Sequence record: NC_042116.1
Length of the DNA stretch: 64,000 bases
Strand: one strand, 5' to 3'
How positions within the stretch are numbered: position 1 is the stretch's first letter; every line of letters begins with the position of its first letter. A program made the translations under genes and the position numbers. Shown in pieces: positions 1 to 64,000 of the stretch. The notes under the pieces were generated by a model. The model was not told the DNA's origin. It ran no database searches and worked only from the letters and a program-made list of their open reading frames with translations.

Positions 1-9562: not shown

Positions 9563-10195
9563 ATGAAACAATGTTTAAATTGTAATAATGAAATTGATGA
9601 TAAGAAAAAGTTTTGCAATAGTTCGTGTGCTGCAAAGTACAATAATTCTCACAGGATATTATCGGAAGAAACAAAATCTAAAATTTCTAAATCTTTAAAA
9701 GGTCGAGAAGTTAAATTTATTGAAACTGAAAATGTTAAGTCTGGAAGACTTCGAGCGGGTGCTAAACGGAGAGAGGCAGCATTGGAACAATTGATGAAAC
9801 GTGATTTTAATGATTTAAGTTTGGTAAGAAAAAAGAAACGTGTTAGAATAGAGCAAGAAAATAAATGTTTCAGGTGTGGATTGAATGAATGGATGAATGA
9901 ACCATTAATATTAGAAGTTGATCATATAGATGGTGATAATACTAATAATATAAGAGAAAATTTACGTGCATTATGTCCAAATTGTCACTCACAAACTGAC
10001 ACATGGAGAGGTACGAATTCACGAAAAGTAAAAATTTCTGATGATGATTTAGTATCTATATTAAAAGAATCTAAATCCATACGAGATGCAATTTTAAAGG
10101 CTGGCATGTCAATTACTAGTCATAGTTATAAAAGAATAAACTTATTAATTGAGAAATATCATATTAATTTTTTACTAAGGGTAAAGGAGGTATAA
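9563..10195 (+). CDS. HNH endonuclease
   Basis: CFRCG...LEVDHIDGDNTNNIRENLRALCPNCHSQT. Confidence 0.9.
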   Translation: MKQCLNCNNEIDDKKKFCNSSCAAKYNNSHRILSEETKSKISKSLKGREVKFIETENVKSGRLRAGAKRREAALEQLMKRDFNDLSLVRKKKRVRIEQENKCFRCGLNEWMNEPLILEVDHIDGDNTNNIRENLRALCPNCHSQTDTWRGTNSRKVKISDDDLVSILKESKSIRDAILKAGMSITSHSYKRINLLIEKYHINFLLRVKEV

Positions 10196-10197
10196 TT

Positions 10198-11565
10198 ATG
10201 TTCCTTGATGAAATTAAACACGTTCCGTTTCCTAGTTATAAATCATTAGAAAAGGCACGTACTGAATCATCTAAATCAATTAATCCAACAACATATGATC
10301 GTTATAAAAAATATCATTATCCAGTAGGTACTGAATTTCGTTTAGCAAAAGCTATTGATTCTTTAATTGTTAAAATTAAAAAGGTAATTAAATATGTCAG
10401 TTAAATTTACTCCAGTAGTAACGTCGTTAACAAATACACTTGTTGTTGAATTAGAATACGAACATGGTGATGCAGATGCAACTACATATGACTATGCATC
10501 CATCTCAGTACTTCCTGAACAGAAACAAACTATTGGGGGATTGCTTTCAATTATTGAGCATGGTTTAGAATGCCAGAATGCCGAACGATATGATGACACT
10601 ATTGATCCATTTTTTGTTGATGAAACAGTAACCTATGACAATGACCAAGGTATTCCATTAGTTGGAGTTGAAATTCGTTTTGGTTTTGATTATAATGCTC
10701 CGAAAGAGAAAGGAACTGTAATTGAAGTTGATCATGACCAGCAATATATTATTGTTCGTTCAGCAACGGGTGAAGTACACCAATTAGAATTTGATGAACT
10801 TGAAGATTGTATTACTTCATCGATTGGTATTATGGTAATGGATGGTAGTGAAATCAGCTTTACATATAATGGTATTAGTGTTAACATTGGTAGTGTTGGT
10901 GATTGCACAGTTGACCAGCAATATAATGCATCAGGTGGTATTAACGCAGTTTATTACTATGATGAAAATGGTATTAAATACATTGTAACTGATTATTAAA
11001 ATTTGCGGGAACGCTTGACAAACTGCCAAACACCCCGTTAACATAGGGGGTTGTTTATGAAGTACTTTTATGAAGTATTAATTGTATTAGTAATTTTGGT
11101 TGGTCTTATTGCTTTCTGGTTAAAAAGTTTATTAATTTCAATACTAGGAATATTAATATTCTTAGTTGGATGTTTAATTGAATACGTTGTTAATAGGATA
11201 AAAACATGAAACATTTTCTTGAAGTATTATTTGTTGCTATTGCAGTAGTTGCTATGATGTTAGGTTATACAGTAATTGCAATTTGGTCAGCAATGTTTGC
11301 TATTATCTTTTGGGCTGCTCCTAATTCATCAGTTAAAAAAACTCCTGAAGATTATCTTAATGAATCTCGTAAATTAAACGTATCAGGAGCAGAGGTTGAG
11401 TTTGAATTTTTATCGGATAAAGGTAAAACTTTTACAGTTAAATTAGAACCTCATTTGTATATTAATGATGATATGCTTATGGATAGTTTGGTAGAATATA
11501 TCGTTAAACACACTGGAATTCAAACCAGTTCTGAACGTTTAAATATCATTTCTATAAAAAAATAA
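10198..11565 (+). CDS. hypothetical proteins (10198-10404; 10394-10999 EHGD family; 11206-11565 membrane-anchored)
   Basis: ORF track; RBSs; hydrophobic N-terminus in 11206. Confidence 0.75.
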
Positions 11566-11570
11566 TTATT

Positions 11571-11596
11571 AAAAACCCTTTTTTAAGGGTTTTTTA
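11571..11596 (+). terminator. intrinsic terminator
   Basis: AAAAACCCTT-TTTT-AAGGGTTTTTT. Confidence 0.7.
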
Positions 11597-11599
11597 ATT

Positions 11600-11685
11600 G
11601 GGGATATGGTGTAATGGTAGACGCAGGGGATTCAAAATCCCCCGCCCTTAGTGGCGTGTCAGTTCGAGTCTGACTATCCCCACCA
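11600..11685 (+). tRNA. tRNA-Leu(CAA)
   Basis: GGGGA-TTCAAAA-TCCCC, long variable arm, A-CCA end. Confidence 0.92.
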
Positions 11686-11805
11686 AATATTTTAATTAAA
11701 CTCATTTTTGTACTTGACATAAATCAAGAAATGTCTTACAATGTGTATATGTTCAGTAATGAACTAAACCGTTGTTAAACTATAAATTACCTTTTGGGTG
11801 AAAAA

Positions 11806-13392
11806 ATGAAAAAAACTTTATTAGCGTTATCTATTGTAGTAGCATCAATGACTGCATTTAACGCAACCGCAGCAGTCTCTTTAAAATCATCAGGCGACCA
11901 ATTTGGTCCGGCTATGTCTGATTTACTGCAATCAAATGAAAACGGTAACTGGAATCAGCAACGATTCATGAACACGTTCAATAATCGCTTTAATGGTACT
12001 GAAGCAGAAGCATTAGCATTGTTTAATGCTGTAAAAGGTGGTAATGTTCCAACATCCCTTGATAGCTTTAATAGTACTTTACCATCTTCAGGTGGTACTG
12101 TCACAAAAGGTGATAAGGGCGATAAAGGTGACAAAGGCGAAAATGGTGCAGATGGTACAAAAGTATCATTAACTCCAGATGGTACTATTACATTGGATGA
12201 TGGTAAAGGTGGAACCGTTCAACAAGATTTGGCTACACAAGCTGAATTAAATCAAGAACGTTATAAACTTGAACAAAAAGATAAAGAACACGATGTTACT
12301 CTTACTGATCATGAAACTCGTTTAGATACAGTCGAAAATATGACGAATGGTTTAAATGTCGTTGTAGGGACTAATAAACAAGATATCGAAGAATTAAAAG
12401 ACGGTAAAGCAGACAAAAAAGATCTGGATAAAGAAGTTGCAGATCGTGATGCTGGTGATAAAGTACTAGATTCTAAAATTGATAATGTAGTATCAAATCA
12501 ATCAAGTACTGATGCTGCACAAAATGCCGCCATTGATAGTAAAGTAGATAAAACTACACAAGCAGCGAAAGATTCAGCTCAAGATACTGCTATTGGTAAT
12601 AAAGTTGACAAAAGTCAATATAATACTGATAAAGTAATTCAGGGTATTCATGATGCTGCACAAGACAATGCAATTATCGGACTGGCAGTAACAAAAGCAG
12701 ACAAAAAAGATCTGGATAAAGAAGTAGCTGACCGTAAAACCGCAGATAATAAATTGCAATCAAATATTGACAATGAAGCAAATGTGCGTAATAATGCAGA
12801 TGTTGCATTGAAAAACAATATTGATAAAAATAAAGCTGACCAACTTGGTGTTGATACTGCACAAAATGCCGTTATTGATACTAAAGCAAGTAAGCAAGAT
12901 TTAAACACTGAAGTTGATGAACGTAAAGTAGCTGATAAAAAGTTGCAGAAAAACATTGACAATGAAGCAAATGTACGTAATAATGCAGACCAAGTTCTTA
13001 GTTCTCGCATTGATACAAATAGTACTACTTTAGTACAACACGACCAACGTATTACAAGTAACACACAACGTGTTGGTGTAGTTGAAAATCGTGTAACTAA
13101 TTTAGAACAAAGTACTAATCGTCGGTTTACAGAATTAAAAAGTACTGTAGATGATAACCGTAAAGTTGCAAGTGCTGGTATTGCTGGTGCAGGTGCAATG
13201 GCAAATATTCCACAAGTATCGCAAAATAGTACTTTCTCTGTCGGTGCTGGTATTGGTGGTTATGATAGTGAGCAAGCAGTTGCTGTAGGATTCTCTGCTC
13301 GTATTAACAACAACATTGTAACTAAGGTTGCTGTAAGTACAAATACACAATCCGAGTTGTTATGGGGTGCTGGTGTAGGTGTAGAATGGTAA
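11806..13392 (+). CDS. YadA/Eib-type trimeric autotransporter adhesin
   Basis: Signal peptide MKKTLLALSIVVASMTAFNATA; collagen-like GDKGDKGDKGENG; repeated stalk motifs (DKKDLDKEVADR, NIDNEANVRNNAD); C-terminal anchor ...GAGIGGYDSEQAVAVG...GAGVGVEW. Confidence 0.9.
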   Translation: MKKTLLALSIVVASMTAFNATAAVSLKSSGDQFGPAMSDLLQSNENGNWNQQRFMNTFNNRFNGTEAEALALFNAVKGGNVPTSLDSFNSTLPSSGGTVTKGDKGDKGDKGENGADGTKVSLTPDGTITLDDGKGGTVQQDLATQAELNQERYKLEQKDKEHDVTLTDHETRLDTVENMTNGLNVVVGTNKQDIEELKDGKADKKDLDKEVADRDAGDKVLDSKIDNVVSNQSSTDAAQNAAIDSKVDKTTQAAKDSAQDTAIGNKVDKSQYNTDKVIQGIHDAAQDNAIIGLAVTKADKKDLDKEVADRKTADNKLQSNIDNEANVRNNADVALKNNIDKNKADQLGVDTAQNAVIDTKASKQDLNTEVDERKVADKKLQKNIDNEANVRNNADQVLSSRIDTNSTTLVQHDQRITSNTQRVGVVENRVTNLEQSTNRRFTELKSTVDDNRKVASAGIAGAGAMANIPQVSQNSTFSVGAGIGGYDSEQAVAVGFSARINNNIVTKVAVSTNTQSELLWGAGVGVEW

Positions 13393-13405
13393 TTGGTTGA
13401 ATACG

Positions 13406-13428
13406 TTAGGGGTACACTGTACCCCTAA
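13406..13428. terminator. hairpin/terminator after adhesin gene
   Basis: TTAGGGGTAC-ACT-GTACCCCTAA. Confidence 0.6.
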
Positions 13429-13457
13429 AATTTTAAGTTAGATAGCAGGAGAATTCA

Positions 13458-13967
13458 ATGTATACAGAAGAATATTGTGAAAACAATTTGATAAACATTG
13501 GAAAAGGTGCTTCCCGAACAGTTTTTGCAATAAATCTTGATTATGTAGTTAAAGTTGCACATAATAAATTTGGTGTAGACCAAAATATTCAAGAGATGAA
13601 ATTGTTTCAAAAATATGGAAAGATATTACCTCTTTGTAAAATAGATCTTTACCATAGTAATGAAAACTATATAATAATGGAACGTATTAATACTTTTAAT
13701 GTAGAGTATAATGCATTTGATATCACCCAAATAGATATGATATCACATTTGGTTTGTGTTGAACAAATTGATAATGATTATATTAGCACATTACCTCCAG
13801 TACTGGCAGAATTTGCAAATAATTTACTCAGTAATGAATTAAGTAATGACGAAATTAGAAATGTATTGTATGATGTTGTACATTATAATGTTGGTATAAA
13901 AGATGGTAAGATATTAATTCTTGATTATGGATTTACTAAAGAATTAGATTCTGAATATTGGGAATAA
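13458..13967 (+). CDS. protein kinase-like fold protein
   Basis: IGKGASRTVF Gly loop, VVKVA lysine, DVVHYN (DxxxxN), ILDYG (DFG-like). Confidence 0.65.
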   Translation: MYTEEYCENNLINIGKGASRTVFAINLDYVVKVAHNKFGVDQNIQEMKLFQKYGKILPLCKIDLYHSNENYIIMERINTFNVEYNAFDITQIDMISHLVCVEQIDNDYISTLPPVLAEFANNLLSNELSNDEIRNVLYDVVHYNVGIKDGKILILDYGFTKELDSEYWE

Positions 13968-14089
13968 AAAATAGCTTGACATGATGATTTGAATTTGATA
14001 TAATGTATATCACATCGACGGATGATAAACGTAACTCTGGTACTTATGATTAAGTACTTTTTTGAAAATAAAATATAAGGGCTTTATAA

Positions 14090-15094
14090 ATGGCTAAGAA
14101 CACAATTACTGATATTGGCGAAGTTGAACGTACTGTGAATTATATCAAGTTCCAGATCTCTCAAGCTGATGAGCAGCTTGCACCATTCGCTAACAGCGAT
14201 AAGCCAAAGATTTGCTATGCACATCTGTTGGAGTGGAAAAAGCAGTTGCAATCTGAACTGTATGAAATCCGTCAGGCTCAGCAGAAAGCACGTCATAACA
14301 ATCCACACAAGTAATAAGCCATGCCGCCAACAATGCTGGCGGCGTCTTTTAAGTGATAACAAGAGTATATTATAATGAAAAGTGCAACAGCGTTAAAAAA
14401 TATGAATCAGCGTATTCAAACATTACGTTCTCAACGGGATTTAGCTTGGTCAGATTGGAGTAAGTTAAATAGTATTGAGACTAAAACCAAAGATGAATCA
14501 AAAGATCTATCTAAAATTTCAGGTTTTATTAGTAAATTAAATTATGAAATTCGCGGTTTGGAATTGTCTTTTAATGAATTGAAAAAACAAGTCATTGATG
14601 AAATCATTTTGTCTTAATAAAAAATGGGGTTAGTTATGGGTGTGATAGTTATTTACTGTATATTAGGTTCCCTTGGTTTATTCACATTGTATATGTTTGT
14701 AGTAACATCTGCAATGGGGACAGAACGACTTAAAACTTCTCAGTACTTTATGTCTTCATTGAGTTATTGTGAAGAAGCAACAACTAAAATTAATTTGTTG
14801 ATTGATAAGTATGAAGCAGGGCTTATTAAAGCAAAATTAAAAAATAATGTAATTGAATTTACTGAAATGGAAAAAAATATTCCAGCAGGTGAAATCTGGA
14901 TAGCAAATAAATATTTTTCATATGGTCAGTTACATCGTTATGGTGCGAATGGAAATATCTCTTGGCAATGTAATAAACCAAGTTTAAAAACTTTTAAACG
15001 AATTATTAAACTTGAAAAACAGCTAAACGTTGCTCATCAAGAACCAGTACCGAAAAGTGCAAAATCAACAGATGAGCCTGTAATTTTGGACTAA
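14090..15094 (+). CDS. hypothetical proteins (14090-14314, 14375-14617, 14624-15094)
   Basis: ORF track; sigma70-like promoter TTGACA-17-TATAAT near 13977; hairpin GCCGCCA/TGGCGGC at 14323-14343. Confidence 0.75.
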
Positions 15095-15197
15095 GGGCGT
15101 AATTGCCCTATTTTAATTAAGAGATTTAAAATATACATTTGAGAACTTCATGGTATGGGAAAAGTAGTAAATTTCTTTCAAATGTTATCGTAAATAT

Positions 15198-15227
15198 TTG
15201 AAACAACTAAAAAAATTGTGGTATAAT
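15198..15227 (+). promoter_or_regulatory. RNA-gene promoter class
   Basis: TTGAAAC-N14-TGGTATAAT upstream of Y-like RNA. Confidence 0.8.
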
Positions 15228-15244
15228 ATAGTACATAAGGCAAC

Positions 15245-15360
15245 GGAATCTTACAGCAAAAATACTAATTTTGATGAAAACGAAACGACGAGGTTCGAAT
15301 CCTCACCCACGAATTGCCTTATTATTAGTGGGAGCATGGTGCTGGATAAACAAAGATTCC
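15245..15360 (+). ncRNA. YrlA-like RNA (topology 2, permuted tRNA body)
   Basis: GGAATCT/AGATTCC ends, TACAGCAA, GAGG-TTCGAAT-CCTC T arm, CCCAC/GTGGG closed acceptor, AGC-ATGGT-GCT D arm. Confidence 0.8.
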
Positions 15361-15380
15361 AAAATTTAAGTTAGAAAAAT

Positions 15381-15410
15381 ATGAAACAAATCAAAAATTT
15401 GTGGTATAAT
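15381..15410 (+). promoter_or_regulatory. RNA-gene promoter class
   Basis: ATGAAAC-N14-TGGTATAAT. Confidence 0.8.
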
Positions 15411-15422
15411 ATAAGAAGTAAA

Positions 15423-15533
15423 GCGGGATGGTGATTGATGAAAGCTGTTATTTGATTCTAGACAATCATAATAAGCGAGTAATAGAACAGGGTTCTTAAT
15501 ATCACATGGGTTCAAATCCCTGTCGCTGCACAA
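15423..15533 (+). pseudogene. degenerate tRNA-like element, possibly an eroded topology-3 member
   Basis: 3' T arm GGG-TTCAAAT-CCC and TCGCTGC-A-CAA end; internal TGATT-ctagac-AATCA hairpin; 5' acceptor strand poorly matched. Confidence 0.4.
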
Positions 15534-15543
15534 AAGCAACAAA

Positions 15544-15662
15544 TGAAATCTTACAGCAAACACAACATTTTTTCCTTGCATAGAAAAACGGTGGGGTTCG
15601 ATTCCCCAACATCCAAGTTGCTTTTTAGGATGTGTCTGGACGACCGTATGACACAGATTTCA
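15544..15662 (+). ncRNA. YrlA-like RNA (topology 2) with Ala-like CTTGCAT loop
   Basis: TGAAATCT/AGATTTCA, TACAGCAA, TGGGG-TTCGATT-CCCCA, ACATCC/GGATGT, GTC-TGGAC-GAC. Confidence 0.8.
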
Positions 15663-15667
15663 GTACT

Positions 15668-15745
15668 GTTCCGTTAGACAAATTGGTATAGTCACCACAC
15701 TTTCAATGTGGATTTCTGAGGGTTCAAGTCCCTCACGGAACGCTA
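15668..15745 (+). tRNA. tRNA-Glu(UUC), 3' end CTA
   Basis: GTTCCGT/ACGGAAC, CCACA-CTTTCAA-TGTGG. Confidence 0.9.
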
Positions 15746-15746
15746 A

Positions 15747-15861
15747 AGGATTCGTACAGCAACAATAAACTCTTAAAATTCAATTGGTGAAAACAACCTT
15801 GCAGTTCGATTCTGCTTCCACAATGCGTGGATCTGGTGGTGGATAGAAAAAACCGAATCCT
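15747..15861 (+). ncRNA. YrlA-like RNA (topology 2)
   Basis: AGGATTCG/CGAATCCT, TACAGCAA, TTG-GTGAAAA-CAA hairpin, GCAG-TTCGATT-CTGC, TCCAC/GTGGA. Confidence 0.75.
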
Positions 15862-15899
15862 GATTTTAATTAAGAAGTACTAAAGAATTTGATACACAC

Positions 15900-16052
15900 G
15901 GATTTATACAGCAAACATAATCCTAAAATAAAACATACGATAATGTTATTAACTCGGAATTCGTTCCTTTCGTTAGTACTTGGCAACTTGGGTACTTAAA
16001 TAAGTTGTATCACCTCATGTGTATCGGATTAGTGGTGATTATAAATAAATCC
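15900..16052 (+). ncRNA. Y-like family RNA, long multi-hairpin variant without obvious tRNA body
   Basis: GGATTTA/TAAATCC, TACAGCAA; internal AACAT/ATGTT, AGTAC/GTACT, ATCACC/GGTGAT helices. Confidence 0.65.
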
Positions 16053-16088
16053 AGTAAATCAAAAGTACCTTTATCGGTACTTTTTTAT

Positions 16089-16181
16089 GGAAGATTGGCA
16101 GAGTTTGGTTTATTGCACAGGTCTTGAGTACCTGCGGGGGTTAATAGCCCTCCGTGAGTTCGAATCTCACATCTTCCTCCA
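16089..16181 (+). tRNA. tRNA-Ser(UGA), atypical loop and discriminator
   Basis: GGAAGAT/ATCTTCC-T-CCA; CAGGT-CTTGAGT-ACCTG; long variable arm. Confidence 0.85.
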
Positions 16182-16199
16182 AATTTTATGTAGTACAAT

Positions 16200-16277
16200 G
16201 GGGTACGTAGCTCAGTCTGGTAGAGCAGCCATGCGAAAACGGTGTGTCGGTGGTTCGAATCCACTCGCTCCCCACTA
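16200..16277 (+). pseudogene. pseudo-tRNA (disrupted anticodon arm)
   Basis: Canonical D and T arms; GCC/GGT stem with 10-nt loop ATGCGAAAAC; mismatched acceptor; CTA end. Confidence 0.6.
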
Positions 16278-16278
16278 A

Positions 16279-16335
16279 GGAATCTAGCAGCAACCATAAC
16301 CCAATCAAACTTTTAATTTGACAATTATGGATTCC
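16279..16335 (+). ncRNA. minimal Y-like RNA (topology 1) displaying a Lys(UUU) anticodon stem-loop
   Basis: GGAATC/GATTCC, TAGCAGCAA bulge, CCATAA/TTATGG, TCAAA-CTTTTAA-TTTGA (16305-16321). Confidence 0.8.
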
Positions 16336-16358
16336 AGTTATTTTAAGTTGAGAATAGC

Positions 16359-16763
16359 ATGACGGATAACGAAAAACTTGAAAATATATTAATTGAAGCA
16401 TTGACAATAATTAATACTTCAACATATAATTTTGAAACGTCCAAAGACGATTCAAAATCTAGATTTGTCTTATGCGGTAAAAGAGCACAACTTAAGTTGT
16501 ACTTTTCTGCCAAATATGGTGAATTAAGTATAGAATTTATTCATCACTTGATTGGAGATACCCTATCATTTCAGATTAATTATTATGATGATTCGGACGA
16601 AGATGATGATTACCATAATTTATATGGTGAAATACGTATTCCAAGAACTGAAGAACAATACTTTCAGTACTACACAATTCAAGATCATGTTTTCTCTTTA
16701 GAGTTTTATAAATTATTAGAAAACATAATGAACGAATTATTGGTAAAGTGGCAGAGCGGCTGA
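16359..16763 (+). CDS. hypothetical protein, EExxFQxxT family
   Basis: PRTEEQYFQYYTIQD; true stop overlaps downstream tRNA-Ser. Confidence 0.75.
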   Translation: MTDNEKLENILIEALTIINTSTYNFETSKDDSKSRFVLCGKRAQLKLYFSAKYGELSIEFIHHLIGDTLSFQINYYDDSDEDDDYHNLYGEIRIPRTEEQYFQYYTIQDHVFSLEFYKLLENIMNELLVKWQSG

Positions 16764-16835
16764 ATGCAACCGCTTGGAAAGCGGTCAGGTTAGGTGATAC
16801 TAGCCTCGTAGGTTCAAATCCTATCTTTACCGCAA
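16742..16835 (+). tRNA. tRNA-Ser(GGA), 3' end CAA
   Basis: GGTAAAG/CTTTACC-G; ACCGC-TTGGAAA-GCGGT; long variable arm. Confidence 0.92.
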
Positions 16836-16882
16836 AAGTAATAACCTCCTTATTAAAGAATACATACCCATAGGAGAATATT

Positions 16883-17239
16883 ATGTACGAGAAAGATGAT
16901 GGTCCATTAACAGATGAACAATTGTGTATTATTCGTGAAATGAATAGTCATTTAGAACAATCTAATTTAAGTATAGACTTGGATTGGTTAAATAGTGAAA
17001 AACAAGGAAATGCAATGTATTACGACTACTATTACAAAATTGATGGTGAACTTCGTCGTCATACCAGTAATCAAGAGTTAACTGATGCGGAAATCAATAA
17101 TATTTTTGGTGCAAGCAAACATGTGGTAATGCTTACTCCAATTGTTTTTGAACGTGAGATTAGTACGGAAGATAAGTCTGGTAATAAAATTAAAAGTACT
17201 GAAAAAGTACACGTAGGATTTTTAGGTTACGTGGAATAA
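16883..17239 (+). CDS. hypothetical protein
   Basis: GGAG RBS; ORF track. Confidence 0.7.
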   Translation: MYEKDDGPLTDEQLCIIREMNSHLEQSNLSIDLDWLNSEKQGNAMYYDYYYKIDGELRRHTSNQELTDAEINNIFGASKHVVMLTPIVFEREISTEDKSGNKIKSTEKVHVGFLGYVE

Positions 17240-17284
17240 TATAATTTATTGGATTCGAAAGAATCCTTTTTAAGTGAGATGATT

Positions 17285-17509
17285 ATGGATAATCAACATA
17301 AAAAGATTAAAGGGTATCGTGACCTTTCTCAAAAAGAAATCGATGCAATGAATGAAATTAAACAACTAGCAGCTACTGTTGAAGAGTTAATTGAAAAACT
17401 TGAAGGAACTGACTCTATTGATAAACGCTGGCTTGCTATTGCAAAAACAGATTTACAAAAAGGGTTCATGTCAGCAGTGCGAAGCGTGGCTAAACCAGAT
17501 TCCTTTTGA
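17285..17509 (+). CDS. acb2: anti-CBASS protein Acb2 homolog (cyclic oligonucleotide sponge)
   Basis: From ATG17285: [20 protein letters not shown]...[27 protein letters not shown], near-identical N- and C-terminal motifs to Acb2 as recalled. Confidence 0.88.
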
Positions 17510-17517
17510 GGAAAATA

Positions 17518-17898
17518 ATGCATCCAATTGATAACCATGCTGATATAATTGATGATGTTATAACTGAAATACTTGAAATTTATACGTGTAAAGTTGAAGT
17601 TTATAATTATGGTAATTTGTTTTCACAGCACGGCTATAGTACTAAACATAATATAAATTATCATATAAATGCAAAGTACTATAATAATAATTCAAAAAAT
17701 GGTAGACGAGCTAATAGTCTTGTGATAGAATTTAAATTCACTAACAGAGTTCCTAAAGGACTAAAAGATTATTATAGATTATCAATACCTGAAATACAAA
17801 GTATTACAGAAGAACGACATTTTCAATTAATGTTAGTTACTGATGATATGTACTTGGATTATGAAGTTATAAATAAATTACGTACACATATTATGTAA
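17518..17898 (+). CDS. hypothetical protein, EExxFQ family
   Basis: ITEERHFQLMLVTD. Confidence 0.75.
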   Translation: MHPIDNHADIIDDVITEILEIYTCKVEVYNYGNLFSQHGYSTKHNINYHINAKYYNNNSKNGRRANSLVIEFKFTNRVPKGLKDYYRLSIPEIQSITEERHFQLMLVTDDMYLDYEVINKLRTHIM

Positions 17899-17907
17899 AA
17901 AAGTTTT

Positions 17908-17961
17908 TAGAATCTAACAGCAATCAAAACTCATTGGATATATGAAAAAAAATAGATTCTA
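17908..17961 (+). ncRNA. minimal Y-like RNA (topology 1)
   Basis: TAGAATCTA/TAGATTCTA, ACAGCAA, TCAT-TGGATAT-ATGA apical hairpin. Confidence 0.75.
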
Positions 17962-17966
17962 GTATT

Positions 17967-18041
17967 TGGGAATTATCTCAGCGGTAGAGAGCACAACTGA
18001 TAATTGTGAGGTCACTGGTTCAAATCCAGTATTCCCAACTA
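17967..18041 (+). tRNA. tRNA-Ile(GAU), 3' end CTA
   Basis: TGGGAAT/ATTCCCA; CACAA-CTGATAA-TTGTG. Confidence 0.9.
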
Positions 18042-18137
18042 AGTAGTTCAGTACTGAAATATGTACAGTGAAATTATTCAACACTATAGGTAGAACTTTG
18101 AATGAATCAGTAAGCCTATAAGTAACTATATTAAATT

Positions 18138-18268
18138 TGGAATTCAACAGCAATCTTCACTTACTAAAAACAGCTACCTCACGGTTTGTAGGTTCGAGTC
18201 CTACCTTGTACTTTCGAGTACATGTGGTGAAATCGGTAAACACGGCTGTCAAAAAGAAATGAATTCCA
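18138..18268 (+). ncRNA. YrlA-like RNA (topology 2) built from a permuted tRNA-Leu-type body
   Basis: TGGAATTCA/TGAATTCCA, ACAGCAA, ACAGC/GCTGT stem, ACC-TCAC-GGT variable arm, GTAGG-TTCGAGT-CCTAC, TGTAC-TTTCGA-GTACA closed acceptor, Leu-type D arm TGGTGAAATCGGTAAACAC. Confidence 0.85.
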
Positions 18269-18321
18269 GTATTAATTAAGACATAAATATTCTTATACAT
18301 TATTTTTGTAGGAATATAGAT

Positions 18322-18534
18322 ATGGAAATGAAAAAGTTGATGGAAGAGATATCTTCCATAATGGAAGGACAATTACCATGATATTATTATCACGGTAGCT
18401 CTAGACCAATATCAAATTTCAGTGATGAGTTTGTGGGAGAACGTTTTATAATAGTATATAATCCAGCAAGCATAAAAGTTATAAACACTTTCAATCCAGA
18501 AGAAGCTAAGCAGAAACTACTTGGAAGTGATTAA
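18322..18534 (+). pseudogene. interrupted remnant resembling an ADP-ribosyltransferase (ART-PolyVal-like) domain
   Basis: In-frame TGA at 18379; downstream YYHGSSRPISNFS and IVYNPASIKVI motifs directly juxtaposed (core deleted). Confidence 0.4.
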
Positions 18535-18540
18535 AAAATT

Positions 18541-18660
18541 TGGAATTCAACAGCAAATCATTCAAAACACGTAGCATGTCGTAGGTTCAAGTCCTACCAG
18601 TACTTAATTGTACTGTAGCTCAGTCGGGAGAGCAGCCACCTTAAAAAGAAATGAATTCCA
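18541..18660 (+). ncRNA. YrlA-like RNA (topology 2)
   Basis: TGGAATTCA/TGAATTCCA, ACAGCAA, GTAGG-TTCAAGT-CCTAC, CAGTAC-TTAATT-GTACTG closed acceptor, TA-GCTC-AGTCGGGA-GAGC D arm. Confidence 0.85.
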
Positions 18661-18776
18661 GCCTAATTAAATTCACCAGGCGTACTATGGTGTGACAAGA
18701 TAGCATGTTATCACGTCAGAATAGAATACGTATTAGTCCCTTGAAAGGACTTCTGTAAACTCAATTTATAATATTT

Positions 18777-18830
18777 TAGAATCTAACAGCAATCAAAAAT
18801 CATTGGATATATGAAAAAAGATAGATTCTA
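18777..18830 (+). ncRNA. minimal Y-like RNA (near duplicate of 17908-17961)
   Basis: TAGAATCTA/TAGATTCTA, ACAGCAA, TCAT-TGGATAT-ATGA. Confidence 0.75.
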
Positions 18831-18854
18831 GCTTTAATTGAATAAAACTAAATT

Positions 18855-18916
18855 TGGAATCCAGCAGCAACCATAAATGAAATCAACTGTTAATTGAAAA
18901 ATCAAAATGGATTCCA
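18855..18916 (+). ncRNA. minimal Y-like RNA displaying an Asn(GUU) anticodon stem-loop
   Basis: TGGAATCC/GGATTCCA, AGCAGCAA, TCAA-CTGTTAA-TTGA (18883-18897). Confidence 0.8.
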
Positions 18917-18936
18917 GTATTTTTAATATACATTGA

Positions 18937-19443
18937 ATGGACTCAATGAAAAAAGATATAGATAATAGTAAAGTTATTTCTATGATAGAACAAGGTCGTT
19001 CTGTTAGAGATATAGCTAAAGAGTGTAATGTCGCTTATTCAACAATGAACAAGTATTTCAAAAATAATAATTTGAAATCACAATATATGATCCAATTAGA
19101 ATCACCTATATGTTTTAAACATAATGTTGAGTTTACTAAACGTAATAATTCTAATAAGAGAATATGTTGGAAATGCAATGCTGAAAATGTGTCGAAACAT
19201 AGAAAAAAATTGAAAATAAAATCAGTAGAATATCTTGGTGGTAAATGTGAACGTTGTGGATATAATAAATCAATGTCAGCATTAGAGTTTCATCATAAAG
19301 ATCCTAGTGAGAAAGATTTTGAAATTTCAGCGAAAGGTATTACACGTTCTTGGCAAAAGATACAAATTGAGCTTGATAAATGTATGTTGTTATGTTCAAA
19401 TTGTCATCGTGAAATTCATGATGAACTTAATTTAGAAAATTAA
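18937..19443 (+). CDS. HNH endonuclease with N-terminal HTH
   Basis: GRSVRDIAKECNVAYSTM HTH; GGKCERCGY...LEFHH...LLCSNCHREIH. Confidence 0.88.
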   Translation: MDSMKKDIDNSKVISMIEQGRSVRDIAKECNVAYSTMNKYFKNNNLKSQYMIQLESPICFKHNVEFTKRNNSNKRICWKCNAENVSKHRKKLKIKSVEYLGGKCERCGYNKSMSALEFHHKDPSEKDFEISAKGITRSWQKIQIELDKCMLLCSNCHREIHDELNLEN

Positions 19444-19451
19444 GAAAAAAG

Positions 19452-19481
19452 TTGAAACGCCACAAGAAATTGTGGTATAAT
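19452..19481 (+). promoter_or_regulatory. RNA-gene promoter class
   Basis: TTGAAAC-N14-TGGTATAAT upstream of tRNA-Asn. Confidence 0.8.
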
Positions 19482-19504
19482 ATAAGTAAGAAAAACAAAT
19501 AGTT

Positions 19505-19581
19505 GGTCACATAGCACAATTGGTTAGTGCGTTCGCCTGTTAAGTGAGAGGTTATAGGTTCAAGTCCTATTGTGACCGCAA
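19505..19581 (+). tRNA. tRNA-Asn(GUU), 3' end CAA
   Basis: GGTCACA/TGTGACC-G; TTCGC-CTGTTAA-GTGAG. Confidence 0.92.
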
Positions 19582-19626
19582 AGTAATGTTTGGGCGGTTT
19601 AATAATACATAAATCCAAACATTATA

Positions 19627-19669
19627 AAGAATCTTTCAGCATTAACACGGTGAAAATATATAGATTCTT
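19627..19669 (+). ncRNA. shortest Y-like family member
   Basis: AAGAATCT/AGATTCTT, TTCAGCAT, GGTGAAAA loop. Confidence 0.55.
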
Positions 19670-19673
19670 GATT

Positions 19674-19749
19674 AGGCTCATGGTGTAATTGGTTAACACA
19701 CGAGATTTTGATTCTCGCGTTCAGGGTTCGAGTCCTTGTGGGCCTGCTA
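19674..19749 (+). tRNA. tRNA-Gln(UUG), 3' end CTA
   Basis: AGGCTCA/TGGGCCT-G; CGAGA-TTTTGAT-TCTCG. Confidence 0.9.
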
Positions 19750-19765
19750 ATTTAAAAGGTTAATT

Positions 19766-19996
19766 ATGTTCGAAGATGATGAAGTACAATTAGTACCATT
19801 TTTAGTACAGGGTAAATTGAGAAAATCTGAATATATGGTTGATGAACCAACATATCGTGATATTCAAAATCTGGTAATGGCTTCCTCTGAAGAAGAAGCT
19901 GAAGATAAGTTTATTAAACATTATGAAAGTAAATCAAGTTCATATGATGTTGATTATTCAGTTGTCAATGTAGTAGTTAACAAAACCCTAATTTAA
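19766..19996 (+). CDS. hypothetical protein
   Basis: AAGG RBS; ORF track. Confidence 0.75.
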   Translation: MFEDDEVQLVPFLVQGKLRKSEYMVDEPTYRDIQNLVMASSEEEAEDKFIKHYESKSSSYDVDYSVVNVVVNKTLI

Positions 19997-20137
19997 AGTT
20001 TTCATTTCCTTGGTGAAAACAAGCTTGTATGATTCCCCCAGCTTGTAAAATTATATGACGGGAACCGCGTTGCACCTGTACAGGTCAGATTGTAAAGATC
20101 AAGTATGTACAGTACTGAGAGCGGCAGTACGAAAAAT

Positions 20138-20222
20138 GCGGGATTAGCTCAGTGGTAGAGCACTTGCCTTCCAAGCAAGAGGCGAATAGGTTCCATCGGT
20201 TCGAATCCGATATTCCGCTCAA
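20138..20222 (+). tRNA. tRNA-Gly(UCC) with abnormal 15-nt variable region, 3' end CAA
   Basis: GCGGGAT/ATTCCGC-T; CTTGC-CTTCCAA-GCAAG; variable AGGCGAATAGGTTCC. Confidence 0.85.
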
Positions 20223-20338
20223 ATTAAACAAACAATAAGGTAAATCCTATGATGCTATAGAAAAACAGTACTGGTCCTCCTGATAACTTTAATTCAGAAC
20301 AAAACACTAAATTAAATATTATCCAAAAGGAACATACC

Positions 20339-20665
20339 ATGTTAAACAAAGAACAATATATTACTGTAAAAAATACTTGGAAATTAGAAAAAGAGCATAA
20401 CATTTTCGACCATGTGGTTTATAATGTTATTCGTGGCCTACCATCAGATAATGGGTTTGCACCAATTACTGATAAAGGAAAACTTCAAGCAAATAATAAC
20501 GACCCGTATAATATGTACAACTATGCAGTTCTTGAATTGCATTATGAGTTGAATGAAAAACGATACAATTATGAAAAAACAGTACAACATTATTCTAAAC
20601 TATTTGGCATTGAATTTACACCTGAACTTATCGAAGTAGTACTTACTTTGATTAAAGTTAAATAA
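20339..20665 (+). CDS. hypothetical protein
   Basis: AAGGA RBS; ORF track. Confidence 0.75.
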   Translation: MLNKEQYITVKNTWKLEKEHNIFDHVVYNVIRGLPSDNGFAPITDKGKLQANNNDPYNMYNYAVLELHYELNEKRYNYEKTVQHYSKLFGIEFTPELIEVVLTLIKVK

Positions 20666-20673
20666 CAGAATTA

Positions 20674-20737
20674 AAGAATCCAACAGCACCCATAAATGAA
20701 ATCAACTGTTAATTGAAAAATTCAAAAATGGATTCTT
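20674..20737 (+). ncRNA. minimal Y-like RNA with Asn(GUU) stem-loop (copy of 18855)
   Basis: AAGAATCCA/TGGATTCTT (compensatory change vs 18855), ACAGCAC, TCAA-CTGTTAA-TTGA. Confidence 0.8.
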
Positions 20738-20845
20738 GTTTTTATTTGGAAGTCTCATGAAAGATAATTTTTATGAAGATTTAAGATTTAGATATATTGA
20801 AGTACATGAATTTGACGTTATAGCACTGAACGTGCTATAATAGCT

Positions 20846-20922
20846 GGAGCCGTAGTTCAGTTGGTTAGAACGCTTGCCTGTCACGCAAGAGGCCGTGGGT
20901 TCAAGTCCCATCGGTTCCGCAA
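20846..20922 (+). tRNA. tRNA-Asp(GUC), 3' end CAA
   Basis: GGAGCCG/CGGTTCC-G; CTTGC-CTGTCAC-GCAAG. Confidence 0.93.
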
Positions 20923-20936
20923 AAATAAGGAAAGAT

Positions 20937-21197
20937 ATGAATAAGAAAGCTAAAAAACGTATTTTTAATACTGTGATAGAAACATCATCAGAACATTGTA
21001 AGTACAATTACTGGTATCATAATCTTCTTAGAAAAACAATTTTACTTATGTCTAGAGGAAAGTACCGTAGAACTGAAAAGGATATTGTACAACTACTTAC
21101 TAGAAATCATGGTAAAGAAAGATATAATCCTACACCAGAAGAACACTCTGAATGGGTTCGATTAGAACAAAGTGTTGGTTTGATGTGTGGTAAATAA
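20937..21197 (+). CDS. basic hypothetical protein
   Basis: AAGGA RBS before ATG20937; the longer ORF-track start runs through tRNA-Asp. Confidence 0.65.
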   Translation: MNKKAKKRIFNTVIETSSEHCKYNYWYHNLLRKTILLMSRGKYRRTEKDIVQLLTRNHGKERYNPTPEEHSEWVRLEQSVGLMCGK

Positions 21198-21200
21198 ATT

Positions 21201-21677
21201 GGTAATAAAGAGTGTAAGGGTTAGTACTTGGTATCATATTCCCCCTCTACCTTCTTCCCCCATTATTTGGGTTCTAGTCGTAGACACAATGTAGTACTTT
21301 ATTACCCGCGAATTAATATTTTATTGTGGGGTGGTAAGAGTAAGATACCGATTCAAACAAGGGTCAGAAAGATCCACTTAACCCGTTTTGAAACAATAAA
21401 ATATCCCGAAAGGGTGACGATGTGAATAGTGCATATCCTTGTAGTATGGGACAGTACTACATTTTTATAAATAAATTGGAATAGAGCATGAGACTGCCCT
21501 CACTATTCGACGCTTTAAGTAGCTTGCAGACGTTTACTGTACGTAATAAATATGATAGTAGGTTGCAATTCATATTGTTGTACTGTATCATGCAACCACT
21601 TTGGATAAAGGTCAAGAAACTAGATTCTCTTTATCGACGCTTTAAGTAGCTTTCTAGAGAGTACTTTCGGGTACTCA
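21201..21677 (+). ncRNA. candidate large structured RNA(s) with a duplicated 19-nt motif
   Basis: Long-range helices GGTAATAAAG/CTTTATTACC, ATGTAGTACT/AGTACTACAT, GGTATC/GATACC; CCC-GAAA-GGG; TCGACGCTTTAAGTAGCTT at 21507 and 21634; GAGTACT-TTCG-GGTACTC. Confidence 0.55.
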
Positions 21678-21696
21678 CCCAAATAAAATAAAACAT

Positions 21697-21772
21697 GTTC
21701 TTATAGCTCAATTGGATAGAGTTGCCGCCTACGAAGCGGTCGATATAGGTTCAAATCCTTTTAGGAACACAA
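21697..21772 (+). tRNA. tRNA-Arg(ACG), 3' end CAA
   Basis: GTTCTTA/TAGGAAC; GCCGC-CTACGAA-GCGGT. Confidence 0.88.
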
Positions 21773-21789
21773 AATTAAGGTAATTAAAG

Positions 21790-23173
21790 ATGAAATCACT
21801 AGTAGCTATGGTAAAAGACAAAAAAGTCTATTTTAGCCATTATCAAAACAACGAGTTATGGTACAGTACTGAATGCGGATTTATGTTTCCGGTTCCCGTA
21901 GCTGATACTGGTAACGCAGAATTTAAACAAGAAGATAAAGCCACTTTCTTCATGCGTTGGATTCGCAAACATCTTGAAATGATCGAGAATGAGCGAGTTC
22001 AGTTTGAATGAGAGAACCAATGTCTGATGAGAACTGGAAAGAAGTACATACTATAATTAACAATTACATAACCAACGGTGAAAATACCGTTTATGGATAT
22101 GTAACGTATGATTACTTTCCAAAGTACTGTTATATGATGGCAACTGGCTTTAGTTTTACAAATGAATACGTTCATTTTAACGGAAGCCGCCGCATTATAG
22201 ATCAAGTACTGTCAGAAGAATCTTTCTTTCAACAAAGTACAATCTATGATTTTTATGACTTAACACTCGAAGAAATCATAGCATTAAAAGAAATCTATAA
22301 ATTCATGCTAGGGGATTTTCCGTGAGGAAAATCCTTTTTTCGTTTCTGGAGTTCATGTTGAACGATATTAATACATTACTTAGACAATGCATAAAAATTA
22401 TCAAATCGTTTGACCATCCTATCACACGTGATGAAATTCAAATGTATGGTCTTGATAATTATATTCGAAATTTAAGAATTACTATGTATAACACCAGTAC
22501 TGATGTGTTATTTGATTTTGGTAGATATACACATGATAAAAAGTTTAATCATATTGGAATAATAAAAGTATCTAGTGAAATATTATGGTACATTTATTTT
22601 GGTGGAAATATAAGATTCAAAACTAATCTTACTGAAGAAGAAATATTTCAACAAAGTACTATTAATAATTATTATGATTTAGAGCCGGATATTGCAAAAA
22701 ATATATCAGAATTGATTTCATTATTAGAACACTTATGGAAATAAATTATGAAAGTTTTTGAAACATGTTTTTTATATGCAAGTACGGGTCTTGCAGCTAA
22801 AATTATTAGAAGTAAATACGACGATAAAATTCTGTTCTCTTATAAAGTACTATTAGATTTTGATTCTTCAATACAACAAAATGTATGTATATTCATAGTT
22901 ATTGTATACGTTGAAGATGAGACTTTTATTTTTGCATTTGGTATATCTGAAGATTATCCTGATATTGGAATTTCAGTTATGAAAGTACAAGGTAATAAAA
23001 CATTACATTTAAGTGATGTATGCAACGTAGAAGATTTGGAAGCACGTTTGTTCCAAATAGAAACTATTGTAGATGTGCATGATTTAGATACTACTATGAT
23101 AGATAAAATGCATAAGATTCGTGAAATATATTTGAAGCAAAAAGATGAAACAGTACTGAATAATATGGTATAA
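21790..23173 (+). CDS. hypothetical 21790-22011 plus three EExxFQxxT-family paralogs (22008-22325, 22322-22744, 22748-23173)
   Basis: LSEESFFQQSTIYD, LTEEEIFQQSTINN, LEARLFQIETIVD. Confidence 0.78.
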
Positions 23174-23174
23174 T
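23145..23174 (+). promoter_or_regulatory. RNA-gene promoter class
   Basis: ATGAAAC-N14-TGGTATAAT upstream of Pro-Pro-Val tRNA cluster. Confidence 0.8.
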
Positions 23175-23195
23175 ATCAGTACTTTAGAAACAAAT

Positions 23196-23272
23196 CTCCG
23201 ATTAGCTTAGTCTGGTTAAAGTGTTCCGTTTGGGGCGGAAAAACGAACGTTCGAATCGTTCATTGGAGACAA
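23196..23272 (+). tRNA. tRNA-Pro(UGG), 3' end CAA
   Basis: CTCCGAT/ATTGGAG; TTCCG-TTTGGGG-CGGAA. Confidence 0.9.
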
Positions 23273-23274
23273 AA

Positions 23275-23351
23275 CTGTGCGTAGCTCAGCTTGATAGAGT
23301 AGGTTCCTTGGATGAATCGGGTCAGTGGTTTGAATCCACTCGCACAGACCA
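23275..23351 (+). tRNA. second tRNA-Pro(UGG)
   Basis: CTGTGCG/CGCACAG-A-CCA; GGTTC-CTTGGAT-GAATC. Confidence 0.85.
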
Positions 23352-23354
23352 ATT

Positions 23355-23431
23355 CCTTGTTTAACTCAGTTGGTTAGAGTGCCATCTTTACACGGTGGAA
23401 GTCACTAGTTCGAATCTAGTAACAAGGACAA
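23355..23431 (+). tRNA. tRNA-Val(UAC), 3' end CAA
   Basis: CCTTGTT/AACAAGG; CCATC-TTTACAC-GGTGG. Confidence 0.9.
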
Positions 23432-23449
23432 ATAATATAGGAAAGTACT

Positions 23450-24952
23450 ATGAAACGCAATAGACAAATGATATTAAGTACTGATTCAGTAACTGACGTT
23501 AAAGTTACTAAAATCAAAAATAAGTACCATGCACGACTATTCGTTAATGGTATCTTATCTGATGAAATGGCATGTTCCTTACGTTCAGATATTGGTTGGA
23601 TTTGTCGAGAAATGATGCGTTGGTGTGATAAGTTAGGTGCAGGTAATGCACATACTACATCAGCTCGACGCCGACATAATGAAGACTGTTCTCCACGTGT
23701 TAAAGTACTTTATTATAATGAGATTAAAAATAACATTGAAAAACACAAGGTTAATAAAAATGTTTAAAGAGAGTGTTCTAGAAATAGTTCTTAATGATAT
23801 TATTTCTGAAGTAAAATTGAAAGACTCAATGAAGCATGATTATGAAATGCAATATGCCCGTCTAATCACTGAACTAACTACAATGATAGACCCTAATACG
23901 GGAATGGAACCTTGTATCACCATTAATGAAAAAATCTTTGGTGATACACGTGGTAGTGGTTTTAGAATGACTTCATCTAAGATTTATACTTGGAAAGGAA
24001 TTGCTGACACTTCATCAATAACTGTACATTTCAATAAAGGTTATAAACAAGAACTTTTAGATTTTGGATATACCGAAGAAGAAGTTATGTACTTAGAGAA
24101 AATTTTAGAAGTAATTAAAGAACATGAAAGTGAGTTTTAAATGCTAACTGACATAGAATTAGATTATCTTCAACGTATGGTTGATGTTGAATTTGATTTT
24201 GACTCATGTGGATATGGGCAATACGGTGGTGGTTGTAGCTTTAACACTGAAATTGATAATTTATATTATAATTTATATTATTGTCATACTGGATTTCAAA
24301 TAACAATAAGCAATATAGAAAGAACAAGTAGATTAGCCATAAGATTAAATGATGTAGCTGGATGGGATGTTGAAAATAAAAAAGTTCTATACAGAAATAA
24401 AGTCTATTCAACATCATGTGGTTGTATTATTTTGGATAAAGATGAAATACCAGAAGAAACTTATAATCTAGTACAAAAAGTACTGAATAAGTTAGAAACA
24501 CATAAAGATACATGGAAGAAGTATTATAAAGATGAATAATATTCAAAAACATAAGGCCAAGAATAATGGAAAATTATCTTCCTAAATCCGAATTAATAGT
24601 TGGAAGAACTTATAGTGGTTCATGTCGTAATTCTGATACGGCTGTCTGGACTGGTACACAGTTTACTTATGAACGAGAAAAATTTGGTTCAACCTATAAT
24701 GATAGTGTTAATCATCCAGAAGATGATGATAACTATGATTTGTTTTATCCCACAGAACTTTTGAAAGAAACATATCTACCTAAGTATAAATTAGTAATAG
24801 GTGCATGGTATCACGGATATGGTTGCTCATCAGAAGCAATGTGGATTGGTAATATGTTTATGTATAATTATGGAAATACTGAAAAAGAAGCAAAACATGT
24901 TGATGATAGTACTGAAAATTGCTTCATTCCGTACAGAAAAATAGATACTTAA
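23450..24952 (+). CDS. hypothetical proteins (23450-23767, 23760-24140, 24141-24539, 24566-24952)
   Basis: Packed ORFs with overlapping stop/start. Confidence 0.75.
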
Positions 24953-24960
24953 AATCAGTG

Positions 24961-25037
24961 GTGGCTATGAGCGTAATTGGTTAACGTTCCTTCCTGTGAA
25001 GAAGATGATGTGGAATCGTACTCCACTAGCCACACCA
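24961..25037 (+). tRNA. tRNA-His(GUG), non-canonical (A73, T loop ATCGTAC)
   Basis: G-1 at 24960; GTGGCTA/TAGCCAC-A-CCA; CTTC-CTGTGAA-GAAG. Confidence 0.75.
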
Positions 25038-25054
25038 ACAATAGGAGTACTATC

Positions 25055-25321
25055 ATGTGCGTAGAAAAAATCCTCAGTAAGATGAGACAAAATAAGAGAG
25101 ATTGGTCAATGCCGAAATTGCTGACAGTAGCAAACAAACTTAATATACCATATTCGAATTATAAATCAAGTCATTACATATTCAAGTATGATGGTATAAC
25201 TGAAAACCTGAGTATCCCCGAAAACAAAAAAGATATTCATCCAGACTATATCACAAAATTCCTTAGATTTGTTGATAGAGTTCAGGAATTACAAATAGCA
25301 AAAGGGTCTGTAGCTCAGTAG
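25055..25321 (+). CDS. HicA-like (dsRBD-fold) toxin/RNase homolog, no adjacent HicB
   Basis: GGAG RBS, ATG25055; K+L..+....SSHYIFK...LSIPENKKDIHPDYI matches HicA pattern (GSH...+S+P....+.P.Y+). Confidence 0.6.
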   Translation: MCVEKILSKMRQNKRDWSMPKLLTVANKLNIPYSNYKSSHYIFKYDGITENLSIPENKKDIHPDYITKFLRFVDRVQELQIAKGSVAQ

Positions 25322-25381
25322 GTTTAGAGCGTTGGTTTGAAACACCAAAGGTCGAGGGTTCGATTCCCTCTGGACCCACCA
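25304..25381 (+). tRNA. tRNA-Phe(GAA)
   Basis: GGGTCTG/TGGACCC-A-CCA; TTGGT-TTGAAAC-ACCAA. Confidence 0.9.
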
Positions 25382-25451
25382 TAAATTTTTTGACAGCAAT
25401 CGTTTCATGTGATAGAATGTTTACACAATTTATTCAATAGGAATATATTTC

Positions 25452-26284
25452 ATGGCATTACAAATTAAAGCAACAATTGAGTTTATCAAATCTAATTTAA
25501 TTGATAATACCCGTACAGTAGAAAGTGTATCAATTACTGGAACTAGTAAAAAAGAATTACAATATGAAATTTCAAATATTATTGATTCATGGACTAGTAC
25601 TGAATTTGATGATTTAGGTAAGATGACATATCAATGTTATCTAAAAACTGTAAATTATTATGATATTAATATTGCACCAGTTATTGACAGTAATTTAAGC
25701 ATGATGACAAGTACTGAAATTCTTAATTACATTTCAACTCATGTTATAAATATTTCAAAAGATGAACGGTTGTGGGTCAATTCTGAAGGTAATATTCTTG
25801 ATATTACACATCGCGTCAAAATTGAAAATAAATTTTATGATGGTATGACATTAGCTGATGCTATTGTTACTCATATTAATAGTTGATATGAATTTCTTAC
25901 GAAGACTATTTTGTGGGCATTATATAAGTATGGAAGTATGTAAAATACATTATCATGCTTCCAGTACTGAATTGGTTTATACTAAAATATGTAAAAAATG
26001 TGGTAAAAATCTTGGTGTAACCAAAGTAAAAAACATTGACAACAACAGAAGTGAGTGATATAATGTCAATCAATAAATCATTAAGAGACTTTATTCTCTC
26101 ATCTGGAAATCTCAACGATGGATTTATACAACGTGGTAAAATTCATGGTAAAAATGTTAGAAGTATTTTAGATGAAGCGGCTAAATCAGGAAGTACTCAT
26201 TTAAGTGGTTCAAAAGAAGAAAGATTATCGCAGTTAAGAAAACTTCGAAATGATGATCTTAACAACAACGGAAATAGCAGATAA
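25452..26284 (+). CDS. hypothetical proteins (25452-25886, ~25888-26058 Cys-containing, ~26036-26284)
   Basis: ORF track. Confidence 0.65.
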
Positions 26285-26344
26285 ACTTTTAAAAATGTTC
26301 GAAGATCTTGGTGAAAACAAGATATAAAACAATGGCAATTAGAA

Positions 26345-26422
26345 GGGGTGTTAGCTCAGTAGGTTTAGAGCAGTTGACTTTTAATCAATTGGTCGTGGGT
26401 TCGATTCCCGCACACCTCACAA
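26345..26422 (+). tRNA. tRNA-Lys(UUU), 3' end CAA
   Basis: GGGGTGT/ACACCTC; GTTGA-CTTTTAA-TCAAT. Confidence 0.92.
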
Positions 26423-26471
26423 ATATAACAATATAATTGAATGTGGTATTAATTATAAAGGATAATTTTTT

Positions 26472-27008
26472 ATGTTCAGTACTGAAATGATCTCCACCAG
26501 TATAAGTTTCTCTTCACTCGTTGGTATAAGTGGTGAATTTCCACGTGGTCGTGGTAATTATATTAGCACACGTAATGATAGTACTGGTGAAAACTTTTCT
26601 ATTATTAATCTAAGTTATGAAGATTTGGAAGATGCAAAAAAATTAGGTATCATTGGTGATACTATGCAAGCTGAAGTATATGGTGAAGGTACTGATAAAG
26701 TTGCTTTCATTATTGATGAACGTTTCCCTACAATTTGTCTTACACCAGAATGGTGGTACGGTAGCCGTCATCAATACAAAATACAAATACTTCGTCGTAA
26801 GTATGGCGTTCCTGATGGAGTATGTTTATGTGAATTTGTTCCTTCACGGAACTCAGCAATTCATATAAACCATTATGGATATTCACAAATACCAGGTTTT
26901 ATTGTTAAAGATGGTACTTGTACTGAATGTGGTAATTCTTCTCGGTCAGTAGATATTGATCGTCGTCCTTCACTAGTAGGAAAAATTGTTACAGTAAAAG
27001 GTGCATAA
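26472..27008 (+). CDS. hypothetical protein with Cys cluster
   Basis: AAGGA RBS; CLC...CTECG. Confidence 0.75.
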   Translation: MFSTEMISTSISFSSLVGISGEFPRGRGNYISTRNDSTGENFSIINLSYEDLEDAKKLGIIGDTMQAEVYGEGTDKVAFIIDERFPTICLTPEWWYGSRHQYKIQILRRKYGVPDGVCLCEFVPSRNSAIHINHYGYSQIPGFIVKDGTCTECGNSSRSVDIDRRPSLVGKIVTVKGA

Positions 27009-27135
27009 TGAAACCAGAACAATGGGTTATTGATGATATGCGACGAATGCGTTCTATAAAAGAACGTACTGAAATAGAACAATCATATTTGGAATTACTT
27101 CAATGGTACTGTTCAGTACTTAATGGAAAAGATAA

Positions 27136-28080
27136 ATGAATATAACATTATTAATAGTATCGGGTATGTTAATGTTAGCAGCTATATTTGTCTATCTAGC
27201 AAATAAAGAAATCGCAGCTAAATTATATGAAAACACATATCGTAAGAGTGAAGGGTTAGATACAAAAAGTCCATATTGTGTAATTAGAGAGAAACAAAGT
27301 CAATACTCAGACGATTATGTGTATTATATCGGAGAAGGAACACAGAAAGTTGATAATAGAAGATTTTTTAAACTGTCTGAATTAATGCCATACCTTAATG
27401 AACTTGAAAAGATAAAAGGTTATGAGTTAACTAAATTTTAATGAGGTCAATATGTCACTAACATCATTAGTACTGTTAATGTTTGTAACTGCATGTATTA
27501 CATTAATAGCCAATAAATTGATAGCAGCAAACATATACAAAAAAACTGTGTTTGATATTCAAGGTAAAAAAAGTCCTTATGGAATATCAATTGAACAAGG
27601 TAAATCCAAATGGGGATATTGTATTACTAAGAATGGCAAAGTTCAATTTTCAATGAATGGTAGTGCACCTGTTTATCACACACTGGAAGACGTACTTAAA
27701 GCTATTAATATTCTTGAAAAGTTAGAAGGTTATATACCAACTACGATTAGTGTTGAACAGGAATAATTATGAGTATTTTAATCATTTGTAGTACTATTAT
27801 GTTTATTTCATCATTAATTGCTTTGATGGTAAATCGATCAATTGCAGCTAGCATTTATAAAAGAACGATAGATGATATTAATCAATCTGAACTAAAGCCA
27901 AGTCCATATGGTGTTTCTCGTGAACCTCGTGGTGATGGATCATGGGGATATTGTATTACTAAGAATGGTAAAATACAATTCACCAGTGATAAAGCTCAAA
28001 TATTTTCTAATATTAATTCAATAATTCGTGAAATTAATACATTAGAAAAAATAGAAGGATTTAAATTAACTCGTGTTTAA
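27136..28080 (+). CDS. three tandem membrane-anchored paralogs (27136-27441, 27452-27766, 27769-28080)
   Basis: N-terminal TM helix, shared N+.IAA.+Y..T, SPYG, WGYCITKNGK, LEK+EG motifs. Confidence 0.82.
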
Positions 28081-28227
28081 ATTAAAATGCCCATTATGTG
28101 GTTGTACTGGTATTCATGCATGTTTAGGTGACACAAAAAACATAAAAAGAGTTGACATGCAATCAATAAGCAAGTACAATACCTTAGATGAAGCGATTGA
28201 ACATATTCGACGTGAGGAATCAAAATC

Positions 28228-29111
28228 ATGCAAGAAGAAAAAGAAACGGTAGCTGTAGTTGAATATTTTGAATCATGCTATGGAGTTGAAGAAAAACGAA
28301 TATTTAAAGTCTTTAAAAGTACTGCATCATTTGAGCAGTACTGTTATCAAAATAAAATTGATATTCGAAAAACTACATACGGAACATATTATAGTGATTC
28401 AACATATACCTATAATGTGAAAGTTATAGAGTTAAACCCGTAGTTATAAAAAATAATTGACAGTACTGATAGTTTGTAGTACTATCATAATTAAAAATTG
28501 GCATCATCGCATAGCGGCAATTGCAAAAGACTGTAAATCTTTCGCCTTCGGGCTTCGTTGGTTCGAGTCCAACCGGTGCCACCCAATTAAAAAAAGAGAT
28601 TATATGTATAATGAAGAAAATTATAAAAAATTAATAAATTCAAAAATTAATGAAGGACTAATTGAACTTCAATTACAAATTTCACGACATAAAAACGAAG
28701 GTTTTTTATGTTTGCCATTTAATTTTGTCATTGCTAATGATGTACAATTGGTATTTGGTTCAATTATATCAATACTTCGTGATGAAGGTTATACTGTAGA
28801 TATTACTTCACGTGAAGATGTGGTTTATATGAGTAGTAATACTGTAAAGTATACTGCAATTATCACATGGTAATATTGTAATCTCTCATTTAATTAAAAC
28901 TGGAGTCCTAATGGTTCATGTGATAAAATACACCGAATCCGAACGTGGATGGGGTGGTGAAGTTTGGTATCGTGAATTCAGTACTGAGCAAGAAGCTAAA
29001 GGTGAAGTATTTAACACGAATAAAGATTTACCAAAAGCTGTACCTGATTGGTATATTGCGGCTGAATATATTGGTGAAATGGAAAAATCACCAGAAGGTT
29101 ATAAATTTTAA
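28228..29111 (+). CDS. hypothetical proteins (28228-28443, 28604-28873, 28911-29111)
   Basis: ORF track; the 28457 start overlaps tRNA-Tyr so 28604 is preferred. Confidence 0.7.
28500..28584 (+). tRNA. tRNA-Tyr(GUA)
   Basis: AAAGA-CTGTAAA-TCTTT; variable arm GCC-TTCG-GGC; GTTGG-TTCGAGT-CCAAC. Confidence 0.92.
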
Positions 29112-29267
29112 TAACTATATACAGGTTATGTTGTCATGCCTGTTTTTAATTAAGGTATTCATATATGTTAACTAAACTTTGGAATTTTTTCATATCATTG
29201 TTAGGTAAATTCTGGAATAGTTTAAAAGAAGAACCTGCAAATAATGTATTAGGTACTGATATATCTG

Positions 29268-30893
29268 ATGAAAGTACTGAAGCCACACCAGAGGAAAATG
29301 TACAGGACGATGAGCAACATACCAACTAGTGTTTCTAATTCATTTGAATTTGCAGTTGTTGTAATAAACCAGTTGTCAAAATTATTTGAAACTACAATTG
29401 AACCTTATAAATTTGAAGTTTGTAATAATGGATTGTTGAAAATTTTAAATGATAAGAATGATATAGTATTATCAATAACTTCAAATGAAATAACAATAAA
29501 AGATATAATTAAAAATGCACATGATGAAGTATTGTATACTGCTATTATTGAAAATAAAAAAGTTGTTTATGCTACAGTAATAAATGAATATCAAAAAAAT
29601 AGTCATGATTTATCAGATCAATTCATTGAAGGTTTATTAATACCAGAAATTGATATGATGAAAAATATTGATAATGAAATAACATTTAAATACTTTAGTA
29701 CTGAAGATGTATGGTTTCAACAAATGACTATTCATGATAATGTTTTACCATTTGAAACTGCACAAGACCTTATAAAAATTAAAAAAATATTCATTGAAGA
29801 ATTAAAAAATAAATGGAATTTGTAAACATGAATGCGTTACAAAATAGAAAAAATATCGTACTAAACTTTTATAATAGTTTATCATTATTTGAAATAGATG
29901 AATTTGATGAATTAAAAATAGTCTTAAAAAAAGATGATGAATTGAAAATTGTCTTGAAAATGGATGGTAGAATTGAGTTTTATAAAAAACTTGTAGGTGT
30001 ATATAACATTGTCAGAAGTGGTATCACGGAACGGTGGGATACAAAAGATAGCGAAACTTATCATCAGATAGAAATGATGGGTTTAGTAATGGTGCTTGAT
30101 GGTAATAATAAGTTTTCTATGATATCAGCAGGTAATGAAGAATGGGCAAAAGTAGTTAAAAAAACAAGAAGTGTATCACATGGCATTACCTTTGATCCAA
30201 AGTATCAAGTATTTACTGAAACATATTATGATATTGACACAGCACTAAACTTTACTTATAATAAATTACCATCATCTGAAGAAGAACATTTTCAATCAAT
30301 GACTAATAATGATTTAGTACTTGATTTTGAAGAATGTATTAATATTGAAAAAATGAGTAAGATCATTAGATCTATTGGTGAAGTTGTGGTAGTATCACCA
30401 CAATTGAAAATTAATTTAATTTTTAAAGAAAATTTACGCAACGGTGCCTGAGCTGGCCTAAAGGAACGGATTGCAAATCCGATATTCGGGGGTTCAAATC
30501 CCTCCCGTTGCTCCATAAAAAGGGCGGTATATGCATCACTTTGAATCACTTGATGAAATTGCAAGTTTCTATTATAATAATTACTATCATTTTTTAAGAT
30601 ACGATGATAATTCTATTAGATATGATGGAATTACCTATAAAATGGAATATGCAAATATTGCACCTGTTCCAGTACTTAAATTTTCATACATTGATGATGA
30701 TAACGAAGAACAAATTTTGTTATGTATTGTTGATTTTGGATTAATTGTCAATTCTGAAAATAGTGTTGATAACCATCCTGATATTTTTGAGTACGTAGAT
30801 ATTATCAAAGAAGAATTATTTGGTTTAAATCTATTTGATATAGCTAGATTTAATTACATATTTGAAAAATATAAAAAAGACAAGGGCTGTTAA
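29268..30893 (+). CDS. two EExxFQxxT-family paralogs (29268-29825, 29813-30451) and hypothetical 30531-30893
   Basis: STEDVWFQQMTIHD, SSEEEHFQSMTNND. Confidence 0.75.
30438..30515 (+). tRNA. tRNA-Cys(GCA)
   Basis: GCAACGG/CCGTTGC-T-CCA (U73 Cys determinant); CGGA-TTGCAAA-TCCG. Confidence 0.9.
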
Positions 30894-30960
30894 CTCAGTT
30901 GGTTAGAGTAGCCGACTCTTAATCGGTTTGTCCAGGGTTCAACTCCCTGACAGCCCACCA
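30884..30960 (+). tRNA. tRNA-Lys(CUU)
   Basis: GGGCTGT/ACAGCCC-A-CCA; GCCGA-CTCTTAA-TCGGT. Confidence 0.93.
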
Positions 30961-31028
30961 AATTTTACTTGACATTTGGGAAATTATGTGCAATAATATT
31001 TGCACATTTTAAGTAAGAGGACAACAAC

Positions 31029-31546
31029 ATGAATATTTTACGGTTAAACGAAATTCAAATTGAATTGATGAAAATTCAAATTGAGCTTCAAACAGTTATT
31101 CTAGTTGATGATTCAATACAAGAATCAACAAATCATGCACAACGTGTTATTGTTGGTGGTATTGCAAACGCACGTAATGAATTGCAGTACTTAATAAAAT
31201 CTATAGAAGTAACAGGTAATCATTATGATTAATTGGTACTCAAAGGTCAGTTAGTTCAGTTGGTAGAACACTGCACTCATAATGCAGAATTCACTGGTTC
31301 AAGTCCAGTACTGCCCACCAATAAATTTCACTTAATTATTGAGATTATAAAATGTATATATTAATAGCAACACTGTTTATGTTGTTATGTTGGGTAGTTG
31401 GTGTATTAATCTTTATAAACTACGGAATATCTCAATCTCAGTATGGTAGTGGTAAAGTTAAACTAAAATATCATATACTGTTTATTTTAACTTTAGTAGT
31501 ACTGTTCATCGGTCTTCCTTTTATGGGTTTTTATCTAATAGTGTAA
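31029..31546 (+). CDS. hypothetical proteins (31029-31232; 31352-31546 membrane)
   Basis: ORF track; GAGG/GAGA RBS. Confidence 0.7.
31245..31320 (+). tRNA. tRNA-Met(CAU), elongator type (or second Ile2)
   Basis: CTGCA-CTCATAA-TGCAG; A-CCA end; one acceptor mismatch. Confidence 0.85.
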
Positions 31547-31552
31547 AGAAAA

Positions 31553-31582
31553 TTGAAACAGCAGAAAAAAATGTGGTATAAT
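31553..31582 (+). promoter_or_regulatory. RNA-gene promoter class
   Basis: TTGAAAC-N14-TGGTATAAT upstream of initiator-like tRNA. Confidence 0.8.
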
Positions 31583-31596
31583 ATACATATAACGAT

Positions 31597-31672
31597 TGCG
31601 GGTTGGAGAAGTGGTTATCTCATTGGGTTCATATCCCAAAGATCGGCGGATCATACCCGTCACCCGCATCAA
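31597..31672 (+). tRNA. initiator-like tRNA-fMet(CAU), atypical T loop, 3' end CAA
   Basis: Three consecutive G-C pairs TTGGG-TTCATAT-CCCAA; TGCGGGT/ACCCGCA; T loop ATCATAC. Confidence 0.8.
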
Positions 31673-31742
31673 AGAAATAAACAGCCAATTTAATCTCTTG
31701 GCTGTATAAAAATAAGGCATCTCGAAAGGGGTGTGGGATATT

Positions 31743-31821
31743 GGGGAATGGGTCTGCTTGGGGTGGACGCCGCACTTGCAATGCGGAGATCAGATCGGTT
31801 CAAATCCGATACTCTCCACGA
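31743..31821 (+). tRNA. tRNA-Ala(UGC), 3' end CGA
   Basis: G3:U70 pair in GGGGAAT/ACTCTCC; CCGCA-CTTGCAA-TGCGG. Confidence 0.88.
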
Positions 31822-31941
31822 ATTAATGAAAGGTATCTGGATATCGATCCATACAGTAAGTGTTCCTCAATAGGAAACACCTTTCAAATTATATAGTAAA
31901 AAGTAACTAAGAGTCCTTAACAACCTAATGAGGTATTATCC

Positions 31942-32640
31942 ATGCAAGTACAATTCCAAACTGTTCTATTCAATTCTGAAGATTTTCGTTTCGCTGTAGT
32001 ACTAGATGAAACCTTAGTACTGGTAACTGCTAAAGGTGAAATTGAACTTGAATTTGATTCAAGCGATGAAGCACTAGAAGGTCAGCGTGAGCTAGGTCGC
32101 CTACTTGATGCTGCTGGTGCAAAAGATAAAAATGCTACATCTATTGTAAAAGACGTTGTGAATACTGTAAGTGAGCTGTTCAGCAATCTTGGTACTGTTA
32201 AATCCAAAGTATATGGTAAAGTTCAAGAAACTTCAGAAACAGTAAATTCTAACTTAGAAGATATTCTTCGTAAACTTGATTCAGCAATTAAAGCTGAAGA
32301 AACAAAACAACCTACTACTCAAGCACGAAATACAAGTACTGCTGACGCAGAGGATATTTTTGGTCGTAATCGCCAGTCTTCTTCACGCAATGTAGCAGAC
32401 GCTAATAGCGTAATTAGTACTTTGTCTGATACTGAGTTGAAAACAGTTATTAATTCTAAAGTAGAACATCTACTTCTTACTAATACTCAAGTTCAGGGAT
32501 TAGTTGCACAACTTCGTCGTTTCCATGATGAAGATGAAGTACAAGAAGTAATTTCATCACACAAAGAAATGGTATTCAATGTTTCTCGTGCTAATGATGA
32601 TTTAACTGTAAATGAAGTAATTGCACAGCTTCTACGTTAA
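31942..32640 (+). CDS. hypothetical protein (232 aa, high-expression codon bias)
   Basis: GAGGT RBS; terminator AAAGGCAGCC/GGCTGCCTTT at 32649-32671. Confidence 0.85.
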   Translation: MQVQFQTVLFNSEDFRFAVVLDETLVLVTAKGEIELEFDSSDEALEGQRELGRLLDAAGAKDKNATSIVKDVVNTVSELFSNLGTVKSKVYGKVQETSETVNSNLEDILRKLDSAIKAEETKQPTTQARNTSTADAEDIFGRNRQSSSRNVADANSVISTLSDTELKTVINSKVEHLLLTNTQVQGLVAQLRRFHDEDEVQEVISSHKEMVFNVSRANDDLTVNEVIAQLLR

Positions 32641-32687
32641 TATAAAATAAAGGCAGCCAATGGCTGCCTTTACTCATTTGAGAGTAT

Positions 32688-33227
32688 ATGAAAATAACAG
32701 AACAATATAGAACTATTGGTGTTCAAAACTTTTATTCAAATCCTAGCATTCAACAATCATATCTTAACCCACATAGTACTTACATAATTGAATGCCTGAA
32801 TGATTCATTTTATCAGTACTTTACTGAAAATACGTCAGTACTAGATTTGGCATCAGGAAATGGAATCATCAGCCATGCTTTAAAATCTTATGGTGTACAT
32901 AATATTGAAGGTTCCGATAAGTATATGTATGAAAGGTATACTGAAGAAACTGGATTTTTATGCTATCCATACTCATTCGAAGATATAGCAGATTTTAATT
33001 GTATTTTTGAAAAAGAATATGATGTTATTATTTGTAGCTATGCTTTTGATTTAGTTCCTGAATCTTATAAAAATAAATTACTATATGCATTAAGTACCTA
33101 TACAGATACCCTGATATTGATCAGGCCAAATTCACATGAATTGTCATCTGATATATGGAAGGTAGTTCATAAAAACAAGATAGAAAAAACAAGATCAATA
33201 ATTTATCAAAAAGAAAGGCACTCATAA
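32688..33227 (+). CDS. class I SAM-dependent methyltransferase
   Basis: SVLDLASGNG motif I; EGSD motif II; YDVIICSYAF motif IV. Confidence 0.75.
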   Translation: MKITEQYRTIGVQNFYSNPSIQQSYLNPHSTYIIECLNDSFYQYFTENTSVLDLASGNGIISHALKSYGVHNIEGSDKYMYERYTEETGFLCYPYSFEDIADFNCIFEKEYDVIICSYAFDLVPESYKNKLLYALSTYTDTLILIRPNSHELSSDIWKVVHKNKIEKTRSIIYQKERHS

Positions 33228-33240
33228 GAGTGCCTTTTTT
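33214..33240. terminator. bidirectional terminator between convergent genes
   Basis: AAAGGCACTC-ATAA-GAGTGCCTTTTTT. Confidence 0.8.
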
Positions 33241-34372
33241 ATTGTATACCAGCGATAACAACTTTACCAGTAAAATTATCATTACTTAATAACGTAATAT
33301 TATCTAAATTATCTATTTGAACTGTAATTGATACTAATTCCGAACCATCGTAAACTGATACTGATACATATTGTTTATTATGAGTACTAAATGGTATTAC
33401 CATTTGATACATAGAATCTACCAAATTCCACGACAATGAAGTACTATATACAGTAGTTTGGTCAGTTTGTCCAATTATTACAATATCCATATCTTGAGCT
33501 GAATTTTGTTTAATTGTAATGTTACCAGTACTATCAACATTCACTTCAGGATTATAAATTACACCATTAGGATCTTGAATTTGTAATACTAGTTCAGAAC
33601 CACGTTGATGAGAACTTTCAGTTAATGTATAACTAAATGTGCCATCACCATTATCAGTAAATTGTGCGGCTGCAACTGGAATATTTGAAACAAAATCACT
33701 ATCAGTTCCTGCTGGTAATACATCAAATGGTATAGTAGCAGTATTATAATGAGGGGATGTTATTTCAATACTTCCTGTCCCTACATTTTCGAATACTACA
33801 TTTTCAAAAATGAACACACGATTAACTACATTAGTTGTATATATTAATCCTTCTGGTGTAGTAAGTTTAACTATCATACCATCTTCATTTAAAATCCCAC
33901 TAATAACTGATACTGAACCAGTTACTGTAGTACTATCAACTGTAACGGTATTAACAATTATAGTTCCTAAATCTGGAATTGGTATATTGCATTCAGGTGT
34001 ATACATATCAAATAAGTATGTTCCGTTACTTAGAACCATTTTATTTGATAAGAACCTTATAACAAATCCATATTCAGACATACTATCATTATACCCTCGC
34101 ACAAAAAACGAATTCACTGGAATAACATTCAGTAATTCATCATCGGTAAGATCATAATCTAGTACTTTATTACTTGTGTTATAACCAGTCAATTGTATTT
34201 TTTGATACACCACTTCAGAAACGGGGTCAATTAAGTCAAACATGTTTATAGACCTTTGCTTATATATTCTCATATTTTTAAGCTTAGTTCCATTTTTTAG
34301 CAATGCTGCATTAACAATAAACCCACAAACTCCATATGGATAATCATTTATACCAGCAATAGGTTTAGCCAT
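33239..34372 (-). CDS. probable late/virion structural protein (beta-rich)
   Basis: Only minus-strand long ORF in the block; GGAGGG RBS; AATAAATA (T4 late-promoter-like) about 30 nt upstream; Ig-like T/V-rich repeats. Confidence 0.6.
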   Translation of the reverse strand: MAKPIAGINDYPYGVCGFIVNAALLKNGTKLKNMRIYKQRSINMFDLIDPVSEVVYQKIQLTGYNTSNKVLDYDLTDDELLNVIPVNSFFVRGYNDSMSEYGFVIRFLSNKMVLSNGTYLFDMYTPECNIPIPDLGTIIVNTVTVDSTTVTGSVSVISGILNEDGMIVKLTTPEGLIYTTNVVNRVFIFENVVFENVGTGSIEITSPHYNTATIPFDVLPAGTDSDFVSNIPVAAAQFTDNGDGTFSYTLTESSHQRGSELVLQIQDPNGVIYNPEVNVDSTGNITIKQNSAQDMDIVIIGQTDQTTVYSTSLSWNLVDSMYQMVIPFSTHNKQYVSVSVYDGSELVSITVQIDNLDNITLLSNDNFTGKVVIAGIQ

Positions 34373-34548
34373 ATAATACCCTCCTAGTTATTGTACTGTA
34401 TTTATTTTAAGTACTTTAATTTTCCTTGACATTTGTCATCAATTTTTGTATAATAGATTTTGAAATGAGAAACCTCCCAATGAAAATTTGAGGGGTTGAC
34501 AATACATTCATTTGATGTATAATGAATGAAAATTAATTGAGGTGATGT

Positions 34549-35127
34549 ATGACACGTTTAATTATCCGTGAAGAAAAAATGAAAATCAGGCTGCATCAAG
34601 ATGAGGCTGAAGCATTTATGGCTAAAGCCGCAGCAAAAGCCGAAAAGTACACCAAACTTGCACCGGATGGTAAATCCCCATATGGCTTCAATCATGCACA
34701 TTCACACTTAGTAGGTATGGCGGCTGAACATGCCTCATGGATATTGTTTACTGAAATAGAAGAAATGCTTAATATCGATTTAAATATTGATCCAGCATTT
34801 CATGATGAACGCCGTGAAGGTGAATGTGATATATATGTTGGTGGTAAACGAATTGAAGTAAAAGGTATCAAGTACGGTTCATGGTTACGATTCGGTCCAT
34901 GTATTAGTGCTCGACAACTACCAAAGATAAAGAAAAAAGCAGACATTGTATTATGGGCTTTATACAACGAACGTTGCCAAGAATTTACATTTGAAGGATA
35001 CAATTTAGTATCAGAAATTGATTCAATCCCAACTATAATGACTGGTGCTGAAGGTCGTGATAAGATAGAAAACTATCCAGTACTAAGTATCATTAAACCA
35101 CTACAGGATCTTAAATTTAATGATTAA
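34549..35127 (+). CDS. PD-(D/E)xK nuclease-like protein
   Basis: GMAAE...CDIYVGGKRIEVK motif. Confidence 0.55.
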   Translation: MTRLIIREEKMKIRLHQDEAEAFMAKAAAKAEKYTKLAPDGKSPYGFNHAHSHLVGMAAEHASWILFTEIEEMLNIDLNIDPAFHDERREGECDIYVGGKRIEVKGIKYGSWLRFGPCISARQLPKIKKKADIVLWALYNERCQEFTFEGYNLVSEIDSIPTIMTGAEGRDKIENYPVLSIIKPLQDLKFND

Positions 35128-38100
35128 AATTACAGTAATTAATAAAATTAGTTCAAGTCGAATTAATTATTATTTTAAAGAACTACCACGTAAAGACGAG
35201 TGGGTATCACTTGATGGTGATTTGTATTCAGTACATCAAGTTATTCACTTACCACCTTCAGAATTGGATAATACTGATACTGGTTCTATTGAAATTATTG
35301 TTATTCCAGAATAAGGTTATTTATAATGAAATTTATTGGTATTATTTTTCTTGGATTAGTTTGTTACATTTTATATGTACAAGATTCTGATGCATCATCA
35401 CCATCTTATCACAATGCGTATTGTTCTGGATATGCATCTAAGATGGCATCTGTTTATCGTTTACAGTACTATCATAAAATGCAAAAGTACTTTGATAATT
35501 TAATTGACACAACAGGTAAACCTGAATTTATGTCTGAATATTATCAATCAGGTGAAGAATCAGTAAAACTTAATGTAGCAGTTTCTCAAAATTTAAATTC
35601 AATTTGCGAGAAACAATTTAAAAGGAAATGATGATGTGGCAAATAGTAACCTTTTTTATATTATTTCAAATAATTTTTTCAATGGCTAATAGTTCAATTT
35701 TATTACGTTCAATATATGCATTGATATTAGCAAACCATTATGGATGGAAATCATTTTTTAAATTTTATGCAGAATCATATTTAATACATGGTCATGCTAT
35801 TAATAACCATGAACCTTTTCTACCAGAAATTAATTCTAAGTTAGAAAGAATTTTATCTGAAGCATTAGCAGGAAAATCTTTTAGTGACATTAAAACAAAT
35901 TACTATGATAACGATATATATCTCTACCTACATAATAATGTAGAAGGTAATAATATAAAATTTTATTATAAATTAGGTAAAATTAACAATCAAGAATATA
36001 TTCTTACACCTAGTGTATTTTTTATAGCGGATAAATTAATTAAAAAAATAGAAGAAGAAGAAGAAGCAAAAAAGTTAAAAGAAAAGAAATCTGCAATTTA
36101 ATATTGACTTTAAAAATTTAGATAGTATAATAATTAATATCAACAAATGTGAGGGTTACACTTATGTCAGCAATACTAGCAACCAATATGACCAACAACA
36201 TGTCAAATCGTGCAGGTTACCTCACTTTCAATCAAATTATGGATGAAAACTTGATGTACTATACATTTAAAGATTGTATTAAGTACCACCAAGATGGATT
36301 TCATAGCTGGATTTGTTATTGGGAAGGTTCACCAATAGCAGTGAAATGTATTGTTAAAGCGTCAGTACTATCTAATGGCTTTACCAAGATTGCAATTCTA
36401 TCTAAGGAACTTACCACTATTGATGAGATCGGTTTGTACCCTTCCAAGAAGTCATGGTGTTTAGGTTATATACTAGATGGAACAACTAAATTCATGACCA
36501 ACAATGGTGTACAACGTTTTGTTACCACTACAATGGTGAATGGATTTCCAGTTGAAACAACCAAAAATGAAATGAAATCATCTGATAATAAAGTACTTTC
36601 TGATGCAGAAGTTCAACACTTAAAAGCTGTTATTGCAAGCAATTGGGGCTGTACTTTGAAATAATATCAATGGGGAGAAATCCCCATATTTTAGGATAAT
36701 AAAATGAAAAGATCTAACATCAATATCACAATATTAATTATAGTAATGGTTGAAATATTTTTAAGTTTAATTAAAGTTAACGATACATACCATTTTGTTA
36801 ATTATTCAGTAACTAACAAATATATTATGTTATTATCAGGTACTTATGTTTTGTTTAATATAATTTCTTCATTTATGTTTTTTAATATTTCAAATGATAA
36901 AAAAACGATGCTTCATGTATATGGATATAATAAGTTCAGCCGATTATACACTTATCATTTTTTAATTTTTTCATTTGTAATGTTTCATTTAGAAAGTTGG
37001 GAATTCTGTTTAATGGGTATAAGTTTATTCTTGATGTGGAATTATGAACGCAACAAACATAGTGAATACATTAATAAACATAACATCGAAGTACTTAAAG
37101 AAGAAGCTAAACATAAACCAGTAGTTACTTTAGATTAAGGATATATTATGTTTTCAAATGTAATATCAAAAACATTAGCTTTTTTGTACATAATATTCAC
37201 TATTACATTGTATGGTCTGCTGGCTAATGTACATGGATTACCAACCTTTTTAGCACCACAATGGTTTAAGCTAAGCAACACTTTGTTAGTATCAATTGCA
37301 TCAATATCAAGTTTTAGTATTATATCAATTTTAATGATTCTTTTTGGAATTGATAAACAATCAACCGAAATAAAAGTACAATTATATAATATCATAGGTG
37401 ATAATGTTTATAGTAAAGGATGGTATATATTAATGTTCATATATACTATTATATGTTTTCAGTACGCTTTGTATTGGTATGCATTTGCTTATTTTATGAT
37501 AGCATTAGGTATATTGTCATTTTATATTTTACATAAAAATATCATAAAAAATGCAATGATCACTACATTAAAATAAAAAATTGACACGTGTTAAACTGTA
37601 TGATATAGTACTAGTATAAATTCAATTACAAATGGATAATTAAATGGAAATTTCAAAATTAGTTTCTATTATTAAAGAAAAAGAATTAGAGATTCAGGAA
37701 CAGCGTAATACAATTAAACAACTATATGAGGATAACATGGCACGTTTTTCTGTGTCTAAAAATATTATCACTCCAGAAATTAATGAAAATTATAAAAAAA
37801 TTGATAGTACTTTTAGTGCTAAAGCTAAACTTGAAGCAGGTGTTCGTAGTTTACAAAAACAAATTCTTTGTAATTTATTGGAGGAATAATCATGCCAAGG
37901 TATAGTGCAGCAAAAACAGAAGTAGCCCGTAAGTTAAGTACTAGTAAGTATCGTTACTCTAGTATCTTTCCTACTGCATTATCACAACTAGACCATATCT
38001 TTTTTGTGATTGGCAATGGAATGAGTTTTGAACAAAAAGAAGGTGTATATTTCCAAAATTATTGTATTGAAATGGCAAAAAGTGAGAGAAATATCAAGAT

Positions 38101-40350
38101 TGAACGTTGTCATGAACAAATGAGAAAATTGCGTGATATAGTTGAGGATGCTGGTTCCCGCTTTGATAACATATATCTAGAAGAAATTAAAGAACTTGAA
38201 CAAGATTATGTTCAAATGCCAGCCAGTTATTATTTTGATGCAGATGCTATGGCGGCTGAGCAAATTTCTTATAATGAAACTGCACAGTACAAACTTACTC
38301 CATACCCTGTTTGTGAGTACTCAATTATTACGCATGTTAACCATAAAAGCAATAAAACTACTTTAGCATTAGCAATTGCTTGTACTAAAGGCTGGTTGAA
38401 AGTTGTTCAGCATGAACTTAATGTAGAACAAAACGAAGAACAGAAAACAATAATTGAGAAATGGATTGTTTTCTTTAATGAAACTATTGAACGTTTGGAG
38501 AATAAAAATGCTTAAACCATTAATCCTGTTAATTGTAGTGTTGGCAATCGGTGTTGGTATCGGTTATAATGTTGGACAAAAAGCTCCATCTGCTGGTGAT
38601 TGCTTAAACTCACTAATTGGGAAATAACAAATGAAAATCAGTACTAATTCGTGGCATTACAAAATGAATGAGTTTGTTTATGAGTATTTGAATCAAAACA
38701 TTGCAAACTCACTCTGTGGTTATTTTTGGCAAACAGTGTTTGCTCCTATCATAACATTAACAATTGTTCTTTTAGGGTTATTTGTTATTTCCATACTAAG
38801 TTGGGGAGCATTTTATCTTGTAGGTGCACTATTCTCCAATTTTTTAGTTTGGATCAACGTTTTACCAGAATCGTTCCAGTTACTAAAAAACGTATTCAAC
38901 TGGCGGTTCATTCCAATGTCAATTATTTTTGATGTATTAGTAGTTGGTGTATTTTATAGTAAGCACAAATATTCTTCTTATAAAGAACGTAAAATTGAAG
39001 AAGCTAAAGAAAAAGGTATACAGATTGATTCTAAACCATTATTGGTGGTTGAGTATATCAAAGCTAAGCAACGTAAAATTTGTCCATTGATTGAATTTAC
39101 AAAAGATTAATATAAAATTTATAGTACTAGAAGCATGTTCTAGTACTTTTTAAGTTAATATAATAAGGGGGTCATTATGGCTCTATATAAAAAGGGTGAT
39201 GAAGTTTGTTTTATATATGAAAACAAAATTCTCACTGGTATCATTAAAACCACTGGTAAATTGTATGGAATAACCATACCATCCGGTGAAGTACTATACG
39301 CTAGCTTAAAATATATCGCAGCCATTGATGCTAAATTTAGTATCGTTGAATCAGACCCATTTTTTTCAAATTATAAAAATCTAAGAATTGATTTTACGAC
39401 ATATATATCTAGAAATAAAACATGGGAAAATTGGGTTAATAAAGAATCTTGGATACAAGAAGCATTTGATCCAATTAATTTATGTCTTAAAGTTACAATA
39501 TATGGATTGGAGATTTAACATGTTTAAAAAAGGTGATTGGGTTGAATTAGTAGATGTTGAAGGTTTTAAAAACTCACATAATCAAAACAAAGAACTAATT
39601 GAAGCTATGAAAGGATTTCCAATTCAATTAACTAATTTTACTATAAATGGTGATGTTGACCAACTTAAAACATATGATGGTAACACTTCTCTTATTGGTA
39701 TATATGAAAGAGAATTGATTAGGTATTTTAAATTAATAAAGTCACATAGTGAATTTGGTTCGTTTAAATTAATTATTACTTATATCGAAAATGGTAAAAC
39801 CATTGAAGAAGAAGGGGTTAATTATATCCAACTTAGTAATGAACAGGTATCGTATACGTTTAATCGAAAAAAACTTGGATTCATTACATACAAAGGTGAA
39901 ATTACCTTAAAAATTGACGATCTTAAACAAATTACTATAAGTACACCACAATATGAACGAGTGTTTCATATTGAAAATGGTAAAGTTATTCGTGAACATA
40001 TAATGTATGATAATGAACGTACATTTAATTCATTTTCTTTACAAGGCAACAACGGTAAAATGAACTAAAAGGTTTATAATATGGTATTCATAAAAGTACA
40101 GAATACATTTGAACATAAGTTTATAAAAATTGATAAATGGAATACTCCAGTACTTGCAATTAGTATTAATAGTGCACATAAATTTGAATCATTACATTCT
40201 GCTATTGAATTCATTCGTAAATTCAATTTAGTAAAAACATCCTATGTTCATCAAATTCATGATTATAGTACTGATAAATTACTTGCAACTTGTACATTAG
40301 TCCGAGATAATACCGGTAAATTTATCGTTGGTGTTCAATTACAAAAATAA
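35120..40350 (+). CDS. run of hypothetical proteins (35120-35314, 35326-35631, 35628-36101, 36149-36664, 36704-37138, 37148-37576, 37644-37889, 37892-38515, 38631-39110, 39177-39518, 39520-40068, 40081-40350)
   Basis: Packed co-oriented ORFs, several multi-TM; sigma70-like promoters near 36105 and 37580. Confidence 0.75.
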
Positions 40351-40394
40351 AAAAAAATCACTTGACATGCTGGAATTAAGCTGGCATAATTAAG

Positions 40395-41045
40395 TCTCTA
40401 AAGAAGAACATTCCGATTAACTAAAATGAGGATTGAACGCAAATGTAACAGTTCAACTACACTTTAATAAATCAAGAAATATAAAACTTCAAGTAGTACT
40501 TATGTGGTACGGGGCGATGGGTCGCAATACCTGTCTCTTTCTAAAATCCACAAAATTGACACTTGCAAATGAACGAGTACAATGGTACAAGTGGAGATTA
40601 CACTGTTCAATGTTGTTCAGTGAAAATTGATGAAACTAGTTCATGTCATGTTGCAGTACTGGAAGCATAATTTTGGCGTATCATCACATTATATAAGACA
40701 AAAAATCTTGTATAATGGGGTTACGAGGGGATTATCAGCAGTACTTTGTATGAATTGAAATTCGACCACTTACAACAGGTGGATTAAGCTTCAAGATAGC
40801 TTTCCCTAAAAATGATAGGGTTCCAGTAAAAAAATCTAGGCTGGAGAGAATTTCAAACAAATATTTGTGGTACAGCGTAGGTATCACACTCCTTTCGAGG
40901 ATGGCTTGAGAAGCGATATTTGTAGAACAATCCAAACATTGTTCATAATATGCTTGCACTACTACGAAGTTTAATGTTATAATCAGTTTGGTGATAAATG
41001 ATGTTAAGCGAATAATCAACCGGTGGCTGATATTTCAGCCACCAA
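40395..41045 (+). ncRNA. candidate long structured non-coding region
   Basis: About 650 nt without a credible ORF; TCCT-TTCG-AGGA, ACAAATAT/ATATTTGT, GTGGTAC/GTATCAC, GAACAAT/ATTGTTC, closing GGTGGCTGA/TCAGCCACC. Confidence 0.45.
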
Positions 41046-41074
41046 CTTTAAAATTTTAATTTAGAGTAATTTTT

Positions 41075-41455
41075 ATGAATGATAAACGATCAGATAAACT
41101 TTTTTTGATAGCTTTATTAATTATGGTTTTATCAATGATAGCATTTGCAGGTTACGGAATTTGGACAACTAAAGTTGAACTGGCTTCCAGAACAAATACT
41201 TACCATAGAACTGCAATTGTTGTTGACGTTTACAATCATTTGAGTTATAGTGAACGTCATGGGAAACGGTCAGAGCAGTTTACTCCCATCAAGATAAAAG
41301 AAGGTAGTGAGTATACAGAATTTGCATTTGAAGGTAAGCCCACAGTCGGAAATCTACTATTTAAAGATTGCTGGACTGATGCAAAAGGGTTATCATGGTG
41401 TAAATCAGAATGGTCATACACATTTGAGTATCAAAATTTAAGTGAGGATAATTAA
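41075..41455 (+). CDS. membrane-anchored hypothetical protein
   Basis: N-terminal TM helix; followed by a ~49-aa ORF and terminator AAAAGCCAG/CTGGCTTTT at 41623-41647. Confidence 0.75.
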   Translation: MNDKRSDKLFLIALLIMVLSMIAFAGYGIWTTKVELASRTNTYHRTAIVVDVYNHLSYSERHGKRSEQFTPIKIKEGSEYTEFAFEGKPTVGNLLFKDCWTDAKGLSWCKSEWSYTFEYQNLSEDN

Positions 41456-41691
41456 TATGAAAGAATATATTGTTGAATACTTTATGCCAAAAAGTTCAGT
41501 CCCAATGGCAACACGCACATTTGCACATTCAGAAGCCAATGCACGTGCAGCAGCAAAGAAAGAAAAAGGGAATGACATTATTATTCGCAGTACTCGCTTA
41601 GTATAATAAGCGTTAAAAATTTAAAAGCCAGTTCATTCTGGCTTTTTCTATTGGAAAAAATCAATTGTTGCATTTTTGTACGGAGATAAAT

Positions 41692-42684
41692 GTGAGCATT
41701 AAAAAACTAAACTTAGATGAAATTCAGGATGAGATTCTAGACGAGTGCTTTGAAAATGATGATAAAACACTTGACTCATTAGTAATCGATGAAGATGATT
41801 TCGATAATGAAAGTACTGAAGAAGTTATCGATAATGGTTTAACAATGGATAAAATTAAATCTAAAGTTAAATCAGATCAATACGTCAGTAATGAAGATTT
41901 AGTTCGTAAAGTTCAAAACAATATTGATGTTGAACGTTCTAAAGAACTTCTTATCATGTTTAATAGTGGTTTGGTTTACAATGAAGCAAAAAACTGTACT
42001 TGTAACATTCCATTTCAAGATAAAGTTCAATACGGTTTCGAAGGTCTAATCAAAGCCATTCATGGTTTTAATACTAATTTTAAAACACTTTTTAGTACTT
42101 ATGCTACAACTGCAATCCGTCAGCATATGTATCGTAATGGAAATAACGATGTGCGTATGGTCGCATTGCCTGAGCATCTTTCTATGTTCAATATCCGCAT
42201 CCAAGGCTTCATAGAGAGGTCAATGAATGATGCTGGTGGATACCCTACTCATGAGCAAATCGCGGCTGGTACGGGCATTGACATACGTTCAGTTAAGCGT
42301 ATAATGAACTACAACAGCAACACATTCAGCATTGATACCCCTATGGTACGTGGTGGTGATGAGGGGTCACAGCAGACTCTTAAAGATATGATTGCAGGGG
42401 ATAGTGCGGATTACTTTGTTGATGAACGTTGTGTCAGTAAAGATTTTCTAAGTACTATGGATGAAATATTGAATGAACTACTTGAACATGAGCGAGTACT
42501 TATCGGCTTAGTTCATGGATTAGATGGATATCGTACACATACTTTCGATGAAATTATTAGTACGGGATACATTGATAGTAATGGTTCATATGTTACTTCA
42601 AAGGCTACACTATCCCGCCGTTATAACAATATAATGGATAAAGTGCGTCGAATTGTGGAACGTAAAGAAATAAGTTTTGATTAA
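41692..42684 (+). CDS. sigma-70-family RNA polymerase sigma factor-like protein
   Basis: Region 2 QDKVQYGFEGLIKAI.GF...FSTYAT..IRQ; region 3 PTHEQIA...SIDTP; region 4 L.EHER.LI...HGL...TFDEI; GTG41692 with GGAG RBS. Confidence 0.85.
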   Translation: MSIKKLNLDEIQDEILDECFENDDKTLDSLVIDEDDFDNESTEEVIDNGLTMDKIKSKVKSDQYVSNEDLVRKVQNNIDVERSKELLIMFNSGLVYNEAKNCTCNIPFQDKVQYGFEGLIKAIHGFNTNFKTLFSTYATTAIRQHMYRNGNNDVRMVALPEHLSMFNIRIQGFIERSMNDAGGYPTHEQIAAGTGIDIRSVKRIMNYNSNTFSIDTPMVRGGDEGSQQTLKDMIAGDSADYFVDERCVSKDFLSTMDEILNELLEHERVLIGLVHGLDGYRTHTFDEIISTGYIDSNGSYVTSKATLSRRYNNIMDKVRRIVERKEISFD

Positions 42685-42695
42685 GAGGGAAAATT

Positions 42696-43187
42696 ATGAG
42701 CCGTCGTGGTAAAATCAGTACTATTCTAAATTATACAATTGATGAATTAGTTCAAATGATGATGTCAAATGATATTCTTAAAGAAAACATTCGGTTATAT
42801 CAAAAGAACTACAACATGAATGAAATTACCAAACGTCATGCTATGGCGGCATATAAAGCTTTCAAAAAATATAAGAAACAAGTACGAGATGAAGAAAAAA
42901 TCAAACGTATAAAATTAAACAAAGAACTACGTATAATGAAATACAACGAGGATAATCCATTATCATTTCGTTATCGTACAGTTGAAGAAATTTATGTTCT
43001 TATTCGTGATAACCAATCATGTTTTAATTTAGCATGGAACTATGTATCACCATGTAAAACAAAAACAAAATTGGAACCGTTGTTAATAGAGCGTACTCGC
43101 AAAGCATTAGTACGCTATTATAAAAAGAAAGACCGTAACAATCCAAAACTTAAAAAATTATTGGATCGAGATCCAGCTAACATATAA
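42696..43187 (+). CDS. basic hypothetical protein
   Basis: GAGGG RBS; K/R-rich. Confidence 0.75.
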   Translation: MSRRGKISTILNYTIDELVQMMMSNDILKENIRLYQKNYNMNEITKRHAMAAYKAFKKYKKQVRDEEKIKRIKLNKELRIMKYNEDNPLSFRYRTVEEIYVLIRDNQSCFNLAWNYVSPCKTKTKLEPLLIERTRKALVRYYKKKDRNNPKLKKLLDRDPANI

Positions 43188-43195
43188 TAAAAGGG

Positions 43196-43224
43196 TTGAC
43201 TTCGGTCAGCCTTTTTGCTATAAT
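43196..43224 (+). promoter_or_regulatory. promoter with terminator-like hairpin in its spacer
   Basis: TTGACT-17-TATAAT overlapping AAAAGGGTTGAC-TTCG-GTCAGCCTTTTT. Confidence 0.75.
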
Positions 43225-43416
43225 TTAGTTATTCAATTTAAGAGAGATTAAAATCATGACAAAAATTTTATGTGATGTTGGAAATACATATGGAAGTCTT
43301 GTAATTAAAGAAGAACATGGAAAATTTTATTGGGCAGTTGAAGACTATGATGACAGCTTGATATGGCAAGAAATTGCAGAAGAAACCTATAATGCCATTA
43401 AAAAAGAAGTACTATA

Positions 43417-43677
43417 ATGGCTGTGGGTTTTGGTTCTTGTGATAACTTTCAGGAAACAATTCAGGCTACAGTGGATAATGGCATTGACTTTGCTCGTTCA
43501 CAATTACCTACTGGTGAATCTGAAAAGTTATGTTTAGACTGTGGAAATGAAATACCACAAAAACGTAGGGAAGTACTAAAAGGTGTAAAGTACTGTGTGA
43601 ACTGTCAAAGTATTAAAGATACTAAGATCAGTTCAATGTATAATCGTCGTGGATCTAAAGATTCACAATTGAGGTAA
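43417..43677 (+). CDS. DksA/TraR-family C4 zinc-finger protein (YbiI-like)
   Basis: MAVGFG...CLDCGNEIPQKRREVLKGVKYCVNCQ. Confidence 0.88.
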   Translation: MAVGFGSCDNFQETIQATVDNGIDFARSQLPTGESEKLCLDCGNEIPQKRREVLKGVKYCVNCQSIKDTKISSMYNRRGSKDSQLR

Positions 43678-43680
43678 TAA

Positions 43681-44284
43681 ATGACACATTTAAATAAAAG
43701 CAATCTTGTTGAAAACCATTCAAATATTCTGGAATTTGAATATAACGGATGTACTTTCTACCGTAATTCAAAACTTCGTCGGTTCCTGAATGAACTATTT
43801 GGTGCTACATTAGTAGCAGTTTACAGTACTAATAAAGATTCAGACGCAAATTATAGCTTAGATTGGAGTGGTGAGGATATAGTAACTGTAACTGCAAATG
43901 GTGTTGTTTCACATCTTGGTAACTCTGAGTGGGCACATTTTACTAAACTTTAATAAATTTATAGGTGCTTATATGTTAGAAGGTTTCACGAAAGTTGGTT
44001 CTGGTCATAGTCATAATAATGTACTACCAAAAGAAAGTGGTGCATATAATGTCGTGGTTATTTCACGTGATGGGCTTCCTGTTATTCAAGTAATGTACTT
44101 TGATAAAGATGCAGCAGATCGTTTTGAACGAGATCGCCAATGGATCTATTTTAAAATTTCAGAATATGGGTACTTTGAACATCATCGTCATAGTGGTGAA
44201 TCAATTGATGCGTGGAAGAAAATTGAAGGTGTTAATCTTAAAATTGTTCCTGAAAAAATTGAAATTTCATTCGACAATATTTAA
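43681..44284 (+). CDS. hypothetical proteins (43681-43953, 43973-44284)
   Basis: ORF track; RBSs. Confidence 0.72.
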
Positions 44285-44289
44285 AGAAT

Positions 44290-44319
44290 ATGAAACAGAT
44301 TAAAAAAATCTGGTATAAT
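44290..44319 (+). promoter_or_regulatory. RNA-gene promoter class
   Basis: ATGAAAC-N14-TGGTATAAT; no tRNA follows, only a long structured non-coding stretch. Confidence 0.75.
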
Positions 44320-44333
44320 CTATATGTAAAATT

Positions 44334-44885
44334 CTGTTTGATAGGGGTAAACTCGCCCCTAAAATTATAACCCTACTCCAATGAAAAGTAATTGGAGAGA
44401 TGAGAAGTTCAAACAGTTCGCAGAGCAGATGAAACCCGTTAGAGTACTAGCAGTCATACAAAGAGACATAAGACTACGAATCACGGCAATGCGGCTCTAT
44501 AAAGAAGTATATTTAATCATTACTAATACTTCCTTGATAGACATATAAGATGCATCTTACCATATATGATAAGGGAGATTATGCATCGAATTTGTACAAT
44601 ATAGATCCGTCCAGAATTTGATGATATAATCAAGTACTTGGATTGATTGTATAGTCCAAGTATTAAGTGAGCTAAAAACTCGACCGTTGTTAGAACTGAA
44701 ATAGGAAGAAATAGAACAACCCGCTTCCGTACTGTAAAGTAATTTTCAATACAATATTGCCGACGACTATCAGCGTCAGACTTTTCATCTCCCTGCGGGG
44801 GGATGAAATTGCCTCAACAAATCGCGTCAGTATTATTAGGTCAAGTACAATTAAAAATTGATTTTCTTGCAACGAAGTAAAAGAA
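44334..44885 (+). ncRNA. candidate large structured RNA (~550 nt)
   Basis: CTGTTTGA/TCAAACAG, TAGGGG/CCCCTA, CTCCAAT/ATTGGAG, GATGCAT/ATGCATC, TACTTGGA/TCCAAGTA, GGAAG/CTTCC, TTCATC/GATGAA; no credible ORF. Confidence 0.6.
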
Positions 44886-44890
44886 AATCC

Positions 44891-44919
44891 TTGACTTGCT
44901 TTAGCAAGGCGAGTACAAT
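44891..44919 (+). promoter_or_regulatory. promoter with hairpin in spacer
   Basis: TTGACT-17-TACAAT containing CTTGC-TTTA-GCAAG. Confidence 0.7.
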
Positions 44920-44953
44920 ATATTTCATTGAAGAAGTTATCTTTTAACAAAAA

Positions 44954-47900
44954 ATGAGGCATTCCAAAATGGGTGATATCTATTTAAAACTACGTCCAGA
45001 AGAACTTACTGTGGATGTATTAAAAAACCTTGATTTAAGTTCTTTAAATTCGGATGATCGTAGTCTTTTGTGTTCTATAGATGGTGCTCGTATGAAGTTG
45101 ACCACCCTTGATATACCCGTTCGGTTACAAAACAAATTGAATGATATATCAAACCTTACATATGATGAATGTGTTGCTATTATAAACAATAGTACTCGCG
45201 TCAGTACTGACATTCAACAAAAATATAATAATTATAGTATCAATTTATTATCAAAACATTTCAAAAAATTTGATCTATCTAACATCGAACGTCAAGAAAA
45301 TATTAATCTTGAATTTGTTAATAGTCATTGTAATGATATGGATATATCTGCATTCGTCCGAATTCGTATGAAACGTGGTGATGTTATGGATTTTTATGAA
45401 AATAAATCTGTTCGTAACAAACTATTGCGTATTGGTGGTATTAAATGGAGTGAAACTAAAGATGAAATGCGTAACTCTATATTAAATTTTGCACCTAATA
45501 CATTGGATAAAATTAATCCAGTACTGGATGAAATTTTCAATTTAACACTTAATAAAACTGTCTTTGCCAATTATTACGAGGATGGTAAAGGAAGTCATGG
45601 TGTTGATGCTATTGTTAATTTTTATATTAATAACTTTGATCCAGACGTAACTTATACATGGTCTGAATTTGTGAAAACATCTATTGATAAAAATCGCGAT
45701 GCATTAATTGATGTTTTTTGGAGTGATTATATCCAAGATAAAATCATTAATTGCCTAAAATAATTTTCTTTTACATGGCACATAATGTGTGCCATATAAC
45801 TAACTGTAGGACATAAAACTATGTTAGCTGCAAAATCAACAAAAACAAGTTTATTAGATTTAAGTATTGATGAAATTCGCCAAATTGCATGGCTTTATAT
45901 GAATGTTAATTCTTTTCAAGAAGATATGAATAATACTGATTTTTTACGCCGTGCTTATCTGGCTGATAAAGAATTACTTGTTAAGTTTTTAACAGATGAC
46001 GATATGATCAGGTGTTTATCGTTAGAAACTATTAACTTCATACTTGAAATGTTGGAAGATTCGTTATCTGAATTGTTTGATGATGATAAAATTAGTCGTT
46101 ATATTGTACTTAAACATCAATTACCAATTGAATTTTTAGAACGTTATGCTACAATACTTCCATTGTATCATGCAGAGCACCAATTATCTATTACCCCTGA
46201 ATTTTATTCTAAATATCATTCGCTTTTTGATGATGAAGCATTTTGGGGGCATTTTGCATCTAATCATACATCAGACTTTAATACTTGGGCTACATATAAT
46301 GATGGTGAATTAGTAGATAAAGTATTTGATAACTCAGTAACACGTTACTTTACAAAAGCTAAACTCATTGAACACAACATGATGGTTCCTAATTTTTATG
46401 ATAATGTAGTTAATGAACAACGTATTATGGCTGGAGATCCGTGTTCTGATGGTCAACGTTCATATGCAATTTGGTTACGTAAGTATCGTCGTACTTATAA
46501 TGATCAAACTGGTTATCCAACATGGGGACAACTTCTTGAATTGTTTGAAAAACATCCTCGTATGAATCATGATGGATATATTGATTGGTTGTTCAATCGT
46601 GTTGTACGTGACGAGTTTGATGAAGATGATGTAAGTATATCACTTGAAATTGACGTACAGCAGGTTGATGAAGACGAATATGAATATGAATATGGTGAAA
46701 AAGAACGTCATGAAGATGATGACGAAGAAGAAGAATCATGTGAAGAAATGTTGCACGATTAATAAAAAACATTAATATATTATGCCGAACAAAGTGTTCG
46801 GCATTTTCTTTATAAAAAGGCCACTACTAATGAGTAAAGTTAATGCAGTACACAAAGAACGTGTTGAAACGTTAGCTGAACTAATTTCAGCAATTGACAC
46901 TTATGGGACTGAAAATGTTACAATAAGATCAGTAGGTGATCTTAATGCCGTATTTAATTCAGATAGTACAATTAACGATTTGTATAATATTCTACTACCT
47001 AAGTTAAATGATTTTAGTGCTAAAGAACTATTTTCTAATATTATCAGTACCAATACTATAATTACACGTCATAAAGATGTACTTGGTATTTCTAAAAATA
47101 AACTTCTTGATAATTTATTTTATATGATTATTGAACGACGTATTATGATACATAATCTACCAAATAATACTAGTCTTAAACATTTAAATTTACTAGCAGA
47201 TCATGAGTTGGTTAATTTATATAATATTGAAAATATTAAATCTATCGACTTGGAATTTGTTCAAAAATATGGTAATAAAATGGATTTAAAACGTTTAAAT
47301 CGATGCACAAATAAACCAGAAGTACTTGAATACAGTTCAGTATTAGGTACTTCTTTGGAAAGTGAAGGTACAAAATGATTATTGAAATTGAATCAGTATG
47401 TGATGTAGAAAAAATTATTAAAAATAGCCATAGTTATACTGTTAAAAATGAAGATATTACCAAAGAAGTATTCATTGAATTCTTTGAAAAATGTTCTCCA
47501 TCTGAATATGAACGTCTATATTACCTTAACGTACTAAAGTACTACGATGAAGTACTAGATGATAATATTGCAAAAGTACTTCTATCTGGAAAATATGCAC
47601 TAAGTTGGCTACTTAATGAAGCTAAATTATCACCAACTATGATAACATATATTGTTGATAATCTTGAGGTTCCATTAGATACTATTATAGCAAAACAGCC
47701 AATAACTTTCGACCAAATAATTAAACTTTTATCTAATAAAAGTTTTCATCTTAATTCTGGTGACCTTGGTGAAGCAATTGGGTCAACTGGTAATATTGAA
47801 ATGGCAAAACAGTTCATTACAGAATGGGATAATATTTTACCATTAATGAATAAAAGTTTAAGGAATGTAGATTTATCAGAATTTCGTTACCATATGTTTA

Positions 47901-48178
47901 ATAACTTTGGAGATATTATAATCGATCCGGTAGATGAATTGACATTATTTGGTGTTAATCGTCCATCAATAAGTACTGAAGAATTGCGAACTTATGAACC
48001 ATGTTCTGATGGTTGGAAACGTGTTCTTAAATGGGCACCACGAAATGATACCCAATATTCATGGAATACATTTGTGGCCTTTCATACAATTGCAAATAAA
48101 GATGAATTGCATAATGTACAATCAGACTTAATTTGGTTAGCATCTACTTATCTAGAAACTCACAATCTTATAAAATAA
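44954..48178 (+). CDS. helical/Leu-rich hypothetical proteins (44954-45763, 45821-46762, 46782-47378, 47375-48178); two carry a C-terminal PCSDG motif
   Basis: GDPCSDGQ (45821) and EPCSDGW (47375); GACSDGC also in 53878. Confidence 0.78.
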
Positions 48179-48239
48179 AACTTGACTTTTATTGATCTGT
48201 AATGTAATATGGACTCTCATAATATAGAAGGGAGTCCAT

Positions 48240-48740
48240 ATGATTAAGTTAGAGCTGAATAATATTGCACCCAATGCATACCGAAATACATGTTGTATGT
48301 GTTGTGGAATACCACAAATATCAAGGCAGTTTTTTAAAACACATGATGGAAAACTCGTACAAGCTACAGTTGACCACGTTGTACTACGTTCACTTGGTGG
48401 TTCATCAGAGGCTGAAAACCTCGTGATGATGTGTTACGATTGTAATCAGTTACGTGCAAATTTATTTGCAGAATTAAATCAATTTATTGATTGGTATTGG
48501 AGTGACGACGAGTTGCCTAGGACTAAAAATTTTAGTTACCTCAAAGATAACCCAAAATATAAACATAAGTTCACATTCAATAAAACATATACTAAACATA
48601 AATCACCTAGTAGTGTTGGAATAGTACTTCCAAGTAAAAATTCATCAGTTGCATTAAATGTTATTGAAATGAATGGTATTAAATATCAAGAATATAAACA
48701 TCCATTATTCGGAAATAGTCTTATTAAGATAGAGGATTGA
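48240..48740 (+). CDS. HNH endonuclease-like protein
   Basis: CCMCC...ATVDHVVLRSLGGSSEAENLVMMCYDCN. Confidence 0.8.
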   Translation: MIKLELNNIAPNAYRNTCCMCCGIPQISRQFFKTHDGKLVQATVDHVVLRSLGGSSEAENLVMMCYDCNQLRANLFAELNQFIDWYWSDDELPRTKNFSYLKDNPKYKHKFTFNKTYTKHKSPSSVGIVLPSKNSSVALNVIEMNGIKYQEYKHPLFGNSLIKIED

Positions 48741-48973
48741 ATATGACTACATTGATTGTTATGATAATTATTTTTTTTCCATCGCTATTATGTTTAGTAC
48801 GATATCCTAATGAAATTGTAAAGATAACATTACTTAATTTTGTATTGGGTTTTTTATGGGTTATGCATCCACCATCATACGGTTGGTTAAATGGTTTATT
48901 TCATTTAATTGCATGGATATGCTGGTTCATGTTGATTGATGTTGATAACAACTTGAAAAAGGTAACTACATGA
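48737..48973 (+). CDS. possible superinfection immunity (Imm-like) membrane protein
   Basis: IIFFPSLLCLVR...ITLLNFVLG resembles the T4 Imm family pattern YFLP.IIA.R...I.LLN.FLG. Confidence 0.45.
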   Translation: MNMTTLIVMIIIFFPSLLCLVRYPNEIVKITLLNFVLGFLWVMHPPSYGWLNGLFHLIAWICWFMLIDVDNNLKKVTT

Positions 48974-49290
48974 CATTGTTCGGATTTATAATTAGTAGTA
49001 CTTTAGTCAATAGTTTATTTTTATTTGACTTGTACGTAACTAAGTATACCCAACGTAGCTCATTATGGGGAGCATCACTTTCTCTTTGTATTAAACAAAG
49101 TGGATTATGTGAACTTATACCTTTTTGCACTATGATAGTACTATGGAGTTCTGGATTGTTTATAGGTAACAATACTTCATATGTTCAATTTTTATTCAGT
49201 AGTATATTTTGGATTTGGTTTAGTTTTGAATTCATTTCTACCACAATATTTTATTATGTTTTCAAAATAGATAAAATACCTAAGAGTTAA
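48970..49290 (+). CDS. multi-TM membrane protein
   Basis: Hydrophobic segments. Confidence 0.65.
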   Translation: MTLFGFIISSTLVNSLFLFDLYVTKYTQRSSLWGASLSLCIKQSGLCELIPFCTMIVLWSSGLFIGNNTSYVQFLFSSIFWIWFSFEFISTTIFYYVFKIDKIPKS

Positions 49291-49304
49291 TATATAGGAA
49301 AAAT

Positions 49305-50438
49305 ATGCAAACAAAATCAGTAGATGTAAGAATAAGAGAAACCAGAAAATTAAAACCACCAGGATCAATAATGACTGATACAAATTTAACACCCATTCAG
49401 CAACAAATTAAATCACTATTTTCTGATGCTATGGAATATTCTGCAAATCTTCGTATTACCGATATTGTAAATTATAACATGGCATCTAATTTTATTAATA
49501 CAGTACAAGATATAATTTATTATGTATCGAATGATGAGCCTATGGGTAAAAATACTTACAATAAAATTATTGAAATGTTTTGTGATAAACATGAATTTGA
49601 AAAAATCAATTTCGGTAATTATTGTATAATTTATGATAATGTTAATATTCATGGTGCATTTTCTTATCATGAATATACAGAAAAAACATATGGATTGTAC
49701 TATATCATTAACCAATCATATGTAGAAAGTCTTAACGATGTTGCGGATAATCGTCCCGATAAAAATGATACGCCTATAATTTCACGTATTAGTGTGGATA
49801 ATCGTGGTTGCCTTGAAATGAATAATATTTTGTTTAATGCACCTAAAATTGACATTCCCTCTAATATTATGTATCCTTGGTTTGAATATACACCAGAAGA
49901 ATATGCATTGAAATTCATAGAATCAAATGCTAATATTCTTCTATTGTATGGTGATCCAGGAACAGGTAAAACTACATTCATTAAGAAAATGCTACAAGGT
50001 ATTGGATTTACTGAAGCACGTAAAATTAATGTAGTTGATACCCCTGATGTTATGAATTCACCTGAACTAGTGAATAGAATATATATCTCTAAACATAAAG
50101 ATATTTTTATATTTGAAGATGTTGATAAACATCTATATTCACGTTCAGATGGTAATGAAATCATGGCGGGTTTATTAAATGCTGCTGAAGGTTTAGCATC
50201 ACCTGATGTAAAAATTATTATCAGTACTAACATAAAACGTTTATCTGATATTGATAGTGCATTAATCCGTCCAGGTCGTTGTTATAAAACACTTGAATTC
50301 CATACACTAGATCAAGAACAACAAATTGGTATTCGTAATTTCTTAGATCTTGATACCGAAGTATGCAGTGGTAAACAATCTCTTGCTGAAGTTATGAATG
50401 AAAAATCAGCAAAAATTCAAGCATTTGGGTTTAACTAA
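49305..50438 (+). CDS. AAA+ ATPase
   Basis: LLYGDPGTGKT Walker A, IFIFEDVD Walker B, ISTN...DSALIRPGR SRH. Confidence 0.92.
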   Translation: MQTKSVDVRIRETRKLKPPGSIMTDTNLTPIQQQIKSLFSDAMEYSANLRITDIVNYNMASNFINTVQDIIYYVSNDEPMGKNTYNKIIEMFCDKHEFEKINFGNYCIIYDNVNIHGAFSYHEYTEKTYGLYYIINQSYVESLNDVADNRPDKNDTPIISRISVDNRGCLEMNNILFNAPKIDIPSNIMYPWFEYTPEEYALKFIESNANILLLYGDPGTGKTTFIKKMLQGIGFTEARKINVVDTPDVMNSPELVNRIYISKHKDIFIFEDVDKHLYSRSDGNEIMAGLLNAAEGLASPDVKIIISTNIKRLSDIDSALIRPGRCYKTLEFHTLDQEQQIGIRNFLDLDTEVCSGKQSLAEVMNEKSAKIQAFGFN

Positions 50439-50484
50439 TAATATAGAGAAGGGTTAATTCCCTTCTCTTTTTAAGGATAAAACA

Positions 50485-51736
50485 ATGGATTTAATATCAT
50501 CAGTACTTATATTTGTTTCATTAATTGGATTAATTTTGTTTATGTATGCTAATCTATCATCATTTATTCAAATATCATTCAATAAAAATTTTGATATAGA
50601 TAAACATGAAGATAAATGGCAAATGAAAACATCTCCATTTTATGTAATATTAATCATAGGTTTTATTAATTTGGTTAATTTTTTTGTGCAATCACCAACA
50701 TTGAAATTTATTACTGATGTGGCATTTATCGCAGGAAGTTTAGCATATACAGTAGCACTTTGTGTTAATTTTTATAAAATGTACAAAATTTCTTGATATT
50801 TTTTGATAAGTAAGGTACAATAATGTTAAGGTATAAAATCACTCTAAAAGGTCTTAAACCTAATGCTGAAGAGTACATAACTGAAATATTGATTGTATGT
50901 GCTAGTACTGAATTTGAAATTGAAGCATTCATAAATGATGCTATATATGAATTGCGAAATCGTAATAAGTACTATCAAATGAAATATATATCTAAGGAAT
51001 TGTATAATGGAAATGAAGAGTGTACATGCGGAATTAAACAAGTATAAATCCAATTGGCGTACTCAAGCTGATGTAAATTCTACAATATCCAATTTAGTTA
51101 AAAAAATAAAACATTTAAAAAAACTTCGTGATAAAGAATTAAAAACAGCAAATACATTAGATGAAGTTAAATCTATTAGAACAAATCGTGGCAATGAAAT
51201 AAAATTTTATGATTTTCTATTGTACTCTATAAAACTTGATTACTATGAAATTATTGGGAACTTATGATATATCAAATGTTGATACATGAACTAAATAAAA
51301 TTAAAAATGAAGGTACTGATATTGGTAATTCAATTAAGTACTGTACTGAAAACGCATTTGATTTAGTTCAAAAATACAATGATGGATCAACTGTTAACGA
51401 ATTGGTACAAGTATGTTTAGCACATAAATAAACTAAAGGAAATCATACTATAAGGATATTAAAATGATTCATCCAAATATGAATGTTATACAACACTGGC
51501 AAGGTGTTAAAATCTCAGAACTCGGTGATCTTTTAAAATCACAAGGATTCCATTTTGTCAAATCATTTAGTACTGACGAAATGCGAATTTTTGTCAGTGA
51601 AGACCATACATTGATGATTATTTTTGAACGAAATGTTGGTAAAGTATATAATACTAAAGATAAGAAAAATACATTACACTCATTTAGTGTAGTTCCTGAT
51701 GATGGGCCTAAACTAAATCAAGTGAAACGTGCATAA
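50485..51736 (+). CDS. hypothetical proteins (50485-50796, 50823-51047, 51007-51267, 51464-51736)
   Basis: ORF track. Confidence 0.7.
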
Positions 51737-51744
51737 AAAAAGGG

Positions 51745-51773
51745 TTGACTTAGGTCAGCCCTTTTGCTATTAT
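51745..51773 (+). promoter_or_regulatory. promoter with terminator-like hairpin in spacer
   Basis: TTGACT-17-TATTAT overlapping AAAAGGGTTGAC-TTAG-GTCAGCCCTTTT; near copy of 43196. Confidence 0.75.
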
Positions 51774-51822
51774 AACTGTACTGAAACGGATACCAATACC
51801 AATTTTAAGTGAGATTCTTCCC

Positions 51823-52671
51823 ATGATTAATGTGAAAAATGTTAAATTTAAACCTTCATACGTAATGGATTTTGATACTAATGTTAATGGTATTAAGATA
51901 TCAAAAACCGTACAAAAAGTTATTGCAGTTATGAAACGTGATGGCATTAAATGCCATTGTTGTGATAATGATTCAGTATTTTTTGAAGTTGTTGCTAATA
52001 ATCAAATGGCAGCATTTATTGACAAAAATGGAAAAAAAATACGTCTTACATTAGATCATGACAAATTGGATTCATTAGGTGGTCATAATGTTATAAAGAA
52101 TTTTCATGTACTGTGTGAAGAATGTAACACTATTCGTGGAGATTTATTTGCAGAGTATAGTGCTTTTAAAGCATGGTATGATGAAAAGAAAAAATCTGGA
52201 AAGAAAATATCTAAAGCAACACAATATAATTATAATAGGATTGATTTTGATCATAATATGAAACACCATTGTCAGACTATTCTTTTTGATAATGGTATTC
52301 CTAAACCAATGAAGGATATAATTACTCATGCATTTAAAAGAAAAAATACATTGTCAGGAATCTATTCGTTAAAAATTATGAAAAAAGTTGGTAAAGAAAA
52401 TTTTGATAAATTCTTATCTGAATTGATTTACAGTACTGTAGCGGAACGTTTGAATATTAAACCTATTACTAATCAAAAAGTATTCAACATTTTTCCAAAA
52501 AATGAATCGTTAATATCAAGCCAATTTTTTGCTAATTTAAATAGTAATATGAAAAATCATTTAACTTATGTTATTAAAGAATGTCAACAAAAAGAAGTTA
52601 TTGAAATACATAATAACAGTACTTCCTTGTGGACACGTCTTTATACTGCATTACGTTCGATAATTTCATAA
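51823..52671 (+). CDS. HNH endonuclease-like protein (paralog of 48240)
   Basis: CHCC...LTLDHDKLDSLGGHNVIKNFHVLCEECN. Confidence 0.75.
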   Translation: MINVKNVKFKPSYVMDFDTNVNGIKISKTVQKVIAVMKRDGIKCHCCDNDSVFFEVVANNQMAAFIDKNGKKIRLTLDHDKLDSLGGHNVIKNFHVLCEECNTIRGDLFAEYSAFKAWYDEKKKSGKKISKATQYNYNRIDFDHNMKHHCQTILFDNGIPKPMKDIITHAFKRKNTLSGIYSLKIMKKVGKENFDKFLSELIYSTVAERLNIKPITNQKVFNIFPKNESLISSQFFANLNSNMKNHLTYVIKECQQKEVIEIHNNSTSLWTRLYTALRSIIS

Positions 52672-52677
52672 AAACAC

Positions 52678-52706
52678 TTGACTCCCTTCTGGGAGTCTGT
52701 TATACT
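52678..52706 (+). promoter_or_regulatory. promoter with hairpin in spacer
   Basis: TTGACT-17-TATACT containing GACTCCC-TTCT-GGGAGTC. Confidence 0.75.
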
Positions 52707-52734
52707 ATCTTCATTAAGTGAGAGGGAGTATAAA

Positions 52735-53517
52735 ATGATTGATCGCCGTGAAGTACTAAAACTACGTATCGCTGAGAATTTTGATGCTATGATGGATACA
52801 CTTGAGTGTGTCTTGAATCCATTGAATCCTATTAAATCCATGACTATTACTGGAGCGAGTGGTATTGGTAAATCATATAACGTTATTAAACGTTTAAAAG
52901 AAGCTGATGAATCAGGTTTTTGTAATTATCACTACCTTAACAGTAAATGTACTACCCTTGGTCTATACCAAGCACTGTGGAATGCACGTGAAATTGGTTC
53001 AGTACTGTTACTTGATGACGTTGATGTATTCGATACTGAAGATAAGTTGAACTTATTAAAAGCTTCATTGGAAACTGATGAAGAACGTATTATTACATAT
53101 ATGAGTACTTCTCGTCATTTAGCTGATAATGATATCCCAACACAATTTGATTTTCGTGGTAAGATTGTATTCATTACTAACAAAGATTTAGTCAAAATTT
53201 CAGAATCTAATTCAGCACTCTCACCACATGTGGATGCGTTGATGACTCGTGGTGTGTTTATTGATTTGGAAATTCATGATAATGAAAGTATTATGGTTCA
53301 TATTGAAAACATCATGAATAGTACTAATATTGTCGCTAAATTTGGTATTAATAACGAAGGAGCAAAAAGTATACTCAACTTCATGTTGAAGAATTCTGCT
53401 AATCTTCGTAAACCATCTTTACGTATGCCAGTACAATTGGCAGGATTGTTTTTGCAATATCCTGATAAATGGGAAGTACATGCAACTAAAATGTATGTAA
53501 AATCTAAGAAGGTATAA
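52735..53517 (+). CDS. P-loop NTPase
   Basis: ITGASGIGKS Walker A, LLLDDVD Walker B; GGGAG RBS before ATG52735. Confidence 0.85.
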   Translation: MIDRREVLKLRIAENFDAMMDTLECVLNPLNPIKSMTITGASGIGKSYNVIKRLKEADESGFCNYHYLNSKCTTLGLYQALWNAREIGSVLLLDDVDVFDTEDKLNLLKASLETDEERIITYMSTSRHLADNDIPTQFDFRGKIVFITNKDLVKISESNSALSPHVDALMTRGVFIDLEIHDNESIMVHIENIMNSTNIVAKFGINNEGAKSILNFMLKNSANLRKPSLRMPVQLAGLFLQYPDKWEVHATKMYVKSKKV

Positions 53518-53518
53518 A

Positions 53519-56075
53519 ATGAACGAAATATTTTTAATTGCATCTTATGTAAATGTTTCTATATGGTTAATAGTATTAATAGTTATGTTCATTGGATTTT
53601 GGACGTATGCAGACTATTATACTAATATGGATAAATTTACAAGTTTATTTATTTTAGTAGCAGGAGCACTTAAATTTATATTTGGAGCTATTATATTCAG
53701 TGCTGCATATAGCATTGATAATGATCTTAAGCATTCAATTGATGTTACTGTATACTTGGTTAGTATTATAAGTTCAGTTATATATGCATTTATTCTTTTT
53801 GTTATAATTATTCTTTTCTTCATACACTCACGCCAATACTTTGGTCGTAAACGTAATAAACTTTAAAGGTAATATAAATGATTAAATTATTAATGGATGT
53901 ACCATTGTCAGCATTAAGTACTGAACAATTAAAGTTGTTAGATTGGAAATCATTAAATCGTACCGATATTGAATCTGTCGATGATGAATTCATTTCTGCT
54001 AATTTTAATAAATTTAGTACTAATCTTGTAAAACATCTTATTATAAATGGTCGTGTTACTCCAAATGTAATGCAACATGACCAATGGATTGAATTCATTA
54101 ATACACAACAACGTGAAATTGATGTATTTAAATATATCCAATTTCCTTACAGTATTATTAATGAACTTCTTGAAAATAACAAAAGTACTCAGTTTCAACG
54201 AAAAATTATTGACACACAACATTCCGTTCCAATTGAAACGATTATTAATAACATTTCACCATCTTCACTAAATGATATGTTGCTAAGTAATTCAAATCCA
54301 GCGGTAATTGATTATATTCAAACTCCTGAAGGTTCTGAATTATTAAAAAAACGCGGTACTGGAATGATGAATAACTTGAATTTTTTAACGAGTACTGAAG
54401 CAAACAACATGGGATTTGTTATTAAAAATCATACAATCAGTGTTGAAGTACTTCGCCGTGCTGGTGCGTGTAGTGATGGCTGTAACTATGCTCGTCGTAT
54501 CCTTAAAGAACTTAATGTGAGCCATATTAAATGGGATGATGCGATTTTACTTATTCGTAATAGCCCAAAATTACAAAATCGTTCATCTATTCGTAACTAT
54601 TTGTCATGGATAATTGAATCACGTTCTCGTGTAGTACGTGCTTCATCTGAATTGTTTTAAAACTAAACTCTCTTCGGGGAGTTTTTAATAGGTATTAATT
54701 TATGATATTATCTGAAAATATATTTTATATGCTTATATCTGGATTTACATTTGGAATTACTTTTACAGTACTGTTAGTAATAGGATGGTTCTTCTGTGCA
54801 GACTATTACTATAAAGTATATAATATTCTTGATGAAGTTGGTTTGTTTGTAATATACTTTATGAGCATATTAGTGTCCATCATTTTTACTGCTTTTTATA
54901 TAAAAGGTGATTATAATGCAATGACTATGATACTCGTAATGTATAATATTACTATAGCATGTGCATTGTTATTGGTATTCTTTAATTTTATTATACCTCA
55001 TGTCCATAATATGCGAAAACATTTTGCCACTAAACGTGGACGAACATTATGATTGAGTTAATTACTAATTCATATAAGGTACTCACTGAGTATCCAAATA
55101 TTGTTAGCATCCCATTGTATCTCAGTACTCTATTTGTAGGATTGGTTATTATTGGCTGGTATTTCAGTACTGACTATTATGATGAGATAGAAAATTTCAT
55201 TGAGTGTGATGGTGTCGAATTTATAATCTTTAATGTAATAATACTAGCTACTAACTATATTATAATTTATAATCATGGTCTTTCTAATATTGTTAATATT
55301 ATATTTAATTTTATATTGTTCATAGCAGTAGTACTACCATTAATAATTAGTTGGCTAAATTGTTATCGTTTGCATATTCGTAATAAACGAGGTAAACTAT
55401 GAGTGGTATGCAATGGTTAGAATCTAATCAAATTGCTTTCGGAGTCCCGACTTTTATTTTCATGACATTGTATATGTATATTTTTATAACATGGGTATTT
55501 GCAACCGATTTTTATGATAAGTTTCATGTAAATCATAAAGATGATTTAACAATGTTTAATATCTTGTTTTTCTTTAGTGTAATTAACTTCGTAATAGGAT
55601 TATTTTATTCATGGTTTAACCCAATTTCGTGTATAATAAATGGATTCATTTTTTTAGTTTTATTATTGTTCTTTGTTGATTTTTTGTATAATATTTTAAA
55701 AAAAATCAATAACCATTTTCTCATTAAACGAGGTAAGAAATGTTAACATTTATTATTGATGCATATAACACACTTTTCATCGCAGCATTATTTTTCATTT
55801 TATTAGACTGGATGTTCGCATTGGATAAAATTAATCCTGTACTTGATCGTACTATCATGTCTGGTGATGATTACTTAGTTCCAGTTATTGGTTCTGAATT
55901 TATTGCATTGTTTACACTCTTCGTTGCCGTAATTACAAAAATCGAATTCTTCGTGATTGTAAGTTCAGGATTAACTATAATGTCTATGGGTTTGCTAGTG
56001 TTGGGATTGTTTTTTTACAGTATATTTGTGGTACTGTCTAAAGTTAGGAAATATTTTATTACACGGAAAGTATAA
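53519..56075 (+). CDS. five paralogous small membrane proteins (53519-53866, 54702-55052, 55049-55402, 55399-55746, 55740-56075) plus CSDG-family protein 53878-54660
   Basis: Shared W.(F/Y)..D(Y/F)Y motif after TM1 and basic C-terminal R.(H/Y)F..KR(G/N)K tail. Confidence 0.8.
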
Positions 56076-56142
56076 ATGTACTTGACTTAAAATAAATTGT
56101 ATAGTATAATTTTACCTATCAAATGATAAAGAGGAATTACCC

Positions 56143-56424
56143 ATGAAAGAAGATATTGTGTTGGAAATCGCTAAGCGTACTCTAACTGAAGTAAAAGAAC
56201 AAGTTCTTTCTACACCATTTATTGTATCCCCATTTGCATTTCTTGGTGTTATCGTTAGTCCATTGTGGGCTACTCTTGTAGTTGCATTAGTGGCGATGGC
56301 TTATATTGCTTATGAAGAATATAAGTACTACATTGAAGAAGTAGAAACTGCTAAATTTGAAGTTCAAAATAAAGCAGATCCTATTGAAAACGAAGTTAAA
56401 CAAAAAGATTCTGAAAAGAAATAA
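56143..56424 (+). CDS. membrane-anchored hypothetical protein
   Basis: GAGG RBS; terminator AAAATCCCCCAT/ATGGGGGATTTT at 56429-56457. Confidence 0.75.
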   Translation: MKEDIVLEIAKRTLTEVKEQVLSTPFIVSPFAFLGVIVSPLWATLVVALVAMAYIAYEEYKYYIEEVETAKFEVQNKADPIENEVKQKDSEKK

Positions 56425-56481
56425 TAAAAAAATCCCCCATTTATTATGGGGGATTTTATTAATTTAGATGAAAGGTGAATA

Positions 56482-57102
56482 ATGAAACGTACTAAAAATA
56501 TTAATTGCTCCCGTTTTCGTAAAGTACATTCTTTTTGGAAATACAGTGCTTTATTTGTAGCTATCGGTAGTACTTTCTTTTTAACTGCATGTGATGTGCA
56601 AGAAGAAAACGTTTCAGTTTATAGTACTATTCAAGCATGTGAAAATAATGCAACAAATATCACCGATAAAAATCGTTGTGCGTTGGATTATCAAAATGCA
56701 TTATCTGAATCTGAAAAAGTTTCTCCTAAGTATAATACCAAAGATTCATGTGAAGAAGAATTCGGTACTTCACAATGTACACAAAAAAGTACTAATACAA
56801 GTTCAGGTATTATGTGGTTCCCAATTATGAGCGGCTTTAGTTCTTCTAATGCTAATTATTCTAGTCAACCTTTATATTCCAGTTCCCGTTATTCATCTGC
56901 AATGCATAATAAATTTGTTGATGCAAATGGAAATTCTTTTGGTGACTATAAAAATTCAGGTAAAGTATCAGTATCTAAATCTTCATTAGAACCAAAACGT
57001 ACAGTAACAAATACTATTACTCGTGCAGGTTTTGGAAGTACTGTAAAAGCAAAGGCTTCTTCAGTCTCGCATTCATCCAGTAGTCGTAGCTTCGGCGGGT
57101 AA
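56482..57102 (+). CDS. DUF1190/YgiB-family lipoprotein
   Basis: MKRTKNI...FRK, lipobox LTAC, Y.....C...C...Y..AL...+..PKY.T...C..EFG...C, W.P+M.G, TRAGFG, SRSFGG, matching enterobacterial YgiB as recalled. Confidence 0.85.
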   Translation: MKRTKNINCSRFRKVHSFWKYSALFVAIGSTFFLTACDVQEENVSVYSTIQACENNATNITDKNRCALDYQNALSESEKVSPKYNTKDSCEEEFGTSQCTQKSTNTSSGIMWFPIMSGFSSSNANYSSQPLYSSSRYSSAMHNKFVDANGNSFGDYKNSGKVSVSKSSLEPKRTVTNTITRAGFGSTVKAKASSVSHSSSSRSFGG

Positions 57103-57112
57103 CTCCTTAACC

Positions 57113-57135
57113 AAAAAAGCCCCAAATGGGGCTTC
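57113..57135 (-). terminator. terminator between convergent blocks
   Basis: AAAAAAGCCCC-AAAT-GGGGCTT. Confidence 0.7.
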
Positions 57136-57139
57136 TATG

Positions 57140-58288
57140 TTATACTACTATAATAATTTCTTCAAATATTAATACGTTTGAACTGTGTGTAGTACTGTAT
57201 CCACCATAAACTGCACCACATGCATATAACTTATTATTATCGGTTAATATATAAGTATTTTGATTACTACCAATAATTAATTTTATTATTGAACTTCCCC
57301 AAACAGGAGTAATTGAACTAAATGTTAACACATTAGTAGTATTTCCCCTACCTAACTGACCACTCACATTATAACCCGTATTCATGTAAATTCCATTATT
57401 AACTAAATGTGTATTGATTGAATTAAGACCTACGAATAATTTTGAAATTGATGAACCGGCAGTTGTTATTTCAGTTAAAGTTCGATACACTGTTATTGTA
57501 CCACCATTTCCAAATTCACCATATATATTTGAACCAACTAATGATGTACCTGTTATATATAATTTATTGTCCTTTATTACAAAGGTTGAAGTACCACCAC
57601 TACCAGTATCAAATGTGCTAATACTAGTCATTACCGAAATAAATGTTGTAGTACTTGTTGTGTTTCCGGTTCCTAACTGATATGAACCGTTAATACCACA
57701 ACCCAATAAGTTGTTTGATGAATCCTTTATGAAATTACCTCTAGCCTCTTTTACATCTGAACGAATAAATCTTAAAACATTCACTGAATTAGTATTGGTT
57801 CCATCACCAAAAGACGATATTGTAGTTACATTATTTTTCCCTGAACAATAATATGAACCATCTTTTAGTACTACTTGCATTTTTGCACCGTAATGGAAAT
57901 ATATATCAGAAATTTGTGCGTCAGTTGTGATACCTACTGGACTGAATAAATCAGTTCTATTGACAAATGTAGTATTAAAATTTAAAGTGTCTGAACCAGA
58001 TAGTACTCTTGTATCTCCAGCGAACCAAAATTGATTACTAATGTCAATGTATAGTACTACTTGTGTACTTCCAGATGCCCATACGTCTTTAACACTAGAA
58101 CGTATAAAAATAAATTTAGGTACTGGATTAGTATGCCCTAATCCTAATTCACCATTTCTATTTGAACCAGCACCATATAAGTCACCACCAGTGGTTAAGT
58201 ATAATACCGCATTGGCTGAAGTGACAAGTTTCTTTATTCCTGGTATCGGTAATATATTAGTATTGCTTATTATTGGAAAAGGTAACAT
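57140..58288 (-). CDS. RCC1/BLIP-II-like beta-propeller protein (paralog 6 of array)
   Basis: MLPFPII leader; LYGAGSNRNGELGLG, GYNVSGQLGRG repeats. Confidence 0.85.
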   Translation of the reverse strand: MLPFPIISNTNILPIPGIKKLVTSANAVLYLTTGGDLYGAGSNRNGELGLGHTNPVPKFIFIRSSVKDVWASGSTQVVLYIDISNQFWFAGDTRVLSGSDTLNFNTTFVNRTDLFSPVGITTDAQISDIYFHYGAKMQVVLKDGSYYCSGKNNVTTISSFGDGTNTNSVNVLRFIRSDVKEARGNFIKDSSNNLLGCGINGSYQLGTGNTTSTTTFISVMTSISTFDTGSGGTSTFVIKDNKLYITGTSLVGSNIYGEFGNGGTITVYRTLTEITTAGSSISKLFVGLNSINTHLVNNGIYMNTGYNVSGQLGRGNTTNVLTFSSITPVWGSSIIKLIIGSNQNTYILTDNNKLYACGAVYGGYSTTHSSNVLIFEEIIIVV

Positions 58289-58298
58289 TTTATTCTCC

Positions 58299-59429
58299 TT
58301 ATACTGTTACTAATGTTATTGGTTGGAATGTTAGTACATTGGAACTAGGAGTTACGTTAAATCCACCATTTACCCCACCACACGCAACTAAACTGTTATC
58401 TTCGTATACTATATATGTATTTAAGTTACATGAGAAAATAGTAGCAGTACTAGGTACTGTAATATTCGGTACTAATCCAAATGTATAAACTACACCAGCA
58501 CTACCACGTCCCAATTGACCCGTAACACCATTACCTGTATTCATATATCCACTGCTATTGTGTAAGTGAGTTAATAAATTACCTACGTTTTGTACTAATT
58601 GTGTTATCCCACTCCCAGCTTGTACTATATTGGTTAATGTACTATAAGTAACAGCAGAAGTACTTCCATCACCAAATTCACCGTATATACCTAATGATGA
58701 ACCCATTATATATAATAACCCACCCTTAATGCAAAAAATTGATCTTACTCCAGCTTGTATAATAGTTACTCCAGTACTCAATAGTACAAATGTAGAACTT
58801 CCTGAACTTGATACTGATGAACTTAATTGGCTGTATGTATTAGTACCACATCCATATAAATTATTATTATCATCCAATATGTAATTACCATTTACTGATA
58901 ATACATTATTTCTAATAAATCTAAATGCATTAAATGAATCAGTGTTTGTCCCGTCACCAAATGAAGTAATTGCACTTATGTTATTTTTACCTGAACAAAA
59001 TAAACGACCATCATTCATTAATACATTAATTTTTGAATTAGAATATAAATCTATTGTTTTTATATCTAATAATGATATACTAGCTGAAGAAAACATAGTG
59101 GTAATATTGACAAATGCATTAGTTGGACTAGATGATCCTGTGTATATACCACTATTACCAGAAAACATAACCTTTCCATCACTATCCATTACAATTACGG
59201 ATGCACTAGATAAACTGGCAAATACATCCCTAACTCCTGAACGTATTAATATGAATTGAGGCTTAGCCCCTGAACTACCTAACTCACCCATAACGTTAGC
59301 ACCAGCACCATATAAATTACCATTTACAGTTAAATATAATAATGCAGTACTACTAGAAACAAATTTCTTTATGTTCTTTGGATATACAGGTGATGACTTT
59401 GTATTACTTATTATCGGAAATGGTAACAT
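58299..59429 (-). CDS. RCC1-like beta-propeller protein (paralog 5)
   Basis: MLPFPII leader; LYGAGANVMGELG, GNGVTGQLGRG. Confidence 0.85.
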   Translation of the reverse strand: MLPFPIISNTKSSPVYPKNIKKFVSSSTALLYLTVNGNLYGAGANVMGELGSSGAKPQFILIRSGVRDVFASLSSASVIVMDSDGKVMFSGNSGIYTGSSSPTNAFVNITTMFSSASISLLDIKTIDLYSNSKINVLMNDGRLFCSGKNNISAITSFGDGTNTDSFNAFRFIRNNVLSVNGNYILDDNNNLYGCGTNTYSQLSSSVSSSGSSTFVLLSTGVTIIQAGVRSIFCIKGGLLYIMGSSLGIYGEFGDGSTSAVTYSTLTNIVQAGSGITQLVQNVGNLLTHLHNSSGYMNTGNGVTGQLGRGSAGVVYTFGLVPNITVPSTATIFSCNLNTYIVYEDNSLVACGGVNGGFNVTPSSNVLTFQPITLVTV

Positions 59430-59438
59430 AATTCCTCC

Positions 59439-60539
59439 TTATAATGGTAATGTTATTTGTGCGAATTTTCCTGAAGAAGATGCCGTTCCAGGTAATAATC
59501 CCGCTGTACCACCTGTGCCATATACTTTCCCATTCTTAACGTAATATACACAATTGTTAGTACTCACTAATTGACTTATACCTATGTCTGTACCAGTAGC
59601 TGTACTGTCTATATTACACTTTGTATATACATATACCTGACTTTGGGTTAATCCTATATATGGACCCTGACCTGTACCATATATCCCAGCAGCCGTTCCT
59701 AGTACTGAACCATACGTAACACATGCACTCATTAATGGCTGAACTCCTGCACTCGGTACTACTACTGTACTCAATGCAGTCTTGTTACTCGTACCACCAT
59801 TACCTAATACTCCTAATGAACCATTACCTACTGTGTACCAACCATTACTCTTTAATACATATAATGTTAAATTCCCAGCCTGTACACCTATAACACTACT
59901 CCCATTAGTCACTGCTACCCATTGCGTCTGATTAGCCGCCGATGTGTTTATTATCTGATAATAATTGTTTACCCCTGTACCATATAATACATTACTGGTA
60001 TCTAAATAATATGAAGTACTTATCCCTAAACTTATCGATAAACAAAGGCTACTCCTTAATACAGGTAATGCATAATTACCACCTACATATCCTACCCATG
60101 AACCACTCATGTATAATGCATTGTTACTCAGTACAAAACTTAATGTATTACTATTGCACTGCAAATCACGTACTGAATGAGTAGTCCCTGAAATCGTTAA
60201 ATCAAATAATATAGTACTTGTACTAGTGAAACTTGTACCTGAACCTGATAACCATTCAGTCTTCCCACTGTAATATAACTTGTTATCCTGCTGTACTACC
60301 ATCGTGTAACTAAATTGTCCTCCACACCATACATCCTGTACGTTACTCTTTATCTTAAACCAACTGCTTAATGAACCAGTATTACCTAAACCAAACTGAC
60401 CATACGCATTAGTACCTAAACCGTATAAATCTCCATTAGTATATAGTACTACTATGAAATTATACCCAGTACTTATCTTCTTTATTGTCCATGTAGGTAT
60501 TATATTACCGTACTTTACTATCACCGGAAATGGTAACAT
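59439..60539 (-). CDS. RCC1-like beta-propeller protein (paralog 4)
   Basis: MLPFPVI leader; LYGLGTNAYGQFGLG. Confidence 0.85.
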   Translation of the reverse strand: MLPFPVIVKYGNIIPTWTIKKISTGYNFIVVLYTNGDLYGLGTNAYGQFGLGNTGSLSSWFKIKSNVQDVWCGGQFSYTMVVQQDNKLYYSGKTEWLSGSGTSFTSTSTILFDLTISGTTHSVRDLQCNSNTLSFVLSNNALYMSGSWVGYVGGNYALPVLRSSLCLSISLGISTSYYLDTSNVLYGTGVNNYYQIINTSAANQTQWVAVTNGSSVIGVQAGNLTLYVLKSNGWYTVGNGSLGVLGNGGTSNKTALSTVVVPSAGVQPLMSACVTYGSVLGTAAGIYGTGQGPYIGLTQSQVYVYTKCNIDSTATGTDIGISQLVSTNNCVYYVKNGKVYGTGGTAGLLPGTASSSGKFAQITLPL

Positions 60540-60550
60540 CTCTTCTCTCC

Positions 60551-61717
60551 TTAAAATGGTAATGTTAATTCTATAAATGATGTGCCTAATGTATTAGACG
60601 TTATACCCAATGAAGTACTACCACACCCCAATATTATATTATTCATCCTTCCTATATAACTCGTGTATGTCCCTATCCTTATTATATCTGTACTAGATAT
60701 TAATACAGGTACTATCGTATAACTTCCTATTACTGATGTACTTACTCCCAATCCCAATGCACCACCATTGTTATTACCACCACATACATGTAATTTGTCA
60801 TCTATTCCAATGTAACTCGATGTCGGCGGAGATGATATGAATACCATATCTTTACTAGGAGAACTCTTGTATTGAACTGGCAACTGTACCTGTATCATTA
60901 ATCCAGTACTGTTCGTATTCGTGAAACTCGTATTACCATCACCAAATGTACCAGAATCATTAGAACCTAAACAATATCCAGTACCAGATGTATAGGCTAT
61001 TACCTTTGACTCACTTACCCTTACCCCTAATATCGGATCTGTAACTGTACTGAACATACGTGTTAATGATAATATACTCGCATTTAATACCCCTCCCTCT
61101 GTACTACTCTGTAAACAATATGTCGCGTTCCTTCCCGCTCCCCATACAGTTCCATCAGTTAACATCAGTACAGTACTGTTCCCTGTAGTCGTTACATCTA
61201 ATACATTACTGCGTATGAATGTTAATGCCTTATAACCTACCGCAACTCCTGTACCTAACTCCCCGTACCTGTTTAATCCTATACCGTATAAATCATTATT
61301 GTTCATCAATACCATCGTGGTGTAACCAAAACTTATCTTCTTTATCTGTGATATGTCTATAGTACTAAAATATGAACTTACATCAGTAAACACCGTTACT
61401 TCATTCGATGTACCACCTAAATTAAATACATCCCTAGCACCACTTATATATACTTTGTTGGTATTCGTTACTATCATTGTACTCGTAGCATTACATGACA
61501 TCAATCGTACATCATTCCTTATGTATGTCAGTACGTTAAATCTGTTTACCTTATTACCTACACCTAATTGTCCACTCGTGTTATATCCACTCGTGTAAAA
61601 TAATCCAGTATTCAATAATACTATAGTCTGAAATAAATTACTATATCCAGTTTGTATATCCTTGATGAACGCAGGTTCAGGTATATTTGTGTTGCTTATT
61701 ATCGGAAATGGTAACAT
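60551..61717 (-). CDS. RCC1-like beta-propeller protein (paralog 3)
   Basis: MLPFPII leader; SGYNTSGQLGVG, LYGIGLNRYGELGTG. Confidence 0.85.
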   Translation of the reverse strand: MLPFPIISNTNIPEPAFIKDIQTGYSNLFQTIVLLNTGLFYTSGYNTSGQLGVGNKVNRFNVLTYIRNDVRLMSCNATSTMIVTNTNKVYISGARDVFNLGGTSNEVTVFTDVSSYFSTIDISQIKKISFGYTTMVLMNNNDLYGIGLNRYGELGTGVAVGYKALTFIRSNVLDVTTTGNSTVLMLTDGTVWGAGRNATYCLQSSTEGGVLNASILSLTRMFSTVTDPILGVRVSESKVIAYTSGTGYCLGSNDSGTFGDGNTSFTNTNSTGLMIQVQLPVQYKSSPSKDMVFISSPPTSSYIGIDDKLHVCGGNNNGGALGLGVSTSVIGSYTIVPVLISSTDIIRIGTYTSYIGRMNNIILGCGSTSLGITSNTLGTSFIELTLPF

Positions 61718-61728
61718 CTCTTCTCTCC

Positions 61729-62877
61729 TTATTCTGGTGTGCTTACTATAATAAAATCATATGTGTTTATTCCTAACCATGTGCTAGTACCACATCCATA
61801 TACTGTGTTATTGCTTAATATAAATGTACAACCATTTACTACATGGGCTGAACTTATTGAACCTATTTCTGTTCCTAAATTGAATGTACTAAATCCAGTA
61901 CTCCTATCAGTACTACTACCCATCTGATATCCAGCCAGACCCGCCCCATATAAAGAACTGTTGTTATAGTAAAAAGATTTTAATGTCTGTGATACAGTCT
62001 GAACTATACCTGTCGCAAAATCTTGTACTGAACCATTTTGACCACCATTACCTATGGTGAAAACAAATACTGTGTTATTAGGCCATGCAGGGATTCTTCC
62101 CCCAGGATTCGCACTAGTATTGCCACAAAATAATATCCTTGTATCCTGCATCGTACTGTCAGTACTAGCATATAGTAAACTATGTGTAGGATGCTCCTTC
62201 GCTTGTATAGGATATGTATAAGGAGATGGTAATGCTATCTCTGTCCAGCCTTGTTGAATAGTATTCATATTCGTCCCTAACTTACCATTAACACTGTTCC
62301 CTGTACCATATAACTTATTGTCATTCGTTATAGCAAATGAAGCGTTCGTATTATGATGTACTGACCGTACATTACTTAATGATTGTGTGTATGTAGTCCT
62401 ATAGGTAGAATCAGCTCCTAACCAGTACTGATTGTTAAACCCTATACCATATAATATACCATTAGTTAATAATATAAATGTTGAATTCGATCCACAACAT
62501 ATCTGCTTTACCGTAGTCTCAGGAGTACTCGTTAATGTATATAACTTATCATACCTAACCCATAACTTTCCTTGTGGACTATCATCATATCCTAATGGCC
62601 TAAAATATCCTGCACATTGATATTCTCCTGTACTTGTCCTTATTATTGTATGTGTAGGACCAACCCATACATCATCTACTCCTGTCTTGACTAATACCCA
62701 ATTCAAACTGTCAGATGCATGATCTATTCCAAATGCCCTCAGTTGATTCGTTCCCCTCATGTATAAATTACCATTACTGTATAATAATGCTATCGTCTGA
62801 TATGAAGATACTATCTTCTTTATCTGTGACTTTATTATTATATTACCATAATGACTAATAATTGAAAATGGTAACAT
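61729..62877 (-). CDS. RCC1-like beta-propeller protein (first gene of the minus-strand array)
   Basis: MLPFSII from ATG at 62877 with GGAG RBS; LYGTGNSVNGKLG. Confidence 0.85.
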   Translation of the reverse strand: MLPFSIISHYGNIIIKSQIKKIVSSYQTIALLYSNGNLYMRGTNQLRAFGIDHASDSLNWVLVKTGVDDVWVGPTHTIIRTSTGEYQCAGYFRPLGYDDSPQGKLWVRYDKLYTLTSTPETTVKQICCGSNSTFILLTNGILYGIGFNNQYWLGADSTYRTTYTQSLSNVRSVHHNTNASFAITNDNKLYGTGNSVNGKLGTNMNTIQQGWTEIALPSPYTYPIQAKEHPTHSLLYASTDSTMQDTRILFCGNTSANPGGRIPAWPNNTVFVFTIGNGGQNGSVQDFATGIVQTVSQTLKSFYYNNSSLYGAGLAGYQMGSSTDRSTGFSTFNLGTEIGSISSAHVVNGCTFILSNNTVYGCGTSTWLGINTYDFIIVSTPE

Positions 62878-63150
62878 ATGTTTCTCCATACAAATCTAGT
62901 ACTCTATTGTACTTGTAATCATATTTACCCACTTTATACCCCTCTTGTACCTTTTTAATACTATAACATGTACCACAATATACCCCCTAAAACCTCTCCA
63001 GTACTTCATAGCAAGCACGTGTTTGCTTCCTGTAGTATCGCTTCGCGATATCGAAAGGATTCAAACAAGACAAAACTACGTTTCTTAAAAGTTATGTATA
63101 TATTAACAGTACTATATGTTTGTACATATATATTGAAATATCTAACCTTG

Positions 63151-63334
63151 GACTATCAAGTACTATCAAGTATAATTGAGTACTGTTCAGTATAATTGAG
63201 TACTATCAAGTATAATTGAGTACTATCAAGTATAATTGAGTACTGTTCAGTATAATTGAGTACTATCAAGTATAATTGAGTACTATCAAGTATAATTGAG
63301 TACTATCAAGTATAATTGAGTACTGTTCAGTACT
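63151..63334. repeat. tandem array of 8 x 20-bp units in a non-coding region
   Basis: TATAATTGAGTACT(ATCAAG/GTTCAG) at 63171-63330 in order A-B-B-A-B-B-B-A, with partial units at both edges. Confidence 0.95.
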
Positions 63335-64000
63335 ACCCCCTGCCGCTATATCTTCTCCTGAAGTCGAATAGTACTTCGCACTTTTTTCTACATAACCTTT
63401 TTTCCAAAATGTTAACATGAGGTTCAGGAAAATCTCGAAGGTGCGTGAAATCAAATACGAATCCTATAAAATTTGGAGCACCCTCTAGACTTTTGTCCAG
63501 TACTCAAAAGTTCAAAAAACATTTAAGGATTCTTTAAAATTAATTTAAAAGTATATAGTACTGTATAAATGAACAGTACTAAAAATAATTAAAGAAAAAT
63601 GAATAAAAGTACAAAAAGGGTTGACGAGATAAGCTGGTGATGATAAGATGTATCCAAGATGAAGAACACAGTTAGACACCTCTCTCGTTGAAGCTGAAGA
63701 AATCATCTAGTACTAGTAAATTGCCGAACATGTTGCCGCATGTTATTACTGGTACGAAATGGGAAACAATCTTTCCCCACCTCTCTTTCTCGCTATTGTT
63801 CAGGAAAGATTTAGTACTGAACGTATGGAAGTAATATTGATAAAATTAGGATAGTACTTTATAATAAGTTCTCATAAAGCACACGCTGGAGAGTATATTA
63901 TAAAGTACTATCCTTTTTATATTGAAGGATTGTTAAGTACTATACTTAGATTTATATTGTGGTTTCTTTGAATTTTGATTGTACTATCCCTATCTGCTAT

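Follow-up and report, generated by a model that had tools for sequence, protein, structure and literature searches.

We found five elements (E1, E2, E3, E7 and E8) that belong to a phage-restricted, strand-specific RNA family clustered with tRNA genes. Since they share a conserved module with three insert-bearing tRNA genes, in reversed topology, each is, as judged from sequence, a circular permutation of such a gene in which the anticodon loop has been lost. These permuted, anticodon-less tRNA look-alikes and the tRNA-interrupting module point to a phage RNA-processing system not described so far, and not to Y RNAs bound by Ro. The window, i.e., the whole 64,000-nt stretch that was analysed, comes from the Rak2-like jumbo phage fHe-Yen9-04 of Yersinia and forms the right end of its genome. 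An earlier note on this DNA had described five permuted tRNA bodies. All five are present on the + strand where it placed them, but complete bodies occur in E7 and E8 only. The five elements have a common layout: a 7–9 bp closing helix (GGAAUCU/AGAUUCC and covarying variants), one nucleotide, RCAGCAA, a spacer and a T arm (GGTTCRANTCC), followed by a hairpin at the acceptor position, a GG-bearing 3′ segment, an A-rich strand and the 3′ strand of the closing helix.

The module is a two-helix internal loop that consists of the closing helix P1 (5′-RGAAUCY/RGAUUCY-3′, 7–9 bp) and two junction strands. The 5′ junction strand reads W-RCAGCAA and continues with roughly 10 G-free nucleotides, while the 3′ junction strand is A-rich. 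The second helix carries a variable load, which is a full tRNA body (E7, E8), a T arm with a closed acceptor hairpin (E1–E3) or a small hairpin. Based on a catalogue of 94 non-redundant members, from which the consensus was built, P1 is followed on its 3′ side by an AU-rich tail with G at +2 in 91% of members. P1 covaries (GGAAUCU/AGAUUCC, GAAAUCU/AGAUUUC, GGAUUCG/CGAAUCC and GGAAUUC/GAAUUCC), and its U-G pairs are valid on the + strand only. The window holds 15 copies, 14 from a regular-expression scan and one (N3) from reading; all are on the + strand between 7.5 and 20.7 kb, and none are on the − strand. A control scan of 100 kb of non-tRNA sequence of phage BF gave no match on the + strand and one on the − strand. 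In metagenomic contigs without a close match to Rak2-like phages, the module also lies in tRNA clusters, always on the tRNA strand. Among 185,579 bacterial and archaeal genomes, the pattern matched 27 times, and none of these matches is a convincing family member.

What the earlier note called a scaffold is this same module, which in the window is also inserted into the anticodon stems of three tRNA genes that are normal in other respects. All three are on the + strand: N1 (7544–7657; 41-nt insert at 7573–7613 between positions 28 and 29), N2 (8367–8492; 51-nt insert at 8399–8449 between positions 31 and 32) and N3 (9377–9497; 49-nt insert at 9404–9452 between positions 28 and 29). Their topology is the reverse of that of the permuted elements: P1 is capped by a tetraloop, the acceptor end stays open, and the anticodon stem is split by the module within its 5′ strand. 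Excising the module in silico leaves a perfect anticodon stem-loop and canonical tRNAs (UCA/Glu, Tyr and Ile/Lys). Thus, N1 without its insert is a tRNA(UCA) in fHe-Yen9-04 and a tRNA-Glu(UUC) in relatives, N2 has a class I body with a Tyr anticodon (GUA), and N3 is a tRNA(GAU) in fHe-Yen9-04 and a tRNA-Lys(UUU) in relatives. The lower anticodon stem of N3 covaries between phages (ACA/UGU, AGC/GCU, ACU/AGU). The Rfam tRNA model matches the insert-bearing genes with long inserts, and after in silico deletion ARAGORN assigns each gene a single fixed anticodon at any chosen boundary. Moreover, once joined, the exons align as a single block with tRNA-Lys and tRNA-Glu genes that are uninterrupted in other phages. 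The tRNA geometry suggests that the inserts are removed from the transcripts. The insert borders lack a bulge-helix-bulge, and the distance from module to exon border varies (6–12 nt on the 5′ side, 7–11 nt on the 3′ side).

E7 (18139–18267, + strand) holds a complete tRNA body in permuted order, which is Leu-like, belongs to class II and has no anticodon loop. This body is enclosed by P1 (GGAAUUC/GAAUUCC), A-ACAGCAA and CAAAAAGAAAU. Within this enclosure lie an anticodon stem (18170–18174/18245–18249), a class II variable arm (18175–18187), a T arm (18188–18204), a UUCG-closed acceptor of 7+1 bp (18205–18224), U8 and G9, and a GUG/CAC D arm with AAAUCGGUAAA (18227–18243). E8 (18542–18659, + strand) has the same type of enclosure around a complete permuted class I body, again without an anticodon loop. 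It has an anticodon stem (GCCAC/GUAGC), a variable loop (AUGUC), a T arm (18581–18597), an acceptor (CAGUAC/GUACUG) and a D arm (GCUC-AGUCGGGA-GAGC). The loop that closes the E8 acceptor is 4–6 nt long (UUAAUU in fHe-Yen9-04, AUCG in BF and UUCG in GAP32), and UUCG-type tetraloops cap the acceptor in several E7 and E8 orthologues.

Both bodies are conserved with compensatory changes in at least six phages. In six E7 orthologues, 98.3% of cells are kept paired, compared with 32–40% in slid controls. Double-sided pair changes in E7 number 10, against 5.1 ± 1.4 in shuffles, and none of 500 shuffles reached the observed value. After in silico re-permutation, ARAGORN calls E7, E8 and all their orthologues as tRNAs. 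The earlier note had seen a Leu-type D arm in the first of these copies and a class I GCTC/GAGC D arm in the second, and had proposed independent derivation from different tRNAs. Our reading agrees on each point: E7 most closely resembles tRNA-Leu(UAA) of the phage itself, and the 5′ half of E8 is closest to a class I pseudo-tRNA (16201–16273). However, no 7-nt loop adjoining the anticodon stem can be defined in either element. The "anticodon" that ARAGORN reports shifts with the arbitrary cut and varies among orthologues (aaa, taa, aac, aca, aat). Because they have no definable anticodon loop, E7 and E8, as folded here, cannot mature into ordinary decoding tRNAs.

The three upstream elements are reduced. 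Their T arms and closed hairpins are real, as had been claimed, but they have neither a canonical D stem nor an anticodon stem, and the supposed D arm is a GG-containing single strand (GGAUAAAC in E1, GGAUAGAAAAAAC in E3). When re-permuted variants were given to ARAGORN, E1 was called in 1 of 9600 and E3 in none. E1 (15245–15360, + strand) consists of P1 (GGAAUCU/AGAUUCC), U-ACAGCAA, a T arm (GAGG-UUCGAAU-CCUC) and a closed hairpin (CCCAC/GUGGG) with an 18-nt loop. Its five orthologues are nearly invariant, i.e., too conserved for covariation to test the fold. A sigma-70-type promoter-like site with an extended −10 (TTGAAA-18-TATAAT, TG; 15198–15227, + strand), recognized by consensus match alone (11/12), is positioned for a transcription start about 10 nt before E1, which therefore appears to be its own transcription unit. 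A terminator-like hairpin (15094–15109) closes the gene upstream of this site. E2 (15545–15661, + strand) has P1 GAAAUCU/AGAUUUC, a U-rich/A-rich hairpin, a T arm (GGGG-UUCGAUU-CCCC) and a closed hairpin (ACAUCC/GGAUGU) that retains GUUGCU in its loop. Across five phages, both the T stem and the acceptor hairpin of the E2 group have undergone compensatory changes. A tRNA-Glu gene (15668–15743) lies directly 3′ of E2 and is followed by E3 (15747–15861, + strand), with P1 AGGAUUCG/CGAAUCCU, a small hairpin (UUCA-AUUGG-UGAA), a T arm (GCAG-UUCGAUU-CUGC) and a closed hairpin (CCAC/GUGG). A sixth copy, E4 (15900–16052, + strand), is a decayed larger permuted element with P1 GGAUUUAU/AUAAAUCC, ACAGCAA and a weak T-like arm. 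It has orthologues in BF, CBB and L021.

Other + strand copies of the module have no tRNA body. The one at 16279–16335 is built around UCAAA-CUUUUAA-UUUGA, whose 7-nt loop is identical to the anticodon loop of the phage's tRNA-Lys(UUU). Similarly, the copy at 18856–18915 (UCAA-CUGUUAA-UUGA), just upstream of an HNH endonuclease gene (18937–19443), has the anticodon loop of the phage's tRNA-Asn(GUU). A copy at 20675–20736 combines an ACAGCAC variant with a CUGUUAA hairpin. Many body-less copies have loops unlike anticodon loops, e.g., UGGAUAU in the copy at 17909–17960 (UCAU-UGGAUAU-AUGA), which is 6 nt upstream of tRNA-Ile and has a paralogue at 18778–18829. A short copy with a UCAGCAU variant (19628–19668) is 5 nt upstream of tRNA-Gln.

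Our best explanation, to which we give somewhat less than an even chance as a whole, is that module-directed cleavage and ligation splices real tRNAs, and that the permuted genes give stable tRNA mimics. The module would be the recognition element for a splicing-like activity, and enzymes of this phage lineage (Pnkp, Rnl1, a second RNA ligase and cREC) would repair the ends and join them. In normal-order genes, excision of the insert would yield decoding tRNAs. In permuted genes, the same reaction, or mere protein binding to the module, would yield compact, exonuclease-protected, tRNA-shaped RNAs that lack an anticodon and a free acceptor end and hence would not decode. Such RNAs could be mimics, decoys or adaptors for tRNA-binding enzymes, and those body-less copies whose loops equal the Lys and Asn anticodon loops could imitate anticodon stem-loops, as a plausible defence against host anticodon nucleases. 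Any role as a decoy is purely inferred. As for candidate enzymes, two tandem cREC genes (8648–9010 and 9011–9370, + strand) lie between N2 and N3 and match PF20274 above the curated cut-off (E = 1.7e-8 and 1e-9). This domain is a predicted 2′,3′-cyclic-phosphate-processing receiver domain. The gene products are candidate end-healing enzymes, and the position of the genes suggests a link to the module. A cREC homologue also lies near a scaffold in contig L080. Phage BF, which is about 90% identical, has genes for Rnl1, Pnkp and a second RNA ligase, as well as for a Thg1-like enzyme and a nucleotidyltransferase; our assignment of Rnl1 and Pnkp comes from BF and not from fHe-Yen9-04 itself. A role in phage tRNA repair has been proposed for cREC, Pnkp and ligases (PMC7824862). 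We found no endonuclease candidate, and small ORFs nearby have no informative Pfam or PHROG match.

Alternatively, recombination or template switching at near-palindromic P1 DNA could have left permuted and truncated pseudogenes without function, perhaps spread with neighbouring HNH homing endonucleases. Many decayed tRNA-like pieces do occur in the region (15417–15535 and those at E4 and the class I pseudo-tRNA), HNH genes adjoin N3 and body-less copies, an HNH gene with 62% identity lies beside scaffolds in a contig (L025) without a close match to Rak2-like phages, and the P1 loop is the site of the permutation break points. Nonetheless, this origin is unlikely: two phage genera and additional metagenomic relatives retain E7, E8 and E2, with 98% pairing and with substitutions that compensate each other in every helix. 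The nucleotides of tertiary contacts are also retained (U8, A14, G18 G19, G53 T54 T55 C56, A58), and the strong promoter-like site belongs to E1.

It is likewise improbable that the elements act in cis as punctuation or stability signals of the tRNA operon, with the module as a host RNase binding or cleavage site or a protective hairpin, and with tRNA-like parts that merely bring in RNase P or 3′ processing enzymes so that the polycistronic transcript is cut. A full tRNA body whose D, variable and anticodon stems covary would be superfluous in such a spacer, finding the spacer within the anticodon stem of functional tRNA genes would be surprising, and E1 is apparently transcribed on its own. 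This idea does account for the consistent use of the tRNA strand, for the AU-rich tail with its G at +2, and for copies only 4–6 nt from tRNA genes (E2, tRNA-Glu and E3, and the copies preceding tRNA-Ile and tRNA-Gln).

Genuine permuted tRNA genes mature to ordinary decoding tRNAs in Cyanidioschyzon merolae and Thermofilum. Here, cleavage and ligation of the two ends would take place at the module, RNase P and 3′ processing would open the acceptor loop, and CCA would be added. The earlier note named permuted tRNA genes as the alternative that would refute it, and they are indeed the nearer relatives in evolution: the E7 and E8 bodies are complete, their terminal module is the insert of the normal-order genes, and the phage lineage encodes ligases and a nucleotidyltransferase. 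In Mycobacterium smegmatis YrlA, moreover, RNase P can cleave the acceptor loop and CCA can then be added (PMC4201824). However, the shifting, non-conserved "anticodon" of E7 and E8 contrasts with the one fixed anticodon of each normal-order gene, the 4-nt UUCG-type caps leave almost no intervening sequence, and E1–E3 have no D or anticodon stem at all, so maturation to decoding tRNAs is very unlikely.

The earlier note instead inferred that new Y RNAs are repeatedly made from tRNA genes. Derivation from different tRNAs holds, but Y RNA identity is not supported. The order of T arm, loop-closed acceptor and D arm is indeed the published hallmark of YrlA (PMC4201824), and the Rfam YrlA model finds the class I copy E8 (36.2 bits, E = 2e-5) and its orthologues (44.7 and 41.9 bits), with the GAP32 match aligning across the full model. 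However, these scores (36–45 bits) all fall short of the model's gathering score of 69, and we saw no GNCGAAN0-1G Ro60 motif in the elements as read. Some jumbo phages encode TROVE proteins (PMC7824862), but none of 20 window ORFs scanned against Pfam, including every ORF of at least 300 aa, has a TROVE domain, none lies within 4 kb on the same strand, and no Ro appears in the annotation published for the genus. Since a Ro site would also leave unexplained the outer module common to tRNA inserts and body-less hairpins, we regard true YrlA-family RNAs that tether a phage or host Ro60/Rsr to an exoribonuclease as extremely improbable.

Returning to the splicing-like module and its tRNA mimics, two known systems offer a comparison. 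Like YrlA, the permuted elements would in working principle join a protein-binding module to a tRNA-like module, although they are not members of that family. With known permuted tRNA genes they share the relation of intron to termini, which the N1–N3 inserts and the E7 and E8 termini match exactly.

One small conserved module links interrupted tRNA genes, permuted tRNA bodies that lack an anticodon and bare anticodon-stem-loop hairpins in a single phage genome. Over the 3.9 kb that surround the permuted elements, the sequence matches Yersinia phage fHe-Yen9-04 (LT960551.1, genus Eneladusvirus, 354,378 bp) at 100% identity, and the window comprises the final 64 kb of this record. Relatives at ~90% identity are Serratia phage BF and the Erwinia pEa_SNUABM phages; those at ~71-75% identity are Pectobacterium phage CBB, Cronobacter phage GAP32, Xanthomonas phage XbC2 and Erwinia phage Kaldavass; the BF, CBB and GAP32 sequences that we used for comparison are L002-L004. 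By ARAGORN, the window contains 24 tRNA genes, every one on the + strand. A CUA amber-suppressor tRNA lies at 2146-2221, and a tRNA-Gly(UCC) of 83 nt (20138-20220) has an enlarged variable region and is flanked at ~20110 and ~20266 by CAGTACTG palindromes.

The earlier note described five elements as tRNA bodies permuted to the order T arm, loop-closed acceptor and D arm. All five are found where it placed them. Two of them, E7 and E8, have this order together with conserved tRNA nucleotides; the other three, E1-E3, agree only in part, having no D stem. Each of the five starts with one strand of a 7-9 bp helix (P1), a single nucleotide and RCAGCAA, and closes with an A-rich strand followed by the partner strand of P1. 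P1 covaries among the copies (GGAAUCU/AGAUUCC, GAAAUCU/AGAUUUC, GGAUUCG/CGAAUCC and GGAAUUC/GAAUUCC), and RCAGCAA occurs 23 times in the window, against an expected 11.7 +/- 3.2.

E7 (18139-18267) has the anticodon stem GCUGU/ACAGC, a class II variable arm, the T arm GUAGG-UUCGAGU-CCUAC, an acceptor of 7 bp plus one extra pair that is capped by UUCG, U8 and G9, and a D stem of three pairs with the loop AAAUCGGUAAA. E8 (18542-18659) has the anticodon stem GCCAC/GUAGC, the variable loop AUGUC, the T arm GUAGG-UUCAAGU-CCUAC, the acceptor CAGUAC/GUACUG, U8 and A9, and the D arm GCUC-AGUCGGGA-GAGC. When six E7 orthologues were folded with RNAalifold without guidance, P1, the anticodon stem, the variable arm, the T arm, the acceptor and the D stem were all recovered. 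On this structure, 98.3% of the cells in the E7 alignment are paired, compared with 32-40% in slid controls, and ten pairs are changed on both sides, compared with 5.1 +/- 1.4 in shuffles (0/500). ARAGORN calls E7, E8 and all of their orthologues tRNAs once they are re-permuted in silico and the outer module is trimmed. The earlier suggestion that the two elements derive from separate tRNAs holds: the phage's own tRNA-Leu(UAA) is the most similar to E7, in agreement with a Leu-type origin, and the 5′ half of E8 is nearest to a class I pseudo-tRNA at 16201-16273. The latter scores 36.4 bits as a tRNA in Rfam, receives no ARAGORN call and is annotated as tRNA-Ser in GenBank; it has acceptor mismatches and an odd anticodon arm, and a copy of the module lies directly 3′ of it.

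With their reversed 3′ and 5′ halves, complementary acceptor strands and covarying helices, E7 and E8 fit the topology of true permuted tRNA genes, but such genes should have an anticodon loop. Joining the termini of E7 or E8 regenerates no 7-nt loop with a defined anticodon in ARAGORN runs on re-permuted orthologues; the apparent anticodon shifts with the chosen cut and differs among orthologues. The acceptor stems are capped by UUCG-type loops. Given these caps and the lack of a definable anticodon, E7 and E8 should be unable to decode or to be charged as they stand, and we therefore read them as putative tRNA mimics.

In E1 (15245-15360), E2 (15545-15661) and E3 (15747-15861), the T arms and closed hairpins are real. 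Both covary among the E2 sequences; those of the E1 group vary too little to judge. The segment 3′ of the hairpin is a GG-containing single strand (GGAUAAAC, GGAUAGAAAAAAC) rather than a D arm, and ARAGORN rejects the re-permuted elements as tRNAs. The loop of the acceptor-like hairpin of E2 keeps GUUGCU in 5/5 orthologues while neighboring bases vary. This loop is complementary to AGCAA of the RCAGCAA strand, so that a pseudoknot is possible there, although such pairing is not general to the family.

A promoter-like site with a strong extended -10 lies just before E1 (15198-15227) and is itself preceded by a terminator-like hairpin (15094-15109); a second promoter-like site (15381-15410) lies before the next unit. 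Both promoter assignments are consensus matches. Directly following the second site is a decayed tRNA-like sequence (15417-15535) with a P1-like hairpin (GAUU-cuagaca-AAUC) and a T loop, for which Rfam gives only a tmRNA T-loop fragment. E2, a tRNA-Glu gene and E3 are spaced by 4-6 nt, suggesting that they are co-transcribed and separated by tRNA processing enzymes.

The same module is found in reversed topology within three tRNA genes of normal order, N1 (7544-7657), N2 (8367-8492) and N3 (9377-9497). N1 and N3 were noticed as unusually long Rfam tRNA matches, and N2 was recognized by reading. In GenBank, insert-bearing genes are labeled tRNA-Pseudo, tRNA-OTHER or intron-containing tRNAs. In N1-N3, P1 is closed by a tetraloop, the acceptor end is open and the flanks are normal. 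The closed P1 and the strand after it take the forms GAUUCUU-gauu-AAGAAUC-UU-ACGGCAU, GGAAUCUU-gaaa-AGGAUUCU-A-ACAGCAU and GGAUUCUA-guac-UAGAUUCC-C-GCAGCAA. The order of strands (A-rich, P1, RCAGCA) is that of the permuted copies read around a circle. Insertion is into the 5′ strand of the anticodon stem, with 41 nt at position 28/29 in N1, 51 nt at 31/32 in N2 and 49 nt at 28/29 in N3; across the interrupted genes examined, the sites are 28/29, 29/30 or 31/32.

When the insert is removed in silico, each of N1-N3 forms a canonical cloverleaf, in which the anticodon stem is 5 bp long and its loop 7 nt. In BF, N3 reads ...GAGC-A-CG, then UAGAAACCCA-[P1]-U-ACAGCAA-CAAUAACUCAU, then ACA-CUUUUAA-UGU-CG-UGGUC, and deleting the insert restores the stem CGACA/UGUCG around the tRNA-Lys loop CUUUUAA. 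The corresponding sequence is AGC-CUUUUAA-GCU in CBB and GAP32 and ACU-AUGAUAA-AGU in the window, so the lower stem of N3 covaries. N1 becomes CGUUC-AUUUCAC-GAACG (Glu, UUC) in BF, CBB and GAP32 and CGUUC-AUUCAAC-GAACG (anticodon UCA) in the window. N2 becomes GCGAA-CUGUAAA-UUCGC (GUA) in BF, and has an A-C mismatch in the first pair (ACGAA) in the window. We deleted every interval within range of the borders and ran ARAGORN on the products; each interrupted gene yielded one anticodon, whatever border was chosen. N1 is Glu in three phages and UCA (an opal suppressor) in the window and two metagenomic relatives; N2 is Tyr; and N3 is Lys(UUU) in BF, CBB and GAP32 and Ile(GAU) in the window. Further interrupted genes are Asp(GUC), Glu(UUC) and Gln genes in contigs L021, L187 and L135, respectively. 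Between L021 and L187 the anticodon switches from Asp(GUC) to Glu(UUC), a change similar to that in N3.

Once joined, the exons of N3 and N1 each give a single alignment, running through the junction, with uninterrupted tRNA-Lys and tRNA-Glu genes from other phages; against Eneladusvirus genomes the alignments fall into two pieces. On inspection, the borders in N1-N3 have no bulge-helix-bulge, that is, no 3-nt bulges around a 4-bp helix. Rfam gives no intron match in the whole window at the gathering score, nor in 15000-19000 at E <= 10. A fixed ruler from the module to the splice borders was rejected, as the distances vary among genes.

Six further copies of the module in the window are body-less, enclosing only a small hairpin. 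One at 16279-16335 encloses UCAAA-CUUUUAA-UUUGA, two at 18856-18915 and 20675-20736 enclose UCAA-CUGUUAA-UUGA, and the others lie at 17909-17960, 18778-18829 and 19628-19668. The enclosed hairpin covaries among members (UCAU/AUGA, UUCU/AGAA, UUUUUU/AAAAAA). CUUUUAA and CUGUUAA are exactly the anticodon loops of tRNA-Lys(UUU) and tRNA-Asn(GUU) of the phage itself, and these Lys and Asn copies may be anticodon-stem-loop mimics. Other body-less loops, e.g. UGGAUAU, are unlike anticodon loops.

Based on 94 non-redundant members, the consensus of the module is (U)(U)RGAAUCY-W-RCAGCAA, ~10 nt nearly free of G and a variable part, followed on the 3′ side by an A-rich run to AU, RGAUUCY, A, a G that is present in 91% of members, and a U-rich tail. 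At its inner end P1 includes U-G pairs, which can form only if the + strand is read; this argues for a structure in RNA and not in DNA. Minimum-free-energy folds of single copies give little information on the junction. Within the window, a regular-expression scan finds 14 copies on the + strand, to which reading adds N3 for a total of 15, all within 7.5-20.7 kb; the scan finds none on the - strand or elsewhere in the window. In the first 100 kb of BF, which does not include the tRNA cluster, it finds 0 copies on the + strand and 1 on the - strand.

Scanning IMG/VR with a pattern turned up convincing members in Rak2-like jumbo phage genomes and in other contigs (L025, L006, L022, L048, L075 and L080, and also L135). 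The member in L135, a tRNA-Gln gene carrying an insert, came from a scan of viral contigs for the hairpin form, in which the matches listed are mostly chance occurrences in coding sequence. The copies in L006, L022, L025, L029, L048, L075 and L080 lie among tRNA genes on the same strand. L025 and L029 were the contigs compared with isolate genomes; L025 (178 kb), in which two copies have compensatory P1 changes, has only weak matches, to human-faecal phage sequences. With a stricter pattern, 185,579 bacterial and archaeal genomes gave 27 matches, all of which look like chance in coding sequence, and we rejected a bacterial origin. On these scans, the module family appears to be restricted to phages with tRNA clusters.

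Rfam searches (gathering score; E <= 10) returned only tRNA and sub-threshold YrlA matches, and the module matches no ribozyme, riboswitch or CRISPR repeat. Readings of RCAGCAA/GAAA as a hammerhead, a tmRNA-like tag or a boxA-like element were discarded by eye, there being no third helix, G3-U70 or conserved reading frame. RCAGCAA is also not a likely seed for target pairing, given that its complement TTGCTGY is not enriched on the + strand. Neither the RGAAUCY/RCAGCAA module, nor permuted tRNA-like genes in phages, nor a link between the two was described in the literature that we searched. A large catalogue of viral RNA structure predictions may include the module without naming it (PMC10690425).

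The earlier note regarded the elements as new Y RNAs. Its statement that the order T arm, loop-closed acceptor and D arm is the hallmark of YrlA agrees with Chen et al. 2014 (PMC4201824). In that work, YrlA is defined by this order, by GNCGAAN0-1G near the 5′ end, where Ro60 was proposed to make contact, by a Ro60 (TROVE) gene within ~4 kb on the same strand and by a match to the covariance model (PMC4201824). The proposed check with this model turned out against true Y RNAs, as all matches are below the gathering score of 69 (Rfam RF02553). E8 scores 36.2 bits (E = 2e-5, model positions 24-84), and its orthologues in GAP32 and contig L059 score 44.7 bits (over the whole model) and 41.9 bits; E1-E3 and E7 have no YrlA match at E <= 10 in a search of 15000-19000. 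On reading, GNCGAA is absent from the elements, and the 5′ strand is RGAAUCY-W-RCAGCAA in all members. Pfam finds a TROVE domain in 0/20 window ORFs, a set that includes all ORFs of at least 300 aa and those around the elements. The published annotation of the genus is without Ro and has a tyrosyl-tRNA synthetase, a Thg1-like enzyme, a peptidyl-tRNA hydrolase and a tRNA nucleotidyltransferase. The elements are YrlA-like in architecture, yet they fail three features that define YrlA, namely the score, the GNCGAA motif and a nearby TROVE gene.

Two tandem cREC paralogues (PF20274; phrog_1479) lie between N2 and N3 at 8648-9010 and 9011-9370, and a cREC homologue is near a module copy in contig L080. 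The cREC domain was predicted to open 2′,3′-cyclic phosphates in phage RNA repair (Iyer et al., PMC7824862). BF encodes a T4-type RNA ligase 1 (Rnl1), Pnkp, a second RNA ligase, a Thg1-like enzyme and a nucleotidyltransferase. When ORFs from distant module-bearing contigs were searched with tblastn against this phage group, the only partners recovered were cREC and HNH endonucleases. Neighboring small ORFs have no informative Pfam or PHROG match.

Free-standing HNH endonuclease genes occur at 9563-10195, directly 3′ of N3, at 18937-19443, directly 3′ of two body-less copies, and at 51823-52671. A 62%-identical homologue of the second is flanked by module copies in L025. These associations would be expected if the elements were remnants of rearrangement carried along by homing endonucleases; the covariation seen across genera, however, points to selection acting on the RNA. 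A module serving as operon punctuation would suit its tight packing with tRNAs, but would leave the full tRNA bodies and the inserts inside anticodon stems unexplained.

We favor a role in RNA processing. As the module is the only constant part, a common factor should recognize it. The insert must presumably leave the normal-order genes, since from tRNA geometry a ribosome is unlikely to accommodate an anticodon stem that bears an arm of ~50 nt, and splicing-like cleavage and ligation would be the simplest way to remove it. Candidates for the enzymes of the second, joining half are the cREC genes here and the Rnl1, Pnkp and ligase of BF. Acting on the permuted genes, this reaction would link the ends of the anticodon stem to each other, yielding a closed, end-protected RNA of tRNA shape. 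The tRNAs that carry the module or are mimicked by it are Lys UUU, Glu UUC, Gln UUG, Tyr, Asp and Asn, which are the usual targets of anticodon nucleases such as PrrC and colicin E5. This makes a decoy role attractive as a lead. Tentatively, and thinking the full scheme somewhat unlikely to hold, we propose that large phages splice tRNAs by a system of neither the group I nor the bulge-helix-bulge type. A module of 40-50 nt (RGAAUCY helix plus RCAGCAA) would mark the sites, and exon joining would fall to cREC, Pnkp and Rnl1; from the permuted and body-less genes would come covalently closed tRNA-body and anticodon-stem-loop decoys against host defenses that target tRNAs, such as anticodon nucleases.

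If the module is a processing signal, it would represent a new pathway of RNA cleavage and ligation, and would give Pnkp, Rnl1 and the uncharacterised cREC domain a physiological substrate beyond the repair of nuclease damage. It would also explain the "pseudo-tRNAs" and oversized tRNAs annotated in Rak2-like phages, and would be a second, Ro-independent case of tRNA mimicry by a modular non-coding RNA. The orthologous interrupted genes, which in silico differ in anticodon and include an opal-suppressor version here, provide a way into the question of how phages diversify or safeguard the tRNAs that they carry. To our knowledge, permuted tRNA-like genes and short tRNA inserts of the protein-spliced type are textbook features of archaea and a few algae, and not of bacteria or bacterial viruses.

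Other features of the window are as follows. About 450 nt before a tRNA-Arg gene (21200-21690) contain only short ORFs (<=65 aa), are by eye richer in GC than their surroundings and have no Rfam match; they may hold another structured RNA. Five tandem paralogues of 366-388 aa on the - strand (57140-62889) have RCC1-repeat/beta-propeller matches. An ORF at 41665-42684 matches sigma-70 regions 2 and 3 and is possibly a phage sigma factor. A 532-aa ORF (11794-13392) has a C-terminal YadA-like membrane-anchor domain, indicating an adhesin-like protein, and the GAP32 annotation is likewise an adhesin.

Several known systems share parts of this arrangement. In the two-piece tmRNA of bacteria with a permuted ssrA gene, the order is T arm, acceptor 3′ strand, linker and acceptor 5′ strand. 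The permuted order of the tRNA-like domain is alike, but the open, alanine-accepting acceptor with G3-U70, the pseudoknots and the tag reading frame of tmRNA are absent here. Group I introns, which occur in bacterial and phage tRNA genes, are self-splicing ribozymes of at least 200 nt located in the anticodon loop. Like them, the inserts are in the anticodon arm and are associated with homing endonuclease genes; unlike them, the inserts are 41-51 nt, are in or at the 5′ strand of the anticodon stem, match no Rfam intron and have neither the length nor the P3-P9 core of such a ribozyme.

In gene anatomy, the phage elements come closest to those tRNA genes of archaea and Cyanidioschyzon that are permuted or bear introns, in which termini and introns share a motif. 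The permuted tRNA genes of Cyanidioschyzon merolae and Thermofilum pendens, like the split and tri-split archaeal tRNAs, use a bulge-helix-bulge and the archaeal/eukaryal splicing endonuclease, and a normal anticodon loop is regenerated. The phage elements share the order 3′ half, short linker, 5′ half, and their terminal motif is the intron motif of normal-order tRNA genes in the same genome, but they have no bulge-helix-bulge, and E7 and E8 have no anticodon loop. We know of no permuted tRNA gene reported in any bacterial virus.

In setting, the closest system is the tRNA introns of Lak megaphages, whose tRNA genes carry "enigmatic" introns, stated there to be previously unreported in phage tRNAs (Devoto et al., 10.1101/356790). 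Those inserts are likewise short, highly conserved, not group I and in very large phages; compared by description, permuted and body-less forms are not part of that report (10.1101/356790). In working principle, the closest known system is YrlA, a two-module RNA in which the paired 5′ and 3′ ends form an outer stem and the inner module, a tRNA mimic, has the outer one in the place of the anticodon loop (PMC4201824). The inner order of (variable region), T arm, loop-closed acceptor and D arm is shared, and the YrlA model aligns to the tRNA-like part of E8 and its orthologues. By contrast, the outer module here, an RGAAUCY helix plus RCAGCAA, is unrelated and without GNCGAA, the scores are sub-threshold and the window ORFs scanned include no nearby Ro60 gene. 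The phage elements also occur as several paralogues per genome that come from different tRNAs, and their outer module is additionally inserted in real tRNA genes and wrapped around bare hairpins.

Follow-up and report, generated by a model that had tools for sequence, protein, structure and literature searches.

Phage tRNA clusters are known to encode stable small RNAs that are not tRNAs; species 1 and 2 (rnaC and rnaD) of phage T4 and such RNAs of phage T5 are co-transcribed and processed with the neighbouring tRNAs. Circularly permuted tRNA genes, in which the 3' half lies ahead of the 5' half and the flanking sequences pair with each other, occur in Cyanidioschyzon merolae and some archaea. 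YrlA-type Y RNAs are modular: the two ends form a terminal stem of approximately 10 bp, the Ro-binding motif GNCGAAN0-1G follows the 5' strand, and a second, tRNA-like module contains a T arm, a closed acceptor-like hairpin, and a D arm (PMC4201824). Phage tRNAs can also counteract host defence; T5 tRNA-Lys neutralises PARIS, a tRNA-cleaving defence (PMC11464382).

We analysed the final 64 kb of the genome of Yersinia jumbo phage fHe-Yen9-04 (NC_042116.1), hereafter the window, in which an earlier note had described five minimal scaffolds displaying anticodon-like stem-loops. These five hairpins belong to an undescribed family of approximately 15 small RNA genes in the window and are its smallest members.

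A constant handle and its variable modules

Twelve open elements (E1–E12) were located at 15245–20737, all on the + strand; six contained only a hairpin, five a tRNA-like body in which a T arm, a closed acceptor hairpin, and a D arm followed one another, and one something else. Three more members (C1–C3) were tRNA-like genes at 7544–9497, whose anticodon arm contained the handle in the form of a closed hairpin. Comparison of the members showed that each element consists of a constant handle and a variable tRNA-derived module, the latter being either a complete tRNA-like elbow that lacks an anticodon loop or a hairpin on its own; three hairpins copied an anticodon loop. The family is restricted to Eneladusvirus/Mimasvirus-type phages, has no Rfam entry, and is unannotated. 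The motif GRAWTYYNNCAGCA, with one mismatch allowed, occurred 12–16 times per 10–40 kb in five related phages, compared with an expectation of 0.5–2.9. When six phages were taken together, every open element (n = 63) lay on the transcribed strand and 60 of the 63 contained CAGCAA. Element positions were syntenic across two genera, and no target-site duplications were seen at the elements in the sequence.

The handle comprised P1, a helix of 8–10 bp in which both ends of the element pair, and CAGCAA, located 0–3 nt (usually 1 nt) past the 5' strand of P1. It was strictly conserved and was the sole invariant part of the elements; CAGCAA did not vary in the A1 alignment. The 12 nt following the CAGCAA core were poor in G (0–10% per position), and the last seven of the 12 nt preceding the P1 3' strand contained 57–81% A, compared with a background of 37%. 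In the short elements, 92% of P1 cells were paired, and both sides had changed in 22 cells, compared with 7.6 in shuffles; none of the 500 shuffles reached 22. Sliding the partner strand as a control decreased P1 pairing to 23–49%. The long elements had differing yet complementary P1 cores, such as GGAUUCG/CGAAUCC, GGAUUUAU/AUAAAUCC, and AAUUACAG/CUGUAAUU. Judging from these paired substitutions, P1 is an RNA helix.

The closed handle was a circular permutation of the open one: inside the anticodon arm of three tRNA-like genes of normal order, a loop joined the arms, which were adjacent and in reverse order along the sequence, with the strand preceding CAGCAA coming second. C1 (7544–7657, + strand) scored 38.6 bits against the tRNA model over 114 nt, and its closed handle read GAUUCUU-gauu-AAGAAUC, followed by uua-CGGCA. 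The handle of C2 (8367–8497, + strand) was a 9-bp hairpin followed by a-CAGCA, and the heptamer CUGUAAA, identical to the tRNA-Tyr loop, adjoined the 3' strand of the anticodon-like stem. C3 (9377–9497, + strand; 46.4 bits over 121 nt) came from tRNA-Lys, and its closed handle was followed by CAGCAA. Its mini stem-loop of 3 bp had the loop AUGAUAA in fHe-Yen9-04 and CUUUUAA in pEa_47; the identity of this loop thus changes from one close relative to another, and the closing pair has changed in a compensating way.

E1 (15245–15360) began approximately 18 nt past a strong + strand promoter at 15198–15227 (TTGAAA, an 18-nt spacer, and TG-TATAAT), a type repeated in the phage (repeat families D3 and D9). 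Its P1 (GGAAUCUU/AAGAUUCC) was followed by CAGCAA, a canonical T arm, a closed hairpin, and a small D-like hairpin, and orthologues were present in all five other phages. A second promoter at 15381–15410 headed a run consisting of a C4-like RNA, E2, tRNA-Glu, E3, and E4, after which a terminator-like hairpin with a U run was located at approximately 16062–16087. E2 (15544–15662), with a T arm, a closed acceptor-like hairpin, and a D-like arm, ended 5 nt before tRNA-Glu, and E3 (15747–15861), also tRNA-like inside, started 3 nt after it. The P1 core of E3 was swapped to AGGAUUCG/CGAAUCCU and read AAGAAUCG/CGAUUCUU in the CBB orthologue, which is a compensatory change. E4 (15900–16052; 153 nt) had P1 GGAUUUAU/AUAAAUCC followed by CAGCAA and a multi-hairpin interior that was not tRNA-like; its P1 differed but still paired in CBB (GGAUUCAG/UUGAAUCC) and GAP32 (GGGAUUUAA/UUAAAUCCC). 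The dedicated promoters and the tRNAs 3–5 nt away are signs that the elements are genes.

E7 (18137–18269) enclosed a permuted tRNA-like body: between the two strands of the anticodon stem lay, in this order, a variable arm, a T arm, an acceptor hairpin with a closing loop of the UUCG type, and a D arm. Compensatory changes were found in its P1, anticodon-like stem, and variable arm, and its matches in 19 records were unannotated in all 19. Overall, the tRNA-like fold was conserved: its T stem and acceptor hairpin, as well as the anticodon-like stem and the variable arm, showed compensatory changes.

Likeness to Y RNAs and other described RNAs

The interior of E8 (18540–18661) matched the tRNA-like domain of Rfam YrlA (RF02553) at model positions 24–84 with 36.2 bits (E = 1.7e-5), the gathering threshold being 69 bits; no other member gave a meaningful Rfam score. 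The Y RNA beside the Ro gene of mycobacteriophage Bxz1 reached 32.5 bits in the corresponding stretch of the model, and its ends form a 10-bp terminal stem whose 5' strand is immediately followed by a conserved motif. The elements thus resemble YrlA-type Y RNAs (PMC4201824) in their modularity, in the terminal stem followed by a motif, in the tRNA-like second module, and in the existence of smaller sisters, which in the YrlA system is YrlB with the conserved 5' motif. However, the motif of the elements is CAGCAA, and the canonical GNCGAAN0-1G was absent from them. A Ro/Rsr (TROVE) gene was not detected in the phage clade: tblastn with Bxz1 Ro returned 356 phage records, none from this clade, and the gene was not found within the window or the neighbouring loci examined. 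In addition, there are 12–15 elements per genome compared with one or two Y RNAs, some modules are isolated anticodon-like hairpins, and certain tRNA-like genes contain a permuted version of the handle.

The stable RNAs of T4 and T5 resemble the elements by description, as non-tRNA RNAs encoded among phage tRNA genes; we know of no sequence or handle common to both. Permuted tRNA genes share with the elements the leading tRNA 3' half and the flanks that pair with each other, whereas the elements lack a bulge-helix-bulge motif and a recoverable anticodon loop, and a stable loop resembling a tetraloop closes their acceptor stem. Phage tRNAs that neutralise defences are likewise RNAs of tRNA clusters, and the host nuclease acts via the anticodon stem-loop. 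These tRNAs, however, are complete and functional, escape cleavage, and replace the host tRNA, whereas the elements cannot be decoded; in addition, the tRNA-Lys of fHe-Yen9-04 itself keeps the ordinary stem-loop (GUUGA-CUUUUAA-UCAAU).

Hairpins with anticodon loops

The five hairpins described previously were recovered at the quoted positions and with the quoted stem-loops. E5 (16279–16337), which started 5 nt after an aberrant tRNA-like gene (16201–16273), displayed UCAAA-CUUUUAA-UUUGA with the loop of tRNA-Lys(UUU). E10 (18854–18917), 28 nt upstream of an HNH endonuclease gene, displayed UCAA-CUGUUAA-UUGA with the loop of tRNA-Asn. E12 (20674–20737; core CAGCAC, repeat family D12) was a 92% identical copy of E10, started 8 nt after the g452 stop codon, and had a different interior at the same site in pEa_47. 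E6 (17907–17962), which ended 4 nt before tRNA-Ile, and its near-duplicate E9 (18776–18831) displayed UCAU-UGGAUAU-AUGA; the E6 stem covaried to UUCU-CGGAUAU-AGAA in GAP32, XbC2, and Kaldavass. The sixth small element, E11 (19627–19669), was a minimal one of 43 nt with the core CAGCAU and a 19-nt interior, and ended 4 nt before tRNA-Gln. At its site, pEa_47 carried a 57-nt hairpin-type element, and GAP32 a 64-nt element with a Pro-like loop, UUUGGGU.

As had been claimed, the loop heptamers were identical to those of the phage tRNA-Lys(UUU) and tRNA-Asn; the stems of these tRNAs (UUCGC-CUGUUAA-GUGAG in tRNA-Asn) were unlike those of the hairpins. The hairpins are real, and the earlier note was also right that the five elements contain no tRNA body, but it missed the shared frame and the larger members (15245–16052 and 18137–18661), sister elements among which have a tRNA body without an anticodon loop.

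Loop identity by itself is not beyond chance in AT-rich DNA. In simulated sequence, a stem of at least 4 bp with a loop identical to any of the 24 anticodon loops of the phage occurred approximately five times per strand per window, and the same search in the real window, outside tRNA genes, gave eight on the + strand and seven on the – strand. Three of the eight + strand cases fell within the approximately 340 nt of the framed elements, compared with a length-scaled expectation of approximately 0.03. The Asn-type 18-mer TCAACTGTTAATTGAAAA was identical in all six phages compared, and the Lys-type hairpin recurred in five of the six. Because of this clustering, identity, and recurrence, the hairpins are non-random. 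TGGATAT is not a canonical anticodon loop, since position 33 is G; YGGAUAU was the commonest hairpin loop. CBB kept the Lys-type stem with a non-anticodon loop, CCUAACC. The inner hairpins were thermodynamically weak (0.0 to –1.5 kcal/mol), and only 3 of the 15 window members had a canonical anticodon loop.

Possible functions of the elements

Our best reading, which we hold tentatively, is that the elements may be modular, Y-RNA-like tRNA mimics with a putative protein-docking handle that serve as adaptors or decoys. The strong early-type promoters would drive their transcription jointly with that of the tRNAs and, as several elements lie 3–5 nt from a tRNA, the elements could be released by tRNA-processing enzymes. 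P1 would shield both ends of the released RNA, and the internal loop, which consists of CAGCAA and the A-rich stretch, might be the docking site for one phage or host protein. If the tRNA-like module engages tRNA-recognising proteins, the RNA would act as an adaptor or decoy that links enzymes directed at tRNA, perhaps tRNA-cleaving defences of the host, to the factor bound at the handle, or alternatively keeps such enzymes off the real tRNAs. The module is swapped at syntenic sites and cut to 19 nt in E11; therefore, the handle alone may carry the function.

A rather unlikely alternative is that the handle punctuates mixed tRNA–mRNA transcripts in cis, as a processing or stability signal, with interiors that matter little; P1 would join both borders for an endonuclease or protect the 3' ends of upstream RNAs. 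Elements do lie at ORF/tRNA and tRNA/tRNA borders, 3–8 nt from their neighbours, the handle is the only invariant part, and one site holds the 43-, 57-, and 64-nt versions in fHe-Yen9-04, pEa_47, and GAP32. A handle-like hairpin without CAGCAA at 17251–17266 resembles a terminator and fits the same idea. Nevertheless, the tRNA-like interiors of E7 and E8 were kept through compensatory changes across genera, and the Asn-type interior was invariant. Furthermore, E1 and the E2–E4 run have their own promoters, the latter with its terminator-like hairpin, which leaves little else to punctuate, and the closed handle inside tRNA-like genes separates nothing.

The earlier note proposed that the Lys(UUU) and Asn(GUU) hairpins soak up anticodon nucleases of the PrrC, PARIS, or colicin E5 type, sparing the tRNAs, which we consider unlikely. 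The shared loops, their conservation across phage genera, and the construction of the family from tRNA parts agree with this proposal, and the loop switch in C3 is what an arms race would produce. PrrC recognition depends on a modified wobble base, which a bare hairpin may not acquire. The proposal also leaves unexplained the invariant CAGCAA handle and the members without an anticodon loop, and it fits poorly with the low number of canonical anticodon loops (3 of 15), the differing stems, the CBB loop, the G33 of the commonest loop, and modules that are replaced or almost missing at the corresponding site of close relatives. In its favour, an Acb2/Tad1-family anti-defence gene is located among the elements, and PARIS AriB recognises the tRNA-Lys anticodon stem-loop (PMC11464382). 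The phages of this clade carry tRNA-repair and tRNA-maturation genes, including a CCA-adding enzyme and RNA ligases, one being a T4-type RNA ligase 1 (PMC5259590).

It is improbable that the elements are selfish or decaying DNA with no function at the RNA level, either MITE-like repeats with terminal inverted repeats of 8–10 bp or tRNA pseudogenes spread by gene conversion. Similarity between copies ended at the element borders (E6/E9 and E10/E12), the termini are inverted repeats, and modules were shuffled between sites, as such DNA would show. The single orientation of the 63 open copies, the hexamer on one side only, the swappable P1 cores that keep pairing, the synteny, and the lack of visible target-site duplications argue against it, and insertion cannot yield the closed version because its arms are adjacent and in opposite order. 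We regard as very improbable a reading in which the members are tRNA genes that are split, permuted, or interrupted by introns and yield functional tRNAs through splicing or ligation at the handle: E7 and E8 do carry the tRNA 3' half ahead of the 5' half, C1–C3 score as tRNAs with insertions of roughly 40–50 nt, C2 without its insertion yields the loop CUGUAAA on a 4-bp stem, and the clade encodes the above ligases and CCA-adding enzyme, but the acceptor hairpins are closed by 4–6-nt UUCG/GAAA-type loops, which are stable caps and not processing linkers, neither E7 nor E8 allows an anticodon loop to be reconstructed in any orthologue, only 3–4 bp with mismatches make up the anticodon-like stem in C2, in C3, and in the Lys-type gene of XbC2, the insertion point varies among members (26/27 or 31/32), and the hairpin-type members contain no tRNA.

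Anticodon-loop hairpins and their common frame

Region 14000–24000 of the window was 100% identical to positions 304378–314378 of phage fHe-Yen9-04 (NC_042116.1; 354,378 bp; genus Eneladusvirus), so that the window covers the final 64 kb of this record. ARAGORN identified 24 tRNA genes in the window, and the Rfam tRNA model gave three further matches, two of which were overlong at 114 and 121 nt. An earlier note had read five hairpins at 16279–20737, none of them annotated in RefSeq, as candidate anticodon-nuclease decoys. The coordinates claimed for them were correct, and the loops CUUUUAA and CUGUUAA are the exact loops of the phage tRNA-Lys(UUU) and tRNA-Asn, respectively; the stems of the Lys- and Asn-type hairpins are unlike those of the real tRNAs.

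We estimated chance occurrence by first-order Markov simulation of the window, counting hairpins whose stem had 4 bp or more and whose loop exactly matched any of the 24 phage anticodon loops. Outside tRNA genes, the + strand held 8 such hairpins and the - strand 7. Because the simulation itself yielded approximately 5 per strand, loop identity by itself is weak evidence. Three of these hairpins lie inside approximately 340 nt of framed elements, where approximately 0.03 would be expected from the simulated rate scaled by length. The 18-mer TCAACTGTTAATTGAAAA was unchanged in all six phages compared (fHe-Yen9-04, pEa_47, CBB, GAP32, XbC2 and Kaldavass), and the Lys-type hairpin was present in five of them. 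Therefore, the hairpins exceed chance through their setting and conservation. The observation in the earlier note was thus confirmed, but its reading was too narrow; what is present is a family of modular RNAs that mimic tRNA, share a conserved handle and are new and specific to this clade.

The frame around each hairpin consists of the two ends of an element pairing as a helix of 8–10 bp, termed P1. It was found in all 12 open elements (E1–E12), which lie between 15245 and 20737, every one on the + strand. P1 typically has the strands UUGGAAUYYA and URRAUUCCAG, and the hexamer CAGCAA, which together with P1 forms the handle, is placed 0–3 nt (usually 1) 3' of the P1 5' strand. G is nearly absent from the 12 nt after the hexamer. 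In the 12 nt leading up to the P1 3' strand, the final seven are 57–81% A, versus 37% in the background. We collected 63 open elements from the six phages; all 63 are on the transcribed strand and 60 carry CAGCAA, the remaining three having CAGCAC or CAGCAT. The handle motif matched 12–16 times in CBB, GAP32, XbC2 and Kaldavass, compared with 0.5–2.9 matches expected, and no shuffle equalled the observed count.

In 33 short elements, P1 was paired in 92% of cells, and pairing fell to 23–49% once the partner strand was shifted by one to three columns. Both sides had changed in 22 cells versus 7.6 in shuffles, and none of 500 shuffles attained 22. In the long members, the P1 cores differ in sequence yet stay complementary: AGGAUUCG/CGAAUCCU in E3 and AAGAAUCG/CGAUUCUU in its CBB orthologue, GGAUUUAU/AUAAAUCC in E4 and GGAUUCAG/UUGAAUCC in its CBB counterpart, and AAUUACAG/CUGUAAUU in the closed Lys-type gene of XbC2. 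This kept pairing, together with the single orientation, the one-sided hexamer and the syntenic positions, argues for a family that acts at the RNA level and not as a MITE-like DNA repeat. It is probable that the members are functional structured RNAs.

Two sequences resemble parts of the handle. The CAGCAA with an 8-bp partner at 27516–27592 is coding sequence and was rejected. Just 3' of the g447 stop codon, a hairpin with a trailing U run, GGAUUC-GAAA-GAAUCC (17251–17266, + strand), has the P1 sequence as its stem and lacks CAGCAA; it resembles an intrinsic terminator.

Interiors of the open and closed forms

The handle encloses three kinds of interior. E5, E6, E9, E10, E11 and E12 contain a small, hairpin-only interior, E4 has a multi-hairpin interior of 130 nt, and E1, E2, E3, E7 and E8 enclose a permuted tRNA-like body. 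The permuted body begins with one anticodon-stem strand, the variable region and the T arm, and continues with an acceptor-like stem with a short stable closing loop, the D arm and the other anticodon-stem strand. For E1–E3 and E7, inspection and folding placed the T arm first, then the closed acceptor-like stem-loop and the D arm. In E7 and E8, the helices have been kept over two genera by compensatory substitutions, which affect P1 as well as the anticodon-like stem, variable arm and T stem; the acceptor hairpin has a wholly different sequence in the Mimasvirus orthologues and still forms. Among the hairpin-only members, the near-duplicates E6 and E9 have UCAU-UGGAUAU-AUGA, for which three other phages have the covarying form UUCU-CGGAUAU-AGAA. 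ARAGORN called no open element as a tRNA, nor did Rfam (RF00005) at threshold, and a cloverleaf combining an open acceptor stem with a 5-bp anticodon stem and 7-nt loop was not found.

The two long tRNA matches, C1 (7544–7657; 38.6 bits, 114 nt) and C3 (9377–9497; 46.4 bits, 121 nt), together with C2 (8367–8497), are circular permutations of the open design. C1 and C3 exceed a standard tRNA by approximately 40–50 nt, and their anticodon-like stems have 3–4 bp. All three genes have a tRNA body in normal order with an open acceptor stem, and on the 5' side of the anticodon arm an A-rich stretch leads into a loop-closed P1 and CAGCAA or a close variant. The circular order is common to the open and closed forms: anticodon-stem strand, A-rich stretch, P1, CAGCAA loop, other anticodon-stem strand. 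C3 is of tRNA-Lys descent, as its D arm, variable loop (UGGUC) and T loop all match. Its mini stem-loop is CA-CUUUUAA-UG in pEa_47 and CU-AUGAUAA-AG in fHe-Yen9-04, the closing pair compensating the loop change.

Two other tRNA-like sequences lie in the cluster. At 16201–16273 (+ strand), a 73-nt gene missed by ARAGORN scored 36.4 bits with the Rfam tRNA model; it has acceptor-stem mismatches and an aberrant anticodon arm, and its pEa_47 orthologue is annotated as tRNA-Ser(cga). The same site in CBB, GAP32, XbC2 and Kaldavass is occupied by a handle-bearing tRNA-like gene of approximately 120 nt, which has the Lys loop in GAP32, XbC2 and Kaldavass. The second sequence (15415–15537, + strand) is a degenerate tRNA-like RNA without the CAGCAA handle, directly 3' of the second strong promoter; its 3' end is like a T arm and acceptor strand followed by CAAA, and its 5' half forms no cloverleaf.

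Between relatives, the handle stays constant at fixed sites while the interior varies. The site before tRNA-Gln holds the 43-nt E11 in fHe-Yen9-04, a 57-nt hairpin-type element in pEa_47 and a hairpin with the Pro-like loop UUUGGGU in GAP32, and the site after g452 holds an Asn-type module in fHe-Yen9-04 and a different module in pEa_47. CBB kept the Lys-type stem with the non-anticodon loop CCUAACC, and a canonical anticodon loop is absent from most family members. This turnover fits a constant functional handle with exchangeable tRNA-derived heads, and it is compatible with the decoy idea without proving it.

Relation to Y RNAs, distribution and genomic setting

In a permissive Rfam scan, the E8 interior matched YrlA (Y RNA-like, RF02553) with 36.2 bits (E = 1.7e-5) at model positions 24–84, which constitute the tRNA-like domain; this score is under the Rfam gathering score of 69. 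As a yardstick, the Y RNA beside the Ro gene (gp220) of mycobacteriophage Bxz1 scored 32.5 bits at YrlA positions 23–87. The elements share with YrlA-type Y RNAs a tRNA-like domain ordered as T arm, closed acceptor-like stem-loop and D arm, and a terminal stem in which the two ends of the RNA pair, here the covariation-supported P1 of 8–10 bp. Their layout is also that of the Bxz1 Y RNA, in which a 10-bp terminal stem is followed directly on the 5' strand by the conserved motif GCCGAG. The proposed Ro-contact motif of Y RNAs near the 5' end is GNCGAAN0-1G (PMC4201824); the phage elements lack it and have CAGCAA at that place in 60 of the 63 copies.

No Ro60/Rsr (TROVE) gene was detected beside the phage elements. 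A tblastn search with Bxz1 Ro returned 356 phage records, including Vibrio, Agrobacterium and Sinorhizobium phages, and none from Yersinia, Erwinia, Serratia, Cronobacter, Pectobacterium or Xanthomonas jumbo phages; a search of the window, 44 kb of pEa_47 and 10 kb of CBB gave nothing better than E = 0.99. According to a review, TROVE proteins occur in just a small subset of jumbo phages (PMC7824862). Since the motif is CAGCAA and no Ro gene was detectable, we describe the elements as Y-RNA-like in architecture and do not assign them to the Y RNA family. The handle matched no ribozyme, riboswitch or other family in Rfam at the gathering threshold or at E values up to 10, the sole match being the YrlA body, and no description of the elements was found in the literature. 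They are a conserved, wholly unannotated class of small RNA genes, with 12–15 per genome in a clade of phages of 350–370 kb.

Orthologues of E7 were found in 18 phage records, all unannotated there, including Yersinia phages fHe-Yen9-03 and fHe-Yen9-04, Serratia phage BF, six Erwinia pEa_SNUABM phages, GAP32, CBB, XbC2 and Kaldavass. The adjacent gene g452 is distributed in the same way. A 19th match, a 24-nt stretch in the tRNA-Asn of a Streptomyces phage, is not an orthologue. In IMG/VR, multiple handle copies were confined to relatives of 354–378 kb, and single matches in contigs of 247–434 kb were rejected as they miss the 3' partner strand. A gapped exact pattern searched in genome_contigs gave four bacterial matches, all coincidences: two are an rsmG coding motif (MNLTAI...FLDS), and the other two stand alone, lacking both a tRNA and a further copy.

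A strong promoter of the phage's repeated type (TTGAAA, 18-nt spacer, TG-TATAAT) ends 18 nt 5' of E1. A second one heads a run comprising the tRNA-like RNA, E2, tRNA-Glu, E3 and E4, which terminates at a hairpin and U run at approximately 16062–16087. The 47-nt promoter consensus (TTGAAAC, approximately 15 nt, TGTGGTATAATAT) is repeated ahead of tRNA and small-RNA units, with + strand copies at 673, 2090, 15192, 15372, 19443, 23136, 31544 and 44281. Gaps of 3–5 nt separate E2 from the following tRNA-Glu, E3 from the preceding tRNA-Glu, E6 from the following tRNA-Ile and E11 from the following tRNA-Gln, and E5 begins 3–5 nt after the tRNA-like gene at 16201–16273. We infer that tRNA-processing enzymes may set the element ends and that P1 may protect them.

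Among the ten small proteins encoded nearby, scans against Pfam and PHROGs revealed no RNA-binding domain. The clade encodes a T4-type RNA ligase 1, a second RNA ligase, a tyrosyl-tRNA synthetase, a Thg1-like enzyme, a peptidyl-tRNA hydrolase and a CCA-adding enzyme, a heavy investment in tRNA biology that favours no reading of the elements over another. In the middle of the cluster, g448 (17285–17509, + strand; 74 aa), labelled merely 'Phage protein' in RefSeq, has a Pfam match to the Acb2/Tad1 hairpin domain (PF24729; E = 8e-20, 71 bits); this family comprises anti-CBASS and anti-Thoeris sponges for signalling nucleotides, and its presence likewise does not discriminate between the readings. 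The gene g450 (18946–19443, + strand), 28 nt 3' of the Asn-type E10, encodes an HNH endonuclease that has a resolvase-type helix-turn-helix domain at its N terminus, and Kaldavass has an HNH gene at the equivalent position.

Candidate functions and alternative readings

We tentatively propose that the elements are processed, stable small RNAs, in which the loop of CAGCAA and the A-rich stretch, adjoining P1, would dock one protein, and the tRNA-like head would engage tRNA-recognising proteins, making the RNA an adaptor or decoy; the mechanism as a whole has somewhat less than an even chance of being right. Should the handle bind a protein, the Y-RNA principle of a protein handle joined to a tRNA mimic would extend to phages without Ro protein, and the family would offer a simple means of studying the purpose of tRNA mimicry. 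A bolder version, which we consider speculative and unlikely, is a cassette-like array of RNA baits, with the constant protein-docking handle fused to swappable tRNA parts. These parts would be elbows, or Lys-, Asn- or Pro-type anticodon stem-loops, capturing host tRNA-targeting immune nucleases or passing them to a handle-bound phage factor, and this RNA-made counter-defence would have its modules swapped between sites as host defences change. Such an array would be related to Y RNAs while being independent of Ro; to our knowledge, it would also be the first RNA-based answer to anticodon nucleases. Work on defence and counter-defence has focused on phage tRNA clusters, and so far complete tRNAs alone have been considered.

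The elements could instead be a cis-acting processing or stability signal, which is also unlikely. Decoys in the narrow sense of the earlier note are a testable possibility that we regard as rather improbable. The loops are identical to the phage Lys and Asn loops, but the stems differ from those of the tRNAs, CBB carries a non-anticodon loop on the Lys-type stem, and most members have no canonical loop. Selfish or decaying DNA is very improbable; inverted termini are present as in a MITE-like repeat, whereas the 63 open copies share one strand and occupy syntenic sites in two genera, and no target-site duplication was seen in the window sequence. Spliced or permuted genes giving working tRNAs are hardly credible. 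A circularly permuted tRNA gene has a flanking processing motif, a 3'/5' acceptor linker that is removed and an intact anticodon loop, a combination not seen here; the linkers are capping loops of 4–6 nt (UUUCGA or UUAAUU in fHe-Yen9-04, CGAAA in pEa_47), and an anticodon loop could be reconstituted in none of six orthologues.

A tmRNA-like reading was rejected: short frames from the GCA in CAGCAA end in the loop UAA in E5 and E10 and not in the acceptor-arm members, which was taken as an effect of AT-richness. Rejected on sequence grounds only were an intron or bulge-helix-bulge splicing, a K-turn, a MotA box or other DNA operator, an RNase III site (given the too-short helices and oversized internal loop) and a retron-like branching G within AGC, as we know of no reverse transcriptase in the clade.

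GenBank records of related phages annotate tRNAs of 110–125 nt as Phe(aaa), Lys(ttt), Val, Ser(aga) and 'OTHER'. The handle motif matched those in the related-phage loci L002 (12811–12926 and 14461–14585), L003 (12011–12132 and 17248–17366) and L007 (3237–3358), which are probably not decoding; L003 has two more of these long annotated tRNAs, at 4959–5068 and 10310–10423. Annotated "intron-bearing" tRNAs, such as tRNA-Lys of 122–125 nt and tRNA-Phe of 116–122 nt, are likewise probably not decoding tRNAs, and phage tRNA counts should allow for such long handle-bearing genes.

Two further tRNA genes on the + strand were noted. The one at 2146–2221, a potential amber suppressor, has the anticodon CTA and the ARAGORN label 'Pyl', and its conservation extends to pEa_47 and CBB. 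The tRNA-Gly(UCC) at 20138–20220 has 82–83 nt, with approximately 10 extra nucleotides apparently in the variable region, a feature unusual for a glycine tRNA; the CBB copy has 73 nt. Near the end of the linear record, 63139–63358 contains approximately 14 tandem copies of a 10/20-bp unit (AGTACTATCA / AGTATAATTG), which could represent either a repeat with a terminal or packaging role or a series of promoter-like boxes.

Follow-up and report, generated by a model that had tools for sequence, protein, structure and literature searches.

Large intricate RNAs are rare outside ribosomal RNA, RNase P and introns, and every new class of them has led to new biology. The question raised here is whether a 669-nt gap (44285-44953) between two plus-strand open reading frames (ORFs; 43898..44284 and 44954..45763) encodes such an RNA and, if so, what that RNA might do. 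The 64-kb window in which the gap lies, the whole stretch of DNA that was analysed, makes up the right-hand end of the 354,378-bp genome of Yersinia phage fHe-Yen9-04, a jumbo phage of the genus Eneladusvirus related to RaK2, 121Q, GAP32 and CBB. GenBank carries no annotation within the gap. An initial annotation, made from the letters of the window, had proposed a large structured phage RNA there and had compared its size with that of the ornate RNAs GOLLD and ROOL.

A conserved element without conserved reading frames

The sequence of the gap is conserved as DNA in 62 phage records, each of which has four or five matching places. Megablast with a 6-kb query still matched GAP32, CBB, XbC2 and Kaldavass in the RNA part alone (78-82% identity), so in these four relatives the RNA is better conserved than the adjacent proteins. 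The plus-strand RNA gene that the initial annotation had placed at 44334-44885 stands, with a corrected span that begins at approximately 44326 and reaches at least 44830, perhaps approximately 44890, giving an RNA of ~500 nt. GC content is 37% in the element and 31% in its flanks.

The gap had been said to hold no credible ORF, and its ORFs are indeed short and vary in position, frame and length across 52 homologues: the longest plus-strand ORF has a median of 46 aa (range 0-92), and copy A of CBB has no plus-strand ORF of 30 aa or more. Short ORFs annotated as 'hypothetical protein' lie in or overlap homologues of the RNA in several GenBank records (GAP32, BF and an Erwinia phage), and a 37-aa ORF, GAP32_503A, is annotated in the GAP32 homologue. 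These annotated ORFs are unconserved and look spurious.

A promoter class associated with RNA genes

A TGAAAC motif at the -35 position (44291..44296, plus strand), 17 bp ahead of the -10 and found at eight sites in the window, is followed by an extended -10 element, TGGTATAAT (44311..44319), that is invariant across all five paralogues of the RNA described below. Transcription is predicted to start at approximately 44326. The composite motif GAAAC-N14-TGGTATAAT has eight occurrences in the window, the eighth of which (44292-44319) precedes this RNA; the other seven are at 684-711, 2101-2128, 15200-15227, 15383-15410, 19454-19481, 23147-23174 and 31555-31582. A tRNA gene begins 10-24 nt downstream of five of the eight sites, and at two others the next tRNA is 258-441 nt away, near tRNA-Glu; the tRNA genes behind these sites include a suppressor tRNA with a CUA anticodon (2146-2221). 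The earlier reading of this site as the eighth RNA-gene promoter therefore holds, since the TGAAAC/TGGTATAAT class otherwise stands ahead of tRNA and small-RNA genes in the window. TGAAACG at -35 corresponds to the divergent RpoD-like promoter class described for CBB and GAP32, which in CBB also fronts DNA-synthesis genes (PMC5259590).

Just upstream of the RNA gene, annotation from related records places genes for an RpoD-like sigma factor (41665-42684) and a DksA-like zinc-finger protein (43417-43677). Elsewhere in the window, Rfam tRNA matches at 7544-7657 and 9377-9497 are 114 and 121 nt long, far over tRNA length, and ARAGORN calls neither.

Covariation establishes a folded plus-strand RNA

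An alignment of 52 non-identical homologues was scanned for covarying helices, and pairs were then counted for each helix alongside register-shifted controls. Over the whole RNA, 91 pairs in 18 helices were tested; 92.8-96.3% were paired, against 31-42% in the register-shifted controls, compensatory changes occurred at 67 of the 91 pairs, and 17 of the 18 helices were supported. In the 5' domain (46 pairs), 96.3% of cells were paired (slid controls 31-41%), both sides had changed at 34 pairs (slid controls 12-17) and the covariation score was 0.506 (slid controls at most 0.08). The corresponding values for the 3' domain (45 pairs) were 92.8% (slid controls 35-42%), 33 pairs (slid controls 10-16) and 0.449 (slid controls at most 0.09), and in each domain none of 500 shuffles reached the observed score. 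RNAalifold independently recovered helices P9, P10 and P10a. A P11 hairpin, GACGA/UCGUC, is unsupported, with 71% pairing and no compensation.

Four of the helices are pseudoknots: a GNA/UN'C clamp, an AUG/CAU pairing, P8 with respect to P9 and P10, and the helix designated PK. The single sequence folds better than all 100 shuffles on the plus strand (z = -3.6), but the minus-strand fold is also stable (z = -2.95), so thermodynamics alone cannot settle the strand. Many G-U pairs exist on the plus strand only, one P10 pair being G-U in 30 of 51 sequences, and their frequency identifies the plus strand as the folded one. The region constitutes a gene of its own, encoding a plus-strand, ~0.5-kb, multi-pseudoknotted non-coding RNA. 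The initial annotation had counted at least seven strong helices and had named covariation among homologues as one of the properties on which its proposal hung; 17 helices are now backed by covariation, with 67 compensated pairs and a score that 0 of 500 shuffles reach.

These data also bear on whether the element is only a repeat at the DNA level, either a set of protein sites or a mobile element whose fold is irrelevant, or else a stretch that carries small ORFs. Proteins could bind at the invariant blocks and short direct repeats, short ORFs are present and GAP32_503A is annotated inside a homologue. However, the 67 compensatory pairs and the strand-specific G-U pairs demand a folded plus-strand nucleic acid, the ORFs are unconserved and no transposase or integrase genes neighbour the copies, leaving such an explanation with a negligible probability.

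Architecture of the RNA

All positions given here are on the plus strand. The 5' end is formed by Domain 1 (44334..44416), in which P1 (44334-41 with 44409-16; 99.3% paired, seven of eight pairs compensated) surrounds two hairpins, P1a (44343-59; 95% paired, five of five compensated) and P1b (44373-99), the latter with a conserved loop, GAAAAGUA, and a pairing of 86-88% that is lowered partly by a one-column misalignment. The 3' strand of P1 is flanked by the 3-bp GNA/UN'C pseudoknot (44404-06 with 44417-19), which is 100% paired and whose middle pair is U-A in 29 sequences, A-U in 17 and C-G in six. P2 (44422-26 with 44494-98; three compensated pairs) and P3 (44436-39 with 44483-86), both 100% paired, enclose a swappable insert (44441-44481) that has a long form in this copy and is absent from most family members. 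Over the 60 nt between the conserved P3 anchors, no difference separates this copy (copy E) from copy D (~260,500), 74 kb away in the same genome, whereas copy E of phage BF, its nearest orthologue, has a different, short P3 module. These sequences indicate recent gene conversion between paralogues D and E of fHe-Yen9-04.

A long-range pseudoknot then joins AUG (44489-91) to CAU (44542-44); it is 100% paired, with G-C replaced by A-U in 12 sequences and U-A by C-G in one. Between and beyond its strands lie the P4 hairpin (44504-09 with 44527-32; 97% paired, six of six compensated) and the P5 hairpin (44546-50 with 44555-59; 95% paired, two compensated), separated by an invariant GAUAGACAUAU. 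In the alignment these are followed (44571..44632) by an invariant AAGGGAG (44571-77) and a hairpin with a conserved 17-nt loop, ACAAUAUAGAUCCGUCC (44596-44612). The loop module is relocated in the B and D copies, and it probably makes a tertiary contact or binds a protein. AAGGGAG was considered as a Shine-Dalgarno-like ribosome-binding site and rejected, the start codons and frames that follow it being unconserved in the alignment.

The P6 hairpin (44633-42 with 44655-64) is 90% paired and compensated at all ten pairs. Its loop provides one strand of the 7-bp PK, in which AUUGUAU (44646-52) pairs with AUACAAU (44749-55); PK is 99.6% paired and compensated at five of seven pairs. Pairing is kept in every paralogue, and the sequence is specific to each (GUCGAAU/AUUCGAC in D, UUCAUGU/ACAUGAA in A and CUGAAUU/AAUUCAG in B), except that copies C and E have a common code. 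The strands of PK bracket the 3' core (44668..44748), which comprises P7 (44668-71 with 44679-82), P8 (44686-90 with 44716-20), P9 (44697-701 with 44744-48), P10 (44704-08 with 44724-28) and P10a (44731-33 with 44738-40). P8 is knotted with P9 and P10, and each of these three helices is 100% paired with three or four compensated pairs.

Beyond the knotted body lie two direct repeats, R1 (AUCAGCGUCAG, 44769..44779) and R2 (AUCGCGUCAG, 44821..44830), the second within a conserved block, CAACAAAUC-CGUCAGUAU. Between them is the P12 hairpin (44783..44808), composed of a C-rich strand, a UGCG loop and an invariant GGGGGGAUG, in which the 5' strand alone varies (C/U opposite G). Five of the seven G6 runs on the plus strand of the whole genome fall in the five copies of the RNA. 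The repeats (10-11 nt; AUC-N-CGUCAG, both ending CGUCAG) flank the G-rich hairpin in all 52 homologues, and the variable positions of R1 change in step with those of R2 at each locus, by identity and not by complementarity. One position is U/U in 40 members and C/C in 12, and another has the same base in 45 of 52, with G/G among E copies only in two Yersinia phages. A search for a third strand complementary to both R1 and R2 found none.

The paralogues differ in their terminator-like hairpins, which lie, with a U7 run, between the knotted body and the GGGGGGAUG hairpin in the B, C and D copies, and directly after the promoter in the A copies. At the far 3' side, a hairpin (44860-68 with 44881-89) precedes a promoter-like TTGACT-17-TACAAT (44891-44919), together spanning 44860..44919. 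The spacer of the promoter-like site holds a hairpin that covaries between paralogues (CUUGC/GCAAG, CUAAC/GUUAG, CAUUC/GAAUG), and the block may be where the RNA ends on its 3' side or may serve as promoter for the gene that follows. A conserved hairpin followed by a TTGAC(A/T) -35-like box is also found after copies B, C and D; since the genes next to copy C are on the opposite strand, the block may be part of the RNA and not a promoter.

Comparison with known RNA families

Searches of Rfam 15 with cmscan covered the whole window at the gathering threshold, and the region and five other family members in E-value mode. No family matched the region at E-values up to 10, including group I introns, GOLLD, ROOL, RNase P and tmRNA, and the same five, which the initial annotation had singled out for checking, gave zero matches in the six family members. 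Hits to mir-2235, snoTBR5, STnc370, Arrc14 and rhtB were dismissed as chance matches. The covariance models of GOLLD and ROOL matched none of the six members at either gathering or E-value thresholds, and besides the lack of Rfam matches to RNase P RNA or tmRNA, ARAGORN calls no tmRNA. The motif ACAGAAC..CCCGCUU bears no more than a resemblance to the conserved region of RNase P, and its bases are engaged here in P8 and P10. An rRNA mimic was likewise rejected: there is no LSU or SSU match, and likenesses to the sarcin-ricin loop and GTPase centre are short strings whose bases covary in other helices.

The initial annotation had noted a weak resemblance to a group I intron core, with AAGACTAC and GTATAGTCC as the two strands of a P7. 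This did not survive the alignment: AUUGUAU (44646-44652) pairs with AUACAAU (44749-44755), and AAGACTAC is in the optional insert. A group I intron (RF00028) was rejected on the same grounds, having no match at E ≤ 10, with the GUAUAG strand paired to AUACAAU and AAGACUAC lying in the optional insert. The accompanying remark that the RNA interrupts no gene extends to all copies, which are intergenic with unrelated neighbours, and this too speaks against an intron.

Another prospect is a new large ribozyme that processes itself or acts on other RNAs, with R1 and R2 as cleavage or ligation sites. The invariant single-stranded blocks within a knotted core are as in large ribozymes, and the hairpin flanked by two identical short motifs would suit such sites, but no known ribozyme family is matched and no gene is interrupted; we consider a ribozyme very unlikely.

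RNA-seq of PA5oct, a related jumbo phage, defined two 'lncRNAs' of 451 nt and 619 nt, ncRNA002 and ncRNA004 (PMC7318152). These resemble the present RNA as long non-coding transcripts in a relative of RaK2-like phages, but neither BLAST nor a 3'-domain covariance model found a homologue in PA5oct, and the two were rejected as relatives. Full-text literature searches found no description of the RNA family, although fragments of it might be present among the 10,006 candidate viral RNAs of PMC10690425, and the CBB paper makes no mention of non-coding or intergenic elements (PMC5259590). The RNA is a new family, with neither an Rfam match nor a literature description found. The earlier proposal of a large phage non-coding RNA outside any assigned class is upheld by its covariation, its conservation above that of flanking genes and the absence of Rfam matches. 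It belongs to the 'large ornate ncRNA' class in a descriptive sense, not as a homology family, being longer than ~400 nt and non-coding with covariation-supported junctions and pseudoknots.

Among RNAs with this description, GOLLD (RF01998) and ROOL (RF03087) are alike in being ~500 nt, phage-borne and rich in helices and pseudoknots, in genomes rich in tRNA genes. The present RNA differs from them in having five diverged paralogues in each genome, evenly spaced at fixed sites, and in matching neither covariance model. The phi29 pRNA is also a phage-encoded structured RNA and forms a five-membered assembly, which invites comparison with the five copies here as a numerical coincidence only; it is a 174-nt homo-oligomer from a single gene with no similarity to this RNA, and T4-like packaging motors need no RNA.

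Five syntenic paralogues

fHe-Yen9-04 has five copies of the RNA, all on the plus strand, at approximately 24.6, 93.2, 174.2, 260.4 and 334.7 kb. Five syntenic copies are also present in Serratia phage BF, GAP32, CBB, XbC2 and one IMG/VR genome, and in Eneladusvirus and Mimasvirus phages all five paralogues keep the plus strand and their sites. A tree resolves five paralogue clades, A-E, which are older than the Eneladusvirus-Mimasvirus split, and places the four copies of 121Q together in a cluster. A pattern specified at 14 bases found 45 further IMG/VR loci, nearly all in fragments or in genomes of ~350-380 kb.

The 3'-domain covariance model identified at least three clear copies in RaK2 and four in 121Q. 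Those in the RaK2 record (NC_019526) have their 3' domains at 7159-7354, 191588-191771 and 279937-280127 and are mutually too diverged for BLAST; two of them lie 184 kb apart, which suggests that RaK2 has additional copies of still greater divergence.

The genes neighbouring the five copies are mutually unrelated, and copy C of CBB lies on the plus strand, with the genes on either side of it, those for endonuclease VII and gp249, on the minus strand. It follows that the element is not a leader and does not belong to a conserved operon. A cis-regulatory leader for downstream genes, such as a processive antitermination RNA of the put or EAR type, would account for the strong promoter, for the terminator-like hairpins (after the promoter in A copies, internal in B, C and D) and for the shared strand of most genes. 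Yet the opposite-strand genes flanking copy C largely refute it, the downstream genes differ and are unrelated between copies, and the gene after copy E has its own promoter, which together make a leader extremely improbable.

Even spacing of the copies

The copies of fHe-Yen9-04 are separated by gaps of 69, 81, 86 and 74 kb, and those of the complete IMG/VR genome by 67, 80, 82, 63 and 74 kb. For CBB, whose physical ends were inferred by its authors from read depth (PMC5259590), the distances from end to end are 32, 62, 80, 84, 78 and 42 kb, so that the end distances (32 and 42 kb) are approximately half of the inner gaps (62-84 kb). The farthest point from any copy is 42.1 kb away, compared with 37.8 kb for the optimum with five sites (P ~1.5e-5 for random placement). 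Under a circular model, P is 1.6e-4 for the IMG/VR genome, ~9e-4 for CBB and GAP32 and 2.3e-3 for fHe-Yen9-04, values that amount to one or two evolutionary observations since the genomes share ancestry. The circular statistic is the only one applied to the IMG/VR genome, whose 'terminal repeat' is a 123-bp assembly overlap. The spacing of the five copies is far more even than chance and is maintained (P ~1e-3 to 1e-5). The four copies of 121Q are spaced unevenly, with gaps of 55, 79, 102 and 112 kb.

The five-paralogue, evenly spaced layout lay beyond the view of the initial annotation and is the most unusual feature of the RNA. We know of no other non-coding RNA gene with about five diverged copies at near-optimal even spacing. 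Avoidance of recombination was set aside as its cause by argument: ectopic exchange in a pool of replicating phage DNA is mostly intermolecular, and its cost should be independent of distance. We rate a position-dependent role of some kind at slightly under an even chance.

The spacing is also a difficulty for a trans-acting, protein-binding scaffold, in which the RNA would form a ribonucleoprotein serving tRNA or translation biology or counter-defence and the paralogues would be different specificity modules. The promoter class would co-regulate such an RNA with tRNA genes, the conserved single-stranded loops GAAAAGUA and CAUAGUUUGUA and the 17-nt module offer binding sites in keeping with it, and modules are exchanged between paralogues. 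No partner protein gene is conserved beside the five copies, however, no likeness to rRNA, tRNA, tmRNA or RNase P was found and the even spacing is unaccounted for; a scaffold of this kind is unlikely.

Signals in environmental libraries

In three RNA-labelled wastewater libraries, short contigs were recovered inside the element only and none from the flanking genes. Depth over the element was ~15 in two of the runs and ~3 in the third; two of the three runs are flagged as probably DNA, and the data are contigs that carry neither ends nor strand. A DNA library had a depth of 30 in the flanks and 30-87 inside the element, and a conserved sequence present in five copies assembles more readily. 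A 121Q-type copy was present in RNA-labelled libraries of several independent studies. The wastewater libraries are suggestive only of the element being made as RNA.

ROOL and GOLLD are phage-associated and reportedly form RNA-only cages. The present RNA could act in trans in the same manner, being produced together with the phage tRNAs and assembling into homo- or hetero-oligomeric particles with PK as an intermolecular contact. Its size and complexity fit such an assembly, as do its use of a tRNA promoter class in a phage rich in tRNA genes, the PK sequence codes carried by individual paralogues and its occurrence in RNA-labelled libraries. Against this, it matches neither ROOL nor GOLLD in sequence or structure, copies C and E have identical PK codes, and the even spacing, fixed strand and synteny are unaccounted for, so that we regard self-assembly as rather doubtful. 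Taken together, the trans-acting roles (assembly like that of ROOL and GOLLD, a ribonucleoprotein scaffold or a ribozyme) come close to, and fall short of, an evenly balanced prospect.

A candidate role in replication initiation

The single mechanism that we favour most, tentatively and at well below even likelihood, is that the RNA acts at its own locus and that the five loci are replication-initiation zones. Even spacing, with half-size distances at the ends of a linear genome, is what would be expected of two-way spread from each site, of which replication is the classic example. Put more specifically, the five genes might be RNA-based origins at which a tethered, knotted RNA licenses and primes bidirectional replication, their near-optimal spacing minimising copying time; this proposal, too, is possible and clearly less probable than its negation.

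At T4 ori(uvsY) and ori(34), middle-promoter transcripts serve as R-loop primers. In the proposed model, host RNA polymerase would initiate at the middle-type promoter, and the 5' two-thirds of the RNA would fold into a compact knotted body that retains its tether to the template. The 3' part (R1, the optional hairpin and U-run, the G6 hairpin and R2) would then stall or end transcription, with the RNA pairing with the template. The result would be an R-loop or primer from which forks leave both ways, comparable to T4 ori(uvsY)/ori(34) and ColE1 RNA II, with the folded body serving to license the replisome or to recruit it. Pairing of the RNA with nearby template or a second DNA site fits both the G6 run and the identical variable bases of R1 and R2.

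To our knowledge, T4 origins require a downstream unwinding element but no conserved RNA fold, and they are not known to encode a structured RNA. By contrast, the RNA fold is strongly conserved here and there is no AT-rich unwinding element: downstream of the copies none was exceptional, the best 40-bp mean AT being 0.77, below the genome 95th percentile of 0.80. The TGAAAC -35 and extended -10 motif correspond to the middle-class promoter of a T4-type origin. Further likenesses to T4 ori(uvsY)/oriF and ori(34)/oriG are T4-like replication genes, UvsW, the middle-type promoter and several sites per genome (PMC5259590). CBB encodes T4-like replication genes, UvsW and two RNase H enzymes, with no gp59 helicase loader (PMC5259590), and an origin role would fit a T4-like replisome with UvsW and RNase H, without gp59, and a promoter class that serves DNA synthesis.

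ColE1 RNA II is likewise a structured, promoter-driven RNA of ~0.5 kb with a G-run, and the proposed model shares with it action in cis on its own template. The two are not homologous, and nothing equivalent to the antisense partner RNA I was found here; the present fold is far more complex, and one plasmid origin contrasts with five loci on a phage chromosome, where an R-loop is only proposed.

Several observations count against RNA-based origins. Eighteen helices and four pseudoknots exceed the needs of any known primer RNA, GC skew over the RNA as a whole is just 0.04, the promoter class is common to tRNA genes, 121Q has four unevenly spaced copies, and occurrence in RNA-labelled wastewater libraries suits a stable trans-acting RNA. 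No turn in GC skew was seen at the copies, in a test of little power given that skew tracks the coding strand. Recombination-driven phage replication may leave no GC-skew signal.

Significance

The family is well suited to study, with abundant covariation and with cultured phages whose hosts are E. coli, Yersinia, Serratia, Erwinia, Pectobacterium and Cronobacter, and its five-copy geometry allows a simple test of a structured RNA as a positional element on DNA. Should the RNA act in trans after all, it would still add a new family to the puzzle posed by RNAs of the ROOL and GOLLD type and would call for the correction of annotation in dozens of phage genomes. The finding bears on how jumbo phages start replication and, if the loci are indeed origins, they would constitute a new class of origin, defined by conserved RNA tertiary structure.
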